Below, piece by piece: positions 1 through 64,000 of a stretch of 64,000 nucleotides of DNA. The notes beneath the pieces are model-generated. The model was not told where the DNA came from. It made no database searches and worked only from the letters and a program-made list of their open reading frames with translations. The translations under genes were made by a program, and so were the position numbers. Position 1 is the stretch's first letter. Each line of letters starts with the position of its first letter. This stretch comes from Chitinophagales bacterium (lineage in GTDB: Bacteria; Bacteroidota; Bacteroidia; Chitinophagales; JAUHXS01). The stretch spans positions 2,372 to 66,371 of the forward strand of contig CBDBZN010000003.1 in NCBI GenBank assembly GCA_965213575.1, read 5' to 3'.

Positions 1-805
1 GTTTTCGAACGATCGGAATTACGCCCCATAAAAAAACACTTACTGTCCATAATCGTATTGGATATTGATCTGATCTGATATTTTGAAAATTAGGTTTAAT
101 GAAAGGCATTTGTTTAGCCATCCAGTTAAAAATACGATCACTATTGCACCATACTTTCGCAGTATTCGGTTCATTTTTTTTAAAATAATGATAGGAATTA
201 TAAGCAGTAAACCAATGCCTGCCTGATTCATTAATAAAGATAGGGTGGGGGTCAAATTTTTCTTTCAATATGCCATAACTCAATAAGCTGTCTTTGCCAC
301 CGCTACTTAAGATCGCATATTTATTTTCATCAGGTTTTTTGTCAACTTTAGCTTTAGTTAAATGAGCATATCCATCTGTTTGAAATTCAATTTGTGCATG
401 AGTATAGCGTTTGGGTTTCTCAACTTCTAACTGATTATAAGTAGCTAATAAAAACTCTGTTGGTTGAAGTAGCTTATGTACGTATATTTCACGACTGGTA
501 TTTTCTATCATATCCAATATGAATCTTTGATCTGTAACATCATATAAGCCTTCAAAAACAATTTTTTCACAAAAAAGTCCGTAATTCATAGCTACTTGAG
601 CTACCATTATAGAAGCTATATTAACATCATCCCTATTTTTTGATTTAAAGACAGCTTCATCATATGAATAGATAAATTCATTATTTACCGAAGATCCATC
701 TTTCTTTTCTAAGGTATAAGTTGCTTTGGTTTGTCTGGGGCGGATAGAAAGATCATGCACTCTCAGACAATCGAAGGATACAAAGTCTTTGAGGGTGATG
801 CTCAT
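1..805 (-). CDS. PP-loop (SGGxDS) ATP-pyrophosphatase-superfamily protein, first ~268 codons only (continues past the window start)
   Basis: Absent from the ORF track because no stop lies in the window. My own translation from ATG 805..803 (ATGA overlap with the TGA stop of 802..1878) stays open to nt 1: MSITLKDFVSFDCLRVHDLSIRPRQ...KYAILSSGGKDSLLSYGILKEKFDPHPIFINESGRHW... SSGGKDS fits the PP-loop SGGxDS motif. Confidence 0.5.
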   Translation of the reverse strand, partial: MSITLKDFVSFDCLRVHDLSIRPRQTKATYTLEKKDGSSVNNEFIYSYDEAVFKSKNRDDVNIASIMVAQVAMNYGLFCEKIVFEGLYDVTDQRFILDMIENTSREIYVHKLLQPTEFLLATYNQLEVEKPKRYTHAQIEFQTDGYAHLTKAKVDKKPDENKYAILSSGGKDSLLSYGILKEKFDPHPIFINESGRHWFTAYNSYHYFKKNEPNTAKVWCNSDRIFNWMAKQMPFIKPNFQNIRSDQYPIRLWTVSVFLWGVIPIVRK

Positions 806-1878
806 TTTTTTATTTTATCGGCGATCAATGCAACTAAGCCTTCTGTTCCATTTTGTAACACGTCAAAACAAGGTAAGCCGGTTTCGGCTGTTACCTTATC
901 ACAAGCTTCTTGAATTTCATCTACATCCATCTCCTCATGATTCAACGTAATAGCAATCACTTCGCGTCCTGATATCACTTTAATAGCTTTGATCTGAGTA
1001 GTTAAATCATGTAATTTATAGCCAGGGAATCCGTCATATTCTTTTCGCTTAGGCGCATGTTGTAAAATTACATAATCCGGCCTGCCTGCAGCAAGAATTT
1101 CAAAACCTCCCGGATAGGCAGGGTTCATTAAACTTCCTTGTCCTTCTATCACAATAACATCAGGTTTTTCTTTTTTCCAAGCATTAACTATAGCATGTTC
1201 TATTTCTCCCGAGACAAAATCATTGATACAGCTATCCATGATCATAGAGTATTTTGCTCCTTGCATCCATGCTGTTTGTCCTGTTCCGATCATTTCAGCT
1301 TTATATTTTGCTTTTTGTAAGCCTTGTACAATGAGCCACGCAGTAGTTCGCTTTCCTATTGCCGAGTCAGTTCCTAACACGGCAAGTTTTAAGGAATCTA
1401 CTTTTTCTATATCACCGCTAAAAAAATGTAATTCATCTCTATCAGGTGTTTTTCTGATATCTCTTATACTTACATGATTAGCTTTCGCTAAAGCTACTAG
1501 TTCCTCATCTTTAGTGAGAAAATCGTGTAACCCGGAGTCAACATTTAATCCGGCCTTTAATGCTTCTTTAACTGTTTCTTTTGCTTCTTTTGGCAACCTT
1601 CCTCCGTCAGGAGCTAAGCCAATTACGAAATATTGGATATCAATTCCTTTGTTTTTAAATGTTTCCAATGCCTCTGTAAGGCCGGAGTAAACCGGAATAT
1701 TGTTAGGCCTTTGGTCGAGTACTTGGCCACTGTCTTGTCCTGTATAATTGCGATCAATCACTCCCAATACATCATACCGATTTGTAAACCTGACTAAGCC
1801 ATGTGCAGTTTTACCGTTAGGCGTGTTAAAAGCATCTTGGCAATATACAATTGCCTTTCCATCTAATTTTTTATTCAT
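802..1878 (-). CDS. DUF1611-family protein (Rossmann-like N-domain plus P-loop-like C-domain; to my knowledge the family that includes D-glutamate N-acetyltransferase DgcN)
   Basis: 358-aa ORF. GTDSAIGKRTT P-loop-like motif, GQGSLMNPAYPG and overall layout are typical of DUF1611. Family call is from memory of the family, not a search. Confidence 0.7.
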   Translation of the reverse strand: MNKKLDGKAIVYCQDAFNTPNGKTAHGLVRFTNRYDVLGVIDRNYTGQDSGQVLDQRPNNIPVYSGLTEALETFKNKGIDIQYFVIGLAPDGGRLPKEAKETVKEALKAGLNVDSGLHDFLTKDEELVALAKANHVSIRDIRKTPDRDELHFFSGDIEKVDSLKLAVLGTDSAIGKRTTAWLIVQGLQKAKYKAEMIGTGQTAWMQGAKYSMIMDSCINDFVSGEIEHAIVNAWKKEKPDVIVIEGQGSLMNPAYPGGFEILAAGRPDYVILQHAPKRKEYDGFPGYKLHDLTTQIKAIKVISGREVIAITLNHEEMDVDEIQEACDKVTAETGLPCFDVLQNGTEGLVALIADKIKK

Positions 1879-1912
1879 TTAACAAAAATTTATTAAATCA
1901 TTAATGCATGCA

Positions 1913-2974
1913 CTAACTTTTTGCTGTTAAAACAGCAACAAATCTATCATTTTCTATGTGTTCAGCTGCATGATATTCTAATAAACCAATCAAACCGGCT
2001 GTGGAAGCAGGCAATACTTTGATAGATTCTCTTTTAGCAAGATAAGAAGTCATTTCTTTCATTTTTTTATCACTAATATTATATGCCAGTCCATTTGATT
2101 GTTGTAACGCATATAAAGCCTCTTCCCCATCAAAGCTATGCCAGTTGATCAATGGTTCATTAATAGTCGTTTCTTTAATCCTGACCGGGTTTAAGTCTAT
2201 ACATTTATCTAACTTATGATTGTAAGAGTACACGATTGGATTTTTAGCGACAGATGATCCTGCAACCATTATCGGAATTTTGGAGGTTTTACCTCTTTTA
2301 TATAAATTATAAAAACCTCTGAATACTCCTGCTAGTATAGTACCATTAGAAACCGGCAACGCACAATATTTTGGTGCGTCTCTTAATTGATCATATATCT
2401 CCAAAGCTATTTGACTATAGGCAGTTATCTGAAGGCTTGTATTTCCTCCACCGGGGTTTGCATCATACCAACCTTTCTCATTGGCTATTTTACTGCTTTC
2501 AATGACAGCATCTTCATACGTATCGCCATATCGAATAATCTTAGCGCCCAAACTTTCCATTTCTTCTATTCGTTTGGTATGGTAATTTTTAGGAATAAAG
2601 ATCATACAAGCTATACCAGCAAGGTTTGTTGCCAATGCCATAGATGCTCCATAATTGCCACACGTGGCTAAGCTGATTGTATCAAATTCTCGCCGTAGTG
2701 CATCATAAACTTGAGCAAAGCCAATCCTATCTTTTTGAGTACCTGTTGGATTATCGCCTTCTGTTTTTAAATAAAGCTGCCTAATATTATGGTCTCTTTC
2801 AAGCATTCGTGACCTTAGCAAGCTGGTATCTCCAACTTCTAAGCTCATAATATCTTCAAAAGATTCTAAACGGTCAATTAACCTATTGTTTGTGTCTTTA
2901 ACATAATCACTTAATATATGTGCATCTTTAGATACATTGATATCAGCAATTATTCCCGTGTCTTTTGCATTCAT
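1913..2974 (-). CDS. Pyridoxal-phosphate-dependent enzyme, fold type II (threonine synthase / cysteine synthase-like)
   Basis: 353-aa ORF. NPTGTQKDRIG resembles the PLP-lysine motif (xPTGSFKDRG) of Trp-synthase-beta-like enzymes. A glycine-rich region (SNGTILAG) lies further downstream. Confidence 0.7.
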   Translation of the reverse strand: MNAKDTGIIADINVSKDAHILSDYVKDTNNRLIDRLESFEDIMSLEVGDTSLLRSRMLERDHNIRQLYLKTEGDNPTGTQKDRIGFAQVYDALRREFDTISLATCGNYGASMALATNLAGIACMIFIPKNYHTKRIEEMESLGAKIIRYGDTYEDAVIESSKIANEKGWYDANPGGGNTSLQITAYSQIALEIYDQLRDAPKYCALPVSNGTILAGVFRGFYNLYKRGKTSKIPIMVAGSSVAKNPIVYSYNHKLDKCIDLNPVRIKETTINEPLINWHSFDGEEALYALQQSNGLAYNISDKKMKEMTSYLAKRESIKVLPASTAGLIGLLEYHAAEHIENDRFVAVLTAKS

Positions 2975-3030
2975 TCTTATAGATAAAATCTATATAATAT
3001 TACGATTTTACTTTTTAAAAAATCTTACTA

Positions 3031-4554
3031 TTATCGCTTTTTTAATTCAAATATATCAGTTCTTCTATCTTTTAAATTACGCACACTTCCAAATTGATTC
3101 AATTCTCTTAACATATCAATATCAACGTCGGCAATTAATATCATTTCTGTATTCGGTGTCGCTTCAGATTTAATACCATTGGTAGGAAAAGCAAAGTCGC
3201 AAGGCGTAAAAACCATGGATTGTGCAAATTGAATATCCATATTATGAACGTTAGGCAAATTACCCACGCTTCCGGCAATTGCTACATAACATTCATTTTC
3301 TATCGCCCTGGCTTGAGCACAATTTCGAACTCTTGAATATCCGTTTTGGGTATCGGTTAAAAAAGGAATGAAAAGTATGTCCATGCCCTCATCAGCAAGT
3401 AGCCTGCTTAATTCGGGAAATTCTGAATCATAACAAATAAGAATTCCAATCTTTCCACAGTCTGTATCAAAAGCCTTTAACTCATTGCCACCCTGCATGC
3501 CCCATACTTTTGCTTCATCAGGCGTTACATGCAGTTTTTCATATCGCTCTATTGTTCCATCTCTTTTGCATAAATATCCTACATTGTAAAGTAGATCGCC
3601 AATTAATTCGGGCATACTTCCGGTAATAATGTTGATGTTGTATGCAATAGCGAGTTTTGAAAATCTTTGTTTTATGTTAGTAGTGTGTTGAGCTAAATTT
3701 CGTATAGCATCTGGCTCTGAAAGATGATTATCTTCAGCCATGAGTGGGGCATTGAAAAATTCAGGGAATAATGCAAAGTCAGCTCGATAACCCGAAACCG
3801 CATCAACAAAATACTCTGCTTGTTGCATCAGCTCTTCCAAGTTTTTATAAGGTCTCATTTGCCACTGTATCAATCCTATCCTAACAACTTTTTTATTTGT
3901 AAAAGGTTTTTTATTTATTTTTTCAAAATATATATTATTCCATTCTAATAATACAGCATATTCATTAGAAGCTTCATCGTCTTCTAAGTAACCTTTAATT
4001 ACTCGTGCAGGGTGAAAGTCATTAGAGATTTGAAAATTGAGCACCGGATCATGTATCTCCATTTTTTTGACCTTCTCAATATATTCTTTAGGCGTTAAGT
4101 TTTCTGCATATTTATGATAATTAGGAATCCTCCCTCCGAATGCAATTCCTCTCAAATTAAGCCTTTCACAAAGCTCTTTTCTATAATCATACAACCTTCT
4201 TCCTAATCTTAAGCCTCTATATTCGGGGCTAATGAATACATCTATTCCATAAAGAATGTCGCCATCCGGCCGGTGTGTATCGAAAGTGTAATTTCCTGTA
4301 ATTTCTTTATAAGTATGATTTTCATCAAACTTATTATAATCTACAATAATCGACAATGCACACCCTGCAATTTGGCCATTAATTTTAAGTACCACTTGCC
4401 CCTCGGCGAATTTTTCTATTAATGATTTGATATGATGTTCCTTCCAATAGGCGTTGGGTAGATTTGCATATGCCTGAATCATCATTAGCTTAAGCTGTTG
4501 ATAATCGTCAAAACTTAAAAATGCTAATTCAATGTTTTCTATTTCTGTTTTCAT
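3031..4554 (-). CDS. Bifunctional GNAT N-acetyltransferase / carbon-nitrogen hydrolase (nitrilase superfamily) protein
   Basis: 507-aa ORF. The N-terminal GNAT core contains RGLRLGRRLY. The C-terminal half carries the nitrilase Glu-Lys-Cys triad contexts (ALFPEFF, YEKLHVTPDE, GILICYDSEFPE). Confidence 0.85.
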   Translation of the reverse strand: MKTEIENIELAFLSFDDYQQLKLMMIQAYANLPNAYWKEHHIKSLIEKFAEGQVVLKINGQIAGCALSIIVDYNKFDENHTYKEITGNYTFDTHRPDGDILYGIDVFISPEYRGLRLGRRLYDYRKELCERLNLRGIAFGGRIPNYHKYAENLTPKEYIEKVKKMEIHDPVLNFQISNDFHPARVIKGYLEDDEASNEYAVLLEWNNIYFEKINKKPFTNKKVVRIGLIQWQMRPYKNLEELMQQAEYFVDAVSGYRADFALFPEFFNAPLMAEDNHLSEPDAIRNLAQHTTNIKQRFSKLAIAYNINIITGSMPELIGDLLYNVGYLCKRDGTIERYEKLHVTPDEAKVWGMQGGNELKAFDTDCGKIGILICYDSEFPELSRLLADEGMDILFIPFLTDTQNGYSRVRNCAQARAIENECYVAIAGSVGNLPNVHNMDIQFAQSMVFTPCDFAFPTNGIKSEATPNTEMILIADVDIDMLRELNQFGSVRNLKDRRTDIFELKKR

Positions 4555-4589
4555 CTCTATTATTAAATTTTTGCTAAATGATTGCTCAA

Positions 4590-4625
4590 AACAAAAAAGG
4601 GAACTTTATTAATAAAGTTCCCTTT
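4590..4625 (-). terminator. Rho-independent terminator downstream of tRNA-Gln
   Basis: Perfect 13-bp stem (4596..4608 / 4613..4625, loop ttaa), followed on the minus strand by a T-rich run (tttgtttt). Confidence 0.6.
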
Positions 4626-4631
4626 CAAATG

Positions 4632-4704
4632 CTGGCCAACCAGGGCTCGAACCTGGACTCTTCTGGACCAAAACCAGACGTGTTGCCAGTTACACCATCG
4701 GCCA
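4632..4704 (-). tRNA. tRNA-Gln (anticodon UUG)
   Basis: Hand-folded cloverleaf on the minus strand: acceptor TGGCCGA/TTGGCCA, D-stem GTGT/ACAC, anticodon stem TCTGG/CCAGA with loop TTTTGGT (anticodon TTG), T-arm CCAGG-TTCGAGC-CCTGG, discriminator G. 73 nt; CCA is not encoded. Confidence 0.9.
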
Positions 4705-4778
4705 GTTTAACTGCGTTGCAAATTTAATAAATGAATCTAATCTTTTCAATAAAAAACCGGCATTATTTAATACGAAAG

Positions 4779-5666
4779 CTATTTCTGAGCAACATAGATG
4801 ATACTGCTACAGGAATTAACAGTTTTGAATGCTTGAACATTAGATGCTAAACCATTCATAAATGCTTTTGGATAGTTTACTTTGCCCTTTTTATATTTTT
4901 CACTGAGCATAGATACATAAAAAGCATCAAAAAACATTTTCTTTTTTTCAATCAATTTAAATCCATTATTTTCCAATAATACCTGCATACTAAAAGGGCT
5001 GAAATGAAATAAGTGGCGAGGCACGTCATATCCGGCCCAATATTGTTGATACAGTTTTCCATCATTGGAAGTATAGTTAGGAACAGCAATAAAGAGCGTT
5101 CCATCGGGAGTAAGTAAGCGTTGTAATGTGGAAACATACTCATTTAAATCATGCACATGCTCTAGTACATGCCAAAGCGTGATCACATCAAAGCTTGCCT
5201 CAGGTAAACTTTTTAATTGATCCGTGGGTAGCAAAGTAAGGTTGAATTGTTTTTTAGCGTAAGCGATAGCTTTTTCACTCGGTTCTACACCGGTTGTTTG
5301 CCAACCTAACTCTTGCATAGTATTTAAAAAGTGACCTGTGCCGGCTCCAACATCTAATATATGGCCACTTCCTTTACCGGAAACCTCAGTAACGAGTTTT
5401 CCTTTTTGCTTTAAGGTTATTTTTCTAACAGTTTGATACAATTTACTCATTAAGCTTTTGGAAGTGTCGGAGTGGGAAATATAATCTTCTGATTCATAGT
5501 ATTTACCTATTTCAGTTTCAGATGGAAAAGGATTAGTTACGCGAAGCTTACAGGATGGACATTCATCAATATTAAATTGTTGATGAGAAACAGTATAATC
5601 GATTACTTTTAAATCTATATTTTGGAGTTTTGTACGACATATAGAGCATTGAGTATGCTTATTCAT
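4779..5666 (-). CDS. Class I SAM-dependent methyltransferase with N-terminal Cys-rich (zinc-ribbon-like) segment
   Basis: 295-aa ORF. Motif I is ILDVGAGTGHF. The N-terminus has CSIC...CPSC cysteine pairs. Confidence 0.8.
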   Translation of the reverse strand: MNKHTQCSICRTKLQNIDLKVIDYTVSHQQFNIDECPSCKLRVTNPFPSETEIGKYYESEDYISHSDTSKSLMSKLYQTVRKITLKQKGKLVTEVSGKGSGHILDVGAGTGHFLNTMQELGWQTTGVEPSEKAIAYAKKQFNLTLLPTDQLKSLPEASFDVITLWHVLEHVHDLNEYVSTLQRLLTPDGTLFIAVPNYTSNDGKLYQQYWAGYDVPRHLFHFSPFSMQVLLENNGFKLIEKKKMFFDAFYVSMLSEKYKKGKVNYPKAFMNGLASNVQAFKTVNSCSSIIYVAQK

Positions 5667-5843
5667 AGTATTTTACTTTTTTTAACAGCAAAAATGTACT
5701 AAAGATATAGTAAAATTGTTTTAAAATAATCTATATCTATTAAACGAATTGCAAATTTAAGTTCAAAAGTTTTATTATTTTCGCTCATTCATTTTCAAAA
5801 TGTATACTCCTTATAGGAATATCAAAATGCAGACTATTACACT

Positions 5844-8800
5844 ATGAAAAATATCAACAAATTAAGCCTTATCTGTGGCTGGGTAGTTTTTTTACTTGCT
5901 AGTGTTATTTACTTGATTACGATAGAAGATAGTGTGAGTTTTTGGGATTGTGGAGAGTTTATATCCGGTTCATATAAATTGCAAGTTGTTCACCCACCGG
6001 GTGCGCCTACTTTTTTATTAATTGGAAGAATTTTTACACTCTTTGCTGGAGGTAATGTAGAATTGGTTCCTGTTACAGTTAATGCCTTATCAGCAATATC
6101 CAGCGCATTTGTAGTAACATTTATTTTTTGGTCTATTGTAATGCTGGCTAAAAAAATTGTTATCAGAGTCAACGATGAATATACCACGTCAGATACTATT
6201 GCTATATTAGGTACTGCATTTGTTGGTGCGATGACCGCTACTTTTTGTGACTCATTTTGGTTTTCTGCTGTAGAAGGTGAAGTTTACGCGCTATCGTTTT
6301 GCTTTAGTTTTATGGTGTTTTGGGCTATTTTAAAATGGGATACGATTGCTGATGAACCTTATGCAGATCGTTGGCTGATTTTAATAGCATTTATTATTGG
6401 TGTTTCCAGTGGGGTGCATCTATTAAGTTTATTGGCACTCCCTGCAGTTACTTTTGTGTATTATTTTAGAAGGTATAAAACTACACCCATTGGAGCTTTA
6501 AAAGCATTCGTTATCATGGGGGCTATTTTGTTCTTTATTTTGAATATAATTATTATGGGCATACCGGGTATGATGGCGTTTATGGACAGATTGTTCGTTA
6601 ATACGTTTGGACTTCCATTTAACTCAGGCGTATATTTCTTTATTATCTTACTAACAGGCCTAATTATTTTCGGGATTCATTATGCTGTGAAGAAAAGAAA
6701 AGAAGCTTTATATAAAGGCATGATCGCTTTCGCGATGATATTAATAGGTTATTCTTCTTATACCATGGTAGTTATCAGGGCAAATGCAGAACCTGCCATT
6801 AATATGAGTGACCCGGCAGATCCATATAGCTTAGCGTCTTATTTAAATAGAGAGCAATATGGTGAACGCCCATTACTATATGGCCCAATTTATACTTCAC
6901 AAAGAATTGGAATAGAAGAAAAAGGCAACAGATACTATAAGGCGGAAGATGAATATAAGATTTCAGGTAAAGACAGGGTACCAACTTATGCCAGCAAAGA
7001 CAAAATGTTCTTCCCAAGGATATATTCTCAACAAAGTAAAGATCAACAAGGTTACAGGTATTGGCTTGGATTAAAAGAAGGAGAAAAACCTGACTTCGGT
7101 GATAACCTTAAATTTTTCTTCCGGTATCAAATCGGTTATATGTATTTCCGATATTTCTTTTGGAATTTTATTGGTAGGCAGAATGATGCCCAAGGATTAA
7201 ACGGAAGTTTAAAAGAAGGAAATTGGATCTCAGGAATTCCTTTTATTGATGGTGCACGGCTAGCTTCACAAGATAATTTGCCGGATTCCATCAAAAATGA
7301 TAAAGCCAGAAATAAATTCTATTTTCTTCCATTAATACTAGGGTTAATTGGCTTATTCTTTATGTATAGTAGAGACAGAAAAGTGTTTTCAGTAGTAATG
7401 TTGCTATTTTTATTTACCGGATTAATGATCCTTATAGTAGAATCTAATGAACCACCCATCGAACCCCGAGAGCGAGATTATGCAGTAGCTGGCTCTTTCA
7501 TAACTTTTGCAATATGGATAGGCTTTGCTGTCTTAGCCATCTATGAATGGCTAAAAACTAAAAAACTGTCCGGTATGGTAAGTGCATCAGTTGCAATCGG
7601 TATTTGCATTGTTGCAGCACCATTTTTGATGGGTTTTCAAGGTTGGGATGACCACGATCGTTCTACTAAAAAAACAGCTCGTGACTTTGCCATTAATTAT
7701 TTAGAATCTTGTGCCCCTAATGCTATTTTATTTACCCAAGGCGACAATGACACATACCCTTTATGGTATGCACAAGAGGTAGAAGGGATCAGGCCTGATA
7801 TTCGTATTATTAATACAAGCTTACTTGCGGTAGGTTGGTATATTGATAAATTACGTCAAAAAATCAATGAAGCAGATGCAGTGCCCATGTCTATTTCTTC
7901 TGAAAAATATATTGGAGATAAAAGGGAGGTTTGTATTTACAATGAAAATAAAAGGATAAGCACTGATAAATATTTTGATTTAAAGGATGTGATCAAATTT
8001 ATAGAAAGTGATGACATGCAAACTAAAGTAAGGTTAAACGGTGGGGGTACGGCTGATTATTATCCAACTAAAAACTTTAGCCTTAAGGTTGATAAAGATA
8101 AAATGTTGGCAAATAATGTGGTTACTCCCGATTTAGCAGATAAGATTGTTCCTGAAGTTAAATGGACACTAAATAAAAATTATATTTATAGAAATGATTT
8201 GGTTCTACTAGATATTCTTGCTCAAAATAATTGGGAACGGCCTATATATTTTGCTATATCAGTGAGCCCATCTGTTTATCTGGGATTAGAGGATTATTTT
8301 CAGTTAGAAGGCTTGACTTATCGTTTAGTGCCTGTTGAGAATAATACGCCAAAAGGCCAACCGGGAAGGATACATACGGAGATCATGTATGATAATTTAA
8401 TGAATGATTTTAGATTCGGAAATATGGATGAGGATTGTATTTTTATCGATCACGGTACCTTACGGATGACATATAATCTTAGAAATAACTATGCGCGATT
8501 AGCTGAACAACTAATTCGAGAAAGGAAAAATGAAAAAGCGATAGCCTTACTTGACAGGTGTATAGAAGGCATGCCTCATAAAAATGTTCCGTTTAATGTA
8601 TACATGGTTTCTATTCCCAGGCTTTATTATCAAGCAGGAAGTCCTGAAAAAGCCAGACCTTTAGTCTCTAAATTATTAGCTATATCAGAAGACAATCTGG
8701 ATTATTATTTAGGTTTGGATCAGAAAGGAGTGAAAATCTATGAACGAGAAATTCAAGAATCTTTTGCAATTATACAGGAGCTGGATCGTATGGCTAAGCA

Positions 8801-8876
8801 GTTTAAAGAGGAGGCATTATCTGAAGATATATCTGCAAAGCTTGAAGAATTAAAGAACCGGGCAGCAAGTCTATAA
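5844..8876 (+). CDS. DUF2723 / glycosyltransferase family 117-like large polytopic membrane protein with C-terminal helical-repeat region
   Basis: 1010-aa ORF. The N-terminal FWDCGEFISGSYKLQVVHPPGAPTFLLIGRIF is the hallmark start of DUF2723 proteins, followed by many hydrophobic helices. Confidence 0.7.
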   Translation: MKNINKLSLICGWVVFLLASVIYLITIEDSVSFWDCGEFISGSYKLQVVHPPGAPTFLLIGRIFTLFAGGNVELVPVTVNALSAISSAFVVTFIFWSIVMLAKKIVIRVNDEYTTSDTIAILGTAFVGAMTATFCDSFWFSAVEGEVYALSFCFSFMVFWAILKWDTIADEPYADRWLILIAFIIGVSSGVHLLSLLALPAVTFVYYFRRYKTTPIGALKAFVIMGAILFFILNIIIMGIPGMMAFMDRLFVNTFGLPFNSGVYFFIILLTGLIIFGIHYAVKKRKEALYKGMIAFAMILIGYSSYTMVVIRANAEPAINMSDPADPYSLASYLNREQYGERPLLYGPIYTSQRIGIEEKGNRYYKAEDEYKISGKDRVPTYASKDKMFFPRIYSQQSKDQQGYRYWLGLKEGEKPDFGDNLKFFFRYQIGYMYFRYFFWNFIGRQNDAQGLNGSLKEGNWISGIPFIDGARLASQDNLPDSIKNDKARNKFYFLPLILGLIGLFFMYSRDRKVFSVVMLLFLFTGLMILIVESNEPPIEPRERDYAVAGSFITFAIWIGFAVLAIYEWLKTKKLSGMVSASVAIGICIVAAPFLMGFQGWDDHDRSTKKTARDFAINYLESCAPNAILFTQGDNDTYPLWYAQEVEGIRPDIRIINTSLLAVGWYIDKLRQKINEADAVPMSISSEKYIGDKREVCIYNENKRISTDKYFDLKDVIKFIESDDMQTKVRLNGGGTADYYPTKNFSLKVDKDKMLANNVVTPDLADKIVPEVKWTLNKNYIYRNDLVLLDILAQNNWERPIYFAISVSPSVYLGLEDYFQLEGLTYRLVPVENNTPKGQPGRIHTEIMYDNLMNDFRFGNMDEDCIFIDHGTLRMTYNLRNNYARLAEQLIRERKNEKAIALLDRCIEGMPHKNVPFNVYMVSIPRLYYQAGSPEKARPLVSKLLAISEDNLDYYLGLDQKGVKIYEREIQESFAIIQELDRMAKQFKEEALSEDISAKLEELKNRAASL

Positions 8877-9625
8877 TGCAGGCTAATAAGAAGCAGGATG
8901 ATTTTATTTACGGCAGGCATCCTGTTATAGAAGCGTTGAAGTCAGGTAAGCGTTTTGAAAAAATCCTATTTCAAAAAGGATTAAACAATTCGTTAGAGCA
9001 AATTATTCATCTGGCAAAAAGTGCAGCGGTATATATTCAGTTTGTACCCGTAGAAAAGCTGAATAGAATTACCCGAAAAGCTCATCAAGGTGTAATAGGC
9101 TTTACTGCTTTGGTGGATTATTATGAGATAGAAGATATCCTTCCACATATTTATGAACGCGGAGAAACACCTTTATTGATTTTACTGGATGGTGTTACAG
9201 ATGTGCGCAATGTAGGTGCAATTGCTAGAACTGTAGCGTGCTCTGGAGCTCATGCATTAATTTTTCCTCAAAAGGGAAGCGCTCAAATCAATTCTGATAC
9301 GGTAAAAGCTTCAGCAGGTGGAATTAACAAAATTTATTTATCAAAGGTGAATAGCCTTGAAAAAGCTATTAAATATTTGCAATTAAATGGCCTAAAAGTA
9401 ATTGCTACAGATATCAGGGGTGCGAAAAATATATCTTCTGTAGATTTTTCCGGCCCTTCTGCTATCGTAATGGGAGGCGAAGAAAAAGGCGTGAGTGATG
9501 AGGTCGTTCGCTATGTGGATGAAATCTGCACAATTCCTATGCCTGGAGAACAACTTTCTTATAATGTTTCTGTGGCTAGCGGCATGGTGCTTTACGAAGC
9601 GATGAGGCAACGTATGAATATGTGA
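8876..9625 (+). CDS. rlmB: 23S rRNA (guanosine-2'-O)-methyltransferase RlmB (SpoU/TrmH family)
   Basis: 249-aa ORF. Contains an N-terminal SpoU substrate-binding segment (YGRHPVIEAL) and SpoU motifs (DGVTDVRNVGAIARTVACSGA, IVMGGEEKGVS, IPMPGEQLSYNVSVASGMVLYE). Confidence 0.85.
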   Translation: MQANKKQDDFIYGRHPVIEALKSGKRFEKILFQKGLNNSLEQIIHLAKSAAVYIQFVPVEKLNRITRKAHQGVIGFTALVDYYEIEDILPHIYERGETPLLILLDGVTDVRNVGAIARTVACSGAHALIFPQKGSAQINSDTVKASAGGINKIYLSKVNSLEKAIKYLQLNGLKVIATDIRGAKNISSVDFSGPSAIVMGGEEKGVSDEVVRYVDEICTIPMPGEQLSYNVSVASGMVLYEAMRQRMNM

Positions 9626-9784
9626 GTTACAGATTGACGATTTTAGATTTACGAGGTACGATTTGGTTATAATTTTGAATTTTTAGTTTTGAATTTTAAA
9701 TTAACCAAGGGTTGAACTTAATACCGATCGCTCATGTATATCATTATATATCATGTATCATTTTGAACAGATCAGCCTAAGCCC

Positions 9785-10738
9785 TTGAAAAATTTTGTTT
9801 CATTTTATGTTTTTATACTAGTAATACTACTTAATGGATTCGTACTACGTTGCTATGCACAAGAAGGCGGGTCGATGTATGGGAACCCTGATTCAGTCAT
9901 TAATGCTCGTTTAATTCCCGTTGCTATAGGAGGAGGAGTTCTGTATGGTGTAACGATGTATGGCTTATATGAATATTGGTATAAAGATTACGACAAAACA
10001 TCATTTCATTTTTTTAATGATAATAAAGAATGGCAGCAAATGGATAAAATGGGCCATTTATGGACGTCATATGTGGTAAGTAATATTTCAAAAGAAATTT
10101 TCAGTTGGACCGGCATTAAAAGAGATAAAGCAACATGGTTGGGTGCCGGAGTGAGTTTGACATTTTTAACTTCTATCGAAATATTAGATGGCTTTTCTGA
10201 AAAATGGGGAGCATCACCGGGTGATATTGGGTTTAATATATTGGGAACTGGCTTAATGGTCGGGCAAGAATTTTTATGGAAACAGCAAAAGTTAAGGCTT
10301 AAAGTATCCGGTTCTTCCAAAGAATACACCGGCAGTTTAGAGCAAAGAGGCCGAGATCTATTTGGTGTTTCATGGGCGGAGAGAACCTTGAAAGACTATA
10401 ATGCTCAAACATATTGGTTAGTTCTGGATATAACGCCCTTTCAAGAAGGGAAGAAATTTTTACCACACTGGCTTAATATTGCAGTAGGGTATGGTGCAGA
10501 AGGCATGTTAGGGGGTTTTGATAATGTATATATCCAAGATGGACAAGTTATAGACCGAAGTGATATTACTCGATATAGGCAATATTATCTTTCATTAGAT
10601 GTTGACTTATCTGCGATTAAAACAAATTCTAAGATTTTGAAACCTATCTTAAATACATTAAACTTCTTTAAGCAACCACTGCCGACACTAGAATATAATA
10701 AAGAGCAGGGTTTTATTTTTCACTTTTTCTTTTTTTAA
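9785..10738 (+). CDS. DUF2279-like (YfiM-like) outer-membrane/periplasmic protein
   Basis: 317-aa ORF with a signal-like N-terminus. FFNDNKEWQQMDKMGHLWTSY matches my recollection of the DUF2279 DKxGH core. TTG start as given by the track. Confidence 0.45.
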   Translation: MKNFVSFYVFILVILLNGFVLRCYAQEGGSMYGNPDSVINARLIPVAIGGGVLYGVTMYGLYEYWYKDYDKTSFHFFNDNKEWQQMDKMGHLWTSYVVSNISKEIFSWTGIKRDKATWLGAGVSLTFLTSIEILDGFSEKWGASPGDIGFNILGTGLMVGQEFLWKQQKLRLKVSGSSKEYTGSLEQRGRDLFGVSWAERTLKDYNAQTYWLVLDITPFQEGKKFLPHWLNIAVGYGAEGMLGGFDNVYIQDGQVIDRSDITRYRQYYLSLDVDLSAIKTNSKILKPILNTLNFFKQPLPTLEYNKEQGFIFHFFFF

Positions 10739-11547
10739 TGGAGTTTAATAAGGGAGAGAAAGTAGCTGATCTTTTACCTGATACAGAAAAGGTAATTGCA
10801 ACCGGAATGCACTTTATTGTATATCCTGATAATGATGTGCTGCGTTTATATCTAGCTAATAATACCTCGTTAACCGTAAGTGTCGATTTTTCTGTAACTA
10901 TTTCTGATAATGTTAAGCATTTAAATATTAATTGTGATACCAGGTCAATCACTTATCTTGACAAGCTGTCTCTAGATAGTTTTAATGATAACCCTCGCTT
11001 TGAATTTATAGTCACTGATAAAAAAGCAAATAATTCTGTTAAGTATCCTATTAAAATCCGTAAAAGTAATTATTTTAAAAAGCTTGTTTATAATGACGTT
11101 TTTGGAGGCAAAGTGTATTTGGTTTTAGTCTATAAGGAATTGAAAACTAAATTGGAGGAGGTCGACCTTACTCCATTACGACGTAGCTTCAATAAAAAGT
11201 CTTTACCCACATCCAAAAAAAATAGTCAAAAAGAAGATATAAAAAGTCGTTTTCGATTGGTAGGCACAGAAGTAGCCATAGATTTACATATTGAAAAGTT
11301 GCTTCCCGATCATCAGAGTATGAGTAATTTTGAAATCATAAATTATCAAATTAATTATCTTCATACCTGCATTAATGAATCTATTATAAATGATATTAAA
11401 AAATTATCTGTAATTCATGGATTGGGGAAAGGCGTATTAAGGCAGCGTGTACATGAAGTATTAAAAGAATACGAACAGGTGGAATATTTCGTTAATCAAT
11501 ATGATCCTAAATATGGATTTGGCGCGACTTTTGTGTTCTTTAAGTAA
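10738..11547 (+). CDS. Smr-domain protein (DUF2027 N-terminal region plus C-terminal Smr nuclease-like domain)
   Basis: 269-aa ORF. The C-terminal LSVIHGLGKGVLRQRVHEVL fits the Smr IHGxGxGxLR motif. Confidence 0.65.
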   Translation: MEFNKGEKVADLLPDTEKVIATGMHFIVYPDNDVLRLYLANNTSLTVSVDFSVTISDNVKHLNINCDTRSITYLDKLSLDSFNDNPRFEFIVTDKKANNSVKYPIKIRKSNYFKKLVYNDVFGGKVYLVLVYKELKTKLEEVDLTPLRRSFNKKSLPTSKKNSQKEDIKSRFRLVGTEVAIDLHIEKLLPDHQSMSNFEIINYQINYLHTCINESIINDIKKLSVIHGLGKGVLRQRVHEVLKEYEQVEYFVNQYDPKYGFGATFVFFK

Positions 11548-11907
11548 TGATCGTAAGCCGCTCTATCGCTCCGCTTTAGCGGGGAGGAAAGTCCGGACAA
11601 CTAAGAGCGCCATGCCTCCTAACAGGAGGATTCTGCTTTAGCGGAATAGCTAGTGTTACAGAAAATAACCGCCCCGGTTAATCGGGGTAAGGGTGAAAAG
11701 GTGAGGTAAGAGCTCACCGGTATCGATAGTAATGCCGATAGCCGAACAAACCTCATGGGTTGAAAGGCCATGTATATCAACAATTAAGGGCTGCTCGTCC
11801 AATGTTGAGGGGTAGGCCGATAGACTCCAACAGTGATGCTGGAGCTAGATAAATGATAGAGATCCCGCATAGCGGGAAAACAGAATCCGGCTTATAGGCT
11901 TACGATC
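11548..11907 (+). ncRNA. rnpB: RNase P RNA, bacterial type A
   Basis: The 5' gatcgtaagcc pairs with the 3' ggcttacgatc (P1). The universally conserved GGAGGAAAGTCCGGAC (P4 5' strand) and ACAGAATCCGGCTTAT (P4 3' strand) are present. Length about 360 nt. Confidence 0.9.
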
Positions 11908-12024
11908 TTATTTATGTCTATTACAAAGACCTTTTGGGATTAATTTTAACCAAGTACATCAAAGAATGTATATTTTGTTAAATTTGTTAATTCCAAACAA
12001 TGGTATAGATAAATTTTAAGCTAT

Positions 12025-12729
12025 ATGGACTATATAAAACATTTCTTTATATCTCTAACCATAGCTTTTTCACTCAATAGCTACGCCCAATTAGATACCG
12101 TAATTGTCAAAATCAAAGATGTTGAGCATTTTCAAGTTACTAAAGACGGTATGGTATTGGAAGAAGGTATGTACGCGAACGGGAAAAAAGAAGGAGTTTG
12201 GAAACAGTATACTAATACCGGTGCTCTATCTAAAATAATTACTTATCGAAATGATAAATTGCAAGGCGCTACTTTTGAAGTAAACGATAAAGGATTCATT
12301 ACAAAAGAAATTAATTATCTGGATGGCGAAAGATATGGAGCTACGCGTACTTTTACATACGATAAATACTCGAAGGAGCCGGCAGCTTTAGCTTCTGTAG
12401 AAACTTACGACCAAGACAAACTAGATGGATATAAAAGAAAAAATTATCCAAAGAAAACAACTCCACAAGAAGAAGGATATTGGAAAGATGGGGAGCGGAA
12501 TGGACTTACAAAATGGTATTATGAAAATGGGGGGATTTTAGGAGAGTTTACTTATAAAAGCGGTGATTTAGATGGCCCATATAAAGCTTATCATGAAAAT
12601 GGAAAACTAAGAGAAGAAGGACAATATATTGCGAATGAAAAAGATGGAGTTTGGAAAGAATATAATGAAGAAGGAAAATTAATAAGTACTACAAAGTATA
12701 AAAACGGCGAAGTAAAATCTAAAAAATAA
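12025..12729 (+). CDS. MORN-variant repeat protein (YwqK-like antitoxin family annotation class), secreted
   Basis: 234-aa ORF with a signal peptide and repeated G-x-W-x-x-Y-x-x-x-G-x-L units (GVWKQYTNTGAL, GLTKWYYENGGI, GPYKAYHENGKL, GVWKEYNEEGKL). Confidence 0.65.
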   Translation: MDYIKHFFISLTIAFSLNSYAQLDTVIVKIKDVEHFQVTKDGMVLEEGMYANGKKEGVWKQYTNTGALSKIITYRNDKLQGATFEVNDKGFITKEINYLDGERYGATRTFTYDKYSKEPAALASVETYDQDKLDGYKRKNYPKKTTPQEEGYWKDGERNGLTKWYYENGGILGEFTYKSGDLDGPYKAYHENGKLREEGQYIANEKDGVWKEYNEEGKLISTTKYKNGEVKSKK

Positions 12730-12735
12730 ACATCT

Positions 12736-14097
12736 ATGCCTAATGTACTCATCATTGACGATGAAAAAGCGATTCGTAAAAGCTTACGAGAAATTCTGGA
12801 ATATGAAAGCTACAAAGTAGAAGAGGCAGATAGTGGCCAAGCCGGATTGAAGTTGATCAAAGAAAACGCTTTTGATATCGTTTTGTTAGATATTAAAATG
12901 CCTCATATGGATGGTATGGAAGTACTGGAAAAGCTTCGAGAGATGGAAGAAGACTTGCCGGTTATTATGATATCAGGACATGGAAATGAAGAAACAGCTG
13001 TAGAAGCAGTCAAAAAGGGAGCATTTGATTTTATTTCTAAGCCCCCAGATTTAAATCGTCTATTAATTACTATCCGCAATGCGCAAGATAAGACTCACTT
13101 GATTACTGAAACAAAAGTCTTAAAAAGAAAAATCAGTAAAACACGGGAAATTATAGGAGAGTCTCCGGCTATTCAGAAAGTCATAGAAACAATAGACAGA
13201 GTAGCACCCACTGATGCAAGAGTCTTGGTAACAGGAGAAAATGGTTCCGGTAAAGAGCTTGTTGCAAGATGGATCCATGAAAAAAGTAATCGTGCAAATG
13301 GACCTTTTGTAGAAGTAAACTGTGCAGCTATACCTTCAGAACTTATAGAAAGTGAGTTATTTGGCCATGAAAAAGGAGCATTTACTTCTGCTTTAAAACA
13401 ACGTGTAGGCAAATTTGAGCAAGCTAATGATGGCACACTTTTTTTAGATGAGATTGGTGACATGAGCTTGTCTGCACAGGCTAAAGTATTGAGAGCTTTG
13501 CAAGAAAACAAGATTACTAGAGTAGGAGGCGAGAAAGATATCACAGTAAATGTCAGGATTATTGCTGCTACAAATAAAGACTTGATCAAAGAGATCGATG
13601 AAAGCAATTTCAGAATGGACCTTTATCATAGGTTAAGTGTGATACTCATTCATGTCCCTTCATTAAATGAACGTACCGGAGATATCCCGTTATTAGCTGA
13701 AAAGTTTGTGAAGGAAATATGTGAAGATTATAGTATTCCCCGTAAAGTAATCACTACTGATGCATTAGAAGCTTTACAAAATGTTAATTGGACCGGAAAT
13801 ATTCGAGAATTAAGAAACGTGATAGAACGACTCATCATTTTGAGTGGTGAAAAGATTACTCAGCAAGATGTTAATAATAATGTAGTTATGTCAGATGCCA
13901 AGCATTTCTCAGATGATGTGTTTGGTAAATATAGCAAGTTTCAAGATTTTAAAGATCATATGGAGTGTATGTTCATTGAACATAAATTAATGAAAAACGA
14001 CTGGAATGTATCTAAAACAGCAGAAGAGATAGACATTCAAAGAAGCCATTTATATAATAAAATAGAAAAATTCGGATTGAAGCGTGTTAATGCATAG
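12736..14097 (+). CDS. Sigma-54-dependent response regulator (NtrC/AtoC family)
   Basis: 453-aa ORF. Receiver domain (DIVLLDIKMPHMDG), AAA+ sigma-54 interaction domain (GENGSGKELVARWIH, GHEKGAFTSA GAFTGA-type loop, FLDEIGDM) and a C-terminal HTH. Confidence 0.9.
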   Translation: MPNVLIIDDEKAIRKSLREILEYESYKVEEADSGQAGLKLIKENAFDIVLLDIKMPHMDGMEVLEKLREMEEDLPVIMISGHGNEETAVEAVKKGAFDFISKPPDLNRLLITIRNAQDKTHLITETKVLKRKISKTREIIGESPAIQKVIETIDRVAPTDARVLVTGENGSGKELVARWIHEKSNRANGPFVEVNCAAIPSELIESELFGHEKGAFTSALKQRVGKFEQANDGTLFLDEIGDMSLSAQAKVLRALQENKITRVGGEKDITVNVRIIAATNKDLIKEIDESNFRMDLYHRLSVILIHVPSLNERTGDIPLLAEKFVKEICEDYSIPRKVITTDALEALQNVNWTGNIRELRNVIERLIILSGEKITQQDVNNNVVMSDAKHFSDDVFGKYSKFQDFKDHMECMFIEHKLMKNDWNVSKTAEEIDIQRSHLYNKIEKFGLKRVNA

Positions 14098-14102
14098 GGT
14101 AT

Positions 14103-16457
14103 TTATTTAATTATTTGAATCGTTCCTATTTGCTCAATCGTTTTTCCGTTTAAGTAACTTCCTGTAATATAGTATGTGAGAATTTGGGAATAATCCTCAT
14201 TGGCAGAAATAGGACTCCAAGTTTTAGTGATGTCATTTGTACTCCATATTTTCTTCCCCCATCGATTATATAATAAAAATGAAATTTCTGCAATACCAGA
14301 AAAATTAAATCTTAATTCATTATTGTTTGAGCTACTGGCTATTGCAATTGCATTAGGAATGAATAGATAATATTCAACTTCTATAGGTGGAGATGGCGGA
14401 ATTGGAGGAATAATAGTATCACAATTTATTGTATCTACCGTTATTTCTTTAAAGACTTCACAGCCTTCTTGAGATATAGTAAGAGAATAAATCCCCGGTT
14501 CTGTTACATTGATAAATGGAGTGTTTTCTCCGGTAGACCAATTATATAATACTCCGTCTATTTGCTTTCCAATGATCACACTATCATTATGACATAGTGT
14601 AGTATCACGAAGTTCGTCTAAAGCAATAACATCTACTACAGTTATTGTTAAAGTATCTGTCCTGCAAAAAGCTAGATTAAGAGGAATTAATGTATATTGA
14701 CTGGTTGAAGTAGGAGAGACTATCATAGAGTCTTCATTACCTAAAACATTTTGTTGGGTCACTTATTTCAATCCATCCAAAGCTCCCTGTGGGGAGGTTG
14801 TATGGAAAAATTAGTATTATTGAATCGCCTTTACACAAAGCTGAATCACTGGCTGAAAGCTGTACATTAGCAATGGTAGGCGTAAATTCAGAAGTATTAT
14901 TAGTAGTAGATGTTGCAGTAGCTGTTAGGTTACAAAGTATCTGTAAAGTTTCCGGATAATGACCAATTTCCGATATTATCAGTTATTGTGGTTCCAATAT
15001 AAGTCTGCCCTTGTGGAAAGTTATTTCCAGAATGATTATAATATAATTCTACAGAATCTCCCGGATTAGCTGTTCCTGAAATAAGTGTATCGCTTCTATG
15101 GTTAAATAATGGAAATGGATATTCGTCATTCCCTCCATTGTTTAAAGAAATACCTTCTAAGTCATTATTATAAAAAAGATTTCGTCTAATAGGATTAAAA
15201 TCAGCTGTTGGAGAGGAGATTCTGATTCCATCTCCCGTGTTAAAAGCAATTATATTGGAGTTGTTACCGTCTGAAGTACCAATTTTACATCCTGTAATTC
15301 GACTATCGTCATTAAATAATATACCAGCGTTCATATTTCCAAAATTAAGCACACCATTCGTATCAGTGCCAATATAATTTTGGTAAATAAATATATTTGA
15401 AACAGTATCTGATAACAAAATGCCAGTGTTTTGATAAGCAATTATGTTCTTATTGACCAATACATTTTTAACAGCATCGCTAAGGGCAATTCCCGGGCCT
15501 GCATTACCCATATTAACAGTTAAAGAAGAATCTATACCTATATGATTATTTTCAATAGCTACATTTCTAGTAGTTCCGCTTATAGAAATGCTTCCGGATA
15601 TACTACTCCCTATATAGTTTTTACCATTGAAATTTGGGCGACCTATTTGAATTCCTTCTGATGTCCCCGTTATTTTAATACCATTTAAAAGATTAGGAAG
15701 CGGTATGTCTCCGGTTACATTCATCCCAATTTTATTTTTAAAAAATTTTAACATCCCCTGTATTAACAATATGGATACCGCTGGAACGATTTTTGGATAT
15801 TACATTATTGTTTATATCTACTCCCTCACTGTCTTCTAATCTAATTCCATTTAATGCATTACCCCTATCATTTTCTCCAATTGAATCTGTACCGATAAAA
15901 TTATTTTCAATTTTGAGATCCATCACCATCCTTGCTTTTATTCCATTACGTTGATTGTCAGAAATAACACAAAATTGAACAATCGATTGATCTATCATAT
16001 CGCCATCGATATTTTCATGAAAAACAATTCCATTGCCAAAGTTTCCTGCCAAACTTTTAAAATTCTTTATTTCTACTCCTGAAATTTCGCAGCCTGAAAC
16101 GGCAATTTCTAATCCATCTCCAATTATTCCATTTCCATCAATTATAATTTTACGTCCACTACCTACATATCCATTGTTTGGCTGACTTCTGCCTTCTATG
16201 CTAGTTCCTTGAGCATCTTCTTCAATGAGAGCAGGAAGAGGTGATAATAAAATAATTCTATGAGGAGGTGTTCCTGGTATATCAAAATCAATGCTAGTGC
16301 CATTCATATTTGCTTCCTCCATCGCTGCTCTTAGAGATCCTATACCGCTATCATTAGTATTGATAACCGTCACTCCAAAAGAAAAAAATACTTGGTTAAT
16401 AAAGAAAATAGTTAGAAGTAAGTATGATATCGATTTCATATTCATTAATTTAGGCAT
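14103..16457 (-). pseudogene. Secreted right-handed beta-helix repeat protein with T9SS type-B (gliding-associated C-terminal) sorting domain, broken by at least three frame changes
   Basis: ORF-track pieces 15738..16457, 14930..15769 and 14103..14762, plus an unlisted open stretch of about 14737..14985, read as one protein. It has a signal peptide (MKSISYLLLTIFFINQVFF), many NxxIxxN/G beta-helix repeats and the C-terminal ...LYNRWGKKIWS...GTIQIIK. Removing one A from the A6 run 15740..15745 fuses ...NTGDVKIF to KNKIGMNVTGD.... The other shifts lie within 14933..14985 and near the T4 run 14749..14752. Confidence 0.6.
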
Positions 16458-16515
16458 TAAGATAAGTTAGTGAAAAATCGCTTGATTTTAAAATATAGCT
16501 TTATTAAAATATTCT

Positions 16516-16914
16516 ATGAAACACTTTTACAAAGAAGGAGATACAAAACAATATTCTATAATTGTATCAGAAAAAGATACGGCACGATTTCCTTCCGGCG
16601 AAGTTCATCCGGTGTATTCAACCTTTGCGTTAGCACGAGATGCCGAATGGTGTGGCCGCCAGTTTGTATTAGATATGAAAGAGGAGGATGAAGAGGGGAT
16701 CGGTACTAAATTAAGTATTGACCATATTTCGCCGGCATCAATAGAGCAAAAAGTTGTATTTACATCTACCATCACTGAGGTTAGAAAAAATACTATTAAG
16801 TGTAGTTATTTAGCAAAAGTGAAAGATAAGATCATTGCTAAAGGTATGCAGGAACAAAAGGTATTGAAAAAAGAAAAAATTAGAGAACTATTTTCATCTT
16901 TATCAGGCAATTAA
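16516..16914 (+). CDS. Hotdog-fold thioesterase-like protein (COG5496-like)
   Basis: 132-aa ORF. VSEKDTARFPSGEVHPVYSTFALARDAEW resembles the small predicted-thioesterase family. This is a weak, motif-level call. Confidence 0.45.
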   Translation: MKHFYKEGDTKQYSIIVSEKDTARFPSGEVHPVYSTFALARDAEWCGRQFVLDMKEEDEEGIGTKLSIDHISPASIEQKVVFTSTITEVRKNTIKCSYLAKVKDKIIAKGMQEQKVLKKEKIRELFSSLSGN

Positions 16915-16937
16915 AAACATAAAAGAAGCAGCAGGGT

Positions 16938-17396
16938 ATGAGTGATCAAAAAGTAAATATTAAGAACAGAAAAGCTTCGTTTAATTATCATTTTCTTGAA
17001 AAATTTATTGCAGGTATAATGCTTACCGGCACAGAGATAAAATCGATCAGGGCAGGCAAAGCAAATATTAATGAAGCATATTGTTTCCTTACCAGAAAAG
17101 GAGAACTTTTTATTAAAAATATGCACATCACCGAGTATGATAAGGGCACTCATTATAATCATGATCCTATTCGGCAACGAAAATTGTTGCTTACTAAAAG
17201 AGAAATTGATAAAATCGAAAGCAAAATTACCGGCCCGGGGGTTACTATAGTGCCTACTAAACTCTTCATTTCTGAAAGAGGATTGGCAAAGCTGGAAATT
17301 GCCGTAGCTACCGGAAAAAAGCAGCATGATAAACGAGAGTCCCTCAAAGAAAAAGATGCTAAGCGTGATATGGACCGGATGAAAAAGCGCTATTAA
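16938..17396 (+). CDS. smpB: SsrA-binding protein SmpB
   Basis: 152-aa ORF. KNRKASFNYHFLEKFIAGIMLTGTEIKSIRAGKANINEAYC and the basic C-terminal tail are typical of SmpB. Confidence 0.95.
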   Translation: MSDQKVNIKNRKASFNYHFLEKFIAGIMLTGTEIKSIRAGKANINEAYCFLTRKGELFIKNMHITEYDKGTHYNHDPIRQRKLLLTKREIDKIESKITGPGVTIVPTKLFISERGLAKLEIAVATGKKQHDKRESLKEKDAKRDMDRMKKRY

Positions 17397-17572
17397 CTGA
17401 GCTATCAATTCAACCTGAACATATTTCTCCCACTATCGTAATCGTTAAACTTGTTTTACAATATAATATTCTAAGTCATTAAAATTGTTAACATCTTGTT
17501 ACTATCATTTTAAGTTAGTTGAGAAATATCTTCACTTGATCCTTAACTTTGAATTAAAATAAAATTTATACG

Positions 17573-18229
17573 ATGAAATTTTTTATAGATACAGCGAATA
17601 TTGAGCAAATAAAAGAAGCGAAGGACATGGGCATTCTTGATGGTGTGACTACAAATCCGTCTTTAATGGCTAAGGAAGGCATCACCGGAGAACAAAATAT
17701 CTTAGATCATTATGTTAAAATTTGTGAATTAGTAAAAGCTGATGTAAGTGCTGAAGTTGTATCTACCGATTATAGAGGAATTATTGAAGAAGGGCATCAG
17801 CTAGCTGCACTACATCCAAATATAGTTGTAAAAGTACCTATGATCAAAGATGGTATCAAAGCAATAAAAGATCTAAGCAGTCAAAATATTAAGACTAATT
17901 GCACTTTAGTATTTTCAGCAGGGCAAGCTTTACTGGCAGCTAAAGCAGGAGCTACTTATCTATCGCCTTTTATCGGGCGTTTAGACGACACATCTTGGGA
18001 TGGTATTAATTTGATTCAGCAAATCAGTCATATTTATTCGGTGTATAATTATCCCACTCAGGTATTAGCTGCTTCTATCAGAAATCCACTTCATATTGTC
18101 CGATGTGCAGAAGTAGGTGCAGATGTAGTAACTTGTCCGCTTGATTCCATAAAAGGATTGCTAAATCATCCTTTAACGGATATTGGCCTAGAAAAATTCT
18201 TGGCTGATTATAGAAAAGGGAATGAATAG
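17573..18229 (+). CDS. fsa: Fructose-6-phosphate aldolase / short transaldolase (TalC/FSA subfamily)
   Basis: 218-aa ORF. MKFFIDTANIEQIKEA..GILDGVTTNPSL and NIVVKVP (active-site Lys context) are present. Confidence 0.9.
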   Translation: MKFFIDTANIEQIKEAKDMGILDGVTTNPSLMAKEGITGEQNILDHYVKICELVKADVSAEVVSTDYRGIIEEGHQLAALHPNIVVKVPMIKDGIKAIKDLSSQNIKTNCTLVFSAGQALLAAKAGATYLSPFIGRLDDTSWDGINLIQQISHIYSVYNYPTQVLAASIRNPLHIVRCAEVGADVVTCPLDSIKGLLNHPLTDIGLEKFLADYRKGNE

Positions 18230-18334
18230 AAGAAGAGTTTACGATTTTTGATTTACAAATTACAATTCATAAAGTCTTTATCAGCAGATAGTAGACTATG
18301 CTAAAACCGAGATTCTCGTACTGCAGAATTAATC

Positions 18335-18691
18335 AGGCACATTCGCAAGTAATAAAAATGAATGATACCAAGGTGTTCAATGAAATTTATAGGTGTAAAT
18401 CACCCAGATTTTAACCAAAAAAGCCTAATATCGGGGTTATTTTTGCAATGATTTTTTGTTACTTTTCTTTTTTTCAAGAAAAGTAACAAAAAAAAATTCA
18501 AGGCTGATTTTTCTCGCAAACAATCTCAGAAATGCTACCCAAAACAGCAGAAACTCGCCACCTATTGGTGGCTTCATACATCTGATGTTTCTCTCCCTCT
18601 CAATTTCGAGATTGTAGTAGCTTGAAAAAAAGACCATTCCCTAAACTCAGGAATTTCTGATTTTAAAACTGCTCTACTTGCGAATGTGCCT
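18335..18691. repeat. Inverted-repeat-bounded 357-bp noncoding element (MITE-like or structured RNA locus)
   Basis: Perfect 17-bp inverted repeat aggcacattcgcaagta (18335..18351) / tacttgcgaatgtgcct (18675..18691). A central perfect hairpin lies near 18453..18493 (ttgttacttttctt-tttttc-aagaaaagtaacaa, extendable by T/A pairs to about 18 bp), and a second hairpin gccacc-tatt-ggtggc lies near 18556..18571. Confidence 0.4.
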
Positions 18692-18758
18692 ATTTAGTGA
18701 TCCCTTAGGCCTAATAAGTGGAAGAAAGATAAATCCTGTTAATGAAAACACTATTAAT

Positions 18759-21700
18759 CTACTTTTCCTTCTCTAAATCAGCCACAGCAGGAGCTGCGAT
18801 AAATATAGAAGAATAAGTTCCGGCTAGTATACCTACTAACAGCGCAAATGAGAATCCTCTAATAACTTCTCCGCCAAAAATAAATAAGACGAGTACCACT
18901 AATAATGTGGTAACGGAGGTTATCATGGTTCTACTAAGAGTGCTATTAATGGCCATGTTAAATACCTTTTTCTTTTCTGTAGTTGGATGGAGGGCAAGGT
19001 ATTCTCTGATACGGTCAAATACAACTACTGTATCATTAATAGAGTAACCAATAACGGTTAAAATGGCCGCAATAAATGCCTGATCTATTTCTAAGGAGAA
19101 TGGTAGTATTCCGCTCAAGAGAGAAAATAACCCCAATACGATCATTACATCATGAAATAATGCTAACACCGCCCCAAGGCCAAATTGCCATTTTTTGAAT
19201 CGAATCAATAGATATATAAATATGCCTATGAGTGCAAATATAGTTGCCCAAACTGCTCCTTTTTTAATATCATCAGCAATAGTAGGGCCTACTTTTTGTG
19301 AGCTCATTTTATAATCGCTTAAAAATATATTGAATGAAGTTTGCTCCGGTAAAAATATATTCAGGCCATCATATAATTTACGTTCAATAATGCTGTCTGT
19401 TTCTACGGATTTATCATCAATCATGTAAGCCGTATTGATCTTTACTTGGTTAGAAGCACCAAAGGTTTTAACGATTGGATATTCATTAAATTCATCAAAC
19501 AAGCTTTCTCTTACTGTCGCCGTGTTAACCGGTTCATCAAAACGAACTACATACGTACGTCCACCTTTGAAGTCTACACCTAATTCAAATCCTTTTGATA
19601 TAATAGAAGCAAGGCCTGCAAGAATTAAAATAGATGAAACAACATAAGCGATTTTTCTTTTTGAAAGAAAAGCTATGTTTAGATTTCTAAAAGCTTTTTT
19701 AGTTGCGCCATTTGCAAAAGAAATTACTTTATCTTTCGAAATATAGATATCTATAATTAATCTGGTTATTAATATCGCTGTAAATAAAGAAGATAAAATA
19801 CCTATGATCAATACCGTTGCAAATCCTAAGATTGGGCCGCTTCCGAAAAATGCTAAAATGATACCCGTTAATAAAGTAGTTAGATTTGCATCAATAATAG
19901 AAGTGTAGGAGTTTTTATATCCGTCGATAATAGCTAATCGAAGCCCTTTGCCCCGCAGCAGTTCCTCTTTAATCCGTTCAAAAATAAGTACATTGGCATC
20001 TACAGACATACCGATGGTCAATACGATACCGGCAATACCGGGTAAGGTTAACGTCGCACCAAGGGAAGACAATATCCCGATGATAAAAAACAGGTTAAAG
20101 ATCAAGGCTATATTGGCTACGATACCTCCACCACTATAATAAATGATCATAAACACTAATACTAAGGCCAAGCCACCTACTAAAGACTTAAGGCCTGCAT
20201 CGATAGATTCTGATCCTAAAGAAGGCCCTACAATCTCTTCTTCTACAATTCTGGCAGGCGCGGGCAGCTTTCCTGCTTTCAATATATTTGCTAAATCTTT
20301 TGCTTCAGCTATTTCAAAACTTCCGGAAATGGAAGAACGCCCACCGCTGATCTCTCCGTTTACACGTGGTGCAGAATAAACCACATTATCTAAAACAATG
20401 GCAATACATTTATTATCTTTTTCATTATCAGGAGCGCCTGCAGCTTCATTGGTCATTCGCTTCCAAATTCTGGCTCCTTCAGTATTCATAGACATAGAAA
20501 CCTCTACTTGTCCGTCAGGTGCAAAATCCTGCTTAGCATCATTGATCACATCTCCGCCTAAAGGAGCTCGTGTATCGCTTGTTCTGGTTTTGATAGCGTA
20601 AAGTTGATATACATCACTTTCATCAGCATACGGTTTAGCACCCCACAATAATTTCAGATTTCTAGGAAAACTGGAACGAACAATATCCATATTAAGATAT
20701 TCATTCACTTTTTTAATATCTTTTGCTCTAGCATATCCCACTACTGCTCCGGGTTGCAAAACAAAACCTTGTTCTGTATTATTTCCGGCAGGGTAGAGCA
20801 CCGCAAACAAAGGATTGTCTTCTGCAGAGGTTTCAGATAAAGAAGCATCTTCGATATCTGCCGTATCTCCTTCTACATTTAATAGGTCTGTCAACTCATT
20901 TTCAGAAACAGAATCACCTATTTCTGAAATAACTAATTCATCATTTTTTGTATCCTCATCTCCTAGTAGATCATTTAAAGGGTCTGTAGTTTTTTCGTCG
21001 TTTTCTGATTCAGAAATAGCAGTATTAGTATCTCCTTTAAGTAATTTATTTTGCTCTGCTAGCTTCTTATTCGCATCATTAAGATAGCTTAGCATTTCGT
21101 TGTTGTTTTCGTACGTTTCCCAAAATTCCAACTTTGCTGTTGCTTGAAGTAATTTTCGCACGCGTTCCGGGTCTTTCACGCCAGGTAATTCCACAGAAAT
21201 TCTACCATTCGATTTTTGTAAGGCGATATTTGGTTGGGTAACACCAAATTTATCTATCCTGGTCCGAAGTATGTTGTATGTCCTTTCTACTGCATCATCA
21301 GCTTCTTCTTTGATAACATCTAATACTTCTGCGTTACTGGAATTAAAATTGATCTTCTCCTTATTTTCTAAAGAAGAGAATATAGAAGATAATTGAAAAT
21401 CAGGATCAATCTCATTAATGGCATTGCCAAATAGGGTGATATAATTTTCTTGGCTGTTTTCTTGCCTTTTGTTAGCTAGTTCTATAGCTCGTAGAAAAGT
21501 AGGATTTTTGCTGTCATTAGCCATTTTTTTAACCAACTCTTCTAAAGAGATCTGCAAGGTAACGCTCATGCCACCCTGTAAATCAAGGCCTAAGTTAAGT
21601 TGAAGTTCCTTGGTTTCGTTGTAAGTATACTCTTTAATTAATAAATCATAAACTACTTCATTACCAATAGAATCTAGATATTCTTGCTCTTTTTTTTGTG

Positions 21701-21872
21701 CAAATGCATAAAGGGAATCTTGATCTTGAAATCTCATTCTTTCTGTAAAAGACTGTGCATATTCTTCTGCATCATTTTCTACTTTAGATGAGATCCAGGT
21801 AAACGATAATTGATAAATACATACTAGTATCAAGGCTACCGCAAAAAATTTAACTACTCCTTTGGCTTGCAT
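18759..21872 (-). CDS. secDF: Protein translocase subunit SecDF (fused)
   Basis: 1037-aa ORF. Two SecD/SecF 6-TM modules with conserved IGYSINDTVVVFDRIRE and GMSVDANVLIFERIKEE segments, and a large periplasmic domain. Confidence 0.95.
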   Translation of the reverse strand: MQAKGVVKFFAVALILVCIYQLSFTWISSKVENDAEEYAQSFTERMRFQDQDSLYAFAQKKEQEYLDSIGNEVVYDLLIKEYTYNETKELQLNLGLDLQGGMSVTLQISLEELVKKMANDSKNPTFLRAIELANKRQENSQENYITLFGNAINEIDPDFQLSSIFSSLENKEKINFNSSNAEVLDVIKEEADDAVERTYNILRTRIDKFGVTQPNIALQKSNGRISVELPGVKDPERVRKLLQATAKLEFWETYENNNEMLSYLNDANKKLAEQNKLLKGDTNTAISESENDEKTTDPLNDLLGDEDTKNDELVISEIGDSVSENELTDLLNVEGDTADIEDASLSETSAEDNPLFAVLYPAGNNTEQGFVLQPGAVVGYARAKDIKKVNEYLNMDIVRSSFPRNLKLLWGAKPYADESDVYQLYAIKTRTSDTRAPLGGDVINDAKQDFAPDGQVEVSMSMNTEGARIWKRMTNEAAGAPDNEKDNKCIAIVLDNVVYSAPRVNGEISGGRSSISGSFEIAEAKDLANILKAGKLPAPARIVEEEIVGPSLGSESIDAGLKSLVGGLALVLVFMIIYYSGGGIVANIALIFNLFFIIGILSSLGATLTLPGIAGIVLTIGMSVDANVLIFERIKEELLRGKGLRLAIIDGYKNSYTSIIDANLTTLLTGIILAFFGSGPILGFATVLIIGILSSLFTAILITRLIIDIYISKDKVISFANGATKKAFRNLNIAFLSKRKIAYVVSSILILAGLASIISKGFELGVDFKGGRTYVVRFDEPVNTATVRESLFDEFNEYPIVKTFGASNQVKINTAYMIDDKSVETDSIIERKLYDGLNIFLPEQTSFNIFLSDYKMSSQKVGPTIADDIKKGAVWATIFALIGIFIYLLIRFKKWQFGLGAVLALFHDVMIVLGLFSLLSGILPFSLEIDQAFIAAILTVIGYSINDTVVVFDRIREYLALHPTTEKKKVFNMAINSTLSRTMITSVTTLLVVLVLFIFGGEVIRGFSFALLVGILAGTYSSIFIAAPAVADLEKEK

Positions 21873-22105
21873 TTATTTGTGAGGTTTCAGATTTGTGATG
21901 TTTTAAAGTGGGCAAATATAATAATTAAGCCCGAATGAACAATAAGAATTGCGGTTCGATTTTAAGTATTTTATATTATATATATTTTAAAGAGGCCTTA
22001 ATAAAGCTTAAACATCAATAACATTTAAGGCTTAAAAAATTATTAAATATTTTATTTAAAGCTAAAATCTGTATTATATTTTCTAATGATTATATAAATT
22101 AAGTT

Positions 22106-22921
22106 TTAATGACTAGTTATTCCCTCTGTTAAAAACTGATAAAGTTTTTCTTTAAGCTCTTCTAATTTTAAATCCATTATTAATTTTCCTTCCATTGCAT
22201 AGCTCAAATGGCCTGTTTCTTCCGATACGATCAAAGCAAAAGCATCACTTAATTCCGTCATGCCCACAGCTGCACGATGTCTCATACCAACTCTTTTTGG
22301 AAGGTCAGGATTTTCAGAAACAGGCAATACGCAATTAGCGGCTTTGATCTGTTCATTTGCTATAATGACAGCTCCATCATGCAAAGGGCTCTTTTTATTA
22401 AAAATACTTTCTAACATTTTACTCGATACCTTTCCGTTAATAGGAATACCGGTATCCGCATAAGATTGCAGCTCCGAAGTTTTTGGAAAAATAATTAACA
22501 CTCCGGTTTTAGTTTTTGACAAGTGCTCTACTGCTATACAAATTTCTTCAATGGTGTGTTCTACATGTCCCGGAGCAGCAAAACGTTTTGATAAAAACTT
22601 TTTCCATACATTTTCTTTTTTAAGAATATTTCCCCGGCCTATAAATACTAGCGACCTTCTGATCTCAGGTTGAAATACTATTAATAATAATATAACACCT
22701 ACATCTATAAACCGGCCTAAGATACCCGAAAGCAAACGCATATCTAAAGCTTTTACTAGCAGAGACATTAGATAAACTAGAATTAAACCTATAAATATAT
22801 TAAAAGCAAGGCTGCCTTTTAATAATTTGTATAATTGATATAGTAAAACGCCAACTAAAAAAATATCAAAAGCATCCAGCCAACGAAACTCCAAAAATGC
22901 TATTTTGATCAGATATGTCAC
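22106..22921 (-). CDS. cdaA: Diadenylate cyclase CdaA (DisA_N domain, membrane-anchored)
   Basis: 271-aa ORF. Three N-terminal TM helices, then DGAVII, GMRHRAAVGMTELSDAFALIVSEETG (DGA/RHR motifs). Confidence 0.9.
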   Translation of the reverse strand: MTYLIKIAFLEFRWLDAFDIFLVGVLLYQLYKLLKGSLAFNIFIGLILVYLMSLLVKALDMRLLSGILGRFIDVGVILLLIVFQPEIRRSLVFIGRGNILKKENVWKKFLSKRFAAPGHVEHTIEEICIAVEHLSKTKTGVLIIFPKTSELQSYADTGIPINGKVSSKMLESIFNKKSPLHDGAVIIANEQIKAANCVLPVSENPDLPKRVGMRHRAAVGMTELSDAFALIVSEETGHLSYAMEGKLIMDLKLEELKEKLYQFLTEGITSH

Positions 22922-23752
22922 AGCCGGCTTACGATTTTAATTGTTTGAGCAGCTTCCTTTACATCGTGTACACGCAGCATTTTAGCACCATTCATCAATG
23001 CGACAGTATTAGCGGCTATAGTACCTGTTAAAGCATTTTGAGCGTTCGTATGGAGCGGTTTATATATCATTCCCTTCCTGGATAATCCCACTAAAATAGG
23101 TAAATTAAATATCTTAAAACAATGAAGGTTTGCTAATAATTGATAATTATGTTCCAGTGTTTTCCCAAATCCAAATCCGGGATCAAGTATAATGTCTTTT
23201 ATACCTTCTTTATCTAGGATTTCTATTTTTGAAATAAAATAGTTTGTAATGTCTGTTAATACATCTTTATACTGAGGGTTCACTTGCATATTTTCCGGTG
23301 TTCCTTGCATATGCATAAGAACATACGGAACAGGATATTGAGCTATTACCGCTATTAATTTTCCATCCATTTCGCCTCCTGATACATCATTAATCATATG
23401 TGCGCCAAGATCTAAAGCAGCTTTTGCTACATTTGCCCGATAAGTATCTATGGAGAGTAGGGCATTAGGGAAAGATTTTCGAATCGCTGTGATAAAAGGA
23501 ATAACTCGCGCTTTTTCTTCTTTTTCACTAACCGGCTTGGCCCCAGGCCTGGTAGATAATCCTCCAATATCAATAATATCAGCTCCATCGCTCAACATTT
23601 TTTCGACATGCCTCAAAACATTTGCCTCTTGTAAGTAATAGCCTCCATCAAAAAAAAGAATCTGGTGTGACATTTAAAATGCCCATTATTTTTGGCTTGG
23701 ATAAGTCCAGCAAATTACCATTAAAATTTAAAGTAGTTCTGCCTTCTAACAT
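22918..23752 (-). pseudogene. folP: Dihydropteroate synthase FolP, interrupted as assembled by a +1 frameshift in an A8 run (possibly a sequencing artefact)
   Basis: Track ORF 22918..23673 (MSHQILFFDGGYY...IDIGGLSTRPG...) lacks the FolP N-terminus. The missing part MLEGRTTLNFNGNLLDLSKPKIMGILNVTPDSFF is encoded from ATG 23752..23750 and stops at 23650..23648. Deleting one base of the run 23650..23657 gives ...GILNVTPDSFFDGGYY..., the canonical FolP motif. Confidence 0.85.
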
Positions 23753-23859
23753 ATTGTTATATAAGTAAGTAGAAATAGTTGTTGCATTTTTTAAGTGTAA
23801 GAGGTTTCAAAAATACATAATAAGTTATTAACTTAACCTGAAGTGTAGCCACAATTTAA

Positions 23860-24435
23860 ATGCCTGAAACATTCACTAAGCATATGGTAAATATCAAACA
23901 GACTGAGCAACAGTATGATCAAATAGTGAATAGATGCCGCACCATATTTTTAAAGAAAACAGCAGATTATGGCACTTCTTGGCGAATATTCAGGACCAGT
24001 TCTCTCACCGATCAAATATTTATAAAAGCTCAAAGGATTAGAACTATTGAAGAAACAGGAGAGAATAAAGTTAATGAACCTATTGAAGATGAATATTGCG
24101 CAATTGTAAATTATTGTATCATCGCTTTGATCCAACTTAAGCTACATAATGATAAGGAAATGTCTATGTCAGTTAAGGAGGTAAGTACTCATTATGATAA
24201 AGTTATAATTGATGTTAAAACTCTAATGCTTAAAAAGAATCATGATTATGGAGAAGCATGGCGTGATATGCGATCTAAATCATTAACTGATATGATCCTA
24301 TCCAAATTGTTAAGAATCAAGCAAATAGAAGACAATAAAGGAGAGACTATTATCTCAGAAGGCATTGATGCTAACTATCATGATATTATAAATTATGCCA
24401 TCTTTGCACTGATAAAACTAGAAGAATGCAAATAG
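23860..24435 (+). CDS. DUF1599 domain protein (two tandem repeats)
   Basis: 191-aa ORF with an internally duplicated motif KxxDYGxxWR...SLTDxIxxKxxRIxxIE (ADYGTSWRIFRTSSLTDQIFIKAQRIRTIEE / HDYGEAWRDMRSKSLTDMILSKLLRIKQIED). Confidence 0.65.
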   Translation: MPETFTKHMVNIKQTEQQYDQIVNRCRTIFLKKTADYGTSWRIFRTSSLTDQIFIKAQRIRTIEETGENKVNEPIEDEYCAIVNYCIIALIQLKLHNDKEMSMSVKEVSTHYDKVIIDVKTLMLKKNHDYGEAWRDMRSKSLTDMILSKLLRIKQIEDNKGETIISEGIDANYHDIINYAIFALIKLEECK

Positions 24436-25538
24436 TAGTAAATATCGCCCGCTGGTTAGTCGGATTGCTTTTTATATTTTCAGGAAGTATAAAAGCCAAT
24501 GATCCAATAGGGTTTTCATATAAATTGGAAGAATATTTTGTGTTATTTGGAATGGAATGGTTGGCATCTCTTGCTTTAATACTCGCCATGTTTATTTGTG
24601 TATTGGAAATTATTTTAGGACTATCTTTAATTCTAGGTGTTAAAAGTAAAGAAGTATCCTGGTTATTGCTCCTAATGATTCTATTTTTTACCTGGTTAAC
24701 AGGTTATAGTGCCGTTACCGGGAGGGTCACGGATTGTGGATGTTTTGGTGATGCCATTCCGTTAACTCCGTGGGAGTCTTTTTATAAAGATTTGATTTTA
24801 TTGGTACTTATACTAATTATTTTCTTTTACAGAAAAACAATTCAACCCTTGATCAAAGCATCTTTAGCTTATAAAATTACGGGAATTTGTACAATTATAG
24901 TGATTGCTTTTATGCTTTGGTGTTATTATCACTTGCCGGTGATAGATTTTAGAGCATACAAAACCGGCACAAATATTATGGAAGCTATGAATGACGGTAT
25001 CGAGGCTGATATAGAATTGACATTTATCTATAAAAATAAAAATACTGGAGAACAGAAGGAGTTTAAAGCTGCTAATTTGCCGCAAGGTGACGAGTGGACG
25101 TACGTAGATAGAAAGGAGAATGTTATTAAAGAAGGGAAAATAGCTTCTATTCATGATTTTGAAATAAGAGATGACGAAGGAGAGGAGTATACAGAAGATT
25201 TGATCTCTGCTCCGGGCTATACATTTATGGTAGTAGCTTATGATATTTCTAAAACAGATGTAGAAGGATTTAAAGATATAGTACAATTATCTAAAGCTGT
25301 TCAAGCCAAAAATCAAAATATATTTGCGGTCACTGCCAGTGTGTATCAAGAAGTAGAAAGTTTAAGGCATGATATCAATGCTGCATTTCCGTTTTATTAT
25401 GTAGACGCAACCGCTTTAAAAACGATTATTCGCTCTAATCCAGGATTAGTGATCATTAAAGACGGTGTAATTACAACAAAGTTTCATGCTAATGATATTC
25501 CAAGTTATCAAGAGTTGGAAGATATTTATATGAAGTAA
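24426..25538 (+). CDS. DoxX-like membrane protein with C-terminal soluble (thioredoxin-like?) domain
   Basis: 370-aa ORF. Four or five N-terminal TM helices with a DoxX-like start (RWLVGLLFIFSGSIKANDP) and a CGCFGD motif. Assignment of the C-terminal domain is inference only. Confidence 0.5.
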   Translation: MQIVVNIARWLVGLLFIFSGSIKANDPIGFSYKLEEYFVLFGMEWLASLALILAMFICVLEIILGLSLILGVKSKEVSWLLLLMILFFTWLTGYSAVTGRVTDCGCFGDAIPLTPWESFYKDLILLVLILIIFFYRKTIQPLIKASLAYKITGICTIIVIAFMLWCYYHLPVIDFRAYKTGTNIMEAMNDGIEADIELTFIYKNKNTGEQKEFKAANLPQGDEWTYVDRKENVIKEGKIASIHDFEIRDDEGEEYTEDLISAPGYTFMVVAYDISKTDVEGFKDIVQLSKAVQAKNQNIFAVTASVYQEVESLRHDINAAFPFYYVDATALKTIIRSNPGLVIIKDGVITTKFHANDIPSYQELEDIYMK

Positions 25539-25609
25539 TTAATTGAGGTGTATAATATAAAAATTTATATGATCTCGATTATTTAGTAATACACGTAAGA
25601 AATAAGGAA

Positions 25610-26672
25610 GTGCTGAATTTTATAATCAGAAAAGTAGTTTACGGAATTTTAGTGCTGGCAGGAATAGTCATCATAGTTTTTACATTATTTAACGTTTTAC
25701 CCGGAGACCCGGCACGCTTAACCTTAGGACAACGTGCAGACGTTGCATCTATTGAAGCGATTAATAAAGAATTAGGATTAGATAAACCTATCAGCACTCA
25801 GTTCTTAATGTATATCAATGACTTATCACCTATATCAGTCCACGAAGACACTGAGAAAAATCAAGTTAAATATGAATATATACCCATAACAAGCTTAGGT
25901 GAAAAAATAATTGCATTAAAAACACCATATTTACGCCGCTCTTACCAAACCCGTAGGCGAGTATCCGAAATACTAATTGAAGCCTTGCCCGGTACATTTA
26001 TATTAGCTGTTTCGGCAATTATCTTTTCCAGTTTATTAGGCATTTTACTAGGCGTGATAACTGCTATCAGGCAAAATACTTTTACAGATAATGTGATAAG
26101 TATATTATCCATAGTTGGTACTTCTGTTCCTTCATTCTTCTCTGCTATTCTATTATCGTATTTTTTTGGATATGTATTGAGTGATATTACCGGATTAAAC
26201 ATGACCGGCAGCTTGTACGAAATAGATGCTTTTGAAGGTAGAATACTAGCTCCTAAAAATTTAATATTACCGATGATCAGTTTAGGCGTCCGCCCATTAG
26301 CTATAATTGTACAACTTACTAGAAGCTCCATGTTAGATGTGTTGTCACAAGATTTTATTCGTACTGCTGTGGCAAAAAGGCGTAAATCGTAAATATGTTA
26401 TATATAAACACGCATTACGAAATGCTTTGAATCCGGTTATAACAGCTATATCCGGATTATTTGCGTCTATGATGGCAGGTGCCTTTTTTGTAGAATATAT
26501 TTTTAATTGGAAAGGAATTGGTAAAGCAGCGGTAGATGCACTCCAAAAATCTGATTTTCCGGTAGTAATGGGAACAGTTTTATTTACAGCTGCTATTTTT
26601 GTTTTTATAAATATTTTAATAGACTTTCTATATACTGTATTAGATCCAAGAGTGTCAGTCAATAATACTTAA
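25610..26672 (+). pseudogene. ABC transporter permease (DppB/OppB-type), split as assembled by a +1 frameshift in an A5 run
   Basis: ORFs 25610..26392 and 26337..26672 are the N- and C-parts of one permease. With four instead of five A at 26374..26378 the frame reads ...[31 protein letters not shown]..., the conserved EAA-loop region of this family. Confidence 0.85.
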
Positions 26673-26675
26673 GCA

Positions 26676-27179
26676 ATGGTTGTTTTTCTTATTGGTTTCA
26701 TGGGGTCGGGCAAAACTTATCTCGGTAAATCTGCAGCAAAACTTTTACAATACAATTTTATTGATTTTGATGAATATATAGAGCAACATACACACCAAAC
26801 TATCCCTGAAATTTTCGAAAGGAAAGGAGAGGTATATTTCCGACAAGTGGAATCGCATTTATTAGAAAAGATGAAGCTGAAAAATAATACGATCATTTCT
26901 TTGGGTGGTGGCACACCTTGTTTTAATGATAACATGAGTTGGATTAAAGAAAATGGCCGGTCTATTTATCTAAAAGTCTCTGTTCCTGTATTATACAATC
27001 GGCTTATTATAAATAAAACGGCTCGGCCACTGCTCCGTAATATAAGTGATGAAAATTTATCGGATTATATAACATTTAAACTTAAAGAGCGAGAAGTATA
27101 TTATAATCAAGCTACTAAAACAATAAATGCAGATATGATGACAGGTGAGGAGTTAAAAAGAGTTTATAAAACTGATTAA
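26676..27179 (+). CDS. aroK: Shikimate kinase AroK
   Basis: 167-aa ORF. Contains Walker A GFMGSGKT, the LGGG motif and small size. Confidence 0.9.
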   Translation: MVVFLIGFMGSGKTYLGKSAAKLLQYNFIDFDEYIEQHTHQTIPEIFERKGEVYFRQVESHLLEKMKLKNNTIISLGGGTPCFNDNMSWIKENGRSIYLKVSVPVLYNRLIINKTARPLLRNISDENLSDYITFKLKEREVYYNQATKTINADMMTGEELKRVYKTD

Positions 27180-27312
27180 AAAGGCAAATAGCTAGAAGAG
27201 AAATTATATACTATATTGATGTTTGGTATAATTTAAAAGGACACATTCTTCTTTGGGTTATTTGAGCTCTGTAGAATTTATAAAGAAAAATCAATTAGAT
27301 AATGTGGCTTGA
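27180..27312 (+). mobile_element. 3'-terminal remnant of an IS3-family-type DDE transposase gene (copy A)
   Basis: The translation reads ...EIIYYIDVWYNLK and, after a 1-nt frame slip, RTHSSLGYLSSVEFIKKNQLDNVA*. This matches the conserved C-terminal YN..R.HS.LGY.SP.EF signature of IS3-type integrase-core transposases. No upstream part or inverted repeats were identified. Confidence 0.4.
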
Positions 27313-27510
27313 ACCCTTCCCTTCATTTTTAAACCATCCTTTATGTGAGATTCTGTAATATAGAAATGTAGAATATGGTTTGAAGAATCTAGTGGATCTT
27401 CTGCAATTTTTAGCTTGAGTGTTGGCTGGTGCGAAATGAGAAACATTCATGAACACCAACAAAAATTAAACCTGAGTAATTGCAAATGTGTATGGCTTTT
27501 AGCGTAGGCA

Positions 27511-27599
27511 TTATTTCGTTATTACTCTGTTTTTCTTAAAATTCTCCGCTTGTTCAAAGATGTCTTTATATACTTCGTCTCTTTCTACTGGCGGATAAC
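27511..27599 (-). pseudogene. hsdR 3'-terminal remnant (last ~29 codons)
   Basis: Near-identical at the nucleotide level to the 3' end of intact hsdR (33463..33551, ...PPVERDEVYKDIFEQAENFKKNRVITK*). Homology stops abruptly at 27599. Confidence 0.75.
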
Positions 27600-27833
27600 T
27601 TTCCTCGTAATAACGCCATGTTGAGTGGTTGTCTGGAATTTCCGGACATCTACATTTTCGTCCAGTTCCTCTTCGTTAAGAATATTTCTAATATGCTCGC
27701 TGATGGTGCGCTTATCCTTGCCAAACATTTGCGCCATCTGTGCTTGGGTAAGCCAAACGGTTTCTTCCTTCAAGCGAACATCTATTTTGATGTTATCGTC
27801 TGGGTTTTGGTATAGGAGGATATCGCTGGTCAT
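27585..27833 (-). pseudogene. Truncated RhuM-family gene (N-terminal ~78 codons) fused out of frame to the hsdR tail
   Basis: MTSDILLYQNPDDNIKIDVRLKEETVWLTQAQMAQMFGKDKRTISEHIRNILNEEELDE..VRKFQTT aligns with the N-terminus of the 332-aa RhuM at 37142..38140. The ORF ends 15 nt past the junction at 27599/27600. Confidence 0.75.
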
Positions 27834-27836
27834 ATT

Positions 27837-29261
27837 TTATTCTTCCGTGATTTCTTTTAAGTATTTTCTCATTTGTTCAATTGAAGACTCTAAACTCTTG
27901 TATTCAGCCACTCCGTTATCTGCTCGATGGTGTATTTGATTTCTTATGAAAGTATGAATAGTAACCTCATTCTGACGCCCCATCCAAGGTGAATCTTTTG
28001 GTTTACCTTTTTCAGTCTGAAAAAAAGAAATATCAAAGTCTTTTATTTTATTAGTTGTTGCTTTCAACTGCATAAGTCTTTCATAGAGTTCATTGTGATA
28101 TTCTTCCGAAGCAAGTTTGAAAGCAATAAAATTAACTTCATTTGAAGACACATAAGGCAATAAAGCTAATTCAGGATTTGTAACCGATACAGAATTTTCT
28201 GTTTTAATTAAGATTTTAATTTGAACATTGTTATTGCCCATAGCTTGCTTAATAAACAGCGGTGAATGAGTAGTTAAAATGATTTGAGAATCTTTGGAAA
28301 ACTCTAACAATAAATCAATAAAGTCAGATTGCAGCTTTGGGTGTAAATGAAGTTCAGGTTCATCAATCAAGACTATTAGTTTTTTATGTCCTTTCTTTGA
28401 AAGATAGTATGCGTAGATTAAGGAAAATATCATTTCATACCCTGAACCTAATTGATTGAGAGGTATAGACTGTAAATTCTCTTTGTCTGTTCCAAAAAAG
28501 GCATTTGCGAAAGGGTTCCAATTATCAATTAATTTAAGTTTTAATTGATTTCCAGTTATTTCTGAAAATTTATCAATTGCCTCCCTAATACCTCCAATTA
28601 CTCCTTTGCCTTCAATATTTTTAACCTCTTTTAAAGTATTATTGCAATCTAATGGATTATCTTTTTTTTGAATATATTGATAATTCAAATCCTCCATTAT
28701 CCTGTCAAAGCGAGTATTGTTATAAGTGCCTTTTCGTGTTTGATATGTTCTATTTTTGTCAAGAATTAAGTATTCAATATCATTAAACCTTGAGCCACTC
28801 CAAGGATTGTTGACAGATAATCTTAAATCAGGCGTGTTATCCTTTGGTCTTGTTTCGCCATCTGCCTTAATATACTGTTGGTCTGTTACAACCATTGAAG
28901 ACAAAAAGCCTTTGTTATCTCTATTTCTTCTTCCTCCTTTGAAGACAAAACCTTTGCCCTTAAATTCAATTTTAGGCATAGTTCCTTTGTAGGTATAAAC
29001 TTCATTCGTATGAATATTTATTTCAACTTTTTCGTTGGGGTTATTAATGTCAGATAAAGTAAAGGAATCTGTTTTATAGGAAACATAGGGCATTGCAAAA
29101 GCATCCAAAAGAGTCGATTTTCCACAACCATTTTCGCCAACAAAAACCGTCAATCCTGAACCATTATTGTGATTATCAGGAACATTTAAATCATTAATCT
29201 CAAAGAACTCATCTGGTGAAAAGAGCTTATAATTTTTTATTTGGATGTTTTTTATAAACAT
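27837..29261 (-). CDS. ABC/SMC-type (AAA_15/AAA_21-like) ATPase with C-terminal HEPN-like R-x4-H domain; PrrC-like candidate
   Basis: Likely start is MFIKNIQIKNYKLF (ATG 29261..29259). Contains Walker A GENGCGKSTLLDA, signature-like LGSGYEM, Walker B LIVLIDEPELHLHP and H-loop TTHSP. A C-terminal region of ~130 aa carries FIRNQIHHRADNG. The ATPase call is solid; the C-terminal function is inference. Confidence 0.75.
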   Translation of the reverse strand: MFIKNIQIKNYKLFSPDEFFEINDLNVPDNHNNGSGLTVFVGENGCGKSTLLDAFAMPYVSYKTDSFTLSDINNPNEKVEINIHTNEVYTYKGTMPKIEFKGKGFVFKGGRRNRDNKGFLSSMVVTDQQYIKADGETRPKDNTPDLRLSVNNPWSGSRFNDIEYLILDKNRTYQTRKGTYNNTRFDRIMEDLNYQYIQKKDNPLDCNNTLKEVKNIEGKGVIGGIREAIDKFSEITGNQLKLKLIDNWNPFANAFFGTDKENLQSIPLNQLGSGYEMIFSLIYAYYLSKKGHKKLIVLIDEPELHLHPKLQSDFIDLLLEFSKDSQIILTTHSPLFIKQAMGNNNVQIKILIKTENSVSVTNPELALLPYVSSNEVNFIAFKLASEEYHNELYERLMQLKATTNKIKDFDISFFQTEKGKPKDSPWMGRQNEVTIHTFIRNQIHHRADNGVAEYKSLESSIEQMRKYLKEITEE

Positions 29262-29289
29262 AATCTTAGCTTTCGAATGTTTCAACTTT

Positions 29290-29515
29290 CATACTCTCCA
29301 CAACCATTTCATCAGTACAGGGCAAAGTGGTTTAATGCTTTTCTTTAGCTGCTCGTTGATGCGTTACGGGTTTCTAATGTGTGGTAAATGGTTACTATGG
29401 CTTCTTGTTTTTCTATGGTCGGAATGGGCAATTTTAACCTGCACATATTTCAAAATCGAAAAATTCGTGTGCACTTCTTCTGAAAGTGTATTTATTCGCT
29501 CTAAAAGTTTTGACA
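29290..29515 (-). pseudogene. hsdS 3' remnant (end of a TRD plus C-terminal conserved region), frameshifted
   Basis: The translation ...VKLPIPTIEKQEAIVTIYHTLETR... parallels the intact hsdS C-terminus ...VKLPIPDIKIQEAIVTIYHTLEARKRINEQLKESIKPLCPVLMKG. Nucleotide similarity to 38925..39090 is visible by eye, and the frame is lost after TR. Confidence 0.6.
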
Positions 29516-29519
29516 TTTC

Positions 29520-32500
29520 TTAAATCTCAATTTTATCAATCTCTTTCATCAGTCTATCCGTTTCTGAAAGTGCTACAATGATTTTTTGATAATGCAGAAT
29601 GTCGTCAAACTCCAATTTGCGGTCTTTTCGGTCTTTGAGCCATTTTTGGGCAGGTTGATAACCACCAATGTAAAACTCCCAAGCGACTTGAGGGACATTG
29701 TCAAAATACTGCGTGTCGTTGATAAATACTTTACCGTCATTGTATTTGGGTTTGCCCACCACATTATCTCCGTCCGTTGGATATTGCGTAATGTATTGCT
29801 CAACGGTTGGACTTTCTAATAAATGAATTTGCCGTATTTCTCCGCCCATTTTTACCAAATGCCAAAAAGTGTCTTTGTCTTTGGGATAAGGAACTCTCGG
29901 AAAATCAATTTTTAAAAATTCGTTATATGTCTCTCGGTATGTTGGCGAATGCAAAACTGCATAGATGTAATCTAAAATGTCAATTGGGGCAAAAGTATTT
30001 ACTGTTGTTTCTTTTTCGTTAGTAAAAGTTAAATCTAATTTCTCCGCAATTCGTTTTACAATTTCTTTATTTAAGTTAGGAACTCTTTCAGTAGTCGGTT
30101 CAATGGTTTGTTGTCCATTACTTTCTGGGTATAAGTAGAGTGGAAAAAGGCAACCTGTGCCAAATAATTTAGCACTTGCTGTAAAGTTTCCCTCAATTAT
30201 TTTGTCTGTAATAAAGTTATGTCTATAATCTTGTGTTGTTTGTCTTGGAATAATTAATCCAATATTAGGTTGAAGTAAATGTTGCATAACTTCAAATCTC
30301 GAACGACCAATAAAACCGCCCGAATTTTTAGTAATTATTGTTTCTTTTACATCAAAAGGTCTGTAGTTAATTTTTACTTGTTTGAACGTATCATTTAAAA
30401 TACTCTCTTTGGCTCGTGCAAATGTCCAACCGCTTGAATCTTGTTTTTCCTTATACTTTGATTTTAAAAAATCAACAGTTTCAATCTCGAAATCATTTAT
30501 CACGGTTTGAAGTTTTTGATTGGAAAATTGAATAGCTAAAGCGTCACATTTAGTTTCTACGCCATTAGAGTTTGAATTTAAAACTTCATTTACTTTAAAT
30601 CCTTTTTCGTAATTTTTTATCAGTTCAAAATCTTTTGGAACGAAAAAGTAATATGGCTGAGAATAGACAAGCTTTTCCCATTTGATTTCAGAAATAGTTG
30701 AATTGTTAAGTGTTTCATATTTGTGATTCCTTTTTCCTTGCAAATCAAAATGATAAACTTCCCCTAATTCCGTTTTCTTCTTTTTATTTGTTTTTACAAA
30801 TATGTTAATTGAAACACCTTGCATAATATCAAACACATTTTGGTCAGGGCTTCCATCAGGGTAAACTTCTTTTTTCTTGGCATTTCCGTGTAAATCCAAG
30901 ATGTAAATTTTATCAAAACTCTCTAACAAGTGTTTCCGCATTTGCCTGTGAGTAATACCATCTAGGAAGCTGTTATTAGAAATGTAAGCCAAAACGCCAC
31001 TTCCATTTTTGTCGATATAATGTTGTCCGTAGCGAATGAATTTGATGTAATCATCATCCAAATTGATTTTTCGTTCATTGAGCTTTTTCTTGTAGTCAGA
31101 AATTAAATTTTGAATTCAATCATTCTTATTGGTACTGCTAACAGCATAAGGCGGATTTCCAATTACACACATTACAGGCGTGTCTCGTTTGATGTGGTTG
31201 GCTTCATTTGCTTCTGTGCTCAACCAATTGGCAAATAATGTTCCTGTGTCTTGGTGGTGCTCTTCTAAACTATTGGTAAGATATACTCGTAGACGTTGGC
31301 TCTTCTCTACTCCGCTCGAAGTAACAGATGGCTTAAATCCTGTATCGGTCAATAATAAATCTAACTTTAAATGTGCCATTGCATAACTCGCCATTAGCAA
31401 TTCAAATCCGTTCAAGCGTGGCAATAAATGAGTTTCTACATAATTGCTCCAAATACCTTGTTGTCCTTGGAATTTTTTGTGAATGTGCTTTACCACTTCG
31501 GCTAAGAAAGTTCCTGTTCCTGTGGCTGGATCCAAAATTTGTACTTTGTGTACTTCTTGCTCCATTTGTTTGTAACCTGTTGCCGAACGTTTGTCTGCGG
31601 TTTGGGTGTTTACTTTTATGGTTGTTTTGCTGGTGTCTGCAAGTCCTTGAGGTAAATCAAATTCCGTTTTTAGAATGTCGTCAACTGCCCGAACAATGAA
31701 GTTTACAACGGGTTGTGGTGTGTACCAAACGCCACGAGCTTTACGTAGCTTTGGGTCGTATTCGCTTAGGAACGTTTCATAAAAATGGATAATCGGGTCT
31801 TCCATTTTAGTGGCTTTCCCGTAGTTCTTCAAAATTTCTTCTACGTTACACGCTAAAAAGATTTCAGAAAGGTTCTCAACTACCCATTTAATTCGGTCGT
31901 CAATGTCTGGTCCTGCAATGTAGCCAAAGAGTTTACGTAAAAACGGATTTGATTTTGGAATCAGTTCAGCCGCTTCTTGCCTGTTAAAATTATCCAAAGT
32001 AGGATCGTGCAAACGAGCCGCAAACATTCCATAAGCAATGGTTTGAGCGTAAACATCCGCAAAACCTTGTGGCGTAATGTCGTGGATCAAAATTTGCTTA
32101 AAAGCCAACATTTGGTCTTTCAGCGTACTGTTTTCTTGGTTTTCTTCATCACTGGTCAACGACTTTTCGATGATATCAGAAAGAAGGCGTGCTTTGCCCG
32201 CCATCATTTCTGCTAATTTTTTTGAGCTTTTTATCGTTTGTCCAACGTGAACGCAAAAGTCTAGGATTAGGTTTTCAAAGTTGCCAAAGTTCTCAGGTAA
32301 AGGTTTTATTCCCTTATCTGTTATTTCTGCAATGGCAATTTTGGTAACAAATTCGCCTTCTCTGTACAGATGAAAGTTAATGTAGTCGGTAAAAACCAAA
32401 TTATTTAGAGAAGCTTTGTATCGATCGAACTGCTCTTTGTTTCCTGTTTTCTTTGTGCCGTCAAGGTCTTTGTCGCCAATGTCTTTGGCTTCAATAAATC

Positions 32501-32693
32501 CAACAGGAATATCTTTTTTAGTCAAAATGTAGTCAGGTGCTCCACAACTTTGTCTTTTCGGTTCGTTGGTTGCTCTGATTGTCGGCACCAAACTTTCCAA
32601 GAGTTGCTGTAAGTCGCCACGGAAAGTATGTTCGGTTGCGTTTCCGAGTCTATACCTTTTGTCTAAGTTGTCAATATATTGTTCTAATGTCAT
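29520..32693 (-). pseudogene. Type IIG (fused endonuclease-methyltransferase-TRD, MmeI/Eco57I-like) R-M enzyme interrupted by a single in-frame TGA
   Basis: ORFs 31116..32693 and 29520..31061 are in the same frame, separated only by TGA (31116..31118) and 18 sense codons. N-terminal PD-(D/E)xK is GAPDY..GFIEAKD. MTase motifs are GVWYTPQPVVNFIV, ILDPATGTGTFL and GNPPY. The reading through the stop is ...NPPYAVSSTNKND*IQNLISDYKKK.... Confidence 0.8.
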
Positions 32694-32700
32694 TTATTCA

Positions 32701-32915
32701 TTCAATTTCTGTCAGAGCGTTGGCATTGCGTGTCGGAAAAAACCAAATGTGCTGTTTGTGCGGTTGGTTTTTTTGTATGTTGGCCAACGTAGAAATGAAA
32801 ACAATTGTTTTTCCATATATATAGCTATTTATTTAACTACTATAAATGTAATAATATTCAAGTCTTTGTACAAATTAAAGTTAAACTGACATCTTCAATT
32901 TTCCATTAATTCAAA
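32701..32915. repeat. Direct repeat X, copy 1 (5' leader/promoter region of the type IIG gene)
   Basis: Shares a near-identical core with 42108..42274 and a second block (32878..32915 vs 42373..42410). Copy 2 has an extra ~98 bp between the blocks. Confidence 0.8.
32843..32873 (-). promoter_or_regulatory. Candidate Bacteroidota-type promoter (TTG-N20-TAcaTTTA) for the type IIG gene
   Basis: The minus strand reads TTGtacaaagacttgaatattatTACATTTAtag, matching the -33 TTG / -7 TAnnTTTG architecture. The same element is conserved upstream of hsdM. Confidence 0.3.
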
Positions 32916-33130
32916 TTTATCTAAAAGTCTCTGTTCCTGTATTATACAATCGGCTTATTATAAATAAAACGGCTCGGCCACTGCTCCGTAATATAAGTGA
33001 TGAAAATTATCGGATTTTATAACATGTAGACTAAAAGAGCGAGAAGTATATTATAATCAAGCCACTAAAATAATAAATGCAGATATGATGACAGGTAAAG
33101 AGTTAAAAAAGAGTTTATAAAACTGATTAA
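32915..33130 (+). pseudogene. Degenerate duplicate of the aroK 3' end (last ~72 codons)
   Basis: Aligns to 26964..27179 but carries several indels and substitutions (for example gatgaaaattatcggattttataacatgtagac vs gatgaaaatttatcggattatataacatttaaac). These destroy the frame, and there is no 5' part. Confidence 0.75.
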
Positions 33131-33262
33131 AAAGGCAAATAGCTAGAAGAGAAATTATATACTATATTGATGTTTGGTATAATTTAAAAGGACACATCTT
33201 CTTTGGGTTATTTGAGCTCTGTAGAATTTATAAAGAAAAATCAATTAGATAATGTGGTTTGA
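33131..33262 (+). mobile_element. 3'-terminal remnant of IS3-family-type transposase gene (copy B)
   Basis: Same sequence as 27180..27312 with one additional 1-nt deletion. Confidence 0.4.
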
Positions 33263-33462
33263 ACCCTTCCCTTCATTTTTAAACCATCCTTTATGTGAGG
33301 TTCTGTAATATCGAAATGTAGAATATGGTTTGAAGAATCTAGTGGATCTTCTGCAATTTTTGGCTTGAGTGTTGGCTTGTGCGAAATGAGAAACATTCAT
33401 GAACACCAAAACAAAAATTAAACCTGAGTAATTGCAAATGTGTATGGCTTTTAGCGTAGGCA

Positions 33463-36400
33463 TTATTTCGTTATTACTCTGTTTTTCTTAAAATTCTCTG
33501 CTTGTTCAAATATGTCTTTGTATACTTCGTCTCTTTCTACTGGCGGATAACCGTGTTCGTCTAAGAGGATTATTAGTCCGACTTTTAAAGCGGATTTTAT
33601 GTCTTCTCGTTTGCTCCAATCTGGATATTTGGCTTGTGAGTCCACCAAGTCTTTCACCGCCTGGGCTAAAACAATTAGTTTGTCTTCGGGATATTTGAAG
33701 TCATACTTTATACACAGGTCTTTCAAAATGTCGTAAAAGGCTTTTTCTTCAAAGTCAATTCCTAATTCGTCTCCTGCTGAAAATTCCTTTTGAACTTCCC
33801 AAATCAAATTGGTCAAATGCTCTGCCATTTCTTCGTACACTTCGCTTCGTAAAATATCATCTTCTTTTCGTTCGTTGTAGCGTTCAACCAAGGTTTGCAT
33901 TTTCTTGGAAAAGTCAATTCCTTTTACTTTATTGACTTTTTTAATCTCTCCAATGGCTTTGGCTAAAAGCTGTTGGAGCAATTTTATTTTAGTGTGCGGC
34001 AACTTGATTTTATCAATCTTTGCCAAATAGTCTTCTGAAAAAAGGTCTTGCTCGCTTTGGCTTTCATCTCCAAGTTTGAAAATTTCTTGTACGCCATCAC
34101 TTTCCAAAGCGTATTTTATCATTTCCCGAACTTTGGCATTCATTTGTGCCGTGTCGGGTGCAGTGCCTTTGGTTAGTTTAAAAACGATTGACCGAACCGC
34201 TAAATAGAAATGGGTGTAATCTCTTTCTTTCTGCGCTAAACGTTCACTTCCTGCACAAATATCATAAGCGGCTTTCAGACGTTTTACCAAACCCATAAAT
34301 CGGGTTTCTAAATCTTTGGTCAACTGAACATATTCTGCAGCCATATTTAAAGAGTTCAACTGTTCTAAAGCTGCACCACCGAAATATTTTGAACTGTCGA
34401 ACTTATGGAAGACTTTAGCCAAAAGGTCTAAATGGTTTTTTACGACTATGAGCGATTCTTGAATGTCTTCAAAATTTTCTCTTTCTCCTTTGTTGTATTT
34501 GGCAAGAGCCATATTCATAGCCTTTTTGATGCCAATATAATCGACAACCAATCCTTTGTTTTTTCCTTCAAACTTTCGATTAACTCTCGAAATGGTCTGA
34601 ATTAAATTGTGTTGCTGAATAGGCTTGTCAATGTAGATTGAATCTAAGAACGGTACATCAAAACCAGTGAGCCACATATCAACCACAATGGCAATTTTGA
34701 AATTGGATTTTTCATTTTTAAACTGCCTGTCCAATTCTTTGCGGTATTCTTTAGTGCCGAGCAAATCGTACATTTCTTTGGGGGTCGTCTTTTCCTCTAG
34801 TCATTATCATTTTGATACGCTCCATTGGTTTAATTTCCCTTTTGTTGTTGTCCGTTAAAACAGCTCCTTCTTCAGCAATACGTAATTCTGCCCATTCAGG
34901 TCTTAAAGAGATTACATTTTTATAAAACACGTAGCTAATTTCACGGCTGCTGCAAACAAACATTGCTTTGCCTTTTACAGTTGCTCCTTCGTTTACTCTG
35001 TTTTCGTAATGCTGAACAAAGTCTTCTGCCAATTTCAGCAAACGGTCCGGGTCGCCTAAAATGGAGTTCATTGTTGCCGTTGCCTTTTTGCTTTCTTCTA
35101 TTTGGTATTCATTGGCTCCTGCTTCGGCTGCTTCTTCGTAGTATTTTTCAATTTTCTCTAATTCGCTATTGTGCAAGGCGACTTTAGCTGCTCTGCCTTC
35201 ATACACAATACGAACGGTGATTTCATCTCTTACCGATTCTGTCATTGTGTAGGCATCTACTACTTGGCCAAATACATCCAAAGTAGCATCAATGGGCGTC
35301 CCTGTGAAGCCTACAAAAGTGGCATTAGGTAAAGAATCGTGAAGATATTTTGCAAAACCATAGGTTTTCTTAACACCTTCGGAAGTAACCTTAACTTTTT
35401 GATCGAGATTGGTTTGGCTTCTATGGGCTTCATCCGAAATACAAATTACATTAGTTCTTTCCGTAAGCAGTTCGGTGTCTTCTGTAAACTTGTGAATGGT
35501 GGTCAAGAATACGCCACCGCTATTTCTGCCTTGCATTTTGGTGCGTAAATCGGCTCTGCTTTCTACACTTTCCACCGCATTGTCTCCAATGAATTGTTTG
35601 GCGTTGGTAAATTGTCCTGCCAATTGGTCGTCTAAATCGGTTCTATCGGTAATGAGTACAATGGTAGGACTTTCGAAATGCTTACTTTTCATCAACAAGC
35701 GGGTGAGATAAAGCATTGTAAAACTCTTGCCGCTTCCTGTTGCTCCAAAGTAAGTTCCGCCTTTTCCGTCTCCGTCTGGCTTCTCCGCTTTTTTAATGTT
35801 TTCGTACAAACTGCGAGCAGCGTAATACTGCGGATAGCGACAAACTATTTTCTCGTCTTTTTTGGACGAATCAGGAATGTAAATAAAGTTCTGAATAATA
35901 TCCCTCAAGCGGTTTTTATGCAACATTCCCTGAACCAAAGTGAACATACTGTCTATGCCGTCCACATCTTTTGCCAAACCTGCAATTCTTCGCCAAGCGT
36001 AGTAAAACTCGTAAGGGGCAAAGAATGAACCTGCCTTGTTGTTCACACCATCACTGATGATGCAAAAGGCATTGTATTTAAACAGTTCAGGAATGTCTCT
36101 TTTATAGCGAGTGGTCAGTTGAACAAAAGCATTGTGAATGGTGGTATTTTCCTGAATGGCTGTTTTAAATTCAAAAACCACCACAGGCAAACCATTGACG
36201 TATAATATGCCGTCCGGGATTCTCCTTTCGGTGCCAACAATTTCTATTTGGTTGACAAACTTATAAATATTTGTATCAGGCGGATATTGTTCCTCAGGCT
36301 CGGCAGCAATAATGTCTAAATTTTCACTTTGTCGCTGACGGTCTAAACCTGCATAATCAATGAGCGAAATATGAATGTCTTTTTGGTTGCGGTCTTCTCG

Positions 36401-36682
36401 TTTCAGAATAAAACCGTCCGCCAACCACCGCATTATTTTTTTGTTGCTTTCGTAAAGGTCTGTCGAAGAAAGTGTTTTGAGTTGCAGAATAATGGTTTGG
36501 GCTTCTATTTCAGTTAGATTGGCGTTTTGATAGCGATTGAGCAAATATGCTTTCAGGTCTTCTTCAATCAATACTTCATCTTCACTGATACGTACCAAAC
36601 TACTGCCCACAAAATGCGGATAACCTTCATTTCCTAAAAGCTCTGTAAATGCTTGCTCTAATTTTGCCTCCGTAAATTTCAT
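33463..36682 (-). pseudogene. hsdR: Type I restriction enzyme R subunit HsdR, split as assembled by a +1 frameshift in a G5/C5 run
   Basis: ORFs 34751..36682 (N-terminal nuclease and helicase: FGATGSGKSFTM, ISDEAHRSQ DEAH box) and 33463..34773 (helicase C and C-terminal helical domain). With four instead of five G at 34780..34784 the frame reads ...IMTRGKDDPKEMYDLLGTKEYRKELDRQF.... Confidence 0.9.
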
Positions 36683-37119
36683 CGTCTCGAACTATGATTT
36701 TTCTGATTTTCTGATGGACTTTGAATTCGTTTGGGTTTCATAACCCGTTTGAATTGAAGCGATGTATTTCCAAAATTGATTAATAAGCCGATTTCCATTC
36801 CATAGGCTTCAAGGTAGTTGATGGCCTGTGCCAAATGCACATCTTCCAATTCTTTTACCGCCTTGATTTCCAACATTATTTTATCCTCAATAAAAAAGTC
36901 AACCCTTCTTGTTCCTATATCAAAACCTTTGTATTGCAGAGGCATTTCTTGTTCCCTTACGTGGGTAATTCCCTGCATATTTAATTCAATAGACAGAGCT
37001 CTTTGATAAACAACTTCCTGAAAACCATTTCCTAAATATTTGTGCAATTCCATAGCACAGCCAATAATTTTGCCCGTTAATTCGGAATACTTATACTTTT
37101 CATCAATCATAGTTTTCAT
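36679..37119 (-). CDS. GxxExxY-family protein (PD-(D/E)xK fold), paralogue 1
   Basis: 146-aa ORF. Contains GNGFQEVVY (the GxxExxY signature) and RRVDFFIEDKIMLEIKA (D...ExK nuclease-like motif). Its stop overlaps the hsdR start (ATGA). Confidence 0.8.
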   Translation of the reverse strand: MKTMIDEKYKYSELTGKIIGCAMELHKYLGNGFQEVVYQRALSIELNMQGITHVREQEMPLQYKGFDIGTRRVDFFIEDKIMLEIKAVKELEDVHLAQAINYLEAYGMEIGLLINFGNTSLQFKRVMKPKRIQSPSENQKNHSSRR

Positions 37120-37141
37120 TAAATCATTTCAAAATCATAGT

Positions 37142-38140
37142 TCAAGATTTTTTTAGCTTTTTAATGTCTCCTTCTAACTCTTTCAAACTCGCTTCCTTTT
37201 CAATCGCTTTTTGGCGCTTTTTAAATTTCTCATATTCTACTTCTGATTTCTCCAATGCCATTTTATGAGATATTTTTCCTGCGTGGGTAAGCAACTCCCT
37301 GCCGTTTAGTTGTAAAATGGAATCCAATCGCTCAATCCAATCTTTCATATACATTGGTGTTTTCTGCTGTGCCATTGTCCCGGCAAATGCCAAATACTGT
37401 TCAACCAACAAGCCCAAAAGTTTTATCTCGTCTTCTTCCAAATAGTTTTGGGCAATGCTTACTTCGGCTTTCTTAATGGAAGCCACCTGCTTTTTGTCAT
37501 AAGAGAGCATTCCCATCAAGGGCAAACTGGCATCCACACGTCTGTACACCAATTCGGCTTCGGTTTGCTCACTGATGGCCCAAAGCAGTTTGTTTTGCAC
37601 GATTTTGAAAAACTCAATGGTTTTTTCGTCTTTCGGGTCATAGTCTATACTGGTGGCATAGATGTCTTTGATTTTTTGGTAGAAAAATTTCTCCGAAAGG
37701 CGTATCTCCCGAATGCGCTCTTGAAGTTCGTTGAAATAGTTCATTGAGCTGCCCGACTTAAAGCGGTCATCATTAAGCGTAAAGCCTTTAACGATGTATT
37801 CTTTTAATCGCTGCGTTGCCCAAATGCGGAATTGTGTGCCCTGAACTGACTTTACCCGATACCCAACCGATATGATAACATCTAAATTGTAGTGGTCAAG
37901 CTCACGCTCCACCTCACGATTGCCTTCGGTTTGAACTGTCCGGAATTTCCGGACAGTTGAACTTTTCTCCAATTCACCCTCATTGAAAATATTGCTGATA
38001 TGCTCACTGATGGTACGTTTGTCCTTACCAAACAATTGCCCCATTTGTGCCTGGGTAAGCCAAACGGTTTCTTCCTGCAAGCGAACATCTATCTTGATGT
38101 TACCGTCTTGGTTTTGGTATATGAGGATGTCGCTGGTCAA
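37142..38140 (-). CDS. rhuM: RhuM-family (virulence protein RhuM) protein
   Basis: 332-aa ORF. The N-terminus ...IKIDVRLQEETVWLTQAQMGQLFGKDKRTISEHISNIF and ...YNLDVIISVGYRVKSVQGTQFRIWATQRLKEY are hallmarks of the RhuM family. Confidence 0.85.
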   Translation of the reverse strand: MTSDILIYQNQDGNIKIDVRLQEETVWLTQAQMGQLFGKDKRTISEHISNIFNEGELEKSSTVRKFRTVQTEGNREVERELDHYNLDVIISVGYRVKSVQGTQFRIWATQRLKEYIVKGFTLNDDRFKSGSSMNYFNELQERIREIRLSEKFFYQKIKDIYATSIDYDPKDEKTIEFFKIVQNKLLWAISEQTEAELVYRRVDASLPLMGMLSYDKKQVASIKKAEVSIAQNYLEEDEIKLLGLLVEQYLAFAGTMAQQKTPMYMKDWIERLDSILQLNGRELLTHAGKISHKMALEKSEVEYEKFKKRQKAIEKEASLKELEGDIKKLKKS

Positions 38141-38144
38141 ATTG

Positions 38145-38901
38145 TTAAAATTTAATGCTTTTGGTTTCTTTAAATGTTTTAAACAAGAAGATTGCCACCG
38201 AGCCTGCTAAATTGACTGCTAATTCACTATGTCTTTCTGATGGTTTGATGTTTTTTTTTGCTTTTTCCGTGAGCATCTCCAAGTTTGTTTCTCAACGCTC
38301 CTAATCCACTAACAATACCGCTTGCTCCCCCAAGAATTTGTTTAAAGATTTGCTCCTGATGATGTTCCGGTGCTAAGTTTAAAGATTTTGCAACTTCTCT
38401 ATATAATTCTGGTAATTCAGCCGCATCATTGTATTCAATATCTTGTTCGTCTAAAATGTGCTTTAATATGCTTTCAATTAATGTTCTAGCCGCTGTTATC
38501 GCACCTTCGGGTTCGATTTGTTTCCGTTCAAGAGCTTTTTGCCATTGCGAATGAATATGTGCTTCATCAAACACAATGCTTTCTTCTAAAGGTGAAGTAG
38601 ATTTCTTTTCCAAATAGTTTAGGACTGGGGCAAACTCACTCCATAAAAAATCTCTACGTTCTTGATAAGTACTAAATCTTCCTTTTATAAATGTCCAAAA
38701 TTGGTCAATAGTCCTTTTTGTCTTTATCCATTCTGGTAGCAACTTTTCTAAGGCTTTGTTCCCAATCAGTTTAGTCCTTACTGTGGTATATAATTGATTA
38801 TCAAAGTCACTCCCTGTAGCCCTTGCAACTACTCCATCTTGGAAGTATTCGACAAGTTGAAATTCACTCAATTTATTTAGTTGGTCTAGTTCTTCTTTCA
38901 T
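38145..38901 (-). pseudogene. Abi_C-type (abortive infection C-terminus, HEPN superfamily) protein, C-terminus shifted as assembled by a +1 frameshift in a T9 run
   Basis: The likely start MKEELDQLNKL (ATG 38901..38899) overlaps the hsdS stop (ATGA). GALRNKLGDAHG is the R-x6-H HEPN motif typical of Abi_C. The track ORF stops at 38227. Deleting one T of 38251..38259 extends the frame to ...AHGKSKKNIKPSERHSELAVNLAGSVAIFLFKTFKETKSIKF* (stop 38145..38147), which matches the usual Abi_C tail. Confidence 0.7.
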
Positions 38902-40091
38902 CTCATCACTGGCTCTTTTTCCATACTCTCCACAACCCCTTTCATCAACACAGGGCAAAGCGGTTTTATACTTTCTTTCAACTGTTCATTGATGCGTTTA
39001 CGAGCTTCTAAAGTATGGTAAATCGTAACTATGGCTTCTTGAATTTTAATATCTGGAATGGGCAATTTTACATCACACATATCTGCCCAAGTGAATAGTT
39101 CCGTTGAACTTCCCCAAGAATGAAAACGAGCATATCGGTCAAATTCTGAACGATAAAAAAATAAATACAGATATGCTGGATTGAGTATGTTCAGAGCATC
39201 CTTTTTTACTCTAAATGCATTATTATTCCAACTTGTTAGAAAGGTTTCTTCGGTGTTGTTGTAACCTAAGCCTACCTTGTCACCCATCCGAGTTGTACGA
39301 CTGTTGTAAACGAATTCACCTGGCGATATCACATAAAATCTTTCGAGATTTCTTCCTGCATTATTCGCTTTTGTTGGCATAAACTGCTTGCTATTAGAAA
39401 CCCCACGCACATCATCAACACCGTACTTCAAATCACTATTACGTAGCTCATTCAACTCAATATATTCTCCCAATCTTCTGAGTGGCTCTTTCTTAATCAA
39501 ATCCTCAATGTAGGTATCACAAATCAGCTGCAAATCTTCTAAGCTGTTTGCGTAGGTTTTTTGGTTCGTGAGCAAGCCTTTGTATAGGGCTACATATTTG
39601 CTTTGTTCGTCAATATCAATATCTGGAATTTCCATATCGCAAAGCCTATCCCATTCTAAACCTCCTCTCACACTGGAATCACAATATGTCCAAGCCTTTC
39701 TGTCAAATTCAGGGCGTTGAAACTCCATCATCAAAAATTCTGGAAGTAATTCATTTTCATCAATTACCTCAAAAGTGATGTATGCAGGTGAGACAAGGGC
39801 AGGTTTGTCTTCTGTGAATAATGCAACAGGTAAAACTTCATCTCTGTTAACGTGCATTAAATTAGTAGCAAACTGTCCTTTTTGAATGACTTTGTATTTT
39901 GATAGGTCTAAACCCGATTGATTTGCTACGGAAGGCATAAAGTTTTTGAAAATATTTACACCCAATAGATTAGAAACCGCCAAATCTTTATTGCGGTTGT
40001 TTATCTTTTGTATGTAATCTCCCAAGCGTCTGAACCTTGATTTTGCAAGATTTTCTTGATGACTTGATTTTTTAACTCCCTTTGTAATCAT
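38898..40091 (-). CDS. hsdS: Type I restriction enzyme S subunit HsdS
   Basis: 397-aa ORF. Two target-recognition halves are separated by conserved repeats (MEIPDIDIDEQSKYVALYKGL and VKLPIPDIKIQEAIVTIYHTLEARKRINEQLKE). Its start overlaps the upstream GxxExxY stop (ATGA). Confidence 0.85.
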   Translation of the reverse strand: MITKGVKKSSHQENLAKSRFRRLGDYIQKINNRNKDLAVSNLLGVNIFKNFMPSVANQSGLDLSKYKVIQKGQFATNLMHVNRDEVLPVALFTEDKPALVSPAYITFEVIDENELLPEFLMMEFQRPEFDRKAWTYCDSSVRGGLEWDRLCDMEIPDIDIDEQSKYVALYKGLLTNQKTYANSLEDLQLICDTYIEDLIKKEPLRRLGEYIELNELRNSDLKYGVDDVRGVSNSKQFMPTKANNAGRNLERFYVISPGEFVYNSRTTRMGDKVGLGYNNTEETFLTSWNNNAFRVKKDALNILNPAYLYLFFYRSEFDRYARFHSWGSSTELFTWADMCDVKLPIPDIKIQEAIVTIYHTLEARKRINEQLKESIKPLCPVLMKGVVESMEKEPVMR

Positions 40092-40468
40092 GGTTCAAGC
40101 CTTTTATTATTATGCACTCGTTTATGTTGAAGGCTTTTTGCACCAAAATTGATTAGCAAACCAATTTCAAGATTATAAGCCTCCACATAGTTCATTGCCT
40201 GTGCTAAATGCACATCCTCTAAATTTATTATCGCTTTGATTTCTACCATAATTTTATCCTCAACAAAAAAATCTACTCTTCTTGTGCCAATGTCATATCC
40301 TTTGTACTGCAAAAGCATTTCATGCTCACGACTAAATGCTATTCCATGCATTTGCATTTCAATTGCTAATGCTCTTTGGTAAACAACTTCCTGAAATCCA
40401 TTTCCCAGATGCTTATGAACTTCCATTGCACAACCTATAATTTTGTATGTTAAATCCTCATATTTCAT
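40088..40468 (-). CDS. GxxExxY-family protein (PD-(D/E)xK fold), paralogue 2
   Basis: The track gives a TTG start at 40507. I prefer ATG 40468 (MKYEDLTYKIIGCAMEVHKHLGNGFQEVVY...), which aligns with paralogue 1. RRVDFFVEDKIMVEIKA is present. By eye roughly three quarters of aligned residues are identical to paralogue 1. Confidence 0.8.
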   Translation of the reverse strand: MKYEDLTYKIIGCAMEVHKHLGNGFQEVVYQRALAIEMQMHGIAFSREHEMLLQYKGYDIGTRRVDFFVEDKIMVEIKAIINLEDVHLAQAMNYVEAYNLEIGLLINFGAKSLQHKRVHNNKRLEP

Positions 40469-40496
40469 AATCAAGTGATCGAATAATCCTTTTAAA

Positions 40497-42071
40497 TCAT
40501 GGTTCAAGACTGTAACCCAAAGTTTTAAAAACGTTTATCAATTGTGCTTGTGAGTCTTCTTCTTCTTTTAGCAGGGTTTTAAAATCTTGCTGAATGCGTT
40601 TCATTTCGGTGTCAAAGTCAATGCCGCTGTCTTTGTCCACAAACTCAATGTATTTGCTCGGTACCAATGAAAAATTGTTGGCTTTCAAATCTTCAAAACG
40701 GGCAGATTTACAAAACTCGGGTACATCTTTGTAGGTGGTTTCATAATCGGCTTGTTGCCAATTGTGAAAGTTTAGTGCTACTTCCTTTATATCGTCTTCT
40801 GTGAGTTCAATGTATTTTTTCTCGTACTCGCTGCCCCAACGCCTTAAATCCATAAATAGGATTTCGCCTGAGCGGTCTCGGTAGTTTTTGGGTTTGTCTT
40901 TGGTATTGTCCGTACGTTGCTTTTTGTTTTTGTTCAAAATCCAAAGCGTAACGCTGATGTCAGTGGTATAAAAGGTATCTCGGGGAATGATGATAATGGC
41001 TTCCACCATATCATTTTCAATCAACTTTCTACGGATTTTATATTCTTCGCCACCGCCCGAAAGTGCGCCATTGGCAAGAATGAAACCTGCTACGCCATTT
41101 TCAGAAAGTTTGCTCACCATATTCAAAATCCAACCGTAGTTGGCGTTGCTTTTTGGTGGTACTTCATAGCCCATCCAACGTGGGTCGTCCAAGAGTTCGT
41201 TTTCCCCTCGCCAATCCTTCAAGTTAAATGGCGGATTCGCCATAATGTAATCGGCTTTCAGGTCTTTATGTTGGTCGTTGGAAAAAGTGTCTGCGTGTTT
41301 GTCGCCAAGGTTGGCAGCAATACCACGAATGGCTAAATTCATTTTCGCCAATTTGTAAGTGGTAGGCGTGTTTTCCTGTCCGTAAATGGAAACTTCTTTT
41401 TTGCTTCCCTGATGTGCTTCAATAAATTTGATAGACTGCACAAACATTCCGCCTGTTCCACAGCAAGGGTCATAAATGATGCCTTTATAGGGCTCTATCA
41501 ATTCTGCCATCAAGTTCACAATGGTTTTGGGCGTATAAAATTCGCCTTTGCCTTTTCCGCTGCTTTCTTTCAGGGCAAACTTGCCCAAGAAATATTCATA
41601 CACATGTCCAATTACATCTTGTCCGTTGTCTTTGAGCGTGTCAATGTCGTTGATGGTGTCGAGTAGGGAAGCGAGCTTGGTTTTGTCCAATGCCAAACGT
41701 GAAAAATAATTGTCGGGCAAAGCCCCTTTTAACGCAGGGTTGTTTTTCTCAATGGTGTTGAGAGCCGTGTCAATTTTTAGGGAAATGTCGTTTTGCTTGG
41801 CATTTTTGATAATGTAGCTCCACCGGGAAATTTCTTCCAAGTAGAACACATTTTTCATAGCGTAGAAATCTTTCATTTCCACGTATTTTTCTTTGCCTTC
41901 GGCAATCAGTTCTTTTCTGCGTTGCTCAAATTTGTCGCTGGCGAATTTCAGGAAAATCAATCCGAGTACTACATGTTTGTACTCGGCAGGCTCTACCGAA
42001 CCTCTCAACTTGTCGCACGATTGCCACAAGGTTTCTTCAATCGCTTTTTCCTTTACTTTCTGTTTGGCCAT
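40497..42071 (-). CDS. hsdM: Type I restriction enzyme M subunit HsdM (N6-adenine DNA methyltransferase)
   Basis: 524-aa ORF. Contains an HsdM N-terminal domain (LWQSCDKLRGSVEPAEYKHVVLGLIFLKF), motif I IYDPCCGTGGMF and motif IV IMANPPFNLKDW. Confidence 0.95.
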   Translation of the reverse strand: MAKQKVKEKAIEETLWQSCDKLRGSVEPAEYKHVVLGLIFLKFASDKFEQRRKELIAEGKEKYVEMKDFYAMKNVFYLEEISRWSYIIKNAKQNDISLKIDTALNTIEKNNPALKGALPDNYFSRLALDKTKLASLLDTINDIDTLKDNGQDVIGHVYEYFLGKFALKESSGKGKGEFYTPKTIVNLMAELIEPYKGIIYDPCCGTGGMFVQSIKFIEAHQGSKKEVSIYGQENTPTTYKLAKMNLAIRGIAANLGDKHADTFSNDQHKDLKADYIMANPPFNLKDWRGENELLDDPRWMGYEVPPKSNANYGWILNMVSKLSENGVAGFILANGALSGGGEEYKIRRKLIENDMVEAIIIIPRDTFYTTDISVTLWILNKNKKQRTDNTKDKPKNYRDRSGEILFMDLRRWGSEYEKKYIELTEDDIKEVALNFHNWQQADYETTYKDVPEFCKSARFEDLKANNFSLVPSKYIEFVDKDSGIDFDTEMKRIQQDFKTLLKEEEDSQAQLINVFKTLGYSLEP

Positions 42072-42107
42072 TTATTTTAAGCTTTTTTTTATCGTTTTCA
42101 AATTTCG

Positions 42108-42410
42108 TTCATTCTGTCCGAGCGTTGGCAAAAATCAAATGTGCTGTTTGTGCGGTTGGCTTTTTTGTATGTTGTCCAACGTAGAAATAAAAAACAATTA
42201 TTTTTATTCCATATATGTAGCTATTTTATTTAACTACTATAAATGTAATAATATTGAAGTCTTTGTGCAAATTATTAATATTTAATGTAAAACATAAAAC
42301 CGCATAATTATACGAATAACTCTACGGTTTATGATAGCTTATCAAAGAGATGCTATACTCATTCAGTATAAAAAGTTAAACTGACACCTTCAATCTCCCG
42401 TTAATTCAAA
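42108..42410. repeat. Direct repeat X, copy 2 (5' leader/promoter region of hsdM) with ~98-bp insertion
   Basis: 42108..42274 and 42373..42410 match 32701..32877 and 32878..32915. 42275..42372 is specific to this copy. Confidence 0.8.
42240..42270 (-). promoter_or_regulatory. Candidate Bacteroidota-type promoter (TTG-N20-TAcaTTTA) for the type I operon
   Basis: The minus strand reads TTGcacaaagacttcaatattatTACATTTAtag. This is the same element as at 32843..32873. Confidence 0.3.
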
Positions 42411-42533
42411 AATTAAAAATTAAGCATTCAAAACTATTTTACAATCGTAGCTCGTAAATCTGCAATCATCAATTTGAAAATTATTCCTCTAACCTAGAAA
42501 AGGTCTGTAAAATTAACTTTAAGTTTGTAAAGT

Positions 42534-43868
42534 ATGTTTTCCAAACAAAAAATACAAGCGTATCTCCGATTTGTCCAGCACGATATTTGGCGCATGTCAT
42601 TAGATGATCTCCCTAAGCGCAAATATTATTTATTAAAGCAACTTAGAGTCCTTCTTTTAGCAATCAGGGGATTTAATGAGGATAAGTGTATGCTACAAGC
42701 TTCGGCACTCACTTTTTATTCTATGCTTTCAATTGTACCACTCATTGCAATGGCATTCGGCATAGCCAAAGGATTTGGGTTTGAGAAAATGATGGATGAG
42801 CAATTGTTAGAGATGTTTGGCCATCAAGAGGCAGTCCTGAGCCAAGTTTCTGCTTATGCACACGCTGCTTTAGATAATACACAGGGTGGGTTAGTAGCGG
42901 GAATAGGAATAGTGATCTTATTATGGACAGTTATGAAAGTATTGGGGAATATTGAAAGTTCTTTTAACGATATATGGGAAGTTAAAAAAGCAAGGTCTTG
43001 GCCGCGTAAATTCACAGACTATTTATCTATTATGTTGATTGCTCCCATCCTGTTATCACTGTCAAGTAGTATAACTGTTTTTATGACTACAAATATTACG
43101 GAATTTGTAGAAAGCCTTAGATATTTAGGTTTTCTTGCTCCTATTATTGCTGCGTTGTTTAGTTTGTCAAAATTTGTTTTAATCTGGATTTTGTTGACTT
43201 TTTTATATTTAGTAATGCCTAATACTACTGTTAAATTTAAATCTGCTTTGATAGCCGGTATCTTAGCAGGAACGTTATATAGCATTACAGAGTGGATATT
43301 TGTTAGTTTCGAAGTTGGAGTAGCTCGTTATAATGCCATATATGGTAGTTTTGCCGTTGTCCCGCTTTTTTTAGTATTTATGCAAACAGCTTGGTTAATC
43401 GTGCTATTTGGTGCTGAGTTGGCATTTGCACAACAACACGTAAATCGATATGAATTTGAAATAGAATCCGCATCGATCAGTATAAATTATAAAAATCTAT
43501 TGACGTTATGGGTGTTGCATATGTTAATTAAAAATTTCGAAAATGGTGAAAGGCCACCTACGCTTGCTGAGATTTCTAAAAACTTAAAAGTGCCAATGCG
43601 TTTACTACGGCAAATAGTTTTTGATTTGGAAGCAGCAGGATTAATCTCAGAAATAAAAACTAAAAAAGAAAAAGAAATGGCGTATCAGCCGGCACGAGAT
43701 ATACATAAATTAGATATCAGTACTATTCTTAATGACCTTAATAATTATGGAGTGGGGGAACTGCCTGTTCATAAAGATAAAGCATATAAAAATTTAGAAA
43801 ATGCAATGGAAGCTTTTAAAAGACAAGTGTCTTTATCATTAGGGAATAAACTGCTCAAAGATATATAA
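42534..43868 (+). CDS. YihY/BrkB (virulence factor BrkB) family membrane protein with C-terminal wHTH-like extension
   Basis: 444-aa ORF. ASALTFYSMLSIVPLIAMAFGIAKGFG and six TM helices are typical of YihY. The C-terminal ~120 aa are soluble. Confidence 0.8.
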   Translation: MFSKQKIQAYLRFVQHDIWRMSLDDLPKRKYYLLKQLRVLLLAIRGFNEDKCMLQASALTFYSMLSIVPLIAMAFGIAKGFGFEKMMDEQLLEMFGHQEAVLSQVSAYAHAALDNTQGGLVAGIGIVILLWTVMKVLGNIESSFNDIWEVKKARSWPRKFTDYLSIMLIAPILLSLSSSITVFMTTNITEFVESLRYLGFLAPIIAALFSLSKFVLIWILLTFLYLVMPNTTVKFKSALIAGILAGTLYSITEWIFVSFEVGVARYNAIYGSFAVVPLFLVFMQTAWLIVLFGAELAFAQQHVNRYEFEIESASISINYKNLLTLWVLHMLIKNFENGERPPTLAEISKNLKVPMRLLRQIVFDLEAAGLISEIKTKKEKEMAYQPARDIHKLDISTILNDLNNYGVGELPVHKDKAYKNLENAMEAFKRQVSLSLGNKLLKDI

Positions 43869-43940
43869 CTTTAAGCCATTGCAAAGTCTCTGTCTGCACA
43901 ATATGGCATAAAATAAACGTTAAATAATAAAAAATTTTAA

Positions 43941-45191
43941 ATGAAAAAATGGGGAATAATAGGCGCAGGGTTATTTTTAATAATATGTGTAATACTATGG
44001 TATTATAGTCCTTGGAAAAATGTATATGTCGCAGATGAAACTGAAGCTGTACATTATGATAACGAAGAGACTCTACCCATTCCGGATCCTACAATTGAAT
44101 ACGGGATTATAGTTGATTCTTTTTCTGTGCAAGATGGGAAAGTACAAAGAAATGAGAATCTGGCTACCATCTTTTCAAAATATAATATTTCAAACCAAAC
44201 TATTTACGATATCACTCAAAAGGGAAAGGGTATTTTTGACCCAAGGAGAATTGCTAGAGGCAATAATTATAAAGTTTATTGTAATAATGATTCTGCTAAA
44301 TCTGTGTGTTATTTTATATATGAAGAAGATCCTATTAATTACATCATTTTTGGCTTTCAAGATTCTCTAAATGTATACAAATTTTCTAAAGATATTGATA
44401 CCGTTACTGTTGAAAGATCCGGTGTAATTACAACTTCTTTATATGTAGACATGATTAATAATGGAGCATCTCCATTGTTAGTGAACGAATTAGCCGATAT
44501 ATTTGGATGGGAAATTGATTTTTTCAGGGTTAATAAAGGAGATAGTTTTAAAGTAATATATGATGAATTCAGAATAGATAGCCAATTAGTGGATATTGGC
44601 CGCGTTCATGGAGCATATTTTAATAATTATGGCAAATCCAGTTATGCCATATATTTTGAACAAGATAGCGTAGGAGATTATTTTGACACTGCCGGATATA
44701 GTTTGCAAAGATCACTTTTAAGATATCCTATTAAATTTTCCAGGATAAGTTCGAGATATTCAGGAAAACGGTATCATCCTGTACTAAAGCGGTATAAATC
44801 TCATCTAGGCACTGATTTTGCTGCACCTACCGGAACGCCTATTCGATCAGTAGGAACAGGAATTATTGATAAGGCAGGATTTACAAGAGGCAATGGAAAT
44901 TATGTTAAAGTCAGGCACAATAGCACTTACTCAACACAATATTTACACATGTCTAGAATAGCAAAAGGGATTAGAACTGGTGTCAAGGTAAAGCAAGGCC
45001 AATTAATTGGTTATGTTGGGAGTACTGGTTTAGCCACTGGGCCACATTTATGTTATCGTTTTTGGAAAAATGGCGTACAGGTAGATGCATTAAGAGTTAA
45101 CTTGCCTCCTGCAACTCCTGTTAAAGAAGGGAATTTAGCCAGATACAATACCATTAAAGAAAAGATGATAGCGAGGTTGGACAACATATAA
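43941..45191 (+). CDS. M23 family metallopeptidase (MepM/NlpD-like)
   Basis: 416-aa ORF. HLGTDFAAPTGTPIRSV ... GNYVKVRHNSTYSTQYLHMS ... GYVGSTGLATGPHLCY are the HxxxD / HxH M23 motifs. Confidence 0.85.
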   Translation: MKKWGIIGAGLFLIICVILWYYSPWKNVYVADETEAVHYDNEETLPIPDPTIEYGIIVDSFSVQDGKVQRNENLATIFSKYNISNQTIYDITQKGKGIFDPRRIARGNNYKVYCNNDSAKSVCYFIYEEDPINYIIFGFQDSLNVYKFSKDIDTVTVERSGVITTSLYVDMINNGASPLLVNELADIFGWEIDFFRVNKGDSFKVIYDEFRIDSQLVDIGRVHGAYFNNYGKSSYAIYFEQDSVGDYFDTAGYSLQRSLLRYPIKFSRISSRYSGKRYHPVLKRYKSHLGTDFAAPTGTPIRSVGTGIIDKAGFTRGNGNYVKVRHNSTYSTQYLHMSRIAKGIRTGVKVKQGQLIGYVGSTGLATGPHLCYRFWKNGVQVDALRVNLPPATPVKEGNLARYNTIKEKMIARLDNI

Positions 45192-45264
45192 ACAACTAGG
45201 GGCCTTTATTTTTTAATTAAAAGTAAATTATTCTTACATTAGTACCACAAAATCAATTTTACAT

Positions 45265-48102
45265 ATGCAGACAATCAAAAGTATTTTTCTATTATTAATC
45301 ATTTGGTTCACATTTTTTACCTGTAATGATGTTGAAGCACCTAAGTCTGAAGAAAGTAAGCCTTTATCGTTCGATAGCAGTGTTCGTACCGGAACACTTG
45401 AAAATGGCTTGACATATTACATTAAACACAATAAAAAACCGGAAAATCGGGCAGAATTTCGACTTGCTGTTAATGCAGGCTCTAACCAAGAAGATGATGA
45501 TCAACAAGGATTGGCTCACTTTACTGAACATATGGCTTTTAATGGTACTAAGCATTTTGAAAAGAATGATCTAATAAATTATTTGGAGTCTGTGGGGACT
45601 AAATTTGGTGCACATCTTAATGCTTATACTAGTTTTGATGAAACCGTATATATGTTTAGTGTGCCTACTGACTCTACAGAAATTGTGAATAAAGGGTTTC
45701 AAATATTAAGAGATTGGGCTGATGGTTTATCATTTGATACTAGTGAAATTGATAAAGAAAGAGGTGTAGTAGGAGAAGAGTGGCGATTGAGGTTAGGTGC
45801 TAATGAGCGTATGAGAAAAATATATTGGCCAATAATTTATGAAGGGTCGAGATATGCGGACCGGATGCCTATAGGTCAAAAAGAGGTGATTGATACTGCA
45901 CATTACGAGGCATTTACACGTTTTTACAAAGACTGGTACCGTACTGATTTAATGGCTGTAATAATTGTGGGAGATGTAAATGTAGACTCAGTTGAAAATA
46001 ATATTAAAAAATATTTTGCTGATATACCTGCATCCGACAATCCTCGTAAAAAAGAATTATATCCCGTTCCGGACTATAAAGAACCGTTGGTAACGGTAGT
46101 AACAGATGAAGAAGCAACGTATACTAATGTTCAAATTTCTTATCGATTAGAAAAGCAAAAGATTGAAACAGAAGAAGATTTTAGAAATTTAATTATTAGA
46201 AGGCTATATACCGGCATGCTGAATAACAGGTTTGAAGAGCTGAAGTCTCAAGAAAACCCGCCTTTTTCTATAGCCTATGCTTATTATGGTGGCGGACTCC
46301 GAACGATTGATGAATATGTAAGTGCAGCTTATACGGAAGAAAGTGAAGTGAAAAAAGCTACTGAGGTATTACTAACCGAAAACCAAAGAGTTAAGCAACA
46401 TGGATTTACTCCAACCGAACTGGAAAGACAAAAAAAAGCAATGCTCAGAGAAGTTCAAAAAGCTCTTAAAGAAAAAGATAAAATCCCCTCTAATCAACTT
46501 GTGTGGGAATACATCAATCATTATTTAGAAGGAACGGCTGCTCCCGGTATTGAAAACGAAGTAGCATTATATAAAAGGTTTTTGCCCACTATTGAATTAA
46601 CGGAAGTAAATGAATTAGCTGATAAATGGATCAAGCCTTCAAACAGTTCCATCGTGGTGACTGCTCCTGAGAAAGAGGGGCTAGAGCTACCTAAAGAGGA
46701 AGAATTATTGACACTGGCTAATGAGATTGATAATGCTCAAGTTGCTGCCTATGTAGATGCATTCAAGGATGAGCCTTTAGTTATAGAGGAGTTTAATCCT
46801 AAAAACGTTACAGATGAAAAGGTGTATGATGATCTGGGAATAACTGAACTGAAGTTAGAAAATGGAGTTAGAGTTATCTTAAAGCCTACCGATTTTAAAA
46901 ATGACGAAGTTATTATGCGTGCCTTTAGTTATGGTGGTGCGTCTCTTTACCCGGAAGAAAATGATGTTGCTGCCAGTTATGCCGGACAAATTATTAATAA
47001 GAGTGGGGTAGGTAATTTTAATCATACAGAATTGAAGAAAAAGCTTAAAGGCAAAATTGTTTCTGTAAAACCATATACTGCTGAAACTTCTGAAGGGTTT
47101 ACTGGTAGTGCATCCCCGGAAGACTTGAAAACAATGATGGAATTAATTTATCTATATTTTACTGCTCCTCGTAAGGATGAAGTAGCTTTTAAAGCTTATT
47201 TAGATGAAGAAAAAGGCTTCCTTGAGAATAGAAATTCAAGCCCTGAGGTTAAGTACTATAAAGCTATGCAAGAGATGATGTATAATAACCATCCCAGGCG
47301 GCAACTTATGGACTTAGAACGATTAAAACTTCACGATTTAGATAAGTCTTACGAGGTTTTCAAGGATCGGTTTAAAGATGCAAGTGACTTTACGTTTATA
47401 TTTGTGGGTAGTTTTGATGTGGATTCAATAAAAGCACTATCTGAAAAGTATCTCGCAAATTTACCTGCTACTAACCGAACAGAAAGCTGGAAAGATATGA
47501 ATATTAGATATACTAAAGGAATACAAACTAAAATAATAAATGAAGGAATAGAGCCTAAAAGCAGGGTCAGTCTAATTTTTACCGGCGATTACCGATGGAG
47601 CGAGGAAGAGAATTTTGAAATGCAAGCAATGATTGATGTTTTGAAAATAAAACTCAGAGAAACACTTAGAGAAGATATGGGAGGGGTATACGGTGTTGGA
47701 GCGTATAAATCAACCAGGCATCATCCGCATGAAGATTATAGCATTACTATATCTTTTAGCTGTGATCCTGAGAATACCGAGGACTTAATAGCAGCTGCTG
47801 AGAAAGAAGTTAGAAACATTCAAAGTAAGGGAGCCGGCCAAATTGATTTAAATAAAGTCAAAAAAATGATGGTAAGAAGTAGAGAAACAGATTTAAAAGA
47901 AAATAAATTCTGGTCGCGGTTATTATTTGATACTTACTTCAATCAAGAGGAGATTCCAAATCTTAATAATTATAACGAAGAAGTGAACGCATTAAAATCT
48001 GAGGACATCATGAAAACGGCTAACAAATATATGGACTTTCAAAATTACTCTAAGGCTATTCTACTGCCTAAAGAGAATATCACTGCAGGGCAATTGAATT
48101 AG
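45265..48102 (+). CDS. M16 family (pitrilysin/insulinase-like) zinc peptidase, two-module PqqL-like
   Basis: 945-aa ORF. Contains the inverted zinc motif HFTEHMAFNGT (HxxEH), a signal peptide and two M16 halves. Confidence 0.9.
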   Translation: MQTIKSIFLLLIIWFTFFTCNDVEAPKSEESKPLSFDSSVRTGTLENGLTYYIKHNKKPENRAEFRLAVNAGSNQEDDDQQGLAHFTEHMAFNGTKHFEKNDLINYLESVGTKFGAHLNAYTSFDETVYMFSVPTDSTEIVNKGFQILRDWADGLSFDTSEIDKERGVVGEEWRLRLGANERMRKIYWPIIYEGSRYADRMPIGQKEVIDTAHYEAFTRFYKDWYRTDLMAVIIVGDVNVDSVENNIKKYFADIPASDNPRKKELYPVPDYKEPLVTVVTDEEATYTNVQISYRLEKQKIETEEDFRNLIIRRLYTGMLNNRFEELKSQENPPFSIAYAYYGGGLRTIDEYVSAAYTEESEVKKATEVLLTENQRVKQHGFTPTELERQKKAMLREVQKALKEKDKIPSNQLVWEYINHYLEGTAAPGIENEVALYKRFLPTIELTEVNELADKWIKPSNSSIVVTAPEKEGLELPKEEELLTLANEIDNAQVAAYVDAFKDEPLVIEEFNPKNVTDEKVYDDLGITELKLENGVRVILKPTDFKNDEVIMRAFSYGGASLYPEENDVAASYAGQIINKSGVGNFNHTELKKKLKGKIVSVKPYTAETSEGFTGSASPEDLKTMMELIYLYFTAPRKDEVAFKAYLDEEKGFLENRNSSPEVKYYKAMQEMMYNNHPRRQLMDLERLKLHDLDKSYEVFKDRFKDASDFTFIFVGSFDVDSIKALSEKYLANLPATNRTESWKDMNIRYTKGIQTKIINEGIEPKSRVSLIFTGDYRWSEEENFEMQAMIDVLKIKLRETLREDMGGVYGVGAYKSTRHHPHEDYSITISFSCDPENTEDLIAAAEKEVRNIQSKGAGQIDLNKVKKMMVRSRETDLKENKFWSRLLFDTYFNQEEIPNLNNYNEEVNALKSEDIMKTANKYMDFQNYSKAILLPKENITAGQLN

Positions 48103-48111
48103 TTTAAGTTG

Positions 48112-48160
48112 GGGCAAATGGCTATGAAAGCCGTAAGAATGTAGCTATTTGCCCATTTTT
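48112..48160 (+). terminator. Candidate Rho-independent terminator after the M16 peptidase gene (overlaps the 3' end of the convergent gene)
   Basis: 13-bp stem gggcaaatggcta / tagctatttgccc (one G-U pair) with a 17-nt loop, followed by attttt. Confidence 0.45.
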
Positions 48161-48661
48161 ATAATGCCAAACACTTTTCCCAATAAATTTTCTTTGTTGT
48201 AATACTTTTTTCATTGCGAAAAAATAGAATCCATGGCCAATTATTAAAGTGTCTTCGCTTTTATACTCAATGAGATTTAGGAAATCATTAATTCTATGCA
48301 TCGTTTGTGTTCGGGTTTCCGGTTGTCGTTTGTTATTAATATACCATTGAATTCTACCAACTAGCCTCCATATAAAAGTCGGAAGTTTCAAAGAGGTTGA
48401 GATAAAAGATTTGAGAGGTACTTCATTAAGTAGCTCAGTTTTAATAATAGAGTGGGTGCTAATACCTAATAGCTTTGCAGTGTCAGCACCTCTTCGTAAT
48501 TCACTAGCATATATACTCATGTATGCTAAGTCTAATAAAATCTTATTATCCACAATAGGACTTGAATTATACAATTTACAGGCTATGTCAAATCCATTAG
48601 AGTCGTAGAAAGGCTTCCATGTAAAATCAACTTTGTAATGCCGCATTAAATGGATTTTCAT
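48122..48661 (-). CDS. Histidine phosphatase family protein (phosphoglycerate-mutase-like)
   Basis: 179-aa ORF. It has the N-terminal IHLMRHYKV (RH catalytic motif) and a later IIGHGFYF (second His). Confidence 0.55.
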   Translation of the reverse strand: MKIHLMRHYKVDFTWKPFYDSNGFDIACKLYNSSPIVDNKILLDLAYMSIYASELRRGADTAKLLGISTHSIIKTELLNEVPLKSFISTSLKLPTFIWRLVGRIQWYINNKRQPETRTQTMHRINDFLNLIEYKSEDTLIIGHGFYFFAMKKVLQQRKFIGKSVWHYKNGQIATFLRLS

Positions 48662-48818
48662 TATAACCTATTTATACGAATGTAATATGTTATGAAAATA
48701 TTTGAATATTTTTATAGAAGTATTATTTGGACTTCGGGAAATACATTTGCTTATACTGGTACAGTAACTCTGGTCGAATGATATAATATAACTTTAATAA
48801 TTTAGCACAAATTTTAAG

Positions 48819-48856
48819 TTTAAAAAAGGTTTATTGATTTACATCAATAAACCTTT
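48819..48856 (-). terminator. Rho-independent terminator overlapping the stop codon of the TrkA-like gene
   Basis: Perfect 14-bp stem (48825..48838 / 48843..48856, 4-nt loop), followed on the minus strand by a T6 run. Confidence 0.65.
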
Positions 48857-49523
48857 TAATATCATTCGTTTTGCCCATTAATACTAAGGTGTCTCCCTCT
48901 ATGATTTTGGTATCAGCACCAGGTACGCCGATGATACTTTTTTGGGGTTTTTCACCTTTTTCTTTTATTGTTTGAGCCCGCATAATAGTGATCAAGTTTA
49001 AATGATACCTTTTTCTGATATCAATATCAGCCAGTGTTTTCCCGATTACCGTAGGAGGTGTAGAAAGCTCTACAATTTCATAATCATCAGGCAACTGTAA
49101 AAAAGTAAGAATACCCGGATTCATAATTCTTTCTGCCACGCTTACGCCTACTTCGATCTCAGGAGAGATCACCTCTTTAGTGCCCATCTTCTCCATGATC
49201 TTCTTTTGAGTTTGTGTCATTGCTCGAGTGATGATCCTTTTTATGCCTAACTCTTGTAATTGAACAGTACAGAGTAAGGAGCTTTCGAAATCCCTACCAA
49301 TAGAAACAACTGCTGTATCTACATCTTGAAGATTCTGAGCCCGAAGATTTTTTATATCTGTAGCATCCATAGCAATACTGTGAGCCACTTCCTCATGTAT
49401 ATCTTGAATTCTGTCGGGATTTATGTCTATAGCAATAACTTCAGCTCCCTTTTTTGCAAGAGTTAATGCTACTGATGTGCCAAAACGGCCTAATCCGATC
49501 ACTGCAAATCTACGGCTTGCCAT
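48831..49523 (-). CDS. TrkA/KtrA-type potassium uptake regulatory protein (RCK N and C domains)
   Basis: 230-aa ORF. Contains the Rossmann motif FAVIGLGRFG and a TrkA-C-like C-terminal half. Confidence 0.85.
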   Translation of the reverse strand: MASRRFAVIGLGRFGTSVALTLAKKGAEVIAIDINPDRIQDIHEEVAHSIAMDATDIKNLRAQNLQDVDTAVVSIGRDFESSLLCTVQLQELGIKRIITRAMTQTQKKIMEKMGTKEVISPEIEVGVSVAERIMNPGILTFLQLPDDYEIVELSTPPTVIGKTLADIDIRKRYHLNLITIMRAQTIKEKGEKPQKSIIGVPGADTKIIEGDTLVLMGKTNDIKRFIDVNQ

Positions 49524-51129
49524 ATGCTTTAATAACTTTAATGGTTTTTTGATACTTTGAAGAAGCTAATGTAACAAAATAAACGCCTTCTGCATATTTT
49601 GAACCATCAATCTGTACAGTATTATATTGATTATTTAATTCCCTGCCGTCAACTAATTGCCCTTGCAGATTAAAAATTTGTAGTAAAAGTTTTTCATTGC
49701 CTATCGCTGATGCATCGTATTTAATATTGAACAAACCAGTAAAAACAGTAGGGTAAGCTTGTAAAATGATAGGATTAGCAATTATGTTGCGATCGATTAT
49801 TCCCGTAGTTAAGGTAGTACATGCTAAAGATTCATTTAATGTGGTTACTTGCCCTGGATTAATAATAACCTCTGAGATGATCTTAGTATGACAACCAGGA
49901 TTGGTTATTCTAATGTCGTAGTTTCCCGAATCAGCTACACCTGCCTTAAACTCTCCAGAAATATCTGTGAGGGCGGTATAATCAGTTCCCAAAATTTCTA
50001 TTTGAATGTTACTCAATGGTGCCCCGGAAGTATCATTCGTTATAGTACCTTCTAAATATCCTGCTCTATTATAGCTTGGAGTCAATACAAACAATCCTTC
50101 TTCCCGGTCTGAAGCAAGAATATTTCCTGAAGGAAGATATGGATAAACACCCCAACATCCTTGAAAGCCATCGTCCGGATCAAAAGGGGAAGTGTCAAAG
50201 TATTCTGTTTCTACTAAATTGCCGGGGTCAGTAGCATCCACTACACGAACGCCATCTCTATAATAAGAGATGATTAAGAAATTATTTAACACCGTTACAT
50301 TATGAGGGATTACTCCCGAACCGGGAGAAGAAAAATATTGATCGGTTTCTTTAATATTTGATAAGTCAGATACATCATATGCTGCGACCGGGGCTCCGGA
50401 ACGCTCATCGGTTGTAAATAAAAAATGTCCATCGTCTGAAAGCCAACAATTATGAGTAAATCGAAAAGGTGTCTCATTAGAGGCAATAGTTATCGGATTT
50501 TGTTTATTAGACACATTCACAACAGTGAATATGCCTTCATATATTTCAGAGGCCCACATCGTATCTCCCCTTACAAATCCATCATGGATATAGTGAGTAG
50601 AATAATTGCCCACATATTCAGGTACCATAGGATCATCATTAACATCTAAAAATATAGCTCCTCCTTCAAATAAATTGCTGCCAAACAGGTAGACTATCCC
50701 ATTTTCGTCAATATATATATTATGTGCACGTGTATATTCTAAGGAGTCATTACCCGTCCAAGTGTGGGTGTCAATGCTGGCAGGAAGATCAATGAGATCT
50801 ATAATTAACAAACCCGTTCCAACGCTGTCTTCTGTATAGTCGTGTGTAATATAAGCGTGATCATTAAAAGTTTTCATATCCCGCCAAATACTGTTAGGGC
50901 CTTCAATAAAAAATAATTCCTCCACACTGTCCGGATCAGTCACATCTACTATCGAAGTGCCATTTTGTAATCCAATAATCGCATATTCATTACCTGCTGT
51001 ATCAGTATAGCCCCATATGTCGTTAGCTGTTTCTGAGTATCTTAAATTTGATCGAAAATCTAATAGGTTTTGACTAAATCCTGCATTGTAAAATAGTAAA
51101 ACAATAATAAAAGATAACAAACGCTTCAT
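49510..51129 (-). CDS. Secreted choice-of-anchor-B / LVIVD-repeat-like beta-propeller protein with CarboxypepD_reg-like domain and T9SS type-A C-terminal sorting domain
   Basis: 539-aa ORF. Signal peptide, NDIWGYTDTAGNEYAIIGLQNGTSIVDVTDP, GYLEGTITNDTSGAPLSNIQIEILG, and a C-terminal ...LLLQIFNLQGQLV...GVYFVTLASSKYQKTIKVIK (Por secretion tail). Confidence 0.6.
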   Translation of the reverse strand: MKRLLSFIIVLLFYNAGFSQNLLDFRSNLRYSETANDIWGYTDTAGNEYAIIGLQNGTSIVDVTDPDSVEELFFIEGPNSIWRDMKTFNDHAYITHDYTEDSVGTGLLIIDLIDLPASIDTHTWTGNDSLEYTRAHNIYIDENGIVYLFGSNLFEGGAIFLDVNDDPMVPEYVGNYSTHYIHDGFVRGDTMWASEIYEGIFTVVNVSNKQNPITIASNETPFRFTHNCWLSDDGHFLFTTDERSGAPVAAYDVSDLSNIKETDQYFSSPGSGVIPHNVTVLNNFLIISYYRDGVRVVDATDPGNLVETEYFDTSPFDPDDGFQGCWGVYPYLPSGNILASDREEGLFVLTPSYNRAGYLEGTITNDTSGAPLSNIQIEILGTDYTALTDISGEFKAGVADSGNYDIRITNPGCHTKIISEVIINPGQVTTLNESLACTTLTTGIIDRNIIANPIILQAYPTVFTGLFNIKYDASAIGNEKLLLQIFNLQGQLVDGRELNNQYNTVQIDGSKYAEGVYFVTLASSKYQKTIKVIKAYGKP

Positions 51130-51139
51130 AACATAGAAT

Positions 51140-52477
51140 TTATTTGATTTTTACCCAACCATAATCTTTGAATTTCAATATAGTAACATAATTATTTTCA
51201 TAATAGTTAACATAGGGCTCTATAGTAATTGATTTTTTATCCTTATCGGGAATGTGACTCATAGAAGGTTTTATTAAAAAATGAGTATATAAACTCGGCT
51301 CATCTTCAGCCGGTAAATCTTGTATAAAAGTTGTGCCATACTCTTGAAGTAAGTTTCCAAAATAAAGCATTAATCCATATCCTACATAAACATTGGGAGT
51401 AGGAACACCTTTATATTTCGTAAAATACTTTTTTTCGAATTTTTGGACAGCCGGTTTATTTTTTTCTATCCAATAAGAGGTAGAAATATGTAGATTTAAA
51501 GATTCTACCTGATCAGCCTTAAGAGAAGTATAATTTTCCCATGTGGGCATGCCAAATACACTGATATTGTATTTATAACTTTGTTTAGCTAGTTGATTAA
51601 TTATATGATTGACAAATGGTTCGCTGTAAGATGGGATGATAACTATATTTTCCTTAAGTTGACTAAAACTGCGATCGATAAAATTGCTATCAATCCGGCT
51701 GCGTGTATCAGCTGTATATTCAAATATAATGCTATCATTATATGCTTTAGCAATATTTGAATCGCTTTCACTAAAAGCATAAAAACCTGCAGCAATATTT
51801 TTTTCTTTAGCATCATCCTGATGGATTAGAATAATGTTTTTATCATAAAACTTATCAGTAATATATTGATATAAGGATTGGCAATGAGTTGCAGATGAAG
51901 AGTTAGCCATAATATAATACGGGTTACTTAAAGTAATAGTAGTAGCCGGAGATAATGGAGAAACTAGTGGAATTTTATTATCTTTTGCATATTGGGCCGC
52001 TTCTCGTAAGGTATTATTAAAAACAGACCCAATAATTAGGTTTGTTTTATCAAAATCTTTGGTAGAAAATATTTTTTTTACTGTCACTTCATCCTTTTTA
52101 GTATCATATACATTAACGATCAAGTTCATTCCGCCTTTTTTTAATGAATCTAATGCTAAGGCAATGCCTTCATACAGCTCCAATCCTAATCTTGATTGAT
52201 TATAGAGGTAATTTCCTCCTGCTATTGCAGAGGAATCATCATTCAGTGAATCTAAAAACAAAGGTAATAAAACAGCTATTCTATATGTATCCAGCTTGCC
52301 TCCTTTAATAGCCGAAGAATCAACCTCAGAAGTATCCTTACGAGTAGGAATGGAAGGTTTAGTTGTTTGAATAGCCTCTTCTGAGGATCTGGTACGAGTT
52401 GTTTGTTTACTACTCGAACAAGCAAACGCAATTAAGAGAATTATAATCGCAATTATATTTAATTTATTCCCATTCAA
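51140..52477 (-). CDS. Lipoprotein with type-1 periplasmic-binding-protein fold (LivK-like substrate-binding protein)
   Basis: 445-aa ORF with a lipoprotein signal ...LLIAFAC|SSS. The family call comes from overall similarity to PBP1 proteins that neighbour guaA in Bacteroidota, and is weak. Confidence 0.45.
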
Positions 52478-54005
52478 TGGTGGCAGGTGGTTTAGAGCTT
52501 ATATCATATACAACGCGGTTAATTCCTTTGACATTGTTAATTATCTCGTTGGAAACTTCAGCTAAAAATTCATAAGGTAAGTGGCTCCAATCTGCTGTCA
52601 TGCCATCTAAAGAAGTAACCGCTCGCAGGCTAACTACATTTTCATACGTTCTTTCATCACCCATTACGCCTACAGACTGGATCGGAAGTAAGATAGTACC
52701 GGCTTGCCAAACGCTATCATAGAGTTTATGCTTTTTCAATAAATTTATATAAACAGCATCCGCCTCTTGTAGCATTTTCACTCTTTCTCGGCTGATCGGC
52801 CCTAATATTCTTATGGACAGCCCGGGGCCGGGAAATGGGTGCCTATTTAAAATGTTTTCCGGAAGCTCTAATTCTTTTCCAACTTTACGCACTTCATCTT
52901 TAAATAAAGCTCTTAGAGGTTCCACAATTTTTAAATGCATTTTCTCCGGTAATCCACCTACATTATGATGCGATTTAATAGTAACAGAAGGGCCATGAAC
53001 AGAGACAGACTCAATAACATCCGGATATATAGTTCCTTGTGCAAGCCATTTTACTTCTTTAATATTTTTGGCTTCCATATCAAAAATATCAATAAAGGTA
53101 TTGCCAATTATTTTTCTTTTTTTCTCCGGATCTTCAACTCCTTCCAATTTATCTAAAAAGGCACTTTGAGCGTTAACTCCTTTCACATTTAAACCTAAAT
53201 ATTTATAGGTTTCCAAAACATCTTCAAATTCATTTTTTCTGAGTAACCCATTATCAATGAAAATGCAATATAAATTTTTACCTATCGCTTGATGTAACAA
53301 TAATGCTGCAACACTTGAATCAACGCCGCCAGAAAGGCCTAATACTACTTTATCTGAACCTAATTTATCTTTAAGTTCTTTTATGGTATCTTCTACGAAA
53401 GAAGCCGGTGTCCAATCTTGGCTGCATCCACAAATATCTACCAGAAAATTTTTCAACAATGTTTTGCCGGCTGCAGTATGAGTTACTTCAGGATGAAACT
53501 GTAGGCCATATATAGGATTTTTATAAGTACCATTGATGCTTCTAAATGCAGCTACCGGTATTGATGGAGTAGAACTGATCACTTCAAATCCTGTTGGCAT
53601 ATCTTGGATGCTATCTCCGTGTGACATCCAGACTTGAGTATCAGGCTCAATATCATTAAAGAGTTCATCTTGAGCAGGGATGGTTGCCAATTTAGCCCTG
53701 CCGTATTCTCTTTTTAAAGATCTTTTCACACTTCCACCGAGATGCTTGGCTAAATATTGAGCGCCATAACAGATCCCCAGAATAGGCTTTTTATTTAGGA
53801 TACTTTTTAGATCAATTTCTAATGCCTTGGGATCTTCTACTGAAAAAGGGCTACCTGATAAGATAATGCCTTTAACAGAGTCATCTAACACAGGAATTTT
53901 GTTAAATGGAACAATTTCACTGTATACATTTAATTCCCGGGTACGGCGGGCAATTAATTGTGTGTACTGTGAGCCAAAATCCAGTATAACCAATTTTTCC
54001 TGCAT
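52464..54005 (-). CDS. guaA: GMP synthase (glutamine-hydrolysing) GuaA
   Basis: The track ORF starts at a TTG at 54137. The conserved N-terminus [21 protein letters not shown] begins at ATG 54005. Also present are the GATase (GICYGAQ), the PP-loop [11 protein letters not shown] and the C-terminal ...KPPATIEWE. Confidence 0.95.
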
Positions 54006-54106
54006 GGGTGCAAAGATAAGTTTAATGAGTGATAAACTGCTAGATACTTTATAAACATTTCTTAATAATATTGAATGTACTATGCTTTCATTATCTTTGT
54101 ATTCTA

Positions 54107-55207
54107 ATGAGTAAGCACGGAAAGGTATTGGTGGCAATGAGTGGCGGTATAGACAGCACCGTGGCTGCCGTAATGCTGCATGAGCAAGGTTATGAAGTCA
54201 TCGGCATGACGATGAAAACCTGGGATTATGCTTCCTCCGGTGGTGCCAAGAAAGAAACAGGCTGCTGTAGCTTAGATTCTATTAATGATGCCCGTGCGGT
54301 GGCTGTGCACTTAGGCTTTCCGCACATGATCTTAGATATTAGGAATGAGTTTGGCGATGCAGTAATTGACGATTTTGTAGAGGAATATATTGCGGGAAGG
54401 ACACCCAATCCATGTATTATGTGCAATACGCATATTAAATGGGAAGCCCTACTAAAACGAGCAGATCTGTTAGATTGTGAATTCATCGCAACCGGCCACT
54501 ATGCAAATGTTAGAGAAGAAAATAGCCGTTTTATTGTATCTAAAGGTTTAGATGAAAGCAAAGATCAATCATATGTATTGTGGGGCCTGAGTCAAAAAAA
54601 CTTAGCGAGAAGCATTTATCCCCTCGGAAAATACCGCAAGTCGGCCATCAGACAATTTGCTGTGGATAGAGGGTATGCAGAACTAGCGTCTAAGAGCGAA
54701 AGCTATGAAATATGTTTTGTCCCGGATAACGATTACCGAGGATTTCTTAAAAGAAGAGTAGCGGGCTTGGAAGAAAGAGTGGGTGGAGGAGATTTTTTGA
54801 ATATAAAAGGAGAAAAAATTGGTACGCATAACGGCTATCCCTTTTATACGATAGGACAAAGAAAAGGCCTAGATATAGCTTTAGGTAAAGCTATGTATGT
54901 TACTGATATTGATCCTTATAAAAATACGGTTGTCTTAGGAGAAGCTGAAGATTTGAAAAAAAGCAAAATGCTTGTTCATCGTTTAAATCTGCAAAAATAT
55001 GCTAGTATAGATGATGGCTTAGAAGCAATTACCAAAGTACGATATAAAGACCGTGGAACGCTAAGCAAATTATATAATGAGAATGGCCAAATTAAAGTAA
55101 ATTTTGAAGCTAAAGTTTCTGCTATAGCACCCGGCCAATCAGCAGTATTCTATGAAGGAAATGATGTCATTGGTGGAGGTATTATACATTCTGGAATATC
55201 TGTGTAA
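54107..55207 (+). CDS. mnmA: tRNA 2-thiouridine(34) synthase MnmA
   Basis: Conserved start [21 protein letters not shown] (PP-loop) at 54107. Also NPCIMCN and DQSYVLW motifs. Confidence 0.95.
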
Positions 55208-55276
55208 AATTCATCAATAGCTCAATTCTTCTACGAGAATTTAATCGTACTTCGTAAATCAGAAAAATCATAAATC

Positions 55277-56264
55277 TTAAGAAGCTAAAACCTCAGCCAA
55301 TTCCAGTAAATGTTTATTGAATTGCTTATTATGTTTAATAGCTTTCTCAAATGGTACTGCCACAATATCTCGGTGATGTAAACCTGTCATCACAGAATGC
55401 TTACTATTTAATAAGAATCGAATCGCAGCTTCGCCCATTCTGCTGCCTAATACCCGGTCAAAGCAAGTAGGAGAGCCACCGCGTTGCATGTGGCCGATAA
55501 TGCTTACTCGTGTATCGTATTCATTAAACTTTTCTTTAACTTTTTTAGCTACTTCAATGGCACCACCTGCATCATCTCCTTCCGCTACAATAATGATCAT
55601 AGAAGATTTTTTGCGATTCCAGCCTTTTTTTATTTTATCAATTAAATTATCAATATGCGTTTTAGTTTCTGGTATAAGAATAGCTTCCGCGCCACCAGCA
55701 ATGCCACTTCTAAGGGCAATAAAACCCGCATCTCGCCCCATTACTTCAACAAAAAACAGCCGGTCATGTGAAGCTGCCGTATCTCGTATTTTATCAATTG
55801 CTTGCATGGCAGTATTAATAGCTGTATCGTATCCCAATGTATAATCGGTACCATAAAGATCATTATCAATAGTTCCCGGAATACCTACAAAAGGTATATT
55901 ATAAAGATTAGTAAATTCATTTGCACCACGAAAAGTACCGTCTCCACCAATGGCCACTACAGCATCAATCATATGTTTTTTTAGCTGGTCATAAGCACGA
56001 GACATCCCTTCTTTAGTTTTGAAACGACTACTTCTGGCTGACTTAAGTATAGTGCCTCCTCTTTGGATGATATTACTAACGGAAGAAGAATCTAAAACCT
56101 CAATATCTCCATCGATCATTCCTTCATACCCTCTGATGATACCATAAGTAAAAAATTTTCTCATGCTGAGCTGTCCTGATAACAGCTCTTATCGCAGCAT
56201 TCATCCCCGGTGCATCGCCACCGGATGTAAAGACCGCTATTTTGTTTATTTTTGTCGCTGACAT
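55277..56264 (-). pseudogene. pfkA: ATP-dependent 6-phosphofructokinase PfkA, N-terminus detached as assembled by a +1 frameshift in an A6 run
   Basis: Track ORF 55277..56164 lacks the PfkA N-terminus. ATG 56264..56262 encodes [38 protein letters not shown].... Deleting one A of 56150..56155 joins it to ...[14 protein letters not shown]..., giving a 328-codon pfkA. Confidence 0.9.
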
Positions 56265-56288
56265 TCTTCAACGAAAATAGATATAAAA

Positions 56289-58022
56289 ATGTATTTAGCC
56301 ACACTCGACTGGATAATAATTGGAGCAGTATTGGTAATTAACTTTGCTATTGCGATCAAATTATCTTCTAAATCAGGCAAAAGCTTAGAAGATTTCTTTT
56401 TAAGCGGTAGAAAACTTCCTTGGTATGTGGCAGGGGTTTCGATGGTGGCAACAACCTTTGCTGCTGACACACCCTTAGCAGTAACGGAAATTGTGGCTAA
56501 GCAAGGAATTTCCGGCAACTGGCTGTGGTGGAATTTTTTGATTGGTGGTTTATTAACCACGTTTTTCTTTGCCAATCTTTGGCGCCGGTCGGGAGTACTG
56601 ACGGAAGTAGAATTAGTCAATATCCGCTACAGCGGAAGGCCTGCTCGCTTTTTAAGGACTTTTAAAGTGATCTATCACGGCGTGATCATGAATGCCATCA
56701 TCATTGGATGGGTCAATTTAGCATTGGTTTCTATTTTGCAAGTATTTTTTGACTTGCCGAAGGAAGATGCATTATTGTATACGTTTGGCGTAATGGCATT
56801 TGTAGCGATTTATACTTCCATCTCCGGTTTATGGGGCGTAGCAATCAATGATATGATACAGTTTGGTATAGCGATGACAGGTTGCATTATCTTAGCATTT
56901 TTAGTATTAGATGCACCGGATATTGGAGGAATTGACGGACTTAAATCAAAATTACCTAACGAAACATTAAATATATTTCCAACGATTGGAGGCGATACAG
57001 GGGACGGTGTAACTACTTTTTCCTTAGGGATAGGAGCTTTTCTGGCATTTATTGGTTTTCAATGGTGGGCGAGTTGGTATCCCGGAGCAGAGCCGGGCGG
57101 CGGTGGCTATATTGCCCAACGTATGATGAGTGCAAAAACAGAAAAAGATGCCGTTTGGGCTACCTTATTTTTTCAAGTGGCTCATTATTGCATCAGGCCG
57201 TGGCCTTGGATCATTGTGGGTTTATGTGCTATCGTATTATATCCGGAGCTGGGTGCTGATGAAAAACGCTTGGGATTTGTGATGGCAATCAAAGATTATA
57301 TGCCCGTCGGGCTGAAAGGATTATTACTTGTAGGAATGTTTGCAGCGTATATGAGTACCATTTCTACTCAGTTAAATTGGGGGGCAAGTTATGTGGTAAA
57401 TGATCTCTATAAAGCGTTGATAAATAGAGATGCTGCTGATAGGGCATTGGTTAAAGTTTCACGTATTACTACTATCGTTTTGATGATTTTCTCTATGGTC
57501 ATTACTACTCAAATCAATAGCATCAGTGGTGTATGGACGTTTATCATTGAGTGTGGAGCAGGATTGGGATTAGTATTAATTCTTAGATGGTATTGGTGGC
57601 GGATTAATGCTTGGAGCGAAATTGTAGCATTAATAGCTCCTTACATAGGTTACGCCTTATCACGTACGATGGGTTGGGAATTTCCTAATACATTTTTCTT
57701 CACGATTGGATTCACTACTATAGCGTGGTTATCAGCTACTTTTTTTACCAGTCCCACCGACAGAAATGTGTTGCAAAAATTTTGGGATCGTGTGCAACCT
57801 CCCGGTAGTTGGGCATTGTTTCGGCAAGATAAAGAGTCATCCGGTATGCTTAAATATTTATTTTTATGTTGGGTATCATCCATCATTATGGTTTATGCAA
57901 TGTTATTTGGTATCGGAAAATTAATCTTTGGCGAATGGATCGCAGTAGGAGTGTACTTGCTAATAGCTGGAATAGGCTTTGTTGGTATGCAGTTGGGGAT
58001 GAAAAAATGTAATTTTAGTTAA
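56289..58022 (+). CDS. Sodium:solute symporter family (SSF) transporter
   Basis: 577-aa polytopic ORF. FFLSGRKLPWYVAGVSMVATTFAADTPL and GGGYIAQRMMSAK are typical SSF signatures. Confidence 0.8.
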   Translation: MYLATLDWIIIGAVLVINFAIAIKLSSKSGKSLEDFFLSGRKLPWYVAGVSMVATTFAADTPLAVTEIVAKQGISGNWLWWNFLIGGLLTTFFFANLWRRSGVLTEVELVNIRYSGRPARFLRTFKVIYHGVIMNAIIIGWVNLALVSILQVFFDLPKEDALLYTFGVMAFVAIYTSISGLWGVAINDMIQFGIAMTGCIILAFLVLDAPDIGGIDGLKSKLPNETLNIFPTIGGDTGDGVTTFSLGIGAFLAFIGFQWWASWYPGAEPGGGGYIAQRMMSAKTEKDAVWATLFFQVAHYCIRPWPWIIVGLCAIVLYPELGADEKRLGFVMAIKDYMPVGLKGLLLVGMFAAYMSTISTQLNWGASYVVNDLYKALINRDAADRALVKVSRITTIVLMIFSMVITTQINSISGVWTFIIECGAGLGLVLILRWYWWRINAWSEIVALIAPYIGYALSRTMGWEFPNTFFFTIGFTTIAWLSATFFTSPTDRNVLQKFWDRVQPPGSWALFRQDKESSGMLKYLFLCWVSSIIMVYAMLFGIGKLIFGEWIAVGVYLLIAGIGFVGMQLGMKKCNFS

Positions 58023-58151
58023 AGAAGAAATTACAGATTCCAAATTGAAAAGTTACAGATTGAAAAATACAAAAAATTCATTCCCAAGCTCCCCTACAAC
58101 GGGAGGGGAAACAGGATGGGTGTGAAAAATTATAAGTTAAAAGTTCATAAC

Positions 58152-59792
58152 ATGAAAAATATCAATTACCATATTGCTCTTTTACTTCTGATGATTTTAA
58201 GTGCTTGCACAGAAAAACAACAGGTAGACTTAATAATTCATAATGCCATTATTTATCAGGTAGATAGTTTGTTTTCATCAGCTGAAGCAATGGCAATAAA
58301 AGAAGGCCGCATAGTTGCAGTTGGCAACGAGCAATCTATTTTGGATAATTATGAAAGCAGTGAACGTATAAATGCTGAAAGGAAACCAATTTATCCGGGC
58401 TTTATCGACGCTCATTGTCATTTTTTGAGTTACGGATTTACCTTGCAACACGTTGATTTGATGAATACACGATCTTTTGAGGAAGTAATCAATCGAGTAG
58501 TAGCATTCAGTGAGAAGAACCCAACCGGGTGGATTACCGGCAGAGGTTGGGATCAAAATGATTGGGCTATAAAAGAATTTCCTAATAATACTATACTTGA
58601 TAGCTTATTTCCCGATCGCCCTGTATTGATTAAAAGAGTTGATGGCCACGCTGCGTTGGCTAATAGTGAAGCATTAAAAAGAGCCAATATTACTGTCGGT
58701 AAAAAAATCGAAGGAGGAATATTCATAACTAAAGATAATCAACTTACCGGTTTGTTAATTGATAATGCGGTAGACAGTGTAGCAGCGGTAATACCTGCAA
58801 ACAGTTTAGAGACTATACAGCGAGCCTTATTAGAAGCTCAGATAAAATGCTTTGCAGTTGGATTAACCTCCTTAGCAGATGCAGGAATGAAAAAAAGGGA
58901 GATAGAAGTGATTGACCAACTTCATCGATCAGGTGAGCTTAAAATGAAAATTTATGCAATGTTGGCAGATAACGAAGAAAACCTTGCCCATTATTTAGTA
59001 TCCGGCCCATATAAAACAGATAAATTAAATGTATGTTCTTTTAAATTTTATGCTGATGGTGCATTGGGTTCTAGGGGTGCAGCACTTACCCAGCCATATG
59101 CTGATGATGAGAATAATTATGGTATTTTTCTTCACCCACATGAATATTTAGCTGAGCATGCTCAAAAAATGTACAATGCCGGTTTTCAAATGAATACTCA
59201 TTGCATTGGCGATTCAGCCAATCGAGTAATGTTGGATATTTATGCCGCTGTATTAAAGTCCGGTAATGATAAAAGATGGCGTATAGAGCATGCACAGGTG
59301 GTATCTCCCAAAGACATTCATAAATATGGAACATATAATATATTGCCTTCCGTACAACCTACTCATGCAACTTCTGATATGTATTGGGCAAGTGATCGGC
59401 TGGGAGAAGCTCGTGTAACTACCGCATATGCCTGGGCAGATTTACTACAACAAAATGATATGATTCCCTTGGGGAGTGATTTTCCGGTAGAGCATATTAA
59501 TCCAATCTATACTTTTTATGCGGCAGTTTGGAGAAAGGATCATAAAGGTTTTCCTGAACGAGGATATCAAATGGAAAATAAGTTGAGCCGAGAGCAAGCC
59601 TTAAGAGGAATGACTATTTGGGCAGCGTATGCTAATTTTGAGGATCAAGCTAAAGGAAGCTTGGAGCCAGGCAAAGCAGCAGACTTTATAATCCTAGATA
59701 AAGATATTATGAAGATATCAGAAGAGCAGATATTGGAAACTAAAGTTTTAAAAACCTTTATTGACGGGGAAAATGTATTTACCAAGTTTTAA
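58152..59792 (+). CDS. Amidohydrolase family (YtcJ-like, amidohydrolase_3) lipoprotein
   Basis: Likely start MKNINYHIALLLLMILSAC (lipobox). Contains the metal-binding PGFIDAHCHF and later HCIGD and IEHAQ motifs. Confidence 0.8.
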   Translation: MKNINYHIALLLLMILSACTEKQQVDLIIHNAIIYQVDSLFSSAEAMAIKEGRIVAVGNEQSILDNYESSERINAERKPIYPGFIDAHCHFLSYGFTLQHVDLMNTRSFEEVINRVVAFSEKNPTGWITGRGWDQNDWAIKEFPNNTILDSLFPDRPVLIKRVDGHAALANSEALKRANITVGKKIEGGIFITKDNQLTGLLIDNAVDSVAAVIPANSLETIQRALLEAQIKCFAVGLTSLADAGMKKREIEVIDQLHRSGELKMKIYAMLADNEENLAHYLVSGPYKTDKLNVCSFKFYADGALGSRGAALTQPYADDENNYGIFLHPHEYLAEHAQKMYNAGFQMNTHCIGDSANRVMLDIYAAVLKSGNDKRWRIEHAQVVSPKDIHKYGTYNILPSVQPTHATSDMYWASDRLGEARVTTAYAWADLLQQNDMIPLGSDFPVEHINPIYTFYAAVWRKDHKGFPERGYQMENKLSREQALRGMTIWAAYANFEDQAKGSLEPGKAADFIILDKDIMKISEEQILETKVLKTFIDGENVFTKF

Positions 59793-59803
59793 AGCAATAT
59801 GTA

Positions 59804-60847
59804 ATGCTAATCAATCAAGAAATTGAAATTAAAGAGCTTGCCGTTCACCAAGTTGGCAACAAACTGAGAGAAGAAGGCCTCATTTTATCCCATGATACGT
59901 TAGTGCTGAATGATAATATTAAAAGTTTGCTCACACAATATTTTTTAAAACCTTTCAAGAGCTACAATTATTACAATTTATCTCATGAGTCAAACATTGA
60001 GTTAAACGAGATATATAGTTACGTTACGGCTTTTTTTGAGCAAAAATCTTCCTTACTGGAGCAAAGCATCAAGTTAGCCAAACATCTGTACGAAAAAGTC
60101 TCCCATCCCCAGGTGAAAAGTGGCGAGTTTTATGTCGTTCATTTTAGCAATTGCTTTATTGAAGGAGAATCGGTAGATGCAATTGGGTTATTTAAATCGG
60201 AAAATAAAGAAACCTATCTAAAAGTATATCCTGCCGGTAATAATTTTGAGATTGATAAAGATGCAGGGATCAATATTAATAAATTAGATAAAGGCTGCAT
60301 TGTCTTTAATAGTGGCAAAAAAGAAGGGTATTTAGTTTCAATTGTAGACAATATAAATAGGGGAGAAGAGGCACAATATTGGAAAGACTCTTTTTTACAA
60401 ATTAAATTACGAAAAGACAGTTTTCATCAAACAGAGCAAGCACTTAAGATGTGTAAGGAGTTTGTAAATCATTTGCCAGAAGAATTTGAGATCAGTAAAG
60501 TAGATCAGGTCAATTTGTTAAATAATGCTTCTAATTATTTTAAAGAAGAAGAGAAATTCAAATTGCAACGCTTTGAAGAAGATGTATTAGGAGGTGATGA
60601 GAATGTCAAAGAATCATTTAATAATTTTAGATCGGCTTATACTGATGAGCAAGAACTAGTACTAGATGATGAGTTTAGAATTTCAGAAACAGCCGTAAAA
60701 AAGCAACAGAAAATATTTAAGAGTATCTTAAAATTGGACAAAAATTTTCATTTATACATCCATGGCAACCGTAACTTAATCGAAAAAGGTTATGATGCCG
60801 ATAAAGAGATGAATTTCTACAAAATTTATTTTCATAATGAAAAGTGA
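59804..60847 (+). CDS. Nucleoid-associated protein, NdpA/YejK-like (tentative)
   Basis: 347-aa ORF. The N-terminal IKELAVHQVGNKLREEGLILS resembles the start of Bacteroidota NdpA-like proteins. Motif-level call only. Confidence 0.45.
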   Translation: MLINQEIEIKELAVHQVGNKLREEGLILSHDTLVLNDNIKSLLTQYFLKPFKSYNYYNLSHESNIELNEIYSYVTAFFEQKSSLLEQSIKLAKHLYEKVSHPQVKSGEFYVVHFSNCFIEGESVDAIGLFKSENKETYLKVYPAGNNFEIDKDAGININKLDKGCIVFNSGKKEGYLVSIVDNINRGEEAQYWKDSFLQIKLRKDSFHQTEQALKMCKEFVNHLPEEFEISKVDQVNLLNNASNYFKEEEKFKLQRFEEDVLGGDENVKESFNNFRSAYTDEQELVLDDEFRISETAVKKQQKIFKSILKLDKNFHLYIHGNRNLIEKGYDADKEMNFYKIYFHNEK

Positions 60848-60854
60848 TAAACGA

Positions 60855-60879
60855 AGGGTGTGACTCAAAGTTACGCCCT
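60855..60879 (+). terminator. Weak candidate terminator hairpin after 59804..60847
   Basis: 10-bp stem agggtgtgac / gttacgccct (two G-U pairs), loop tcaaa, with only a short T-rich tail. Confidence 0.3.
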
Positions 60880-61059
60880 CAGTTTATAGAATGTCTCATT
60901 TTTCATTAAAATGGATATATATTTAATGTTTTTATCAAATGTATGGTTCTGCATATTAATGCATGCTCTTAACCCTATCAAGTCCTCAAATTCTAAACTA
61001 TTTACCAAGATATTCACACTTTTAATTAGCTTTGTGATATTGAAATCGGACCTTTAATT

Positions 61060-62256
61060 ATGGAGCATTTAGCAAAGCGTTTACAAGAATTATCTCTATC
61101 TAAAACTTTAGAAATGGCTAAGATCAGCCGCGAGTTAAGTAGTAAGGGGCATGACGTTATTAGCCTCAGCTTAGGAGAGCCGGATTTTAATACACCGGAT
61201 CACATTAAGCAAGCAGCCAAAGAGGCAATAGATCAGAATTATACCCATTACACACCAGTTCCGGGTTATTTAGACTTAAGAGAAGCGATAGTTCATAAAT
61301 TTAAAAGAGATAACAATCTTACTTTCGTGCCTGAGCAAATTGTAGTATCTACAGGAGCTAAACAGTCGCTAGCCAATTTGATGATGGCATTGCTCGATCC
61401 GGGTGATGAAGTAATAATACCTGCACCATATTGGGTGAGCTATCCGGAGATGATCAAAATGGCAGAAGGTAAAGCGGTGCCTATCTATACAGATGTTGAG
61501 CAAGACTTCAAAGCCACTGCACAACAGATTAAAGATGCGATTACATCTAAAACTAAGATGCTTTTATATTCTTCACCCTGTAACCCTACCGGTTCTGTTT
61601 ACTCAAAAGAAGAATTGAAAGCTATTGCAGATGTAATGGTAGAGCATCCTGAAATCATCATTGTATCAGATGAAATATATGAACATATCAATTTTATCGG
61701 ACACCATGAAAGCATTGCACAATTTGAGAATATTAAAGACAGGGTAGTGATAGTAAATGGCTTATCAAAGGGATTTGCGATGACCGGTTGGCGGATGGGC
61801 TATCTGGCAGCTCCTAAATGGATCGCTATGGCATGTGATAAAATTCAAGGACAATCGACTTCCGGCACCTGTTCTATTACTCAGCGTGCTGCTATAGCTG
61901 CTTTATCAGATAATTTAGCTCCTACCATCGCTATGAAAGAAAAATTTAAAGAAAGAAAAGAATTGATCATCTCACTACTTAAAGAAATACCTGGCCTAAG
62001 ACTTAATGACCCCCAAGGAGCATTTTATATTTTTCCTAATGTAAGTGCTTATTTTGGCAGAAAAGATGCACAGGGCAAAGAAATTAAAACGGCGGGAGAG
62101 CTGTGTAATTACTTATTAGCAACTGAATATGTCGCCTTAGTCACCGGAGAAGCTTTTGGCAATAATAATTGCATACGCATATCTTATGCTACTTCTGAGC
62201 AGCAGATTAAAGAGGCAGTCGCACGAATCCAACGAGCATTATCTAAGTTAAATTAG
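61060..62256 (+). CDS. Class I/II pyridoxal-phosphate-dependent aminotransferase (aspartate aminotransferase-like)
   Basis: 398-aa ORF. Contains SLGEPDF, SSPCNPTGSVY and LSKGFAMTGWRMGY (PLP-lysine motif). Confidence 0.9.
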   Translation: MEHLAKRLQELSLSKTLEMAKISRELSSKGHDVISLSLGEPDFNTPDHIKQAAKEAIDQNYTHYTPVPGYLDLREAIVHKFKRDNNLTFVPEQIVVSTGAKQSLANLMMALLDPGDEVIIPAPYWVSYPEMIKMAEGKAVPIYTDVEQDFKATAQQIKDAITSKTKMLLYSSPCNPTGSVYSKEELKAIADVMVEHPEIIIVSDEIYEHINFIGHHESIAQFENIKDRVVIVNGLSKGFAMTGWRMGYLAAPKWIAMACDKIQGQSTSGTCSITQRAAIAALSDNLAPTIAMKEKFKERKELIISLLKEIPGLRLNDPQGAFYIFPNVSAYFGRKDAQGKEIKTAGELCNYLLATEYVALVTGEAFGNNNCIRISYATSEQQIKEAVARIQRALSKLN

Positions 62257-62266
62257 GTAATATTAA

Positions 62267-63256
62267 ATGAATATCGATCGTATATTTGAAGCGTTTGAGC
62301 ACCAAAATGTCTTGGTAGTAGGAGATGTAATGCTCGATAAATACTTTATAGGAAATGTAGATAGGATTTCTCCCGAAGCTCCGGTACCCATTGTGGCAGT
62401 TAATAAAACCGAAAGTAGATTGGGAGGAGCCGCAAATGTAGCACTTAATTTAAAAAATTTAGGCGCAAAAGTTGTATTAGCATCAGTAATTGGAAATGAT
62501 GAAAACGGCCGTTTATTAAATCAGCTTTGCATTAATCATATGATAGATACAGCCGGATTTGTTAAAAGCGAGCAGCGTATCACTACTTCTAAGACACGCG
62601 TGATTAGTAGAGGCCAGCAGGTTTTAAGGTATGATATAGAAGATAAGCATGATATTAATGAAAATGATGAAACTAATCTTATTGAAAAGATTAAAAAATT
62701 AATTTCAGGTCAAAACATTACACTCATCATCCTACAAGACTATAATAAAGGTATATTAACTGCTCAAATAATTAAGGCAGTTATTAAAATAGCACAGGAT
62801 AATAATATTAAAGTCGCTGTGGATCCCAAAAAAGATAATTTCAATTCCTATAAAAATGCTACTTTATTTAAACCCAATTTAAAAGAATTAAGAGAAGGGT
62901 TGAATCTCAAAATTGATCCAGCTAATATATCTGAATTATTAAATGCTAATAAGCTCTTAAAAGAAACTTTGGATAACCAATATACACTTATTACTCTTTC
63001 AGAACACGGTGTGTTTATTGTCGGTGAGGGCCACTATACAGAAAAAGCCCATTTGCGAAACATAGCAGATGTATCAGGAGCCGGAGATACCGTTATTAGC
63101 GTTGCAGGATTAGTGTTGGCAGTCACCAGTAATATACATATGGTAGCCAAACTGTCGAATTTAGCAGGTGGATTGGTCTGCGAATCGGTAGGAGTGGTGC
63201 CAATTGACAGAGAGCGTTTGTTGGCAGAAGCTAAAAAATTAAAAATTACTAGTTGA
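62267..63256 (+). CDS. PfkB-family sugar kinase, RfaE domain-I-like (D-glycero-beta-D-manno-heptose-7-phosphate kinase-like)
   Basis: 329-aa ORF. VLVVGDVMLDKY..G...RISPEAPVPIV is the typical RfaE/HldE kinase N-terminus, and DVSGAGDTVISV is the PfkB signature. Confidence 0.8.
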   Translation: MNIDRIFEAFEHQNVLVVGDVMLDKYFIGNVDRISPEAPVPIVAVNKTESRLGGAANVALNLKNLGAKVVLASVIGNDENGRLLNQLCINHMIDTAGFVKSEQRITTSKTRVISRGQQVLRYDIEDKHDINENDETNLIEKIKKLISGQNITLIILQDYNKGILTAQIIKAVIKIAQDNNIKVAVDPKKDNFNSYKNATLFKPNLKELREGLNLKIDPANISELLNANKLLKETLDNQYTLITLSEHGVFIVGEGHYTEKAHLRNIADVSGAGDTVISVAGLVLAVTSNIHMVAKLSNLAGGLVCESVGVVPIDRERLLAEAKKLKITS

Positions 63257-64000
63257 AAAGCTTTCAAGAGAAACTTCGATTACTACTTTATGATCTAAAT
63301 CCCTACTTAACTTGGATAACACAAACACTGGCTTTTCTGGCAGCTTTTTGTTCTATTGCAAGTTTGATTTTATATCATGGCTTTGACAATTCACTGGTGG
63401 TCAGTCAAATCTTAATAAAAATATAGAGATCTCTTTTATTATTTTCATCATTAATTTTCTTAGAAAATTATTTTACGATGAAGATAGAAGAACATTTATT
63501 CGTAAGAACCCGCTAGAATCTGCCGGAGCTATTTTATTGGGATTAGACACGATAATTATAAGTTTTACAGGTAGTTCTTTTTTAATATTAAGTTTTATAC
63601 AGCTTGGATTTAAAAATTATCTGCCTCTTTATGCAGGCATTTTGCAATTATATATTTTCATTGTAGCTGTTAAAGGCCTGGTGCGTTACAGTAGAGGCCT
63701 ATTTAAAATAAAGATCAGGCCTATATATCTTTTGCTGATATTTTTTTTATTATTAATAGGATTAGGCACTGCCATATTGATGATGCCAAAAATGACGATT
63801 GTACGGGGTTCTATGCCATTTAAAGATGCATTATTTACCTCGGTAAGTATTTCATGCTTAACAGGTTTAGAGTTAGTGGATACAGCTACTTATTTCACCT
63901 TCAAAGGCAAAGTAGCGATCATGGCTTTAACACAAATAGCCGGATTGGGAATCATAATTATTGCTACATTTTTTGCCTTGTTTTTTAAAACAAAAAAAGA
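63253..64000 (+). pseudogene. TrkH/KtrB-family potassium transporter, 5' part (continues past the window end), with a -1 frame break in an A5 run
   Basis: Not in the ORF track. The frame from TTG 63253 (LKSFQEKLRLLLYDLNPYLTW...) stops at 63424..63426. Adding one A to 63417..63421 continues as ...QILIKNIEISFIIF...MPFKDALFTSVSISCLTGL...ALTQIAGLGIIIIATFF to the window end. ALFTSVSxxCxTGL is the TrkH/KtrB signature. Confidence 0.6.

What the first reader, a model, noticed from the sequence alone, without database searches (positions are those of the whole stretch)
27837..29261. Intact ABC-type ATPase with C-terminal R-x4-H domain sitting in the PrrC slot of a decayed type I locus
This 474-aa protein has an N-terminal ABC/SMC-type ATPase: GENGCGKSTLLDA, LGSGYEM, LIVLIDEPELHLHP, TTHSP. 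About 130 further residues contain FIRNQIHHRADNG, which fits the R-x4-6-H HEPN RNase signature. It lies directly downstream of an hsdS remnant (29290..29515) and upstream of rhuM and hsdR remnants. That is the hsdS-to-hsdR position that the anticodon nuclease PrrC (ABC ATPase + HEPN-type ACNase) holds in the prr locus. It is the only undamaged gene of cassette 1. The type IIG gene has a nonsense codon, hsdS and hsdR are reduced to stubs, and rhuM is truncated. This pattern suggests the ATPase is retained under selection and may act on its own or with the intact type I system 4 kb away. It does not resemble PrrC in length or in the motifs I can recall, so it could be a distinct family.
Basis: partly seen in the sequence, partly recalled or inferred. 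Interest (0 to 1): 0.7.

Follow-up and report, generated by a model that had tools for sequence, protein, structure and literature searches.

The report
Restriction-linked ATPase with putative RNase tail
This intact gene encodes a widespread but uncharacterised one-protein module, an OLD-type ATPase "sensor" fused to a small helical domain with the hallmarks of a HEPN RNase. In relatives it is often wired into restriction-modification operons at the position held by the anticodon nuclease PrrC, so it is probably a back-up anti-phage suicide switch.

Summary
Window 27837..29261 (-) is an intact 474-aa ORF with all ABC-ATPase motifs and a conserved ~110-aa C-terminal domain.

It belongs to a large unnamed family (~750 clusters at 50% identity; Bacteroidota, Patescibacteria, Firmicutes, Proteobacteria, a DPANN archaeon). 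The C-terminal domain occurs only fused to this OLD-class ATPase, in place of OLD's Toprim nuclease.

An 85%-identical orthologue sits in an intact hsdM-hsdS-ATPase-hsdR operon. Of 58 surveyed loci, 32 have R-M genes (types I, III, II) within three genes; the rest stand alone. E. coli members sit at a prophage edge and a Klebsiella member between IS elements. No conserved partner gene exists.

The C-terminal domain meets the published sequence criteria for catalytic HEPN domains: R440 100%, next residue N/H/D, H445 97%, motif at the end of a helix, E391 in the preceding core helix. But a confident model (pLDDT 89.6) matches no PDB or viral structure, and profile comparison with the KEN RNase domain aligns only the motif. 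The HEPN assignment is therefore likely, not proven.

It is not a PrrC family member: no AAA_13 match and no PrrC triad.

The "intact" type I system nearby has a frameshifted hsdR.

Verdict: a new variant of a known kind (ABC-ATPase–RNase guardian). Interest 0.55.

The parts
27837..29261 (-). Intact 474-aa gene: OLD-class ABC ATPase (res 1-~345) plus conserved C-terminal helical domain (res ~364-474)
29115..29138 (-). Walker A / P-loop GENGCGKS (res 42-49); G42, E43, N44, G47, K48 invariant in 31 homologues
28434..28451 (-). ABC signature LGSGYE (res 271-276)
28353..28379 (-). Walker B and D-loop LIVLIDEPE (res 295-303); the H-loop His332 follows at 28266-28268
28620..28916 (-). Insert in the ATPase head (res ~116-221): highly conserved in sequence but modelled with pLDDT <50; function unknown, possibly a sensing or partner-binding surface
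27840..28172 (-). C-terminal domain (res 364-474). Order: helix (S372, E375, N377), helix (E387-Y-H-N-E391), an extra helix plus beta-hairpin insert, a helix ending in R440-N-Q-I-H444-H445, then a long last helix
27927..27944 (-). RNQIHH: putative HEPN-type R-x4-H catalytic motif (R440 100%, N441 N/H/D, H444 92%, H445 97%)
28089..28103 (-). EYHNE (res 387-391): conserved acidic/polar cluster in the second helix (E391 94%, H389 92%)
29262..29519 (-). hsdS 3' remnant (~60 codons, at least two frameshifts by my reading), ending a few bases before the ATPase start as in intact orthologous operons
29520..32693 (-). Type IIG/IIL-like single-chain restriction-methylase gene (PD-ExK, FxGxG and NPPY motifs; MTase similar to LlaGI and a DrdV-like enzyme), broken by one in-frame stop at 31116-31118
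27585..27833 (-). rhuM 5' remnant (first ~73 codons), starting 3 nt after the ATPase stop
27511..27606 (-). hsdR 3' remnant (last ~30 codons)
26964..27608 (.). Left copy of a ~645-bp direct repeat (aroK 3' end, intergenic DNA, hsdR 3' end). The right copy is 32915-33560 (92-100% identical), so cassette 1 is bracketed by the same flank as cassette 2

Best explanation
The gene encodes a self-contained defence protein. Its N-terminal OLD-class ABC ATPase acts as sensor and switch. Its C-terminal ~110-aa helical domain, which replaces OLD's Toprim nuclease, is most likely a HEPN-type, metal-independent RNase with R440/N441/H445 as the active site, assisted by E391 and E375.

By analogy with PrrC, RloC, PARIS and OLD, nucleotide-dependent dimerisation of the ATPase heads would bring two C-terminal domains together to form the active nuclease. 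It would be unleashed when infection perturbs a guarded target and would cleave tRNA or other RNA to abort infection. Where the gene is embedded in a type I, III or II R-M operon, the guarded target would be the R-M enzyme itself, for example when it is inhibited by an anti-restriction protein.

Shown here: domain architecture, conservation, operon embedding, absence of a partner gene.

Inferred: the HEPN fold, RNase activity, dimer activation, the trigger.

In this window the cognate type I genes have been deleted, so the protein either works alone, as about half of its relatives appear to, or with the paralogous type I system of cassette 2.
For: - ATPase: AAA_15/AAA_21 hits with all catalytic motifs invariant. 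Foldseek of the full model matches PtuA, SMC, Rad50 and GajA heads. The enterobacterial members match positions 1-352 of 578 of the PADLOC Old model at E 1e-45 to 1e-50.
- The C-terminal domain is confidently modelled (pLDDT 89.6, pTM 0.81). It is found in ~750 representative clusters and always fused to this ATPase.
- Conservation across ~143 representatives: R440 100%, N441 N69/H28/D3, H445 97%, H444 92%, E391 94%, E375 91%.
- These features fit the published HEPN criteria: Rx4-6H at the end of helix 3, N/D/H after the R, an acidic residue in helix 2, inserts between helices 2 and 3 (PMC3710099).
- The motif RNxIHH equals the verified IRE1 KEN active-site string RNKKHH. One member hits Pfam Ribonuc_2-5A at E 0.0078. 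Family-versus-KEN hhalign scores 19.3, which 0 of 200 column shuffles reach.
- Context: hsdM-hsdS-ATPase-hsdR with abutting or overlapping ORFs; type III mod-res-ATPase; type II. R-M genes lie within three genes in 32 of 58 loci. RhuM or Fic-like neighbours recur.
- No conserved partner gene.
- Strong purifying selection on both halves.
Against: - Foldseek of the confident C-terminal model finds nothing in the PDB (best E 3.5, TM ~0.2) or BFVD, although many HEPN structures are in the PDB.
- No Pfam, PADLOC or NCBIfam HEPN model reaches significance.
- hhalign against KEN covers only 14-18 columns at 1-5% probability, and KEN was picked post hoc.
- About half the family has no R-M neighbour, so 'R-M guardian' cannot be the general mechanism.
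- H444 and H389 are also conserved, which would equally suit a metal site.
- There is no experimental datum for any member.
Confidence: 0.55

Rival explanations
1. The C-terminal domain is a nuclease or other effector of a different or new fold, for example a metal-dependent DNase using H389/H444/H445/E391/E375. It would functionally replace Toprim, so the protein would be an OLD-like ATP-dependent nuclease rather than a HEPN RNase.
For: There is no structural match to any HEPN. Three conserved His and two or three conserved Glu could bind a metal. The domain sits exactly where OLD carries Toprim. NCBI names the E. coli members 'ATP-dependent nuclease'.
Against: The motif, its flanking polar residue, its position at a helix end and the helix-2 acidic residue all fit HEPN rules. 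The beta-hairpin is not conserved in sequence or length, which argues against a His-Me finger. There is no hit to any metal-nuclease family.
Confidence: 0.2
2. The protein is a non-catalytic accessory or regulatory ATPase of restriction enzymes. The C-terminal domain would be a docking or nucleic-acid-binding module, and the protein would modulate restriction rather than kill the cell.
For: It is tightly coupled translationally inside R-M operons of three types. NCBIfam has 'restriction system-associated AAA ATPase' and MADS3 models with weak similarity in the ATPase.
Against: Half of the loci lack R-M genes, including the E. coli prophage-edge and IS-flanked plasmid copies. The same protein accompanies unrelated type I, III and II enzymes. 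The near-invariant R/H/H/E constellation looks catalytic.
Confidence: 0.1
3. In this particular genome the gene is a silent relic of a decayed cassette. It would be intact only because too little time has passed, and it would contribute nothing.
For: Every other gene of cassette 1 is broken, and its cognate hsdM/hsdS/hsdR are gone. The measured purifying selection reflects the long branch to an 85% orthologue, not recent history.
Against: A 1,422-nt ORF survives with no lesion among four damaged neighbours. All catalytic residues are retained. Stand-alone relatives are common.
Confidence: 0.15

Closest known systems
PrrC anticodon nuclease (E. coli prr locus) and its relative RloC
   Same: Single polypeptide with an N-terminal ABC ATPase and a C-terminal small helical nuclease domain assigned to HEPN. 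The gene is inserted between hsdS and hsdR of a type I operon, often with RhuM or Fic-like neighbours, and fits the proposed 'guardian of restriction' logic (PMC3710099, PMC2610378, PMC12707154).
   Different: No match to Pfam AAA_13. The ATPase is OLD-class, not Rad50/SbcC-like. The PrrC/RloC triad R-x3-E-x31-52-H is absent and is replaced by E...R-N-x-I-H-H. It is longer than my recollection of ~396 aa for PrrC. It is also linked to type III and II systems, or to none.
OLD-family nucleases (P2 Old, class 1/2 OLD) and the related GajA, AriA and PtuA ATPases
   Same: The ATPase head is the best sequence and structure match. It is a single-gene or compact defence module, found at prophage edges in E. 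coli.
   Different: There is no Toprim domain; a ~110-aa helical domain takes its place. There is no AriB, PtuB or GajB-type partner gene.
KEN RNase domain of Ire1 / RNase L (a HEPN family)
   Same: Identical active-site string pattern R-N-x-x-H-H at the end of a helix. It is the only sub-threshold Pfam hit of a HEPN type.
   Different: Similarity is limited to 14-18 columns, with no fold-level match. KEN is eukaryotic, kinase-linked and circularly permuted (PMC3710099).
APECO1_4465 and ERFG_01251 groups of ABC-ATPase-HEPN fusions (Anantharaman et al. 2013)
   Same: The published description fits the contexts seen here: ABC ATPase with a C-terminal HEPN, in R-M operons with RhuM or Fic-like genes and in prophage islands (compare).
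   Different: The prototype sequences could not be retrieved, so identity with either group is untested. APEC O1 has no DNA-level relative of the E. coli member.

Membership tests
PrrC/RloC anticodon nucleases | Sequence membership (Pfam AAA_13, which by my recollection is the model covering PrrC/RloC) | tested here: not met
   AAA_13 is absent from the Pfam hits at E<=1; the best hits are AAA_15 and AAA_21
PrrC/RloC anticodon nucleases | ACNase triad Arg-x3-Glu-x31-52-His in the C-domain | tested here: not met
   The triad is defined in PMC2610378. The conserved residues here are E375, E387/E391, R440, H444 and H445, with no R-x3-E
PrrC/RloC anticodon nucleases | Gene embedded between hsdS and hsdR of a type I locus | tested here: met
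   Intact operons in orthologues. In the window only remnants flank it
PrrC/RloC anticodon nucleases | tRNA anticodon-loop cleavage, silenced by the R-M enzyme and triggered by an anti-restriction factor | not testable with these tools
   Needs experiments
HEPN superfamily | Conserved Rx4-6H motif with N/D/H after the Arg | tested here: met
   R440 100%, N441 N69/H28/D3, H445 97% of ~143 representatives; criterion from PMC3710099
HEPN superfamily | Motif at the end of core helix 3 going into the loop to helix 4; conserved acidic residue in helix 2; inserts between helices 2 and 3 | tested here: met
   Secondary-structure order of the pLDDT-89.6 model against the description. This tests topology only; coordinates were not inspected
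HEPN superfamily | Significant structural or profile similarity to an established HEPN family | tested here: inconclusive
   Foldseek on PDB and BFVD found none. Pfam KEN E 0.0078 is below the cut-off, in 1 of 20 members. hhalign against KEN gives P 0.008 over 18 columns and exceeds 200 of 200 shuffles
HEPN superfamily | Metal-independent endoRNase activity | not testable with these tools
   Needs biochemistry
OLD-family nucleases | OLD-type ABC ATPase domain | tested here: met
   PADLOC Old model positions 1-352, E 1e-45 to 1e-50, for the enterobacterial members; the window protein matches the ATPase part of Old, GajA, AriA and PtuA models; PDB 6p74, E 7e-10
OLD-family nucleases | C-terminal Toprim nuclease domain | tested here: not met
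   No Toprim hit in Pfam or PADLOC on the C-terminus. The domain is ~110 aa, helical with one hairpin, and has no Foldseek match
Two-gene ABC-ATPase systems (PARIS AriAB, Septu PtuAB, Gabija GajAB, AbiL/RloAB, HEC-01..03) | Conserved adjacent effector gene | tested here: not met
   Neighbour clustering and Pfam scans found no recurrent partner
APECO1_4465-type ABC-HEPN fusions | Sequence similarity to the prototype (gi 117623091) | not tested
   The prototype was not retrievable: the supplement holds no sequences and three 50-kb windows of APEC O1 were read without finding it

The most novel reading that the evidence does not exclude
The C-terminal domain is a previously unrecognised nuclease module with no detectable structural relative. 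It would be either a very divergent HEPN branch or a new fold that converged on the R-N-x-x-H-H site of Ire1 and RNase L. It has displaced Toprim in OLD-class ATPases to create a one-protein 'restriction guardian' able to monitor type I, type III and type II enzymes alike, which would make PrrC-style back-up immunity far more widespread and generic than the single E. coli paradigm suggests.
Probability: 0.25. Interest if true: 0.75.

Novelty: new variant of a known kind. Interest (0 to 1): 0.55.

Why it matters
PrrC is the textbook case of a suicide RNase that guards a restriction enzyme, but it is a narrow family. Here a different and much more widespread ABC-ATPase family (~750 clusters at 50% identity across many phyla) occupies the same operon slot. 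It also sits in type III and type II operons, at prophage edges and on plasmids.

None of its members is named or modelled in Pfam, NCBIfam or PADLOC v2 beyond 'AAA family ATPase'. If it is an RNase switch, it:
- adds a single-gene defence system to the catalogue;
- widens the 'guard the restriction enzyme' principle;
- shows modular effector swapping (Toprim for a HEPN-like domain) on OLD-class sensors.

Natural E. coli and Klebsiella members make it directly testable.

For this window, it explains why one gene survives in an otherwise eroded cassette: relatives commonly work without neighbours.

Tried and rejected
- A homologue search with the C-terminal domain alone returned only fragments because of the word prefilter. 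It was replaced by the exhaustive profile search.
- Profiles A2 and A4 against PDB sequences gave only chance-level hits (MJ1213 E 0.07, Sec63 E 1.1). Single-sequence PDB searches with two divergent members gave nothing relevant.
- The weak Pfam NTP_transf_6 hit (E 0.0012, below cut-off, 4 of 20 members) could not be interpreted and is not used.
- His-Me/HNH (beta-beta-alpha) was considered because a hairpin precedes the RNxIHH helix. I rejected it because the hairpin varies in length and sequence.
- Toprim and DUF4435 were considered. There are no hits, and the domain is too small and helical.
- A conserved small upstream partner was considered because many stand-alone loci have a 150-250-aa gene just upstream. 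I rejected it because those genes are unrelated: NTPase, cytidylyltransferase, DpnII-like, HNH, M23 peptidase.
- No HepT/DUF86-type proteins for a second profile test were found in the fetched loci.
- Krishnan et al. 2020 (PMC7544218) is not held.
- The hunt for APECO1_4465 in the APEC O1 chromosome (three 50-kb reads) failed and was abandoned.

Full report
**1. The observation**

The ORF at 27837..29261 (-) exists exactly as described: 474 aa from the ATG at 29261, with an in-frame TTG eight codons upstream. Homologues begin at MFIK, so the ATG is the likely start. Translating the sub-coordinates returns GENGCGKS, LGSGYE, LIVLIDEPE, THS and RNQIHH. Pfam AAA_15 (E 4.5e-30) and AAA_21 (E 3.5e-26) cover residues 1-337 only. 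PADLOC and NCBIfam hit only the ATPase parts of AriA, PtuA, GajA, Old, MADS3 and similar models, all far below the family cut-offs. Residues ~345-474 have no family.

**2. Local context**

- The 258 nt upstream of the ATPase are the last ~60 codons of an hsdS, 78% identical in DNA to the cassette-2 hsdS, with at least two frameshifts by my reading.
- The type IIG/IIL-like gene (29520-32693) carries PD-ExK, FxGxG and NPPY motifs, and its methyltransferase resembles LlaGI, LlaBIII and a DrdV-like enzyme. It has a single in-frame stop at codon 526 of 1057.
- Three nucleotides after the ATPase stop begins a rhuM stub, 74% identical to the first 73 aa of the 332-aa paralogue. It runs into the last ~30 codons of an hsdR.
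- The whole cassette is bracketed by a ~645-bp direct repeat (26964-27608 and 32915-33560, 92-100% identical). This repeat contains the aroK 3' end and the hsdR 3' end. The region upstream of the IIG gene (32732-32877) also repeats the region upstream of hsdM in cassette 2 (42124-42274). So two alternative defence cassettes with the same borders lie in tandem.
- One correction: the cassette-2 hsdR is not intact. It is split at a C5 run near 34775 into ORFs that match reference residues 1-637 and 638-1069.

**3. The family**

More than 1,200 full-length homologues were found, the listed ones (down to ~55% identity) 465-490 aa long. The sources name them only 'AAA family ATPase', 'AAA15 family ATPase/GTPase' or 'predicted OLD-family endonuclease'. 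A genome scan extends the family to ~27% identity in Bacteroidota, Patescibacteria, Clostridia, Bacilli, Elusimicrobiota, Acidobacteriota, Proteobacteria and a Woesearchaeote.

An exhaustive profile search with the C-terminal domain alone finds 750 representatives at 50% identity. The domain is always C-terminal in ~450-560-aa proteins; the shorter entries look like gene fragments. Proteins of unusual length still carry AAA_15, with extra N-terminal LRR, Bro-N or SLH segments. So the domain occurs only fused to this ATPase.

The enterobacterial members match positions 1-352 of 578 of the PADLOC Old model at E 1e-45 to 1e-50. The family is therefore an OLD-class ATPase in which the Toprim nuclease is replaced.

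dN/dS against the 85% orthologue is ~0.04 in both halves, with dS saturated.

**4. Gene neighbourhoods**

The 85% orthologue P0004 lies in hsdM-hsdS-ATPase-hsdR on many contigs, with the hsdR start abutting the ATPase stop. P0076, P0071 and P0118 are also in type I operons, sometimes with a Fic-like/Schlafen or AbiEii gene between the ATPase and hsdR. P0099 follows type III mod-res.

Across 58 loci classified with home-built HMMs and methyltransferase motifs:

| R-M genes within three genes | Loci |
|---|---|
| Type I | 20 |
| Type III | 5 |
| Other methyltransferase/type II-like (Dam + FokI-like, AlwI-like and others) | 7 |
| None detected | 26 |

Restricting to loci with at least 4 kb on both sides gives 16 of 30 with R-M genes. 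Junctions are often overlapping or abutting (-11 to +12 nt). No other gene recurs, and the small upstream genes in stand-alone loci are unrelated to each other.

Stand-alone members include:
- a Klebsiella IncFIB plasmid copy between two ISNCY elements;
- a copy in 10 of 5,426 E. coli genomes, immediately after the integrase of a prophage next to rcnR and annotated 'ATP-dependent nuclease';
- a single full-length member in IMG/VR.

**5. The C-terminal domain**

AF2 on the domain alignment gives pLDDT 89.6 and pTM 0.81. The order of elements is: helix 373-381, helix 386-400, helix 406-417, hairpin 424-433, helix 435-444, a short turn, then helix 454-473.

Conservation across ~143 diverse representatives:

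| Residue | Conservation |
|---|---|
| R440 | 100% |
| N441 | N 69%, H 28%, D 3% |
| I443 | 91% |
| H444 | 92% |
| H445 | 97% |
| E391 | 94% |
| L392 | 99% |
| H389 | 92% |
| E375 | 91% |
| S460 | 96% |

Anantharaman et al. 2013 define catalytic HEPN domains by these features (PMC3710099):
- an Rx4-6H motif at the end of helix 3, running into the loop to helix 4;
- a polar N/D/H residue right after the Arg;
- an acidic residue in helix 2;
- frequent inserts between helices 2 and 3.

If the third helix and the hairpin are read as the insert, all of these are met.

The motif string matches the verified IRE1 KEN site RNKKHH. One divergent member hits Pfam Ribonuc_2-5A at E 0.0078, below the cut-off, and another hits a PADLOC CARF_HEPN model at E 0.014. 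A 105-sequence family profile against a 37-sequence KEN profile aligns 18 columns around the motif with score 19.3 (P 0.008). None of 200 column shuffles reaches that score (mean 11.0, sd 2.2).

Against this, Foldseek of the confident model finds nothing in the PDB (best E 3.5, TM ~0.2) or BFVD, and no HEPN profile reaches significance. I therefore rate HEPN as likely (~0.6) but unproven. The fold could also be new.

**6. Comparison with known systems**

- It works like PrrC (ABC ATPase plus a small RNase-like domain in the hsdS-hsdR slot), but it is not a PrrC/RloC member. There is no AAA_13 match and no R-x3-E-x31-52-H triad.
- It is an OLD-class ATPase but fails OLD membership because it has no Toprim.
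- It is not a two-gene system of the PARIS, Septu or Gabija type, because there is no partner gene.
- The 2013 survey mentions further ABC-HEPN fusions (APECO1_4465, found in prophage islands and R-M operons with RhuM or Fic; and ERFG_01251). Those contexts resemble what I see, but I could not retrieve the sequences. Prior computational cataloguing therefore cannot be excluded.
- Payne et al. 2024 show that genes embedded in defence systems are frequently new defences, and that ABC ATPases are the commonest embedded family.

**7. Mechanism and verdict**

The most likely mechanism is a latent ATPase-gated RNase that aborts infection. Where it is embedded, it probably guards the R-M enzyme. This is inference by analogy; nothing here tests activity.

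In this window the gene is the lone intact survivor of cassette 1. Because about half its relatives are stand-alone, autonomous function is plausible, and so is co-operation in trans with the related cassette-2 system.

Novelty: a new variant of a known kind. Interest: moderate (0.55).

Noticed in passing
window 26964-27608 vs 32915-33560; 32732-32877 vs 42124-42274: Two defence cassettes (27.6-32.9 kb and 33.4-42.1 kb) lie in tandem and share both borders. One border is a ~645-bp direct repeat that includes the aroK 3' end and the hsdR 3' end. The other is a ~150-bp upstream (promoter-side) region. This looks like stacking of alternative alleles of one defence hotspot by recombination at conserved flanks.
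   Followed up: partly
window 34751-34775 (hsdR, 33463-36682, minus strand): The cassette-2 hsdR is split into 643-aa and 436-aa ORFs by a one-base frameshift at a C5 homopolymer (KDDP|K). The pieces match reference HsdR residues 1-637 and 638-1069. It could be a real inactivation, phase variation or a sequencing error. An orthologous locus (L006) also shows hsdR split in two.
   Followed up: partly
window 38227-38958 (-): A 243-aa ORF between hsdS and rhuM of cassette 2, the slot the ATPase occupies in cassette 1, ends in ...GALRNKLGDAHGK. That is an R-x6-H string which, from memory, resembles the Abi_C/AbiJ-type HEPN motif. NCBIfam gives no hit, and the only PDB hit is a weak N-terminal match to AF_0924 (E 0.006).
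   Followed up: partly
window 36679-37119 and 40088-40507 (-): Two paralogous small ORFs (146 and 139 aa, ~75% identical in DNA) are inserted in cassette 2, one between rhuM and hsdR and one between hsdM and hsdS. Family not determined.
   Followed up: no
proteins P0077, P0082, P0088 (alignment A1, columns ~415-470): Three homologues are close to the window protein through the ATPase and first two C-terminal helices. They then switch to the linker and RHQIHHPEN-type motif typical of the distant subfamily, which suggests recombination within the C-terminal domain between subfamilies.
   Followed up: no
window protein residues ~116-221 (window 28620-28916): The insert in the ATPase head is among the most conserved stretches in sequence (for example PDLRLSVNNPWSGSRF and LILDKNRTYQTRKGTYN) yet is modelled with pLDDT below 50. 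It may fold only on a partner or nucleic acid and is a candidate sensing surface.
   Followed up: no
L093 8998-10446 (E. coli SCU-316) and L092 7206-8669 (Klebsiella plasmid pA2508-emrE): Natural enterobacterial family members (WP_233618192.1 and WP_064155835.1). The first sits right after a prophage integrase next to rcnR, in 10 of 5,426 E. coli genomes. The second lies between two ISNCY transposases near a TIR-domain gene. Both would be convenient for experiments.
   Followed up: partly
protein P0274 (1014 aa): One representative carries ~480 aa of BspA-type leucine-rich repeats N-terminal to the ATPase and C-terminal domain. It is either a real sensor fusion or a gene-calling artefact.
   Followed up: no

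What the first reader, a model, noticed from the sequence alone, without database searches (positions are those of the whole stretch)
33463..42071. Seven-gene type I R-M operon with four embedded accessory genes (2x GxxExxY, Abi_C/HEPN, RhuM): candidate R-M-guarded abortive-infection module
Minus-strand order is hsdM - GxxExxY - hsdS - Abi_C(HEPN) - RhuM - GxxExxY - hsdR. The junctions leave no room for separate promoters. GxxExxY-2 stop / hsdS start share ATGA (40088..40091). hsdS stop / Abi start share ATGA (38898..38901). The Abi stop (after frame correction) lies 4 nt from the rhuM start. rhuM to GxxExxY-1 is 22 nt. GxxExxY-1 stop / hsdR start share ATGA (36679..36682). Four non-R-M genes are therefore co-transcribed, and partly translationally coupled, with the three R-M subunits. 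The Abi protein carries GALRNKLGDAHG (R-x6-H, the HEPN RNase signature). Both GxxExxY proteins carry a D...ExK nuclease-like motif. The classical precedent for a latent toxin nested in a type I operon is PrrC in the EcoprrI (prr) locus. Each of these families is individually seen in defence islands. To my knowledge this fixed four-gene insertion pattern has not been described as a functional system.
Basis: partly seen in the sequence, partly recalled or inferred. Interest (0 to 1): 0.75.

Follow-up and report, generated by a model that had tools for sequence, protein, structure and literature searches.

The report
Type I restriction operon carrying hitchhiker genes
This is a horizontally acquired bacterial restriction-modification operon that has picked up two known kinds of anti-phage genes and two copies of a small inverted-repeat-flanked nuclease cassette; this kind of embedding is already described, but the cassette may be an undescribed mobile element.

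Summary
The Abi gene is also frameshifted. A housekeeping permease nearby carries the same kind of homopolymer error, so these are probably sequencing errors.

The "fixed four-gene pattern" is not supported. In about 170 related loci no other locus has all four genes. Only hsdS-Abi is a stable adjacency, and only within one Bacteroidota/Campylobacterota clade. RhuM appears sporadically. The slot before hsdR holds many other defence genes elsewhere (pAgo, GmrSD, AbiE, TIR, SIR2).

The operon is a recombinant mosaic sitting in a tandemly duplicated aroK/yihY hotspot. Genes embedded in type I operons are already described (PrrC, TgvAB, DarTG2, "guilt-by-embedding"), and RhuM/PDC-S05 has been shown experimentally to protect against phage.

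The new point concerns the two GxxExxY genes. Each lies in a cassette of about 470 nt flanked by inverted repeats, inserted exactly at a gene junction. The cassette arms supply the stop codons of hsdM and rhuM and the start codon of hsdS. Close relatives sit in type I operons in about half of 77 metagenomic loci.

The parts
40497..42071 (-). hsdM, the type I methyltransferase subunit (524 aa). Its TGA stop (40499-40497) lies inside the left arm of GxxExxY cassette 2.
   Evidence: Pfam N6_Mtase 1.9e-97 and HsdM_N 2.1e-24. PADLOC MTase_I 2.3e-149. Stop-codon position.
40028..40510 (-). GxxExxY cassette 2 (483 nt). It comprises the left arm GTCTTGAACCATGATT... (40510-40495), the GxxExxY-2 ORF (40468/40507-40088), an inner left-arm-like repeat (40101-40086) and the right arm ...AATCAAGGTTCAGAC (ending at 40028).
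   Evidence: TIGR04256 6.8e-40 and PDDEXK_3 2.2e-38. Absent at the same junction in L001, L002 and L004, whose hsdM is 79-93% identical in nucleotide sequence. Arms located. The arms pair as a terminal stem in both the MFE and centroid RNA folds, z = -2.7. The block is shared with L154.
38898..40091 (-). hsdS, the specificity subunit (397 aa as annotated). The ATG (40091-40089) and the first 21 codons (to 40029) are encoded by cassette 2. Native-type sequence (RLGDYIQ...) begins at 40027.
   Evidence: PADLOC Specificity_I 2.8e-97. Pfam Methylase_S 5e-08. N-terminus compared with L001 (MSYKRLGDYIQ). Homology to L001 resumes at 40028.
38145..38901 (-). AbiJ-family HEPN gene (Abi_C), 251 aa after removing one A from the A9 run at 38251-38259. 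As sequenced the ORF stops at 38227. Its start overlaps the hsdS stop (ATGA).
   Evidence: Pfam Abi_C 7.7e-15, 55 bits against a cutoff of 24. PADLOC AbiJ 3.6e-16. Corrected frame matches 19 homologues, and R204/H211 are invariant. More than 4000 relatives found.
37142..38140 (-). rhuM (332 aa, TTG start), equivalent to PADLOC candidate PDC-S05. Its TGA stop (37144-37142) lies inside the left arm of cassette 1.
   Evidence: Pfam Virulence_RhuM 1.1e-102. PDC-S05 8.7e-137. A PDC-S05 representative has been shown to protect against phage (PMC12881386).
36684..37147 (-). GxxExxY cassette 1 (464 nt). It comprises the left arm TCTTGAACTATGATT... (37147-37133), the GxxExxY-1 ORF (37119-36679, whose C-terminal tail SPSENQKNHSSRR is encoded by the right arm) and the right arm ...AATCATAGTTCGAGAC (ending at 36684, 1 nt before the hsdR ATG).
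   Evidence: TIGR04256 3.4e-40. A clean insertion relative to L002 and L081. The arms pair in both the MFE and centroid folds, z = -2.8. The same rhuM-cassette-hsdR block occurs in Cecembia lonarensis at 89.8% over 4799 nt. AF2 model pLDDT 83, with best Foldseek hits to Cas4 and lambda-exonuclease-type PD-(D/E)XK nucleases.
33463..36682 (-). hsdR, the restriction/translocase subunit. It is 1072 aa after removing one C from the C5 run at 34780-34784. As sequenced it is split into 643-aa and 436-aa ORFs.
   Evidence: Pfam HSDR_N, SWI2_SNF2 and ResIII on the first ORF; T1R_D3-like and T1RH-like_C on the second. PADLOC REase_I profile positions 4-599 and 602-1025. Frameshift site.
42072..42533 (-). 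Upstream non-coding region of the operon. It contains a repeat (42124-42274 and 42372-42410) that also lies upstream of the neighbouring type IIG gene (32732-32915).
   Evidence: One Bacteroidota-type -7 motif (TAGTTTTG) at 42436-42429. Promoter function is inferred, not shown.

Best explanation
The locus is a horizontally acquired, recombinant type I R-M operon (hsdM-hsdS-hsdR) that acts as a carrier for independently acquired passengers, all read from the hsdM promoter. There are three kinds of passenger:
1. An AbiJ-family HEPN RNase gene. In one Bacteroidota/Campylobacterota clade it always sits directly behind hsdS.
2. A RhuM/PDC-S05 gene, a single-gene anti-phage defence that turns up in many type I operons.
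3. Two copies of a GxxExxY (minimal PD-(D/E)XK nuclease) cassette of about 470 nt flanked by inverted repeats. Each sits exactly on a gene junction. The arms supply a stop codon for the upstream gene and a start context for the downstream gene, so the insertions need not be polar.

Defence is layered, not one seven-part machine. R-M cuts unmodified incoming DNA. The HEPN protein (inferred RNase, abortive infection or dormancy) and RhuM act as separate back-ups. The GxxExxY cassettes are most likely self-propagating hitchhikers that are tolerated or retained in type I operons.

Shown here: gene content, junctions, presence/absence polymorphism, mosaicism and the repeat architecture. Inferred: co-transcription, RNase activity, independence of the layers and cassette mobility.
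For: Abi-anchored comparison:
- In 19 loci with Abi 52-95% identical, Abi lies between hsdS and hsdR.
- The other cargo there varies from 0 to 10 genes.
- RhuM is present in only 5 of those 19 loci, and GxxExxY in none.

Cargo in related operons is a catalogue of defence genes: AbiEii/DUF6088, ThsB-TIR, SIR2, Schlafen, DUF1016, GmrSD, Fic, RT, and Piwi/pAgo in Cecembia.

Mosaic structure:
- L001 shares hsdM, Abi and hsdR at 90-93% nucleotide identity but lacks rhuM and both cassettes.
- L170 shares rhuM-cassette 1-hsdR at 89.8% over 4799 nt, with pAgo where Abi sits in the window.
- L154 shares the hsdM 3' end, cassette 2 and the hsdS 5' end.

Horizontal transfer: the host's SecDF has no relative above 74% identity, whereas HsdM and HsdR reach 96% amino-acid identity to other Bacteroidota.

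Cassettes:
- In 55 of 80 GxxExxY genes the upstream flank aligns to the reverse complement of the downstream flank better than in any shuffle.
- The arm variants covary: 35 of 37 are concordant at the first variable base.
- Median element length is 479 nt.
- 34 ORF-less arm pairs were found in the loci.
- 39 of 77 loci have type I genes within two genes of the cassette. The remainder sit among housekeeping genes.

Literature: HEPN plus RhuM in R-M operons (PMC3710099); guilt-by-embedding; TgvAB and DarTG2 embedded between hsdS and hsdR and active on their own; PDC-S05 gives about 1000-fold EOP reduction.
Against: - The strict hsdS-Abi adjacency and start/stop overlap within the clade could reflect functional coupling, not mere co-carriage.
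- Finding half of the closest GxxExxY relatives in type I operons is far above chance. That could mean a real R-M-related function instead of hitchhiking. The sample is also biased, because the queries themselves came from a type I operon.
- No target-site duplication and no recognised transposase were found; 8-11 nt of the empty-site junction are replaced instead. The mobility mechanism is therefore unknown.
- No expression or activity data exist for this locus.
- As sequenced, hsdR and Abi are out of frame.
Confidence: 0.62

Rival explanations
1. PrrC-like guard model. The HEPN protein, and perhaps RhuM, is held latent by binding the HsdM/HsdS(/HsdR) complex. It is released as a suicidal RNase when a phage anti-restriction protein inhibits the enzyme.
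For: - Abi follows hsdS directly, usually with overlapping or near-overlapping start and stop, in all 19 clade loci.
- The ATGA overlap is present in the window.
- The HEPN catalytic dyad is invariant.
- PrrC is a precedent for a HEPN-type nuclease embedded in a type I locus.
- Anantharaman et al. noted that AbiJ-type HEPNs lacking N-terminal sensor domains are more often found in R-M operons.
Against: - No ABC-ATPase domain like PrrC's is present.
- The protein keeps a conserved N-terminal domain of about 130 aa that could itself be the sensor.
- Homologues at 39-55% identity are mostly outside R-M loci: about 5 of 61 are near type I genes, and the rest sit beside unrelated genes.
- In several clade loci other genes lie between hsdS and Abi (L005, L007-L009, L012).
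- Embedded systems tested so far (TgvAB, DarTG2, PDC-S05) work without the host R-M.
Confidence: 0.2
2. The GxxExxY proteins are genuine accessory components of this class of type I system, for example a small nuclease or regulator. Their inverted-repeat arms would then be RNA-level elements (processing or translational-coupling stems), not transposon ends.
For: - 39 of 77 closest relatives lie within two genes of hsdM/S/R, at several junction types. Five operons in that sample carry two copies, and Christiangramia fulva carries two in tandem.
- The PD-(D/E)XK catalytic residues are invariant.
- The arms fold as a long terminal stem in RNA.
- The arms carry in-frame stop and start codons for the neighbouring genes.
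Against: - Operons about 90% identical (L001, L002, L081) lack them.
- Positions inside operons vary widely.
- About half of the relatives sit among unrelated housekeeping genes such as MacB/FtsX, phosphorylase and tRNA synthetases.
- ORF-less arm pairs exist, resembling non-autonomous derivatives.
- PADLOC has no model for the family.
Confidence: 0.2
3. The locus is decaying. The hsdR and Abi frameshifts are real, so the operon now provides only methylation (HsdM/S) plus RhuM. The neighbouring degraded R-M genes belong to the same erosion.
For: - Frameshifts in hsdR (34780-34784) and Abi (38251-38259).
- The adjacent type IIG gene has an in-frame TGA, a substitution and not a homopolymer error.
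- A second, clearly degraded type I remnant lies at 27514-29488.
Against: - All three frameshifts in this stretch are +1 insertions in homopolymer runs, and one is in a housekeeping ABC permease. This is the signature of read or assembly error on a metagenomic contig.
- Apart from the single-base insertions, both genes stay open and conserved over their full length.
Confidence: 0.2

Closest known systems
EcoprrI-PrrC (prr locus, E. coli): anticodon nuclease embedded in a type IC R-M operon
   Same: A latent HEPN-type RNase gene nested between hsd genes and co-oriented with them. It illustrates the idea of a second, suicidal layer behind restriction.
   Different: PrrC has an N-terminal ABC-ATPase domain and a demonstrated physical and functional dependence on EcoprrI and T4 Stp. 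The window's protein is an AbiJ-family HEPN with an unrelated N-terminal domain of about 130 aa and no ATPase. No dependence on R-M has been shown, and its more distant relatives are stand-alone.
Defence systems embedded in type I R-M operons (TgvAB in V. cholerae VPI-2, DarTG2 in the EPEC RRDM island, PADLOC PDC/HEC candidates found by "guilt-by-embedding")
   Same: Co-oriented cargo sits between hsdS and hsdR. The slot behaves as a hotspot with interchangeable cargo, and the cargo usually works on its own. RhuM is PDC-S05 from that catalogue, and a representative has been validated.
   Different: This locus combines an AbiJ-type HEPN, RhuM and two GxxExxY cassettes. No other locus found here has that combination. 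GxxExxY is not in PADLOC.
AbiJ (Lactococcus abortive-infection protein; HEPN family AbiJ / Pfam Abi_C)
   Same: C-terminal HEPN domain with the Rx4-6H motif. Pfam Abi_C and the PADLOC AbiJ model both match residues about 150-236.
   Different: Only the C-terminal part matches. The N-terminal domain is not assigned to any AbiJ-NTD. The AlphaFold model is of modest quality (pLDDT 69) and gives no significant structural match; the best HEPN hit is 1o3u at E = 0.68. Activity is untested.
23S rRNA intervening sequences with an ORF (S23p / 23S_rRNA_IVP four-helix-bundle proteins), and more loosely MITE/autonomous-element pairs or REPIN-RAYT systems
   Same: A small ORF is bracketed by long inverted repeats that can form a stem in the transcript. 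The ORF is inserted into another transcription unit, and ORF-less derivatives exist. IVP genes with their own inverted repeats occupy the same rhuM|hsdR junction in L004 and a similar site in L165. The comparison with rRNA intervening sequences and RAYTs rests on my own knowledge of those systems.
   Different: The ORF here is a PD-(D/E)XK nuclease (GxxExxY), not a four-helix bundle or an HUH transposase. The host transcript is an mRNA operon, not rRNA. No target-site duplication was found, and RNase III processing and mobility are untested.

Membership tests
Type I restriction-modification system | HsdM with HsdM_N plus an N6 adenine methyltransferase domain | tested here: met
   Pfam N6_Mtase 1.9e-97 and HsdM_N 2.1e-24. 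PADLOC MTase_I 2.3e-149.
Type I restriction-modification system | HsdS specificity subunit with two target-recognition regions | tested here: met
   PADLOC Specificity_I 2.8e-97 over residues 17-391. Pfam Methylase_S on the C-terminal half. TRD1 diverges from L001 and L002 as expected for a variable region.
Type I restriction-modification system | Intact HsdR with a nuclease N-domain, SF2 motor and C-terminal domain | tested here: inconclusive
   All domains are present, but the reading frame is broken by a +1 insertion at 34780-34784. This is probably a sequencing error, because a housekeeping gene carries the same kind of defect.
HEPN superfamily, AbiJ / Abi_C family | Rx4-6H catalytic motif in an all-alpha C-terminal domain, with a family HMM match above the curated cutoff | tested here: met
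   R204-NKLGDA-H211 is invariant in 20 sequences. Abi_C scores 55.2 bits against a cutoff of 24. PADLOC AbiJ 3.6e-16. The model is all-helical. Structural confirmation is weak.
HEPN superfamily, AbiJ / Abi_C family | RNase activity and an abortive-infection phenotype | not testable with these tools
The gene as sequenced is frameshifted.
PrrC/RloC-type R-M guard | N-terminal ABC-type ATPase fused to the C-terminal nuclease | tested here: not met
   No ATPase domain appears in the Pfam, NCBIfam or PADLOC scans of the 251-aa protein.
PrrC/RloC-type R-M guard | Embedded in a type I operon and silenced by association with the R-M complex | tested here: inconclusive
   Embedding behind hsdS is met in 19 of 19 clade loci. 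Physical association and activation by anti-restriction proteins cannot be tested here. Distant homologues are mostly not in R-M loci.
RhuM (PF13310) / PADLOC PDC-S05 | Full-length match to the family model | tested here: met
   Virulence_RhuM scores 343 bits against a cutoff of 33.7, covering profile positions 1-250 of 252. PDC-S05 8.7e-137.
GxxExxY protein (TIGR04256) / PDDEXK_3 | Family HMM above cutoff, the GxxExxY motif, D...ExK catalytic residues and a PD-(D/E)XK fold | tested here: met
   136 and 137 bits against a cutoff of 35. Motifs invariant in 26 sequences. AF2 pLDDT 83, with best Foldseek hits to Cas4 SSO0001 (E = 6e-5) and lambda-exonuclease-like nucleases.
Transposable element with terminal inverted repeats (for the GxxExxY cassettes) | Terminal inverted repeats conserved among dispersed copies | tested here: met
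   In 55 of 80 copies the flank inverted-repeat score exceeds every shuffle. Consensus arms. Arm variants covary.
Transposable element with terminal inverted repeats (for the GxxExxY cassettes) | Filled and empty orthologous sites | tested here: met
   Filled versus empty at two junctions: rhuM|hsdR (window versus L002 and L081) and hsdM|hsdS (window versus L001, L002 and L004). The breakpoints fall at the arm ends.
Transposable element with terminal inverted repeats (for the GxxExxY cassettes) | Target-site duplication and a recognised transposase | tested here: not met
   No duplication is present at either junction; 8-11 nt of the empty site are replaced. The only ORF is a minimal PD-(D/E)XK nuclease.

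The most novel reading that the evidence does not exclude
The GxxExxY (TIGR04256/PDDEXK_3) genes are the protein-coding members of a previously undescribed family of small mobile cassettes of about 420-710 nt, flanked by inverted repeats and compatible with life inside operons. Their features are:
- Structured arms: left arm GTCT(T)GAACYATGATT followed by ATGATT sub-repeats; right arm its complement.
- ORF-less hairpin derivatives.
- Insertion exactly at gene junctions.
- Arms that bring a stop codon for the upstream gene and a start for the downstream gene.

They are strongly over-represented in type I R-M operons, and 23S_rRNA_IVP-type small ORFs follow a parallel design. The encoded minimal nuclease may act on the cruciform or stem formed by its own arms.
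Probability: 0.4. Interest if true: 0.65.

Novelty: new member of a known kind. Interest (0 to 1): 0.4.

Why it matters
As a defence locus this is one more example of a known design: type I R-M operons serve as platforms into which other defence genes are embedded and co-expressed. It adds a clear mosaic example. It also shows that one AbiJ-type HEPN clade is tied to the position behind hsdS, which makes that clade a reasonable candidate for testing R-M-coupled abortive infection.

The more useful lead is the GxxExxY cassette. This is a very large, uncharacterised protein family; the search here hit its 8000-candidate ceiling. The full-text search found only five papers that use any of its names.

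Three things are now directly testable: whether these genes ride in inverted-repeat-flanked mini-elements, whether the arms preserve translation of the neighbouring genes, and why the elements concentrate in type I operons.

It is also a caution for "guilt-by-embedding" screens, because not every embedded gene is necessarily a defence gene.

Tried and rejected
- The sigma-70 promoter and terminator scan of 32600-42600 gave counts at the shuffle expectation. It is also unsuited to Bacteroidota.
- The Bacteroidota -7 motif TAnnTTTG occurs only twice on the operon strand (expectation about 3) and never upstream of an internal gene. This is weak negative evidence only.
- PDB sequence searches for RhuM, GxxExxY and the Abi profile gave no significant hits.
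- The Abi AlphaFold model (pLDDT 69) gave no Foldseek match below E = 0.6. A HEPN protein (1o3u) ranked second, which is not decisive.
- The Rfam scan of 26000-43000 returned only one sub-threshold hit (COG2908 RNA, 24 bits against a gathering score of 58.7), treated as chance.
- Exact-sequence look-ups of window proteins in public assemblies found nothing on record, so the source genome could not be named.
- A viral-contig scan for the 15-mer GTCTGAACTATGATT returned 44 stretches, but only 1 carries a GxxExxY gene. The matches are at about chance level, so there is no evidence that phages carry the cassette.
- A target-site duplication at the two cassette insertions was looked for and not found.
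- My interim conclusion that GxxExxY is unique to this type I locus came from Abi-anchored loci only. The GxxExxY-anchored scan overturned it.
- An integron attC-like reading of the arm pairs was considered but could not be tested with the tools. The arm ends do not fit the GTTRRRY core by eye.

Full report
**1. The observation**

The minus strand between 42071 and 33463 carries, in order: hsdM, a GxxExxY gene, hsdS, an Abi_C gene, rhuM, a second GxxExxY gene and hsdR.

Pfam, NCBIfam and PADLOC confirm every family call:
- hsdM: N6_Mtase 1.9e-97 plus HsdM_N.
- Both small genes: PDDEXK_3 at about 1e-38 and TIGR04256 at 136-137 bits against a cutoff of 35.
- hsdS: PADLOC Specificity_I 2.8e-97.
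- Abi: Abi_C 55 bits against a cutoff of 24, and PADLOC AbiJ 3.6e-16.
- rhuM: Virulence_RhuM 343 bits, and PADLOC PDC-S05 8.7e-137.
- hsdR: HSDR_N, SWI2_SNF2, T1R_D3-like and T1RH-like_C.

The ATGA overlaps lie at 40088-40091, 38898-38901 and 36679-36682. Four nucleotides separate the corrected Abi stop from the rhuM TTG start. Twenty-two nucleotides separate rhuM from GxxExxY-1.

The HEPN motif RNKLGDAH and the GxxExxY and D...ExK motifs are present and invariant among homologues.

**2.

*hsdR is split.* One extra C in a C5 run (34780-34784) divides it into 643-aa and 436-aa ORFs. Removing that base gives a 1072-aa protein. The Abi gene is broken in the same way by an A9 run (38251-38259). 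The corrected C-terminus (…HGKSKKNIKPSERHSELAVNLAG…) matches 19 homologues. A housekeeping ABC-transporter permease 12 kb away (25610-26672) carries a third +1 insertion in an A5 run. Pfam maps profile positions 1-90 and 90-183 onto its two halves. Three +1 homopolymer errors, one of them in a core gene, on a contig of 66,854 nt point to sequencing or assembly error and not to decay. Only the reads can settle this.

*The tight junctions around the GxxExxY genes are not native.* This is set out in section 5.

**3. Is the four-gene pattern fixed?**

*Abi-anchored loci.* A profile of the Abi protein recovered 80 loci from one genome per species. I annotated them with tblastn and iterated HMMs built from the window's proteins.
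- In the 19 loci whose Abi is 52-95% identical (Bacteroidota plus Campylobacter, Helicobacter and Sulfurospirillaceae), the gene always lies inside a type I operon downstream of hsdS, usually immediately.
- RhuM is present in only 5 of these 19 loci, and GxxExxY in none.
- The number of other genes between hsdM and hsdR ranges from 0 to about 10.
- Metagenomic contigs show the same variety: hsdS-Abi-two unknown genes-RhuM-hsdR; hsdM-RhuM-hsdS-Abi-MarR-RhuM-IVP-unknown gene-RhuM-hsdR; and hsdM-hsdS-Abi-GmrSD-hsdR.

*Cargo.* A Pfam scan of 72 cargo proteins from these operons reads like a defence catalogue: DUF6088/AbiEii, ThsB-TIR, SIR2, Schlafen, DUF1016/YhcG, AAA_13/21, Fic, reverse transcriptase, HerA and 23S_rRNA_IVP.

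*Distant Abi homologues.* Those at 39-55% identity are mostly not in R-M loci. About 5 of 61 are near type I genes and one abuts an MmeI-type enzyme. The rest sit next to unrelated genes.

*GxxExxY-anchored loci.* Among the 80 loci found with the GxxExxY query, only one also has an Abi homologue.

No locus other than the window combines all four accessory genes.

**4. The operon is a mosaic and was acquired horizontally**

- L001 shares hsdM (92.8% nucleotide identity), the hsdS 3' end plus Abi (90.5%) and hsdR (90.7%), but has neither rhuM nor the cassettes.
- L002 has hsdM-hsdS-Abi-rhuM-hsdR at 88-92% without the cassettes.
- Cecembia lonarensis (L170) shares one uninterrupted 4799-nt block at 89.8% covering rhuM, GxxExxY-1 and hsdR. 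It carries a Piwi/pAgo gene and an unknown gene where the window has Abi.
- L154 shares the hsdM 3' end, GxxExxY-2 and the hsdS 5' end.
- The host's SecDF has no relative closer than 74% and otherwise sits at 53-57% to assorted Bacteroidota. HsdM and HsdR reach 96% amino-acid identity to a Flammeovirgaceae MAG.

The locus also sits in a duplicated hotspot. Coordinates 26964-27599 (the aroK 3' end, an IS3-like remnant and the last roughly 90 nt of hsdR) are 96.7% identical to 32915-33551. The region upstream of hsdM (42124-42410) repeats the region upstream of the neighbouring type IIG gene (32732-32915).

The first repeat unit holds the wreck of a second type I operon: the last 31 codons of hsdR, an 82-aa RhuM N-terminal fragment, an AAA_15/21 ATPase and an hsdS 3' end. 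It also holds an MmeI-like type IIG gene with an in-frame TGA.

**5. The GxxExxY genes are inverted-repeat-flanked cassettes**

*Insertion boundaries.* Relative to L002 and L081, GxxExxY-1 is a clean insertion between rhuM and hsdR. Relative to L001, L002 and L004, GxxExxY-2 is an insertion between hsdM and hsdS.

*Context of relatives.* A metagenome scan with the two proteins returned 80 loci at 61-95% identity. In 39 of 77 loci a type I subunit lies within two genes of the GxxExxY gene. The positions vary: after hsdM, after hsdS, before hsdR or after hsdR. Five operons have two copies, and Christiangramia fulva has two in tandem. The remaining loci have unrelated neighbours, including MacB/FtsX permeases, glycogen phosphorylase, tRNA synthetases and a few other methyltransferases.

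*Conserved architecture.* Aligning the flanks shows the same layout across copies:
- Upstream: GTCT(T)GAACTATGATT-n-ATGATT-n-ATGAAnACTATGATT.
- Downstream: its complement, AATCATAGTnnATCAnnAAATCAnnnAATCATAGTTCAGAC.

*Statistics.*
- In 55 of 80 copies the upstream flank aligns to the reverse complement of the downstream flank better than in any shuffle.
- Arm variants (TA, CT, CA) covary between the two ends: 35 of 37 are concordant at the first variable base.
- Median length between the outer arm motifs is 479 nt.
- Thirty-four arm pairs without an ORF were found in the fetched loci, mostly beside GxxExxY genes, and resemble non-autonomous derivatives.

*In the window.* The cassettes span 36684-37147 and 40028-40510.
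- The left arms contain the TGA stops of rhuM (37144-37142) and hsdM (40499-40497).
- The hsdS ATG (40091-40089) and its first 21 codons are cassette sequence. The native N-terminus in L001 is MSYKRLGDYIQ, whereas the window reads MITKGVKKSSHQENLAKSRFR followed by RLGDYIQ.
- The C-terminal tail of GxxExxY-1 is encoded by the right arm, which ends 1 nt before the hsdR ATG.
- As RNA, both cassettes fold with the arms paired as a terminal stem in the minimum-energy and centroid structures (z = -2.8 and -2.7).
- No target-site duplication is visible. Instead, 8-11 nt of the empty junction are replaced.

*The protein.* It models confidently (pLDDT 83). Its best structural matches are Cas4 (SSO0001, E = 6e-5), lambda-exonuclease-like nucleases, MGME1 and splicing endonucleases. 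It is therefore a minimal PD-(D/E)XK nuclease.

*A parallel family.* Small 23S_rRNA_IVP-type ORFs at the same kind of junction in L004 and L165 carry their own, different inverted repeats.

*Literature.* The full-text search found only five papers containing "GxxExxY", "PDDEXK_3", "TIGR04256" or "PF13366". None of those I read describes this architecture.

**6. Mechanism**

The best-supported reading is a layered defence locus, not a single seven-part system. The following steps are inferred, not shown.
- The type I enzyme restricts unmodified DNA.
- The AbiJ-type HEPN protein is a predicted metal-independent RNase whose conserved N-terminal domain probably senses infection.
- RhuM/PDC-S05 is a stand-alone defence. 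One representative reduced plating of T7 and T5 about 1000-fold in E. coli (PMC12881386).
- All genes are probably read from the hsdM promoter. No Bacteroidota -7 motif precedes any internal gene.

The PrrC-type guard model remains possible for the HEPN clade because of its strict position behind hsdS. Against it, the protein lacks PrrC's ATPase, distant relatives are stand-alone, and embedded systems tested so far act independently of the host R-M.

The cassettes are most simply explained as self-propagating or recombination-spread elements adapted to operon junctions. A genuine R-M-related role is the main alternative, given their enrichment in type I operons.

**7. Comparison with what is known, and verdict**

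HEPN and RhuM genes in R-M operons were interpreted as multi-level defence in 2013 (PMC3710099). RhuM is enriched next to invertible hsdS genes (PMC9881135). Embedding in type I R-M, BREX and DISARM has been mined systematically. TgvAB and DarTG2 are worked examples located between hsdS and hsdR.

The finding as stated is therefore a new member of a known kind, and its claim of a fixed, undescribed four-gene module is not supported. The part that may be new is the cassette nature of the GxxExxY genes.

Interest is 0.4 overall, and higher if the cassette reading is confirmed.

Noticed in passing
window 26964-27599 versus 32915-33551; 32732-32915 versus 42124-42410: The island between aroK (26676-27179) and the yihY/BrkB-like gene (42534-43868) consists of two tandem units. 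Each is bounded by the same left flank (639 nt, 96.7% identical: aroK 3' end, IS3-like transposase remnant, last roughly 90 nt of hsdR) and the same right flank (about 190 nt, 90% identical, with a roughly 98-nt indel). It looks like two alternative alleles of one hotspot joined by recombination.
   Followed up: partly
window 27514-29488: Remnant of a second, related type I operon. It contains the last 31 codons of hsdR (27606-27514, 94% identical), an 82-aa RhuM N-terminal fragment (27833-27585), an intact AAA_15/AAA_21 ATPase resembling AriA/PtuA (29285-27837) and an hsdS 3' end (29488-29307).
   Followed up: partly
window 29520-32693 (in-frame TGA at 31116-31118): MmeI-like type IIG restriction-methyltransferase with a Type_ISP_C specificity domain. 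It is interrupted by a single in-frame TGA within ...NPPYAVSSTNKND*IQNLISDYKK.... The position looks like a Trp codon (TGG to TGA), but I did not check this against homologues.
   Followed up: no
window 25610-26672 (A5 run at 26374-26378): An ABC-transporter permease (BPD_transp_1) is split by a +1 insertion in a homopolymer. This is the same defect seen in hsdR and Abi and suggests homopolymer over-calling in this assembly.
   Followed up: yes
L001 10762-12099; L081 1541-2884; L011 10803-12182; L154 10924-12264: A conserved pair of unknown genes (about 173 aa and about 273 aa, with no significant Pfam match) recurs inside related type I operons, after Abi or before RhuM. It could be a further two-gene embedded module.
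   Followed up: no
L170 (Cecembia lonarensis AMGM01000013.1) 4833-7969: A Piwi-domain prokaryotic Argonaute (763 aa) plus a 285-aa partner is embedded in a type I operon, in the slot that Abi occupies in the window. It is followed by the same rhuM-GxxExxY-hsdR block.
   Followed up: partly
L004 6560-7000; L165 1600-2030; L082 10488-10862: 23S_rRNA_IVP-type ORFs of about 120 aa inside type I operons are flanked by their own inverted repeats, built from AATGGTTAAT or AATTGATAAT sub-repeats. In L004 and L165 the repeat score exceeds all 100 shuffles; in L082 it is borderline. The design parallels the GxxExxY cassettes.
   Followed up: partly
L171/L172 (Christiangramia fulva CP028136.1), locus L171 5390-6500: Two GxxExxY cassettes lie in tandem after hsdS. 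Each is followed by the same roughly 80-nt copy of the hsdS 3' end, so the cassette and its target flank were duplicated together. An IS256-family transposase interrupts a GmrSD gene in the same operon.
   Followed up: partly
window 32055-32087 (+): Sub-threshold Rfam hit to COG2908 RNA (24.3 bits against a gathering score of 58.7, E = 0.01). It lies antisense within the type IIG gene and is probably chance.
   Followed up: no
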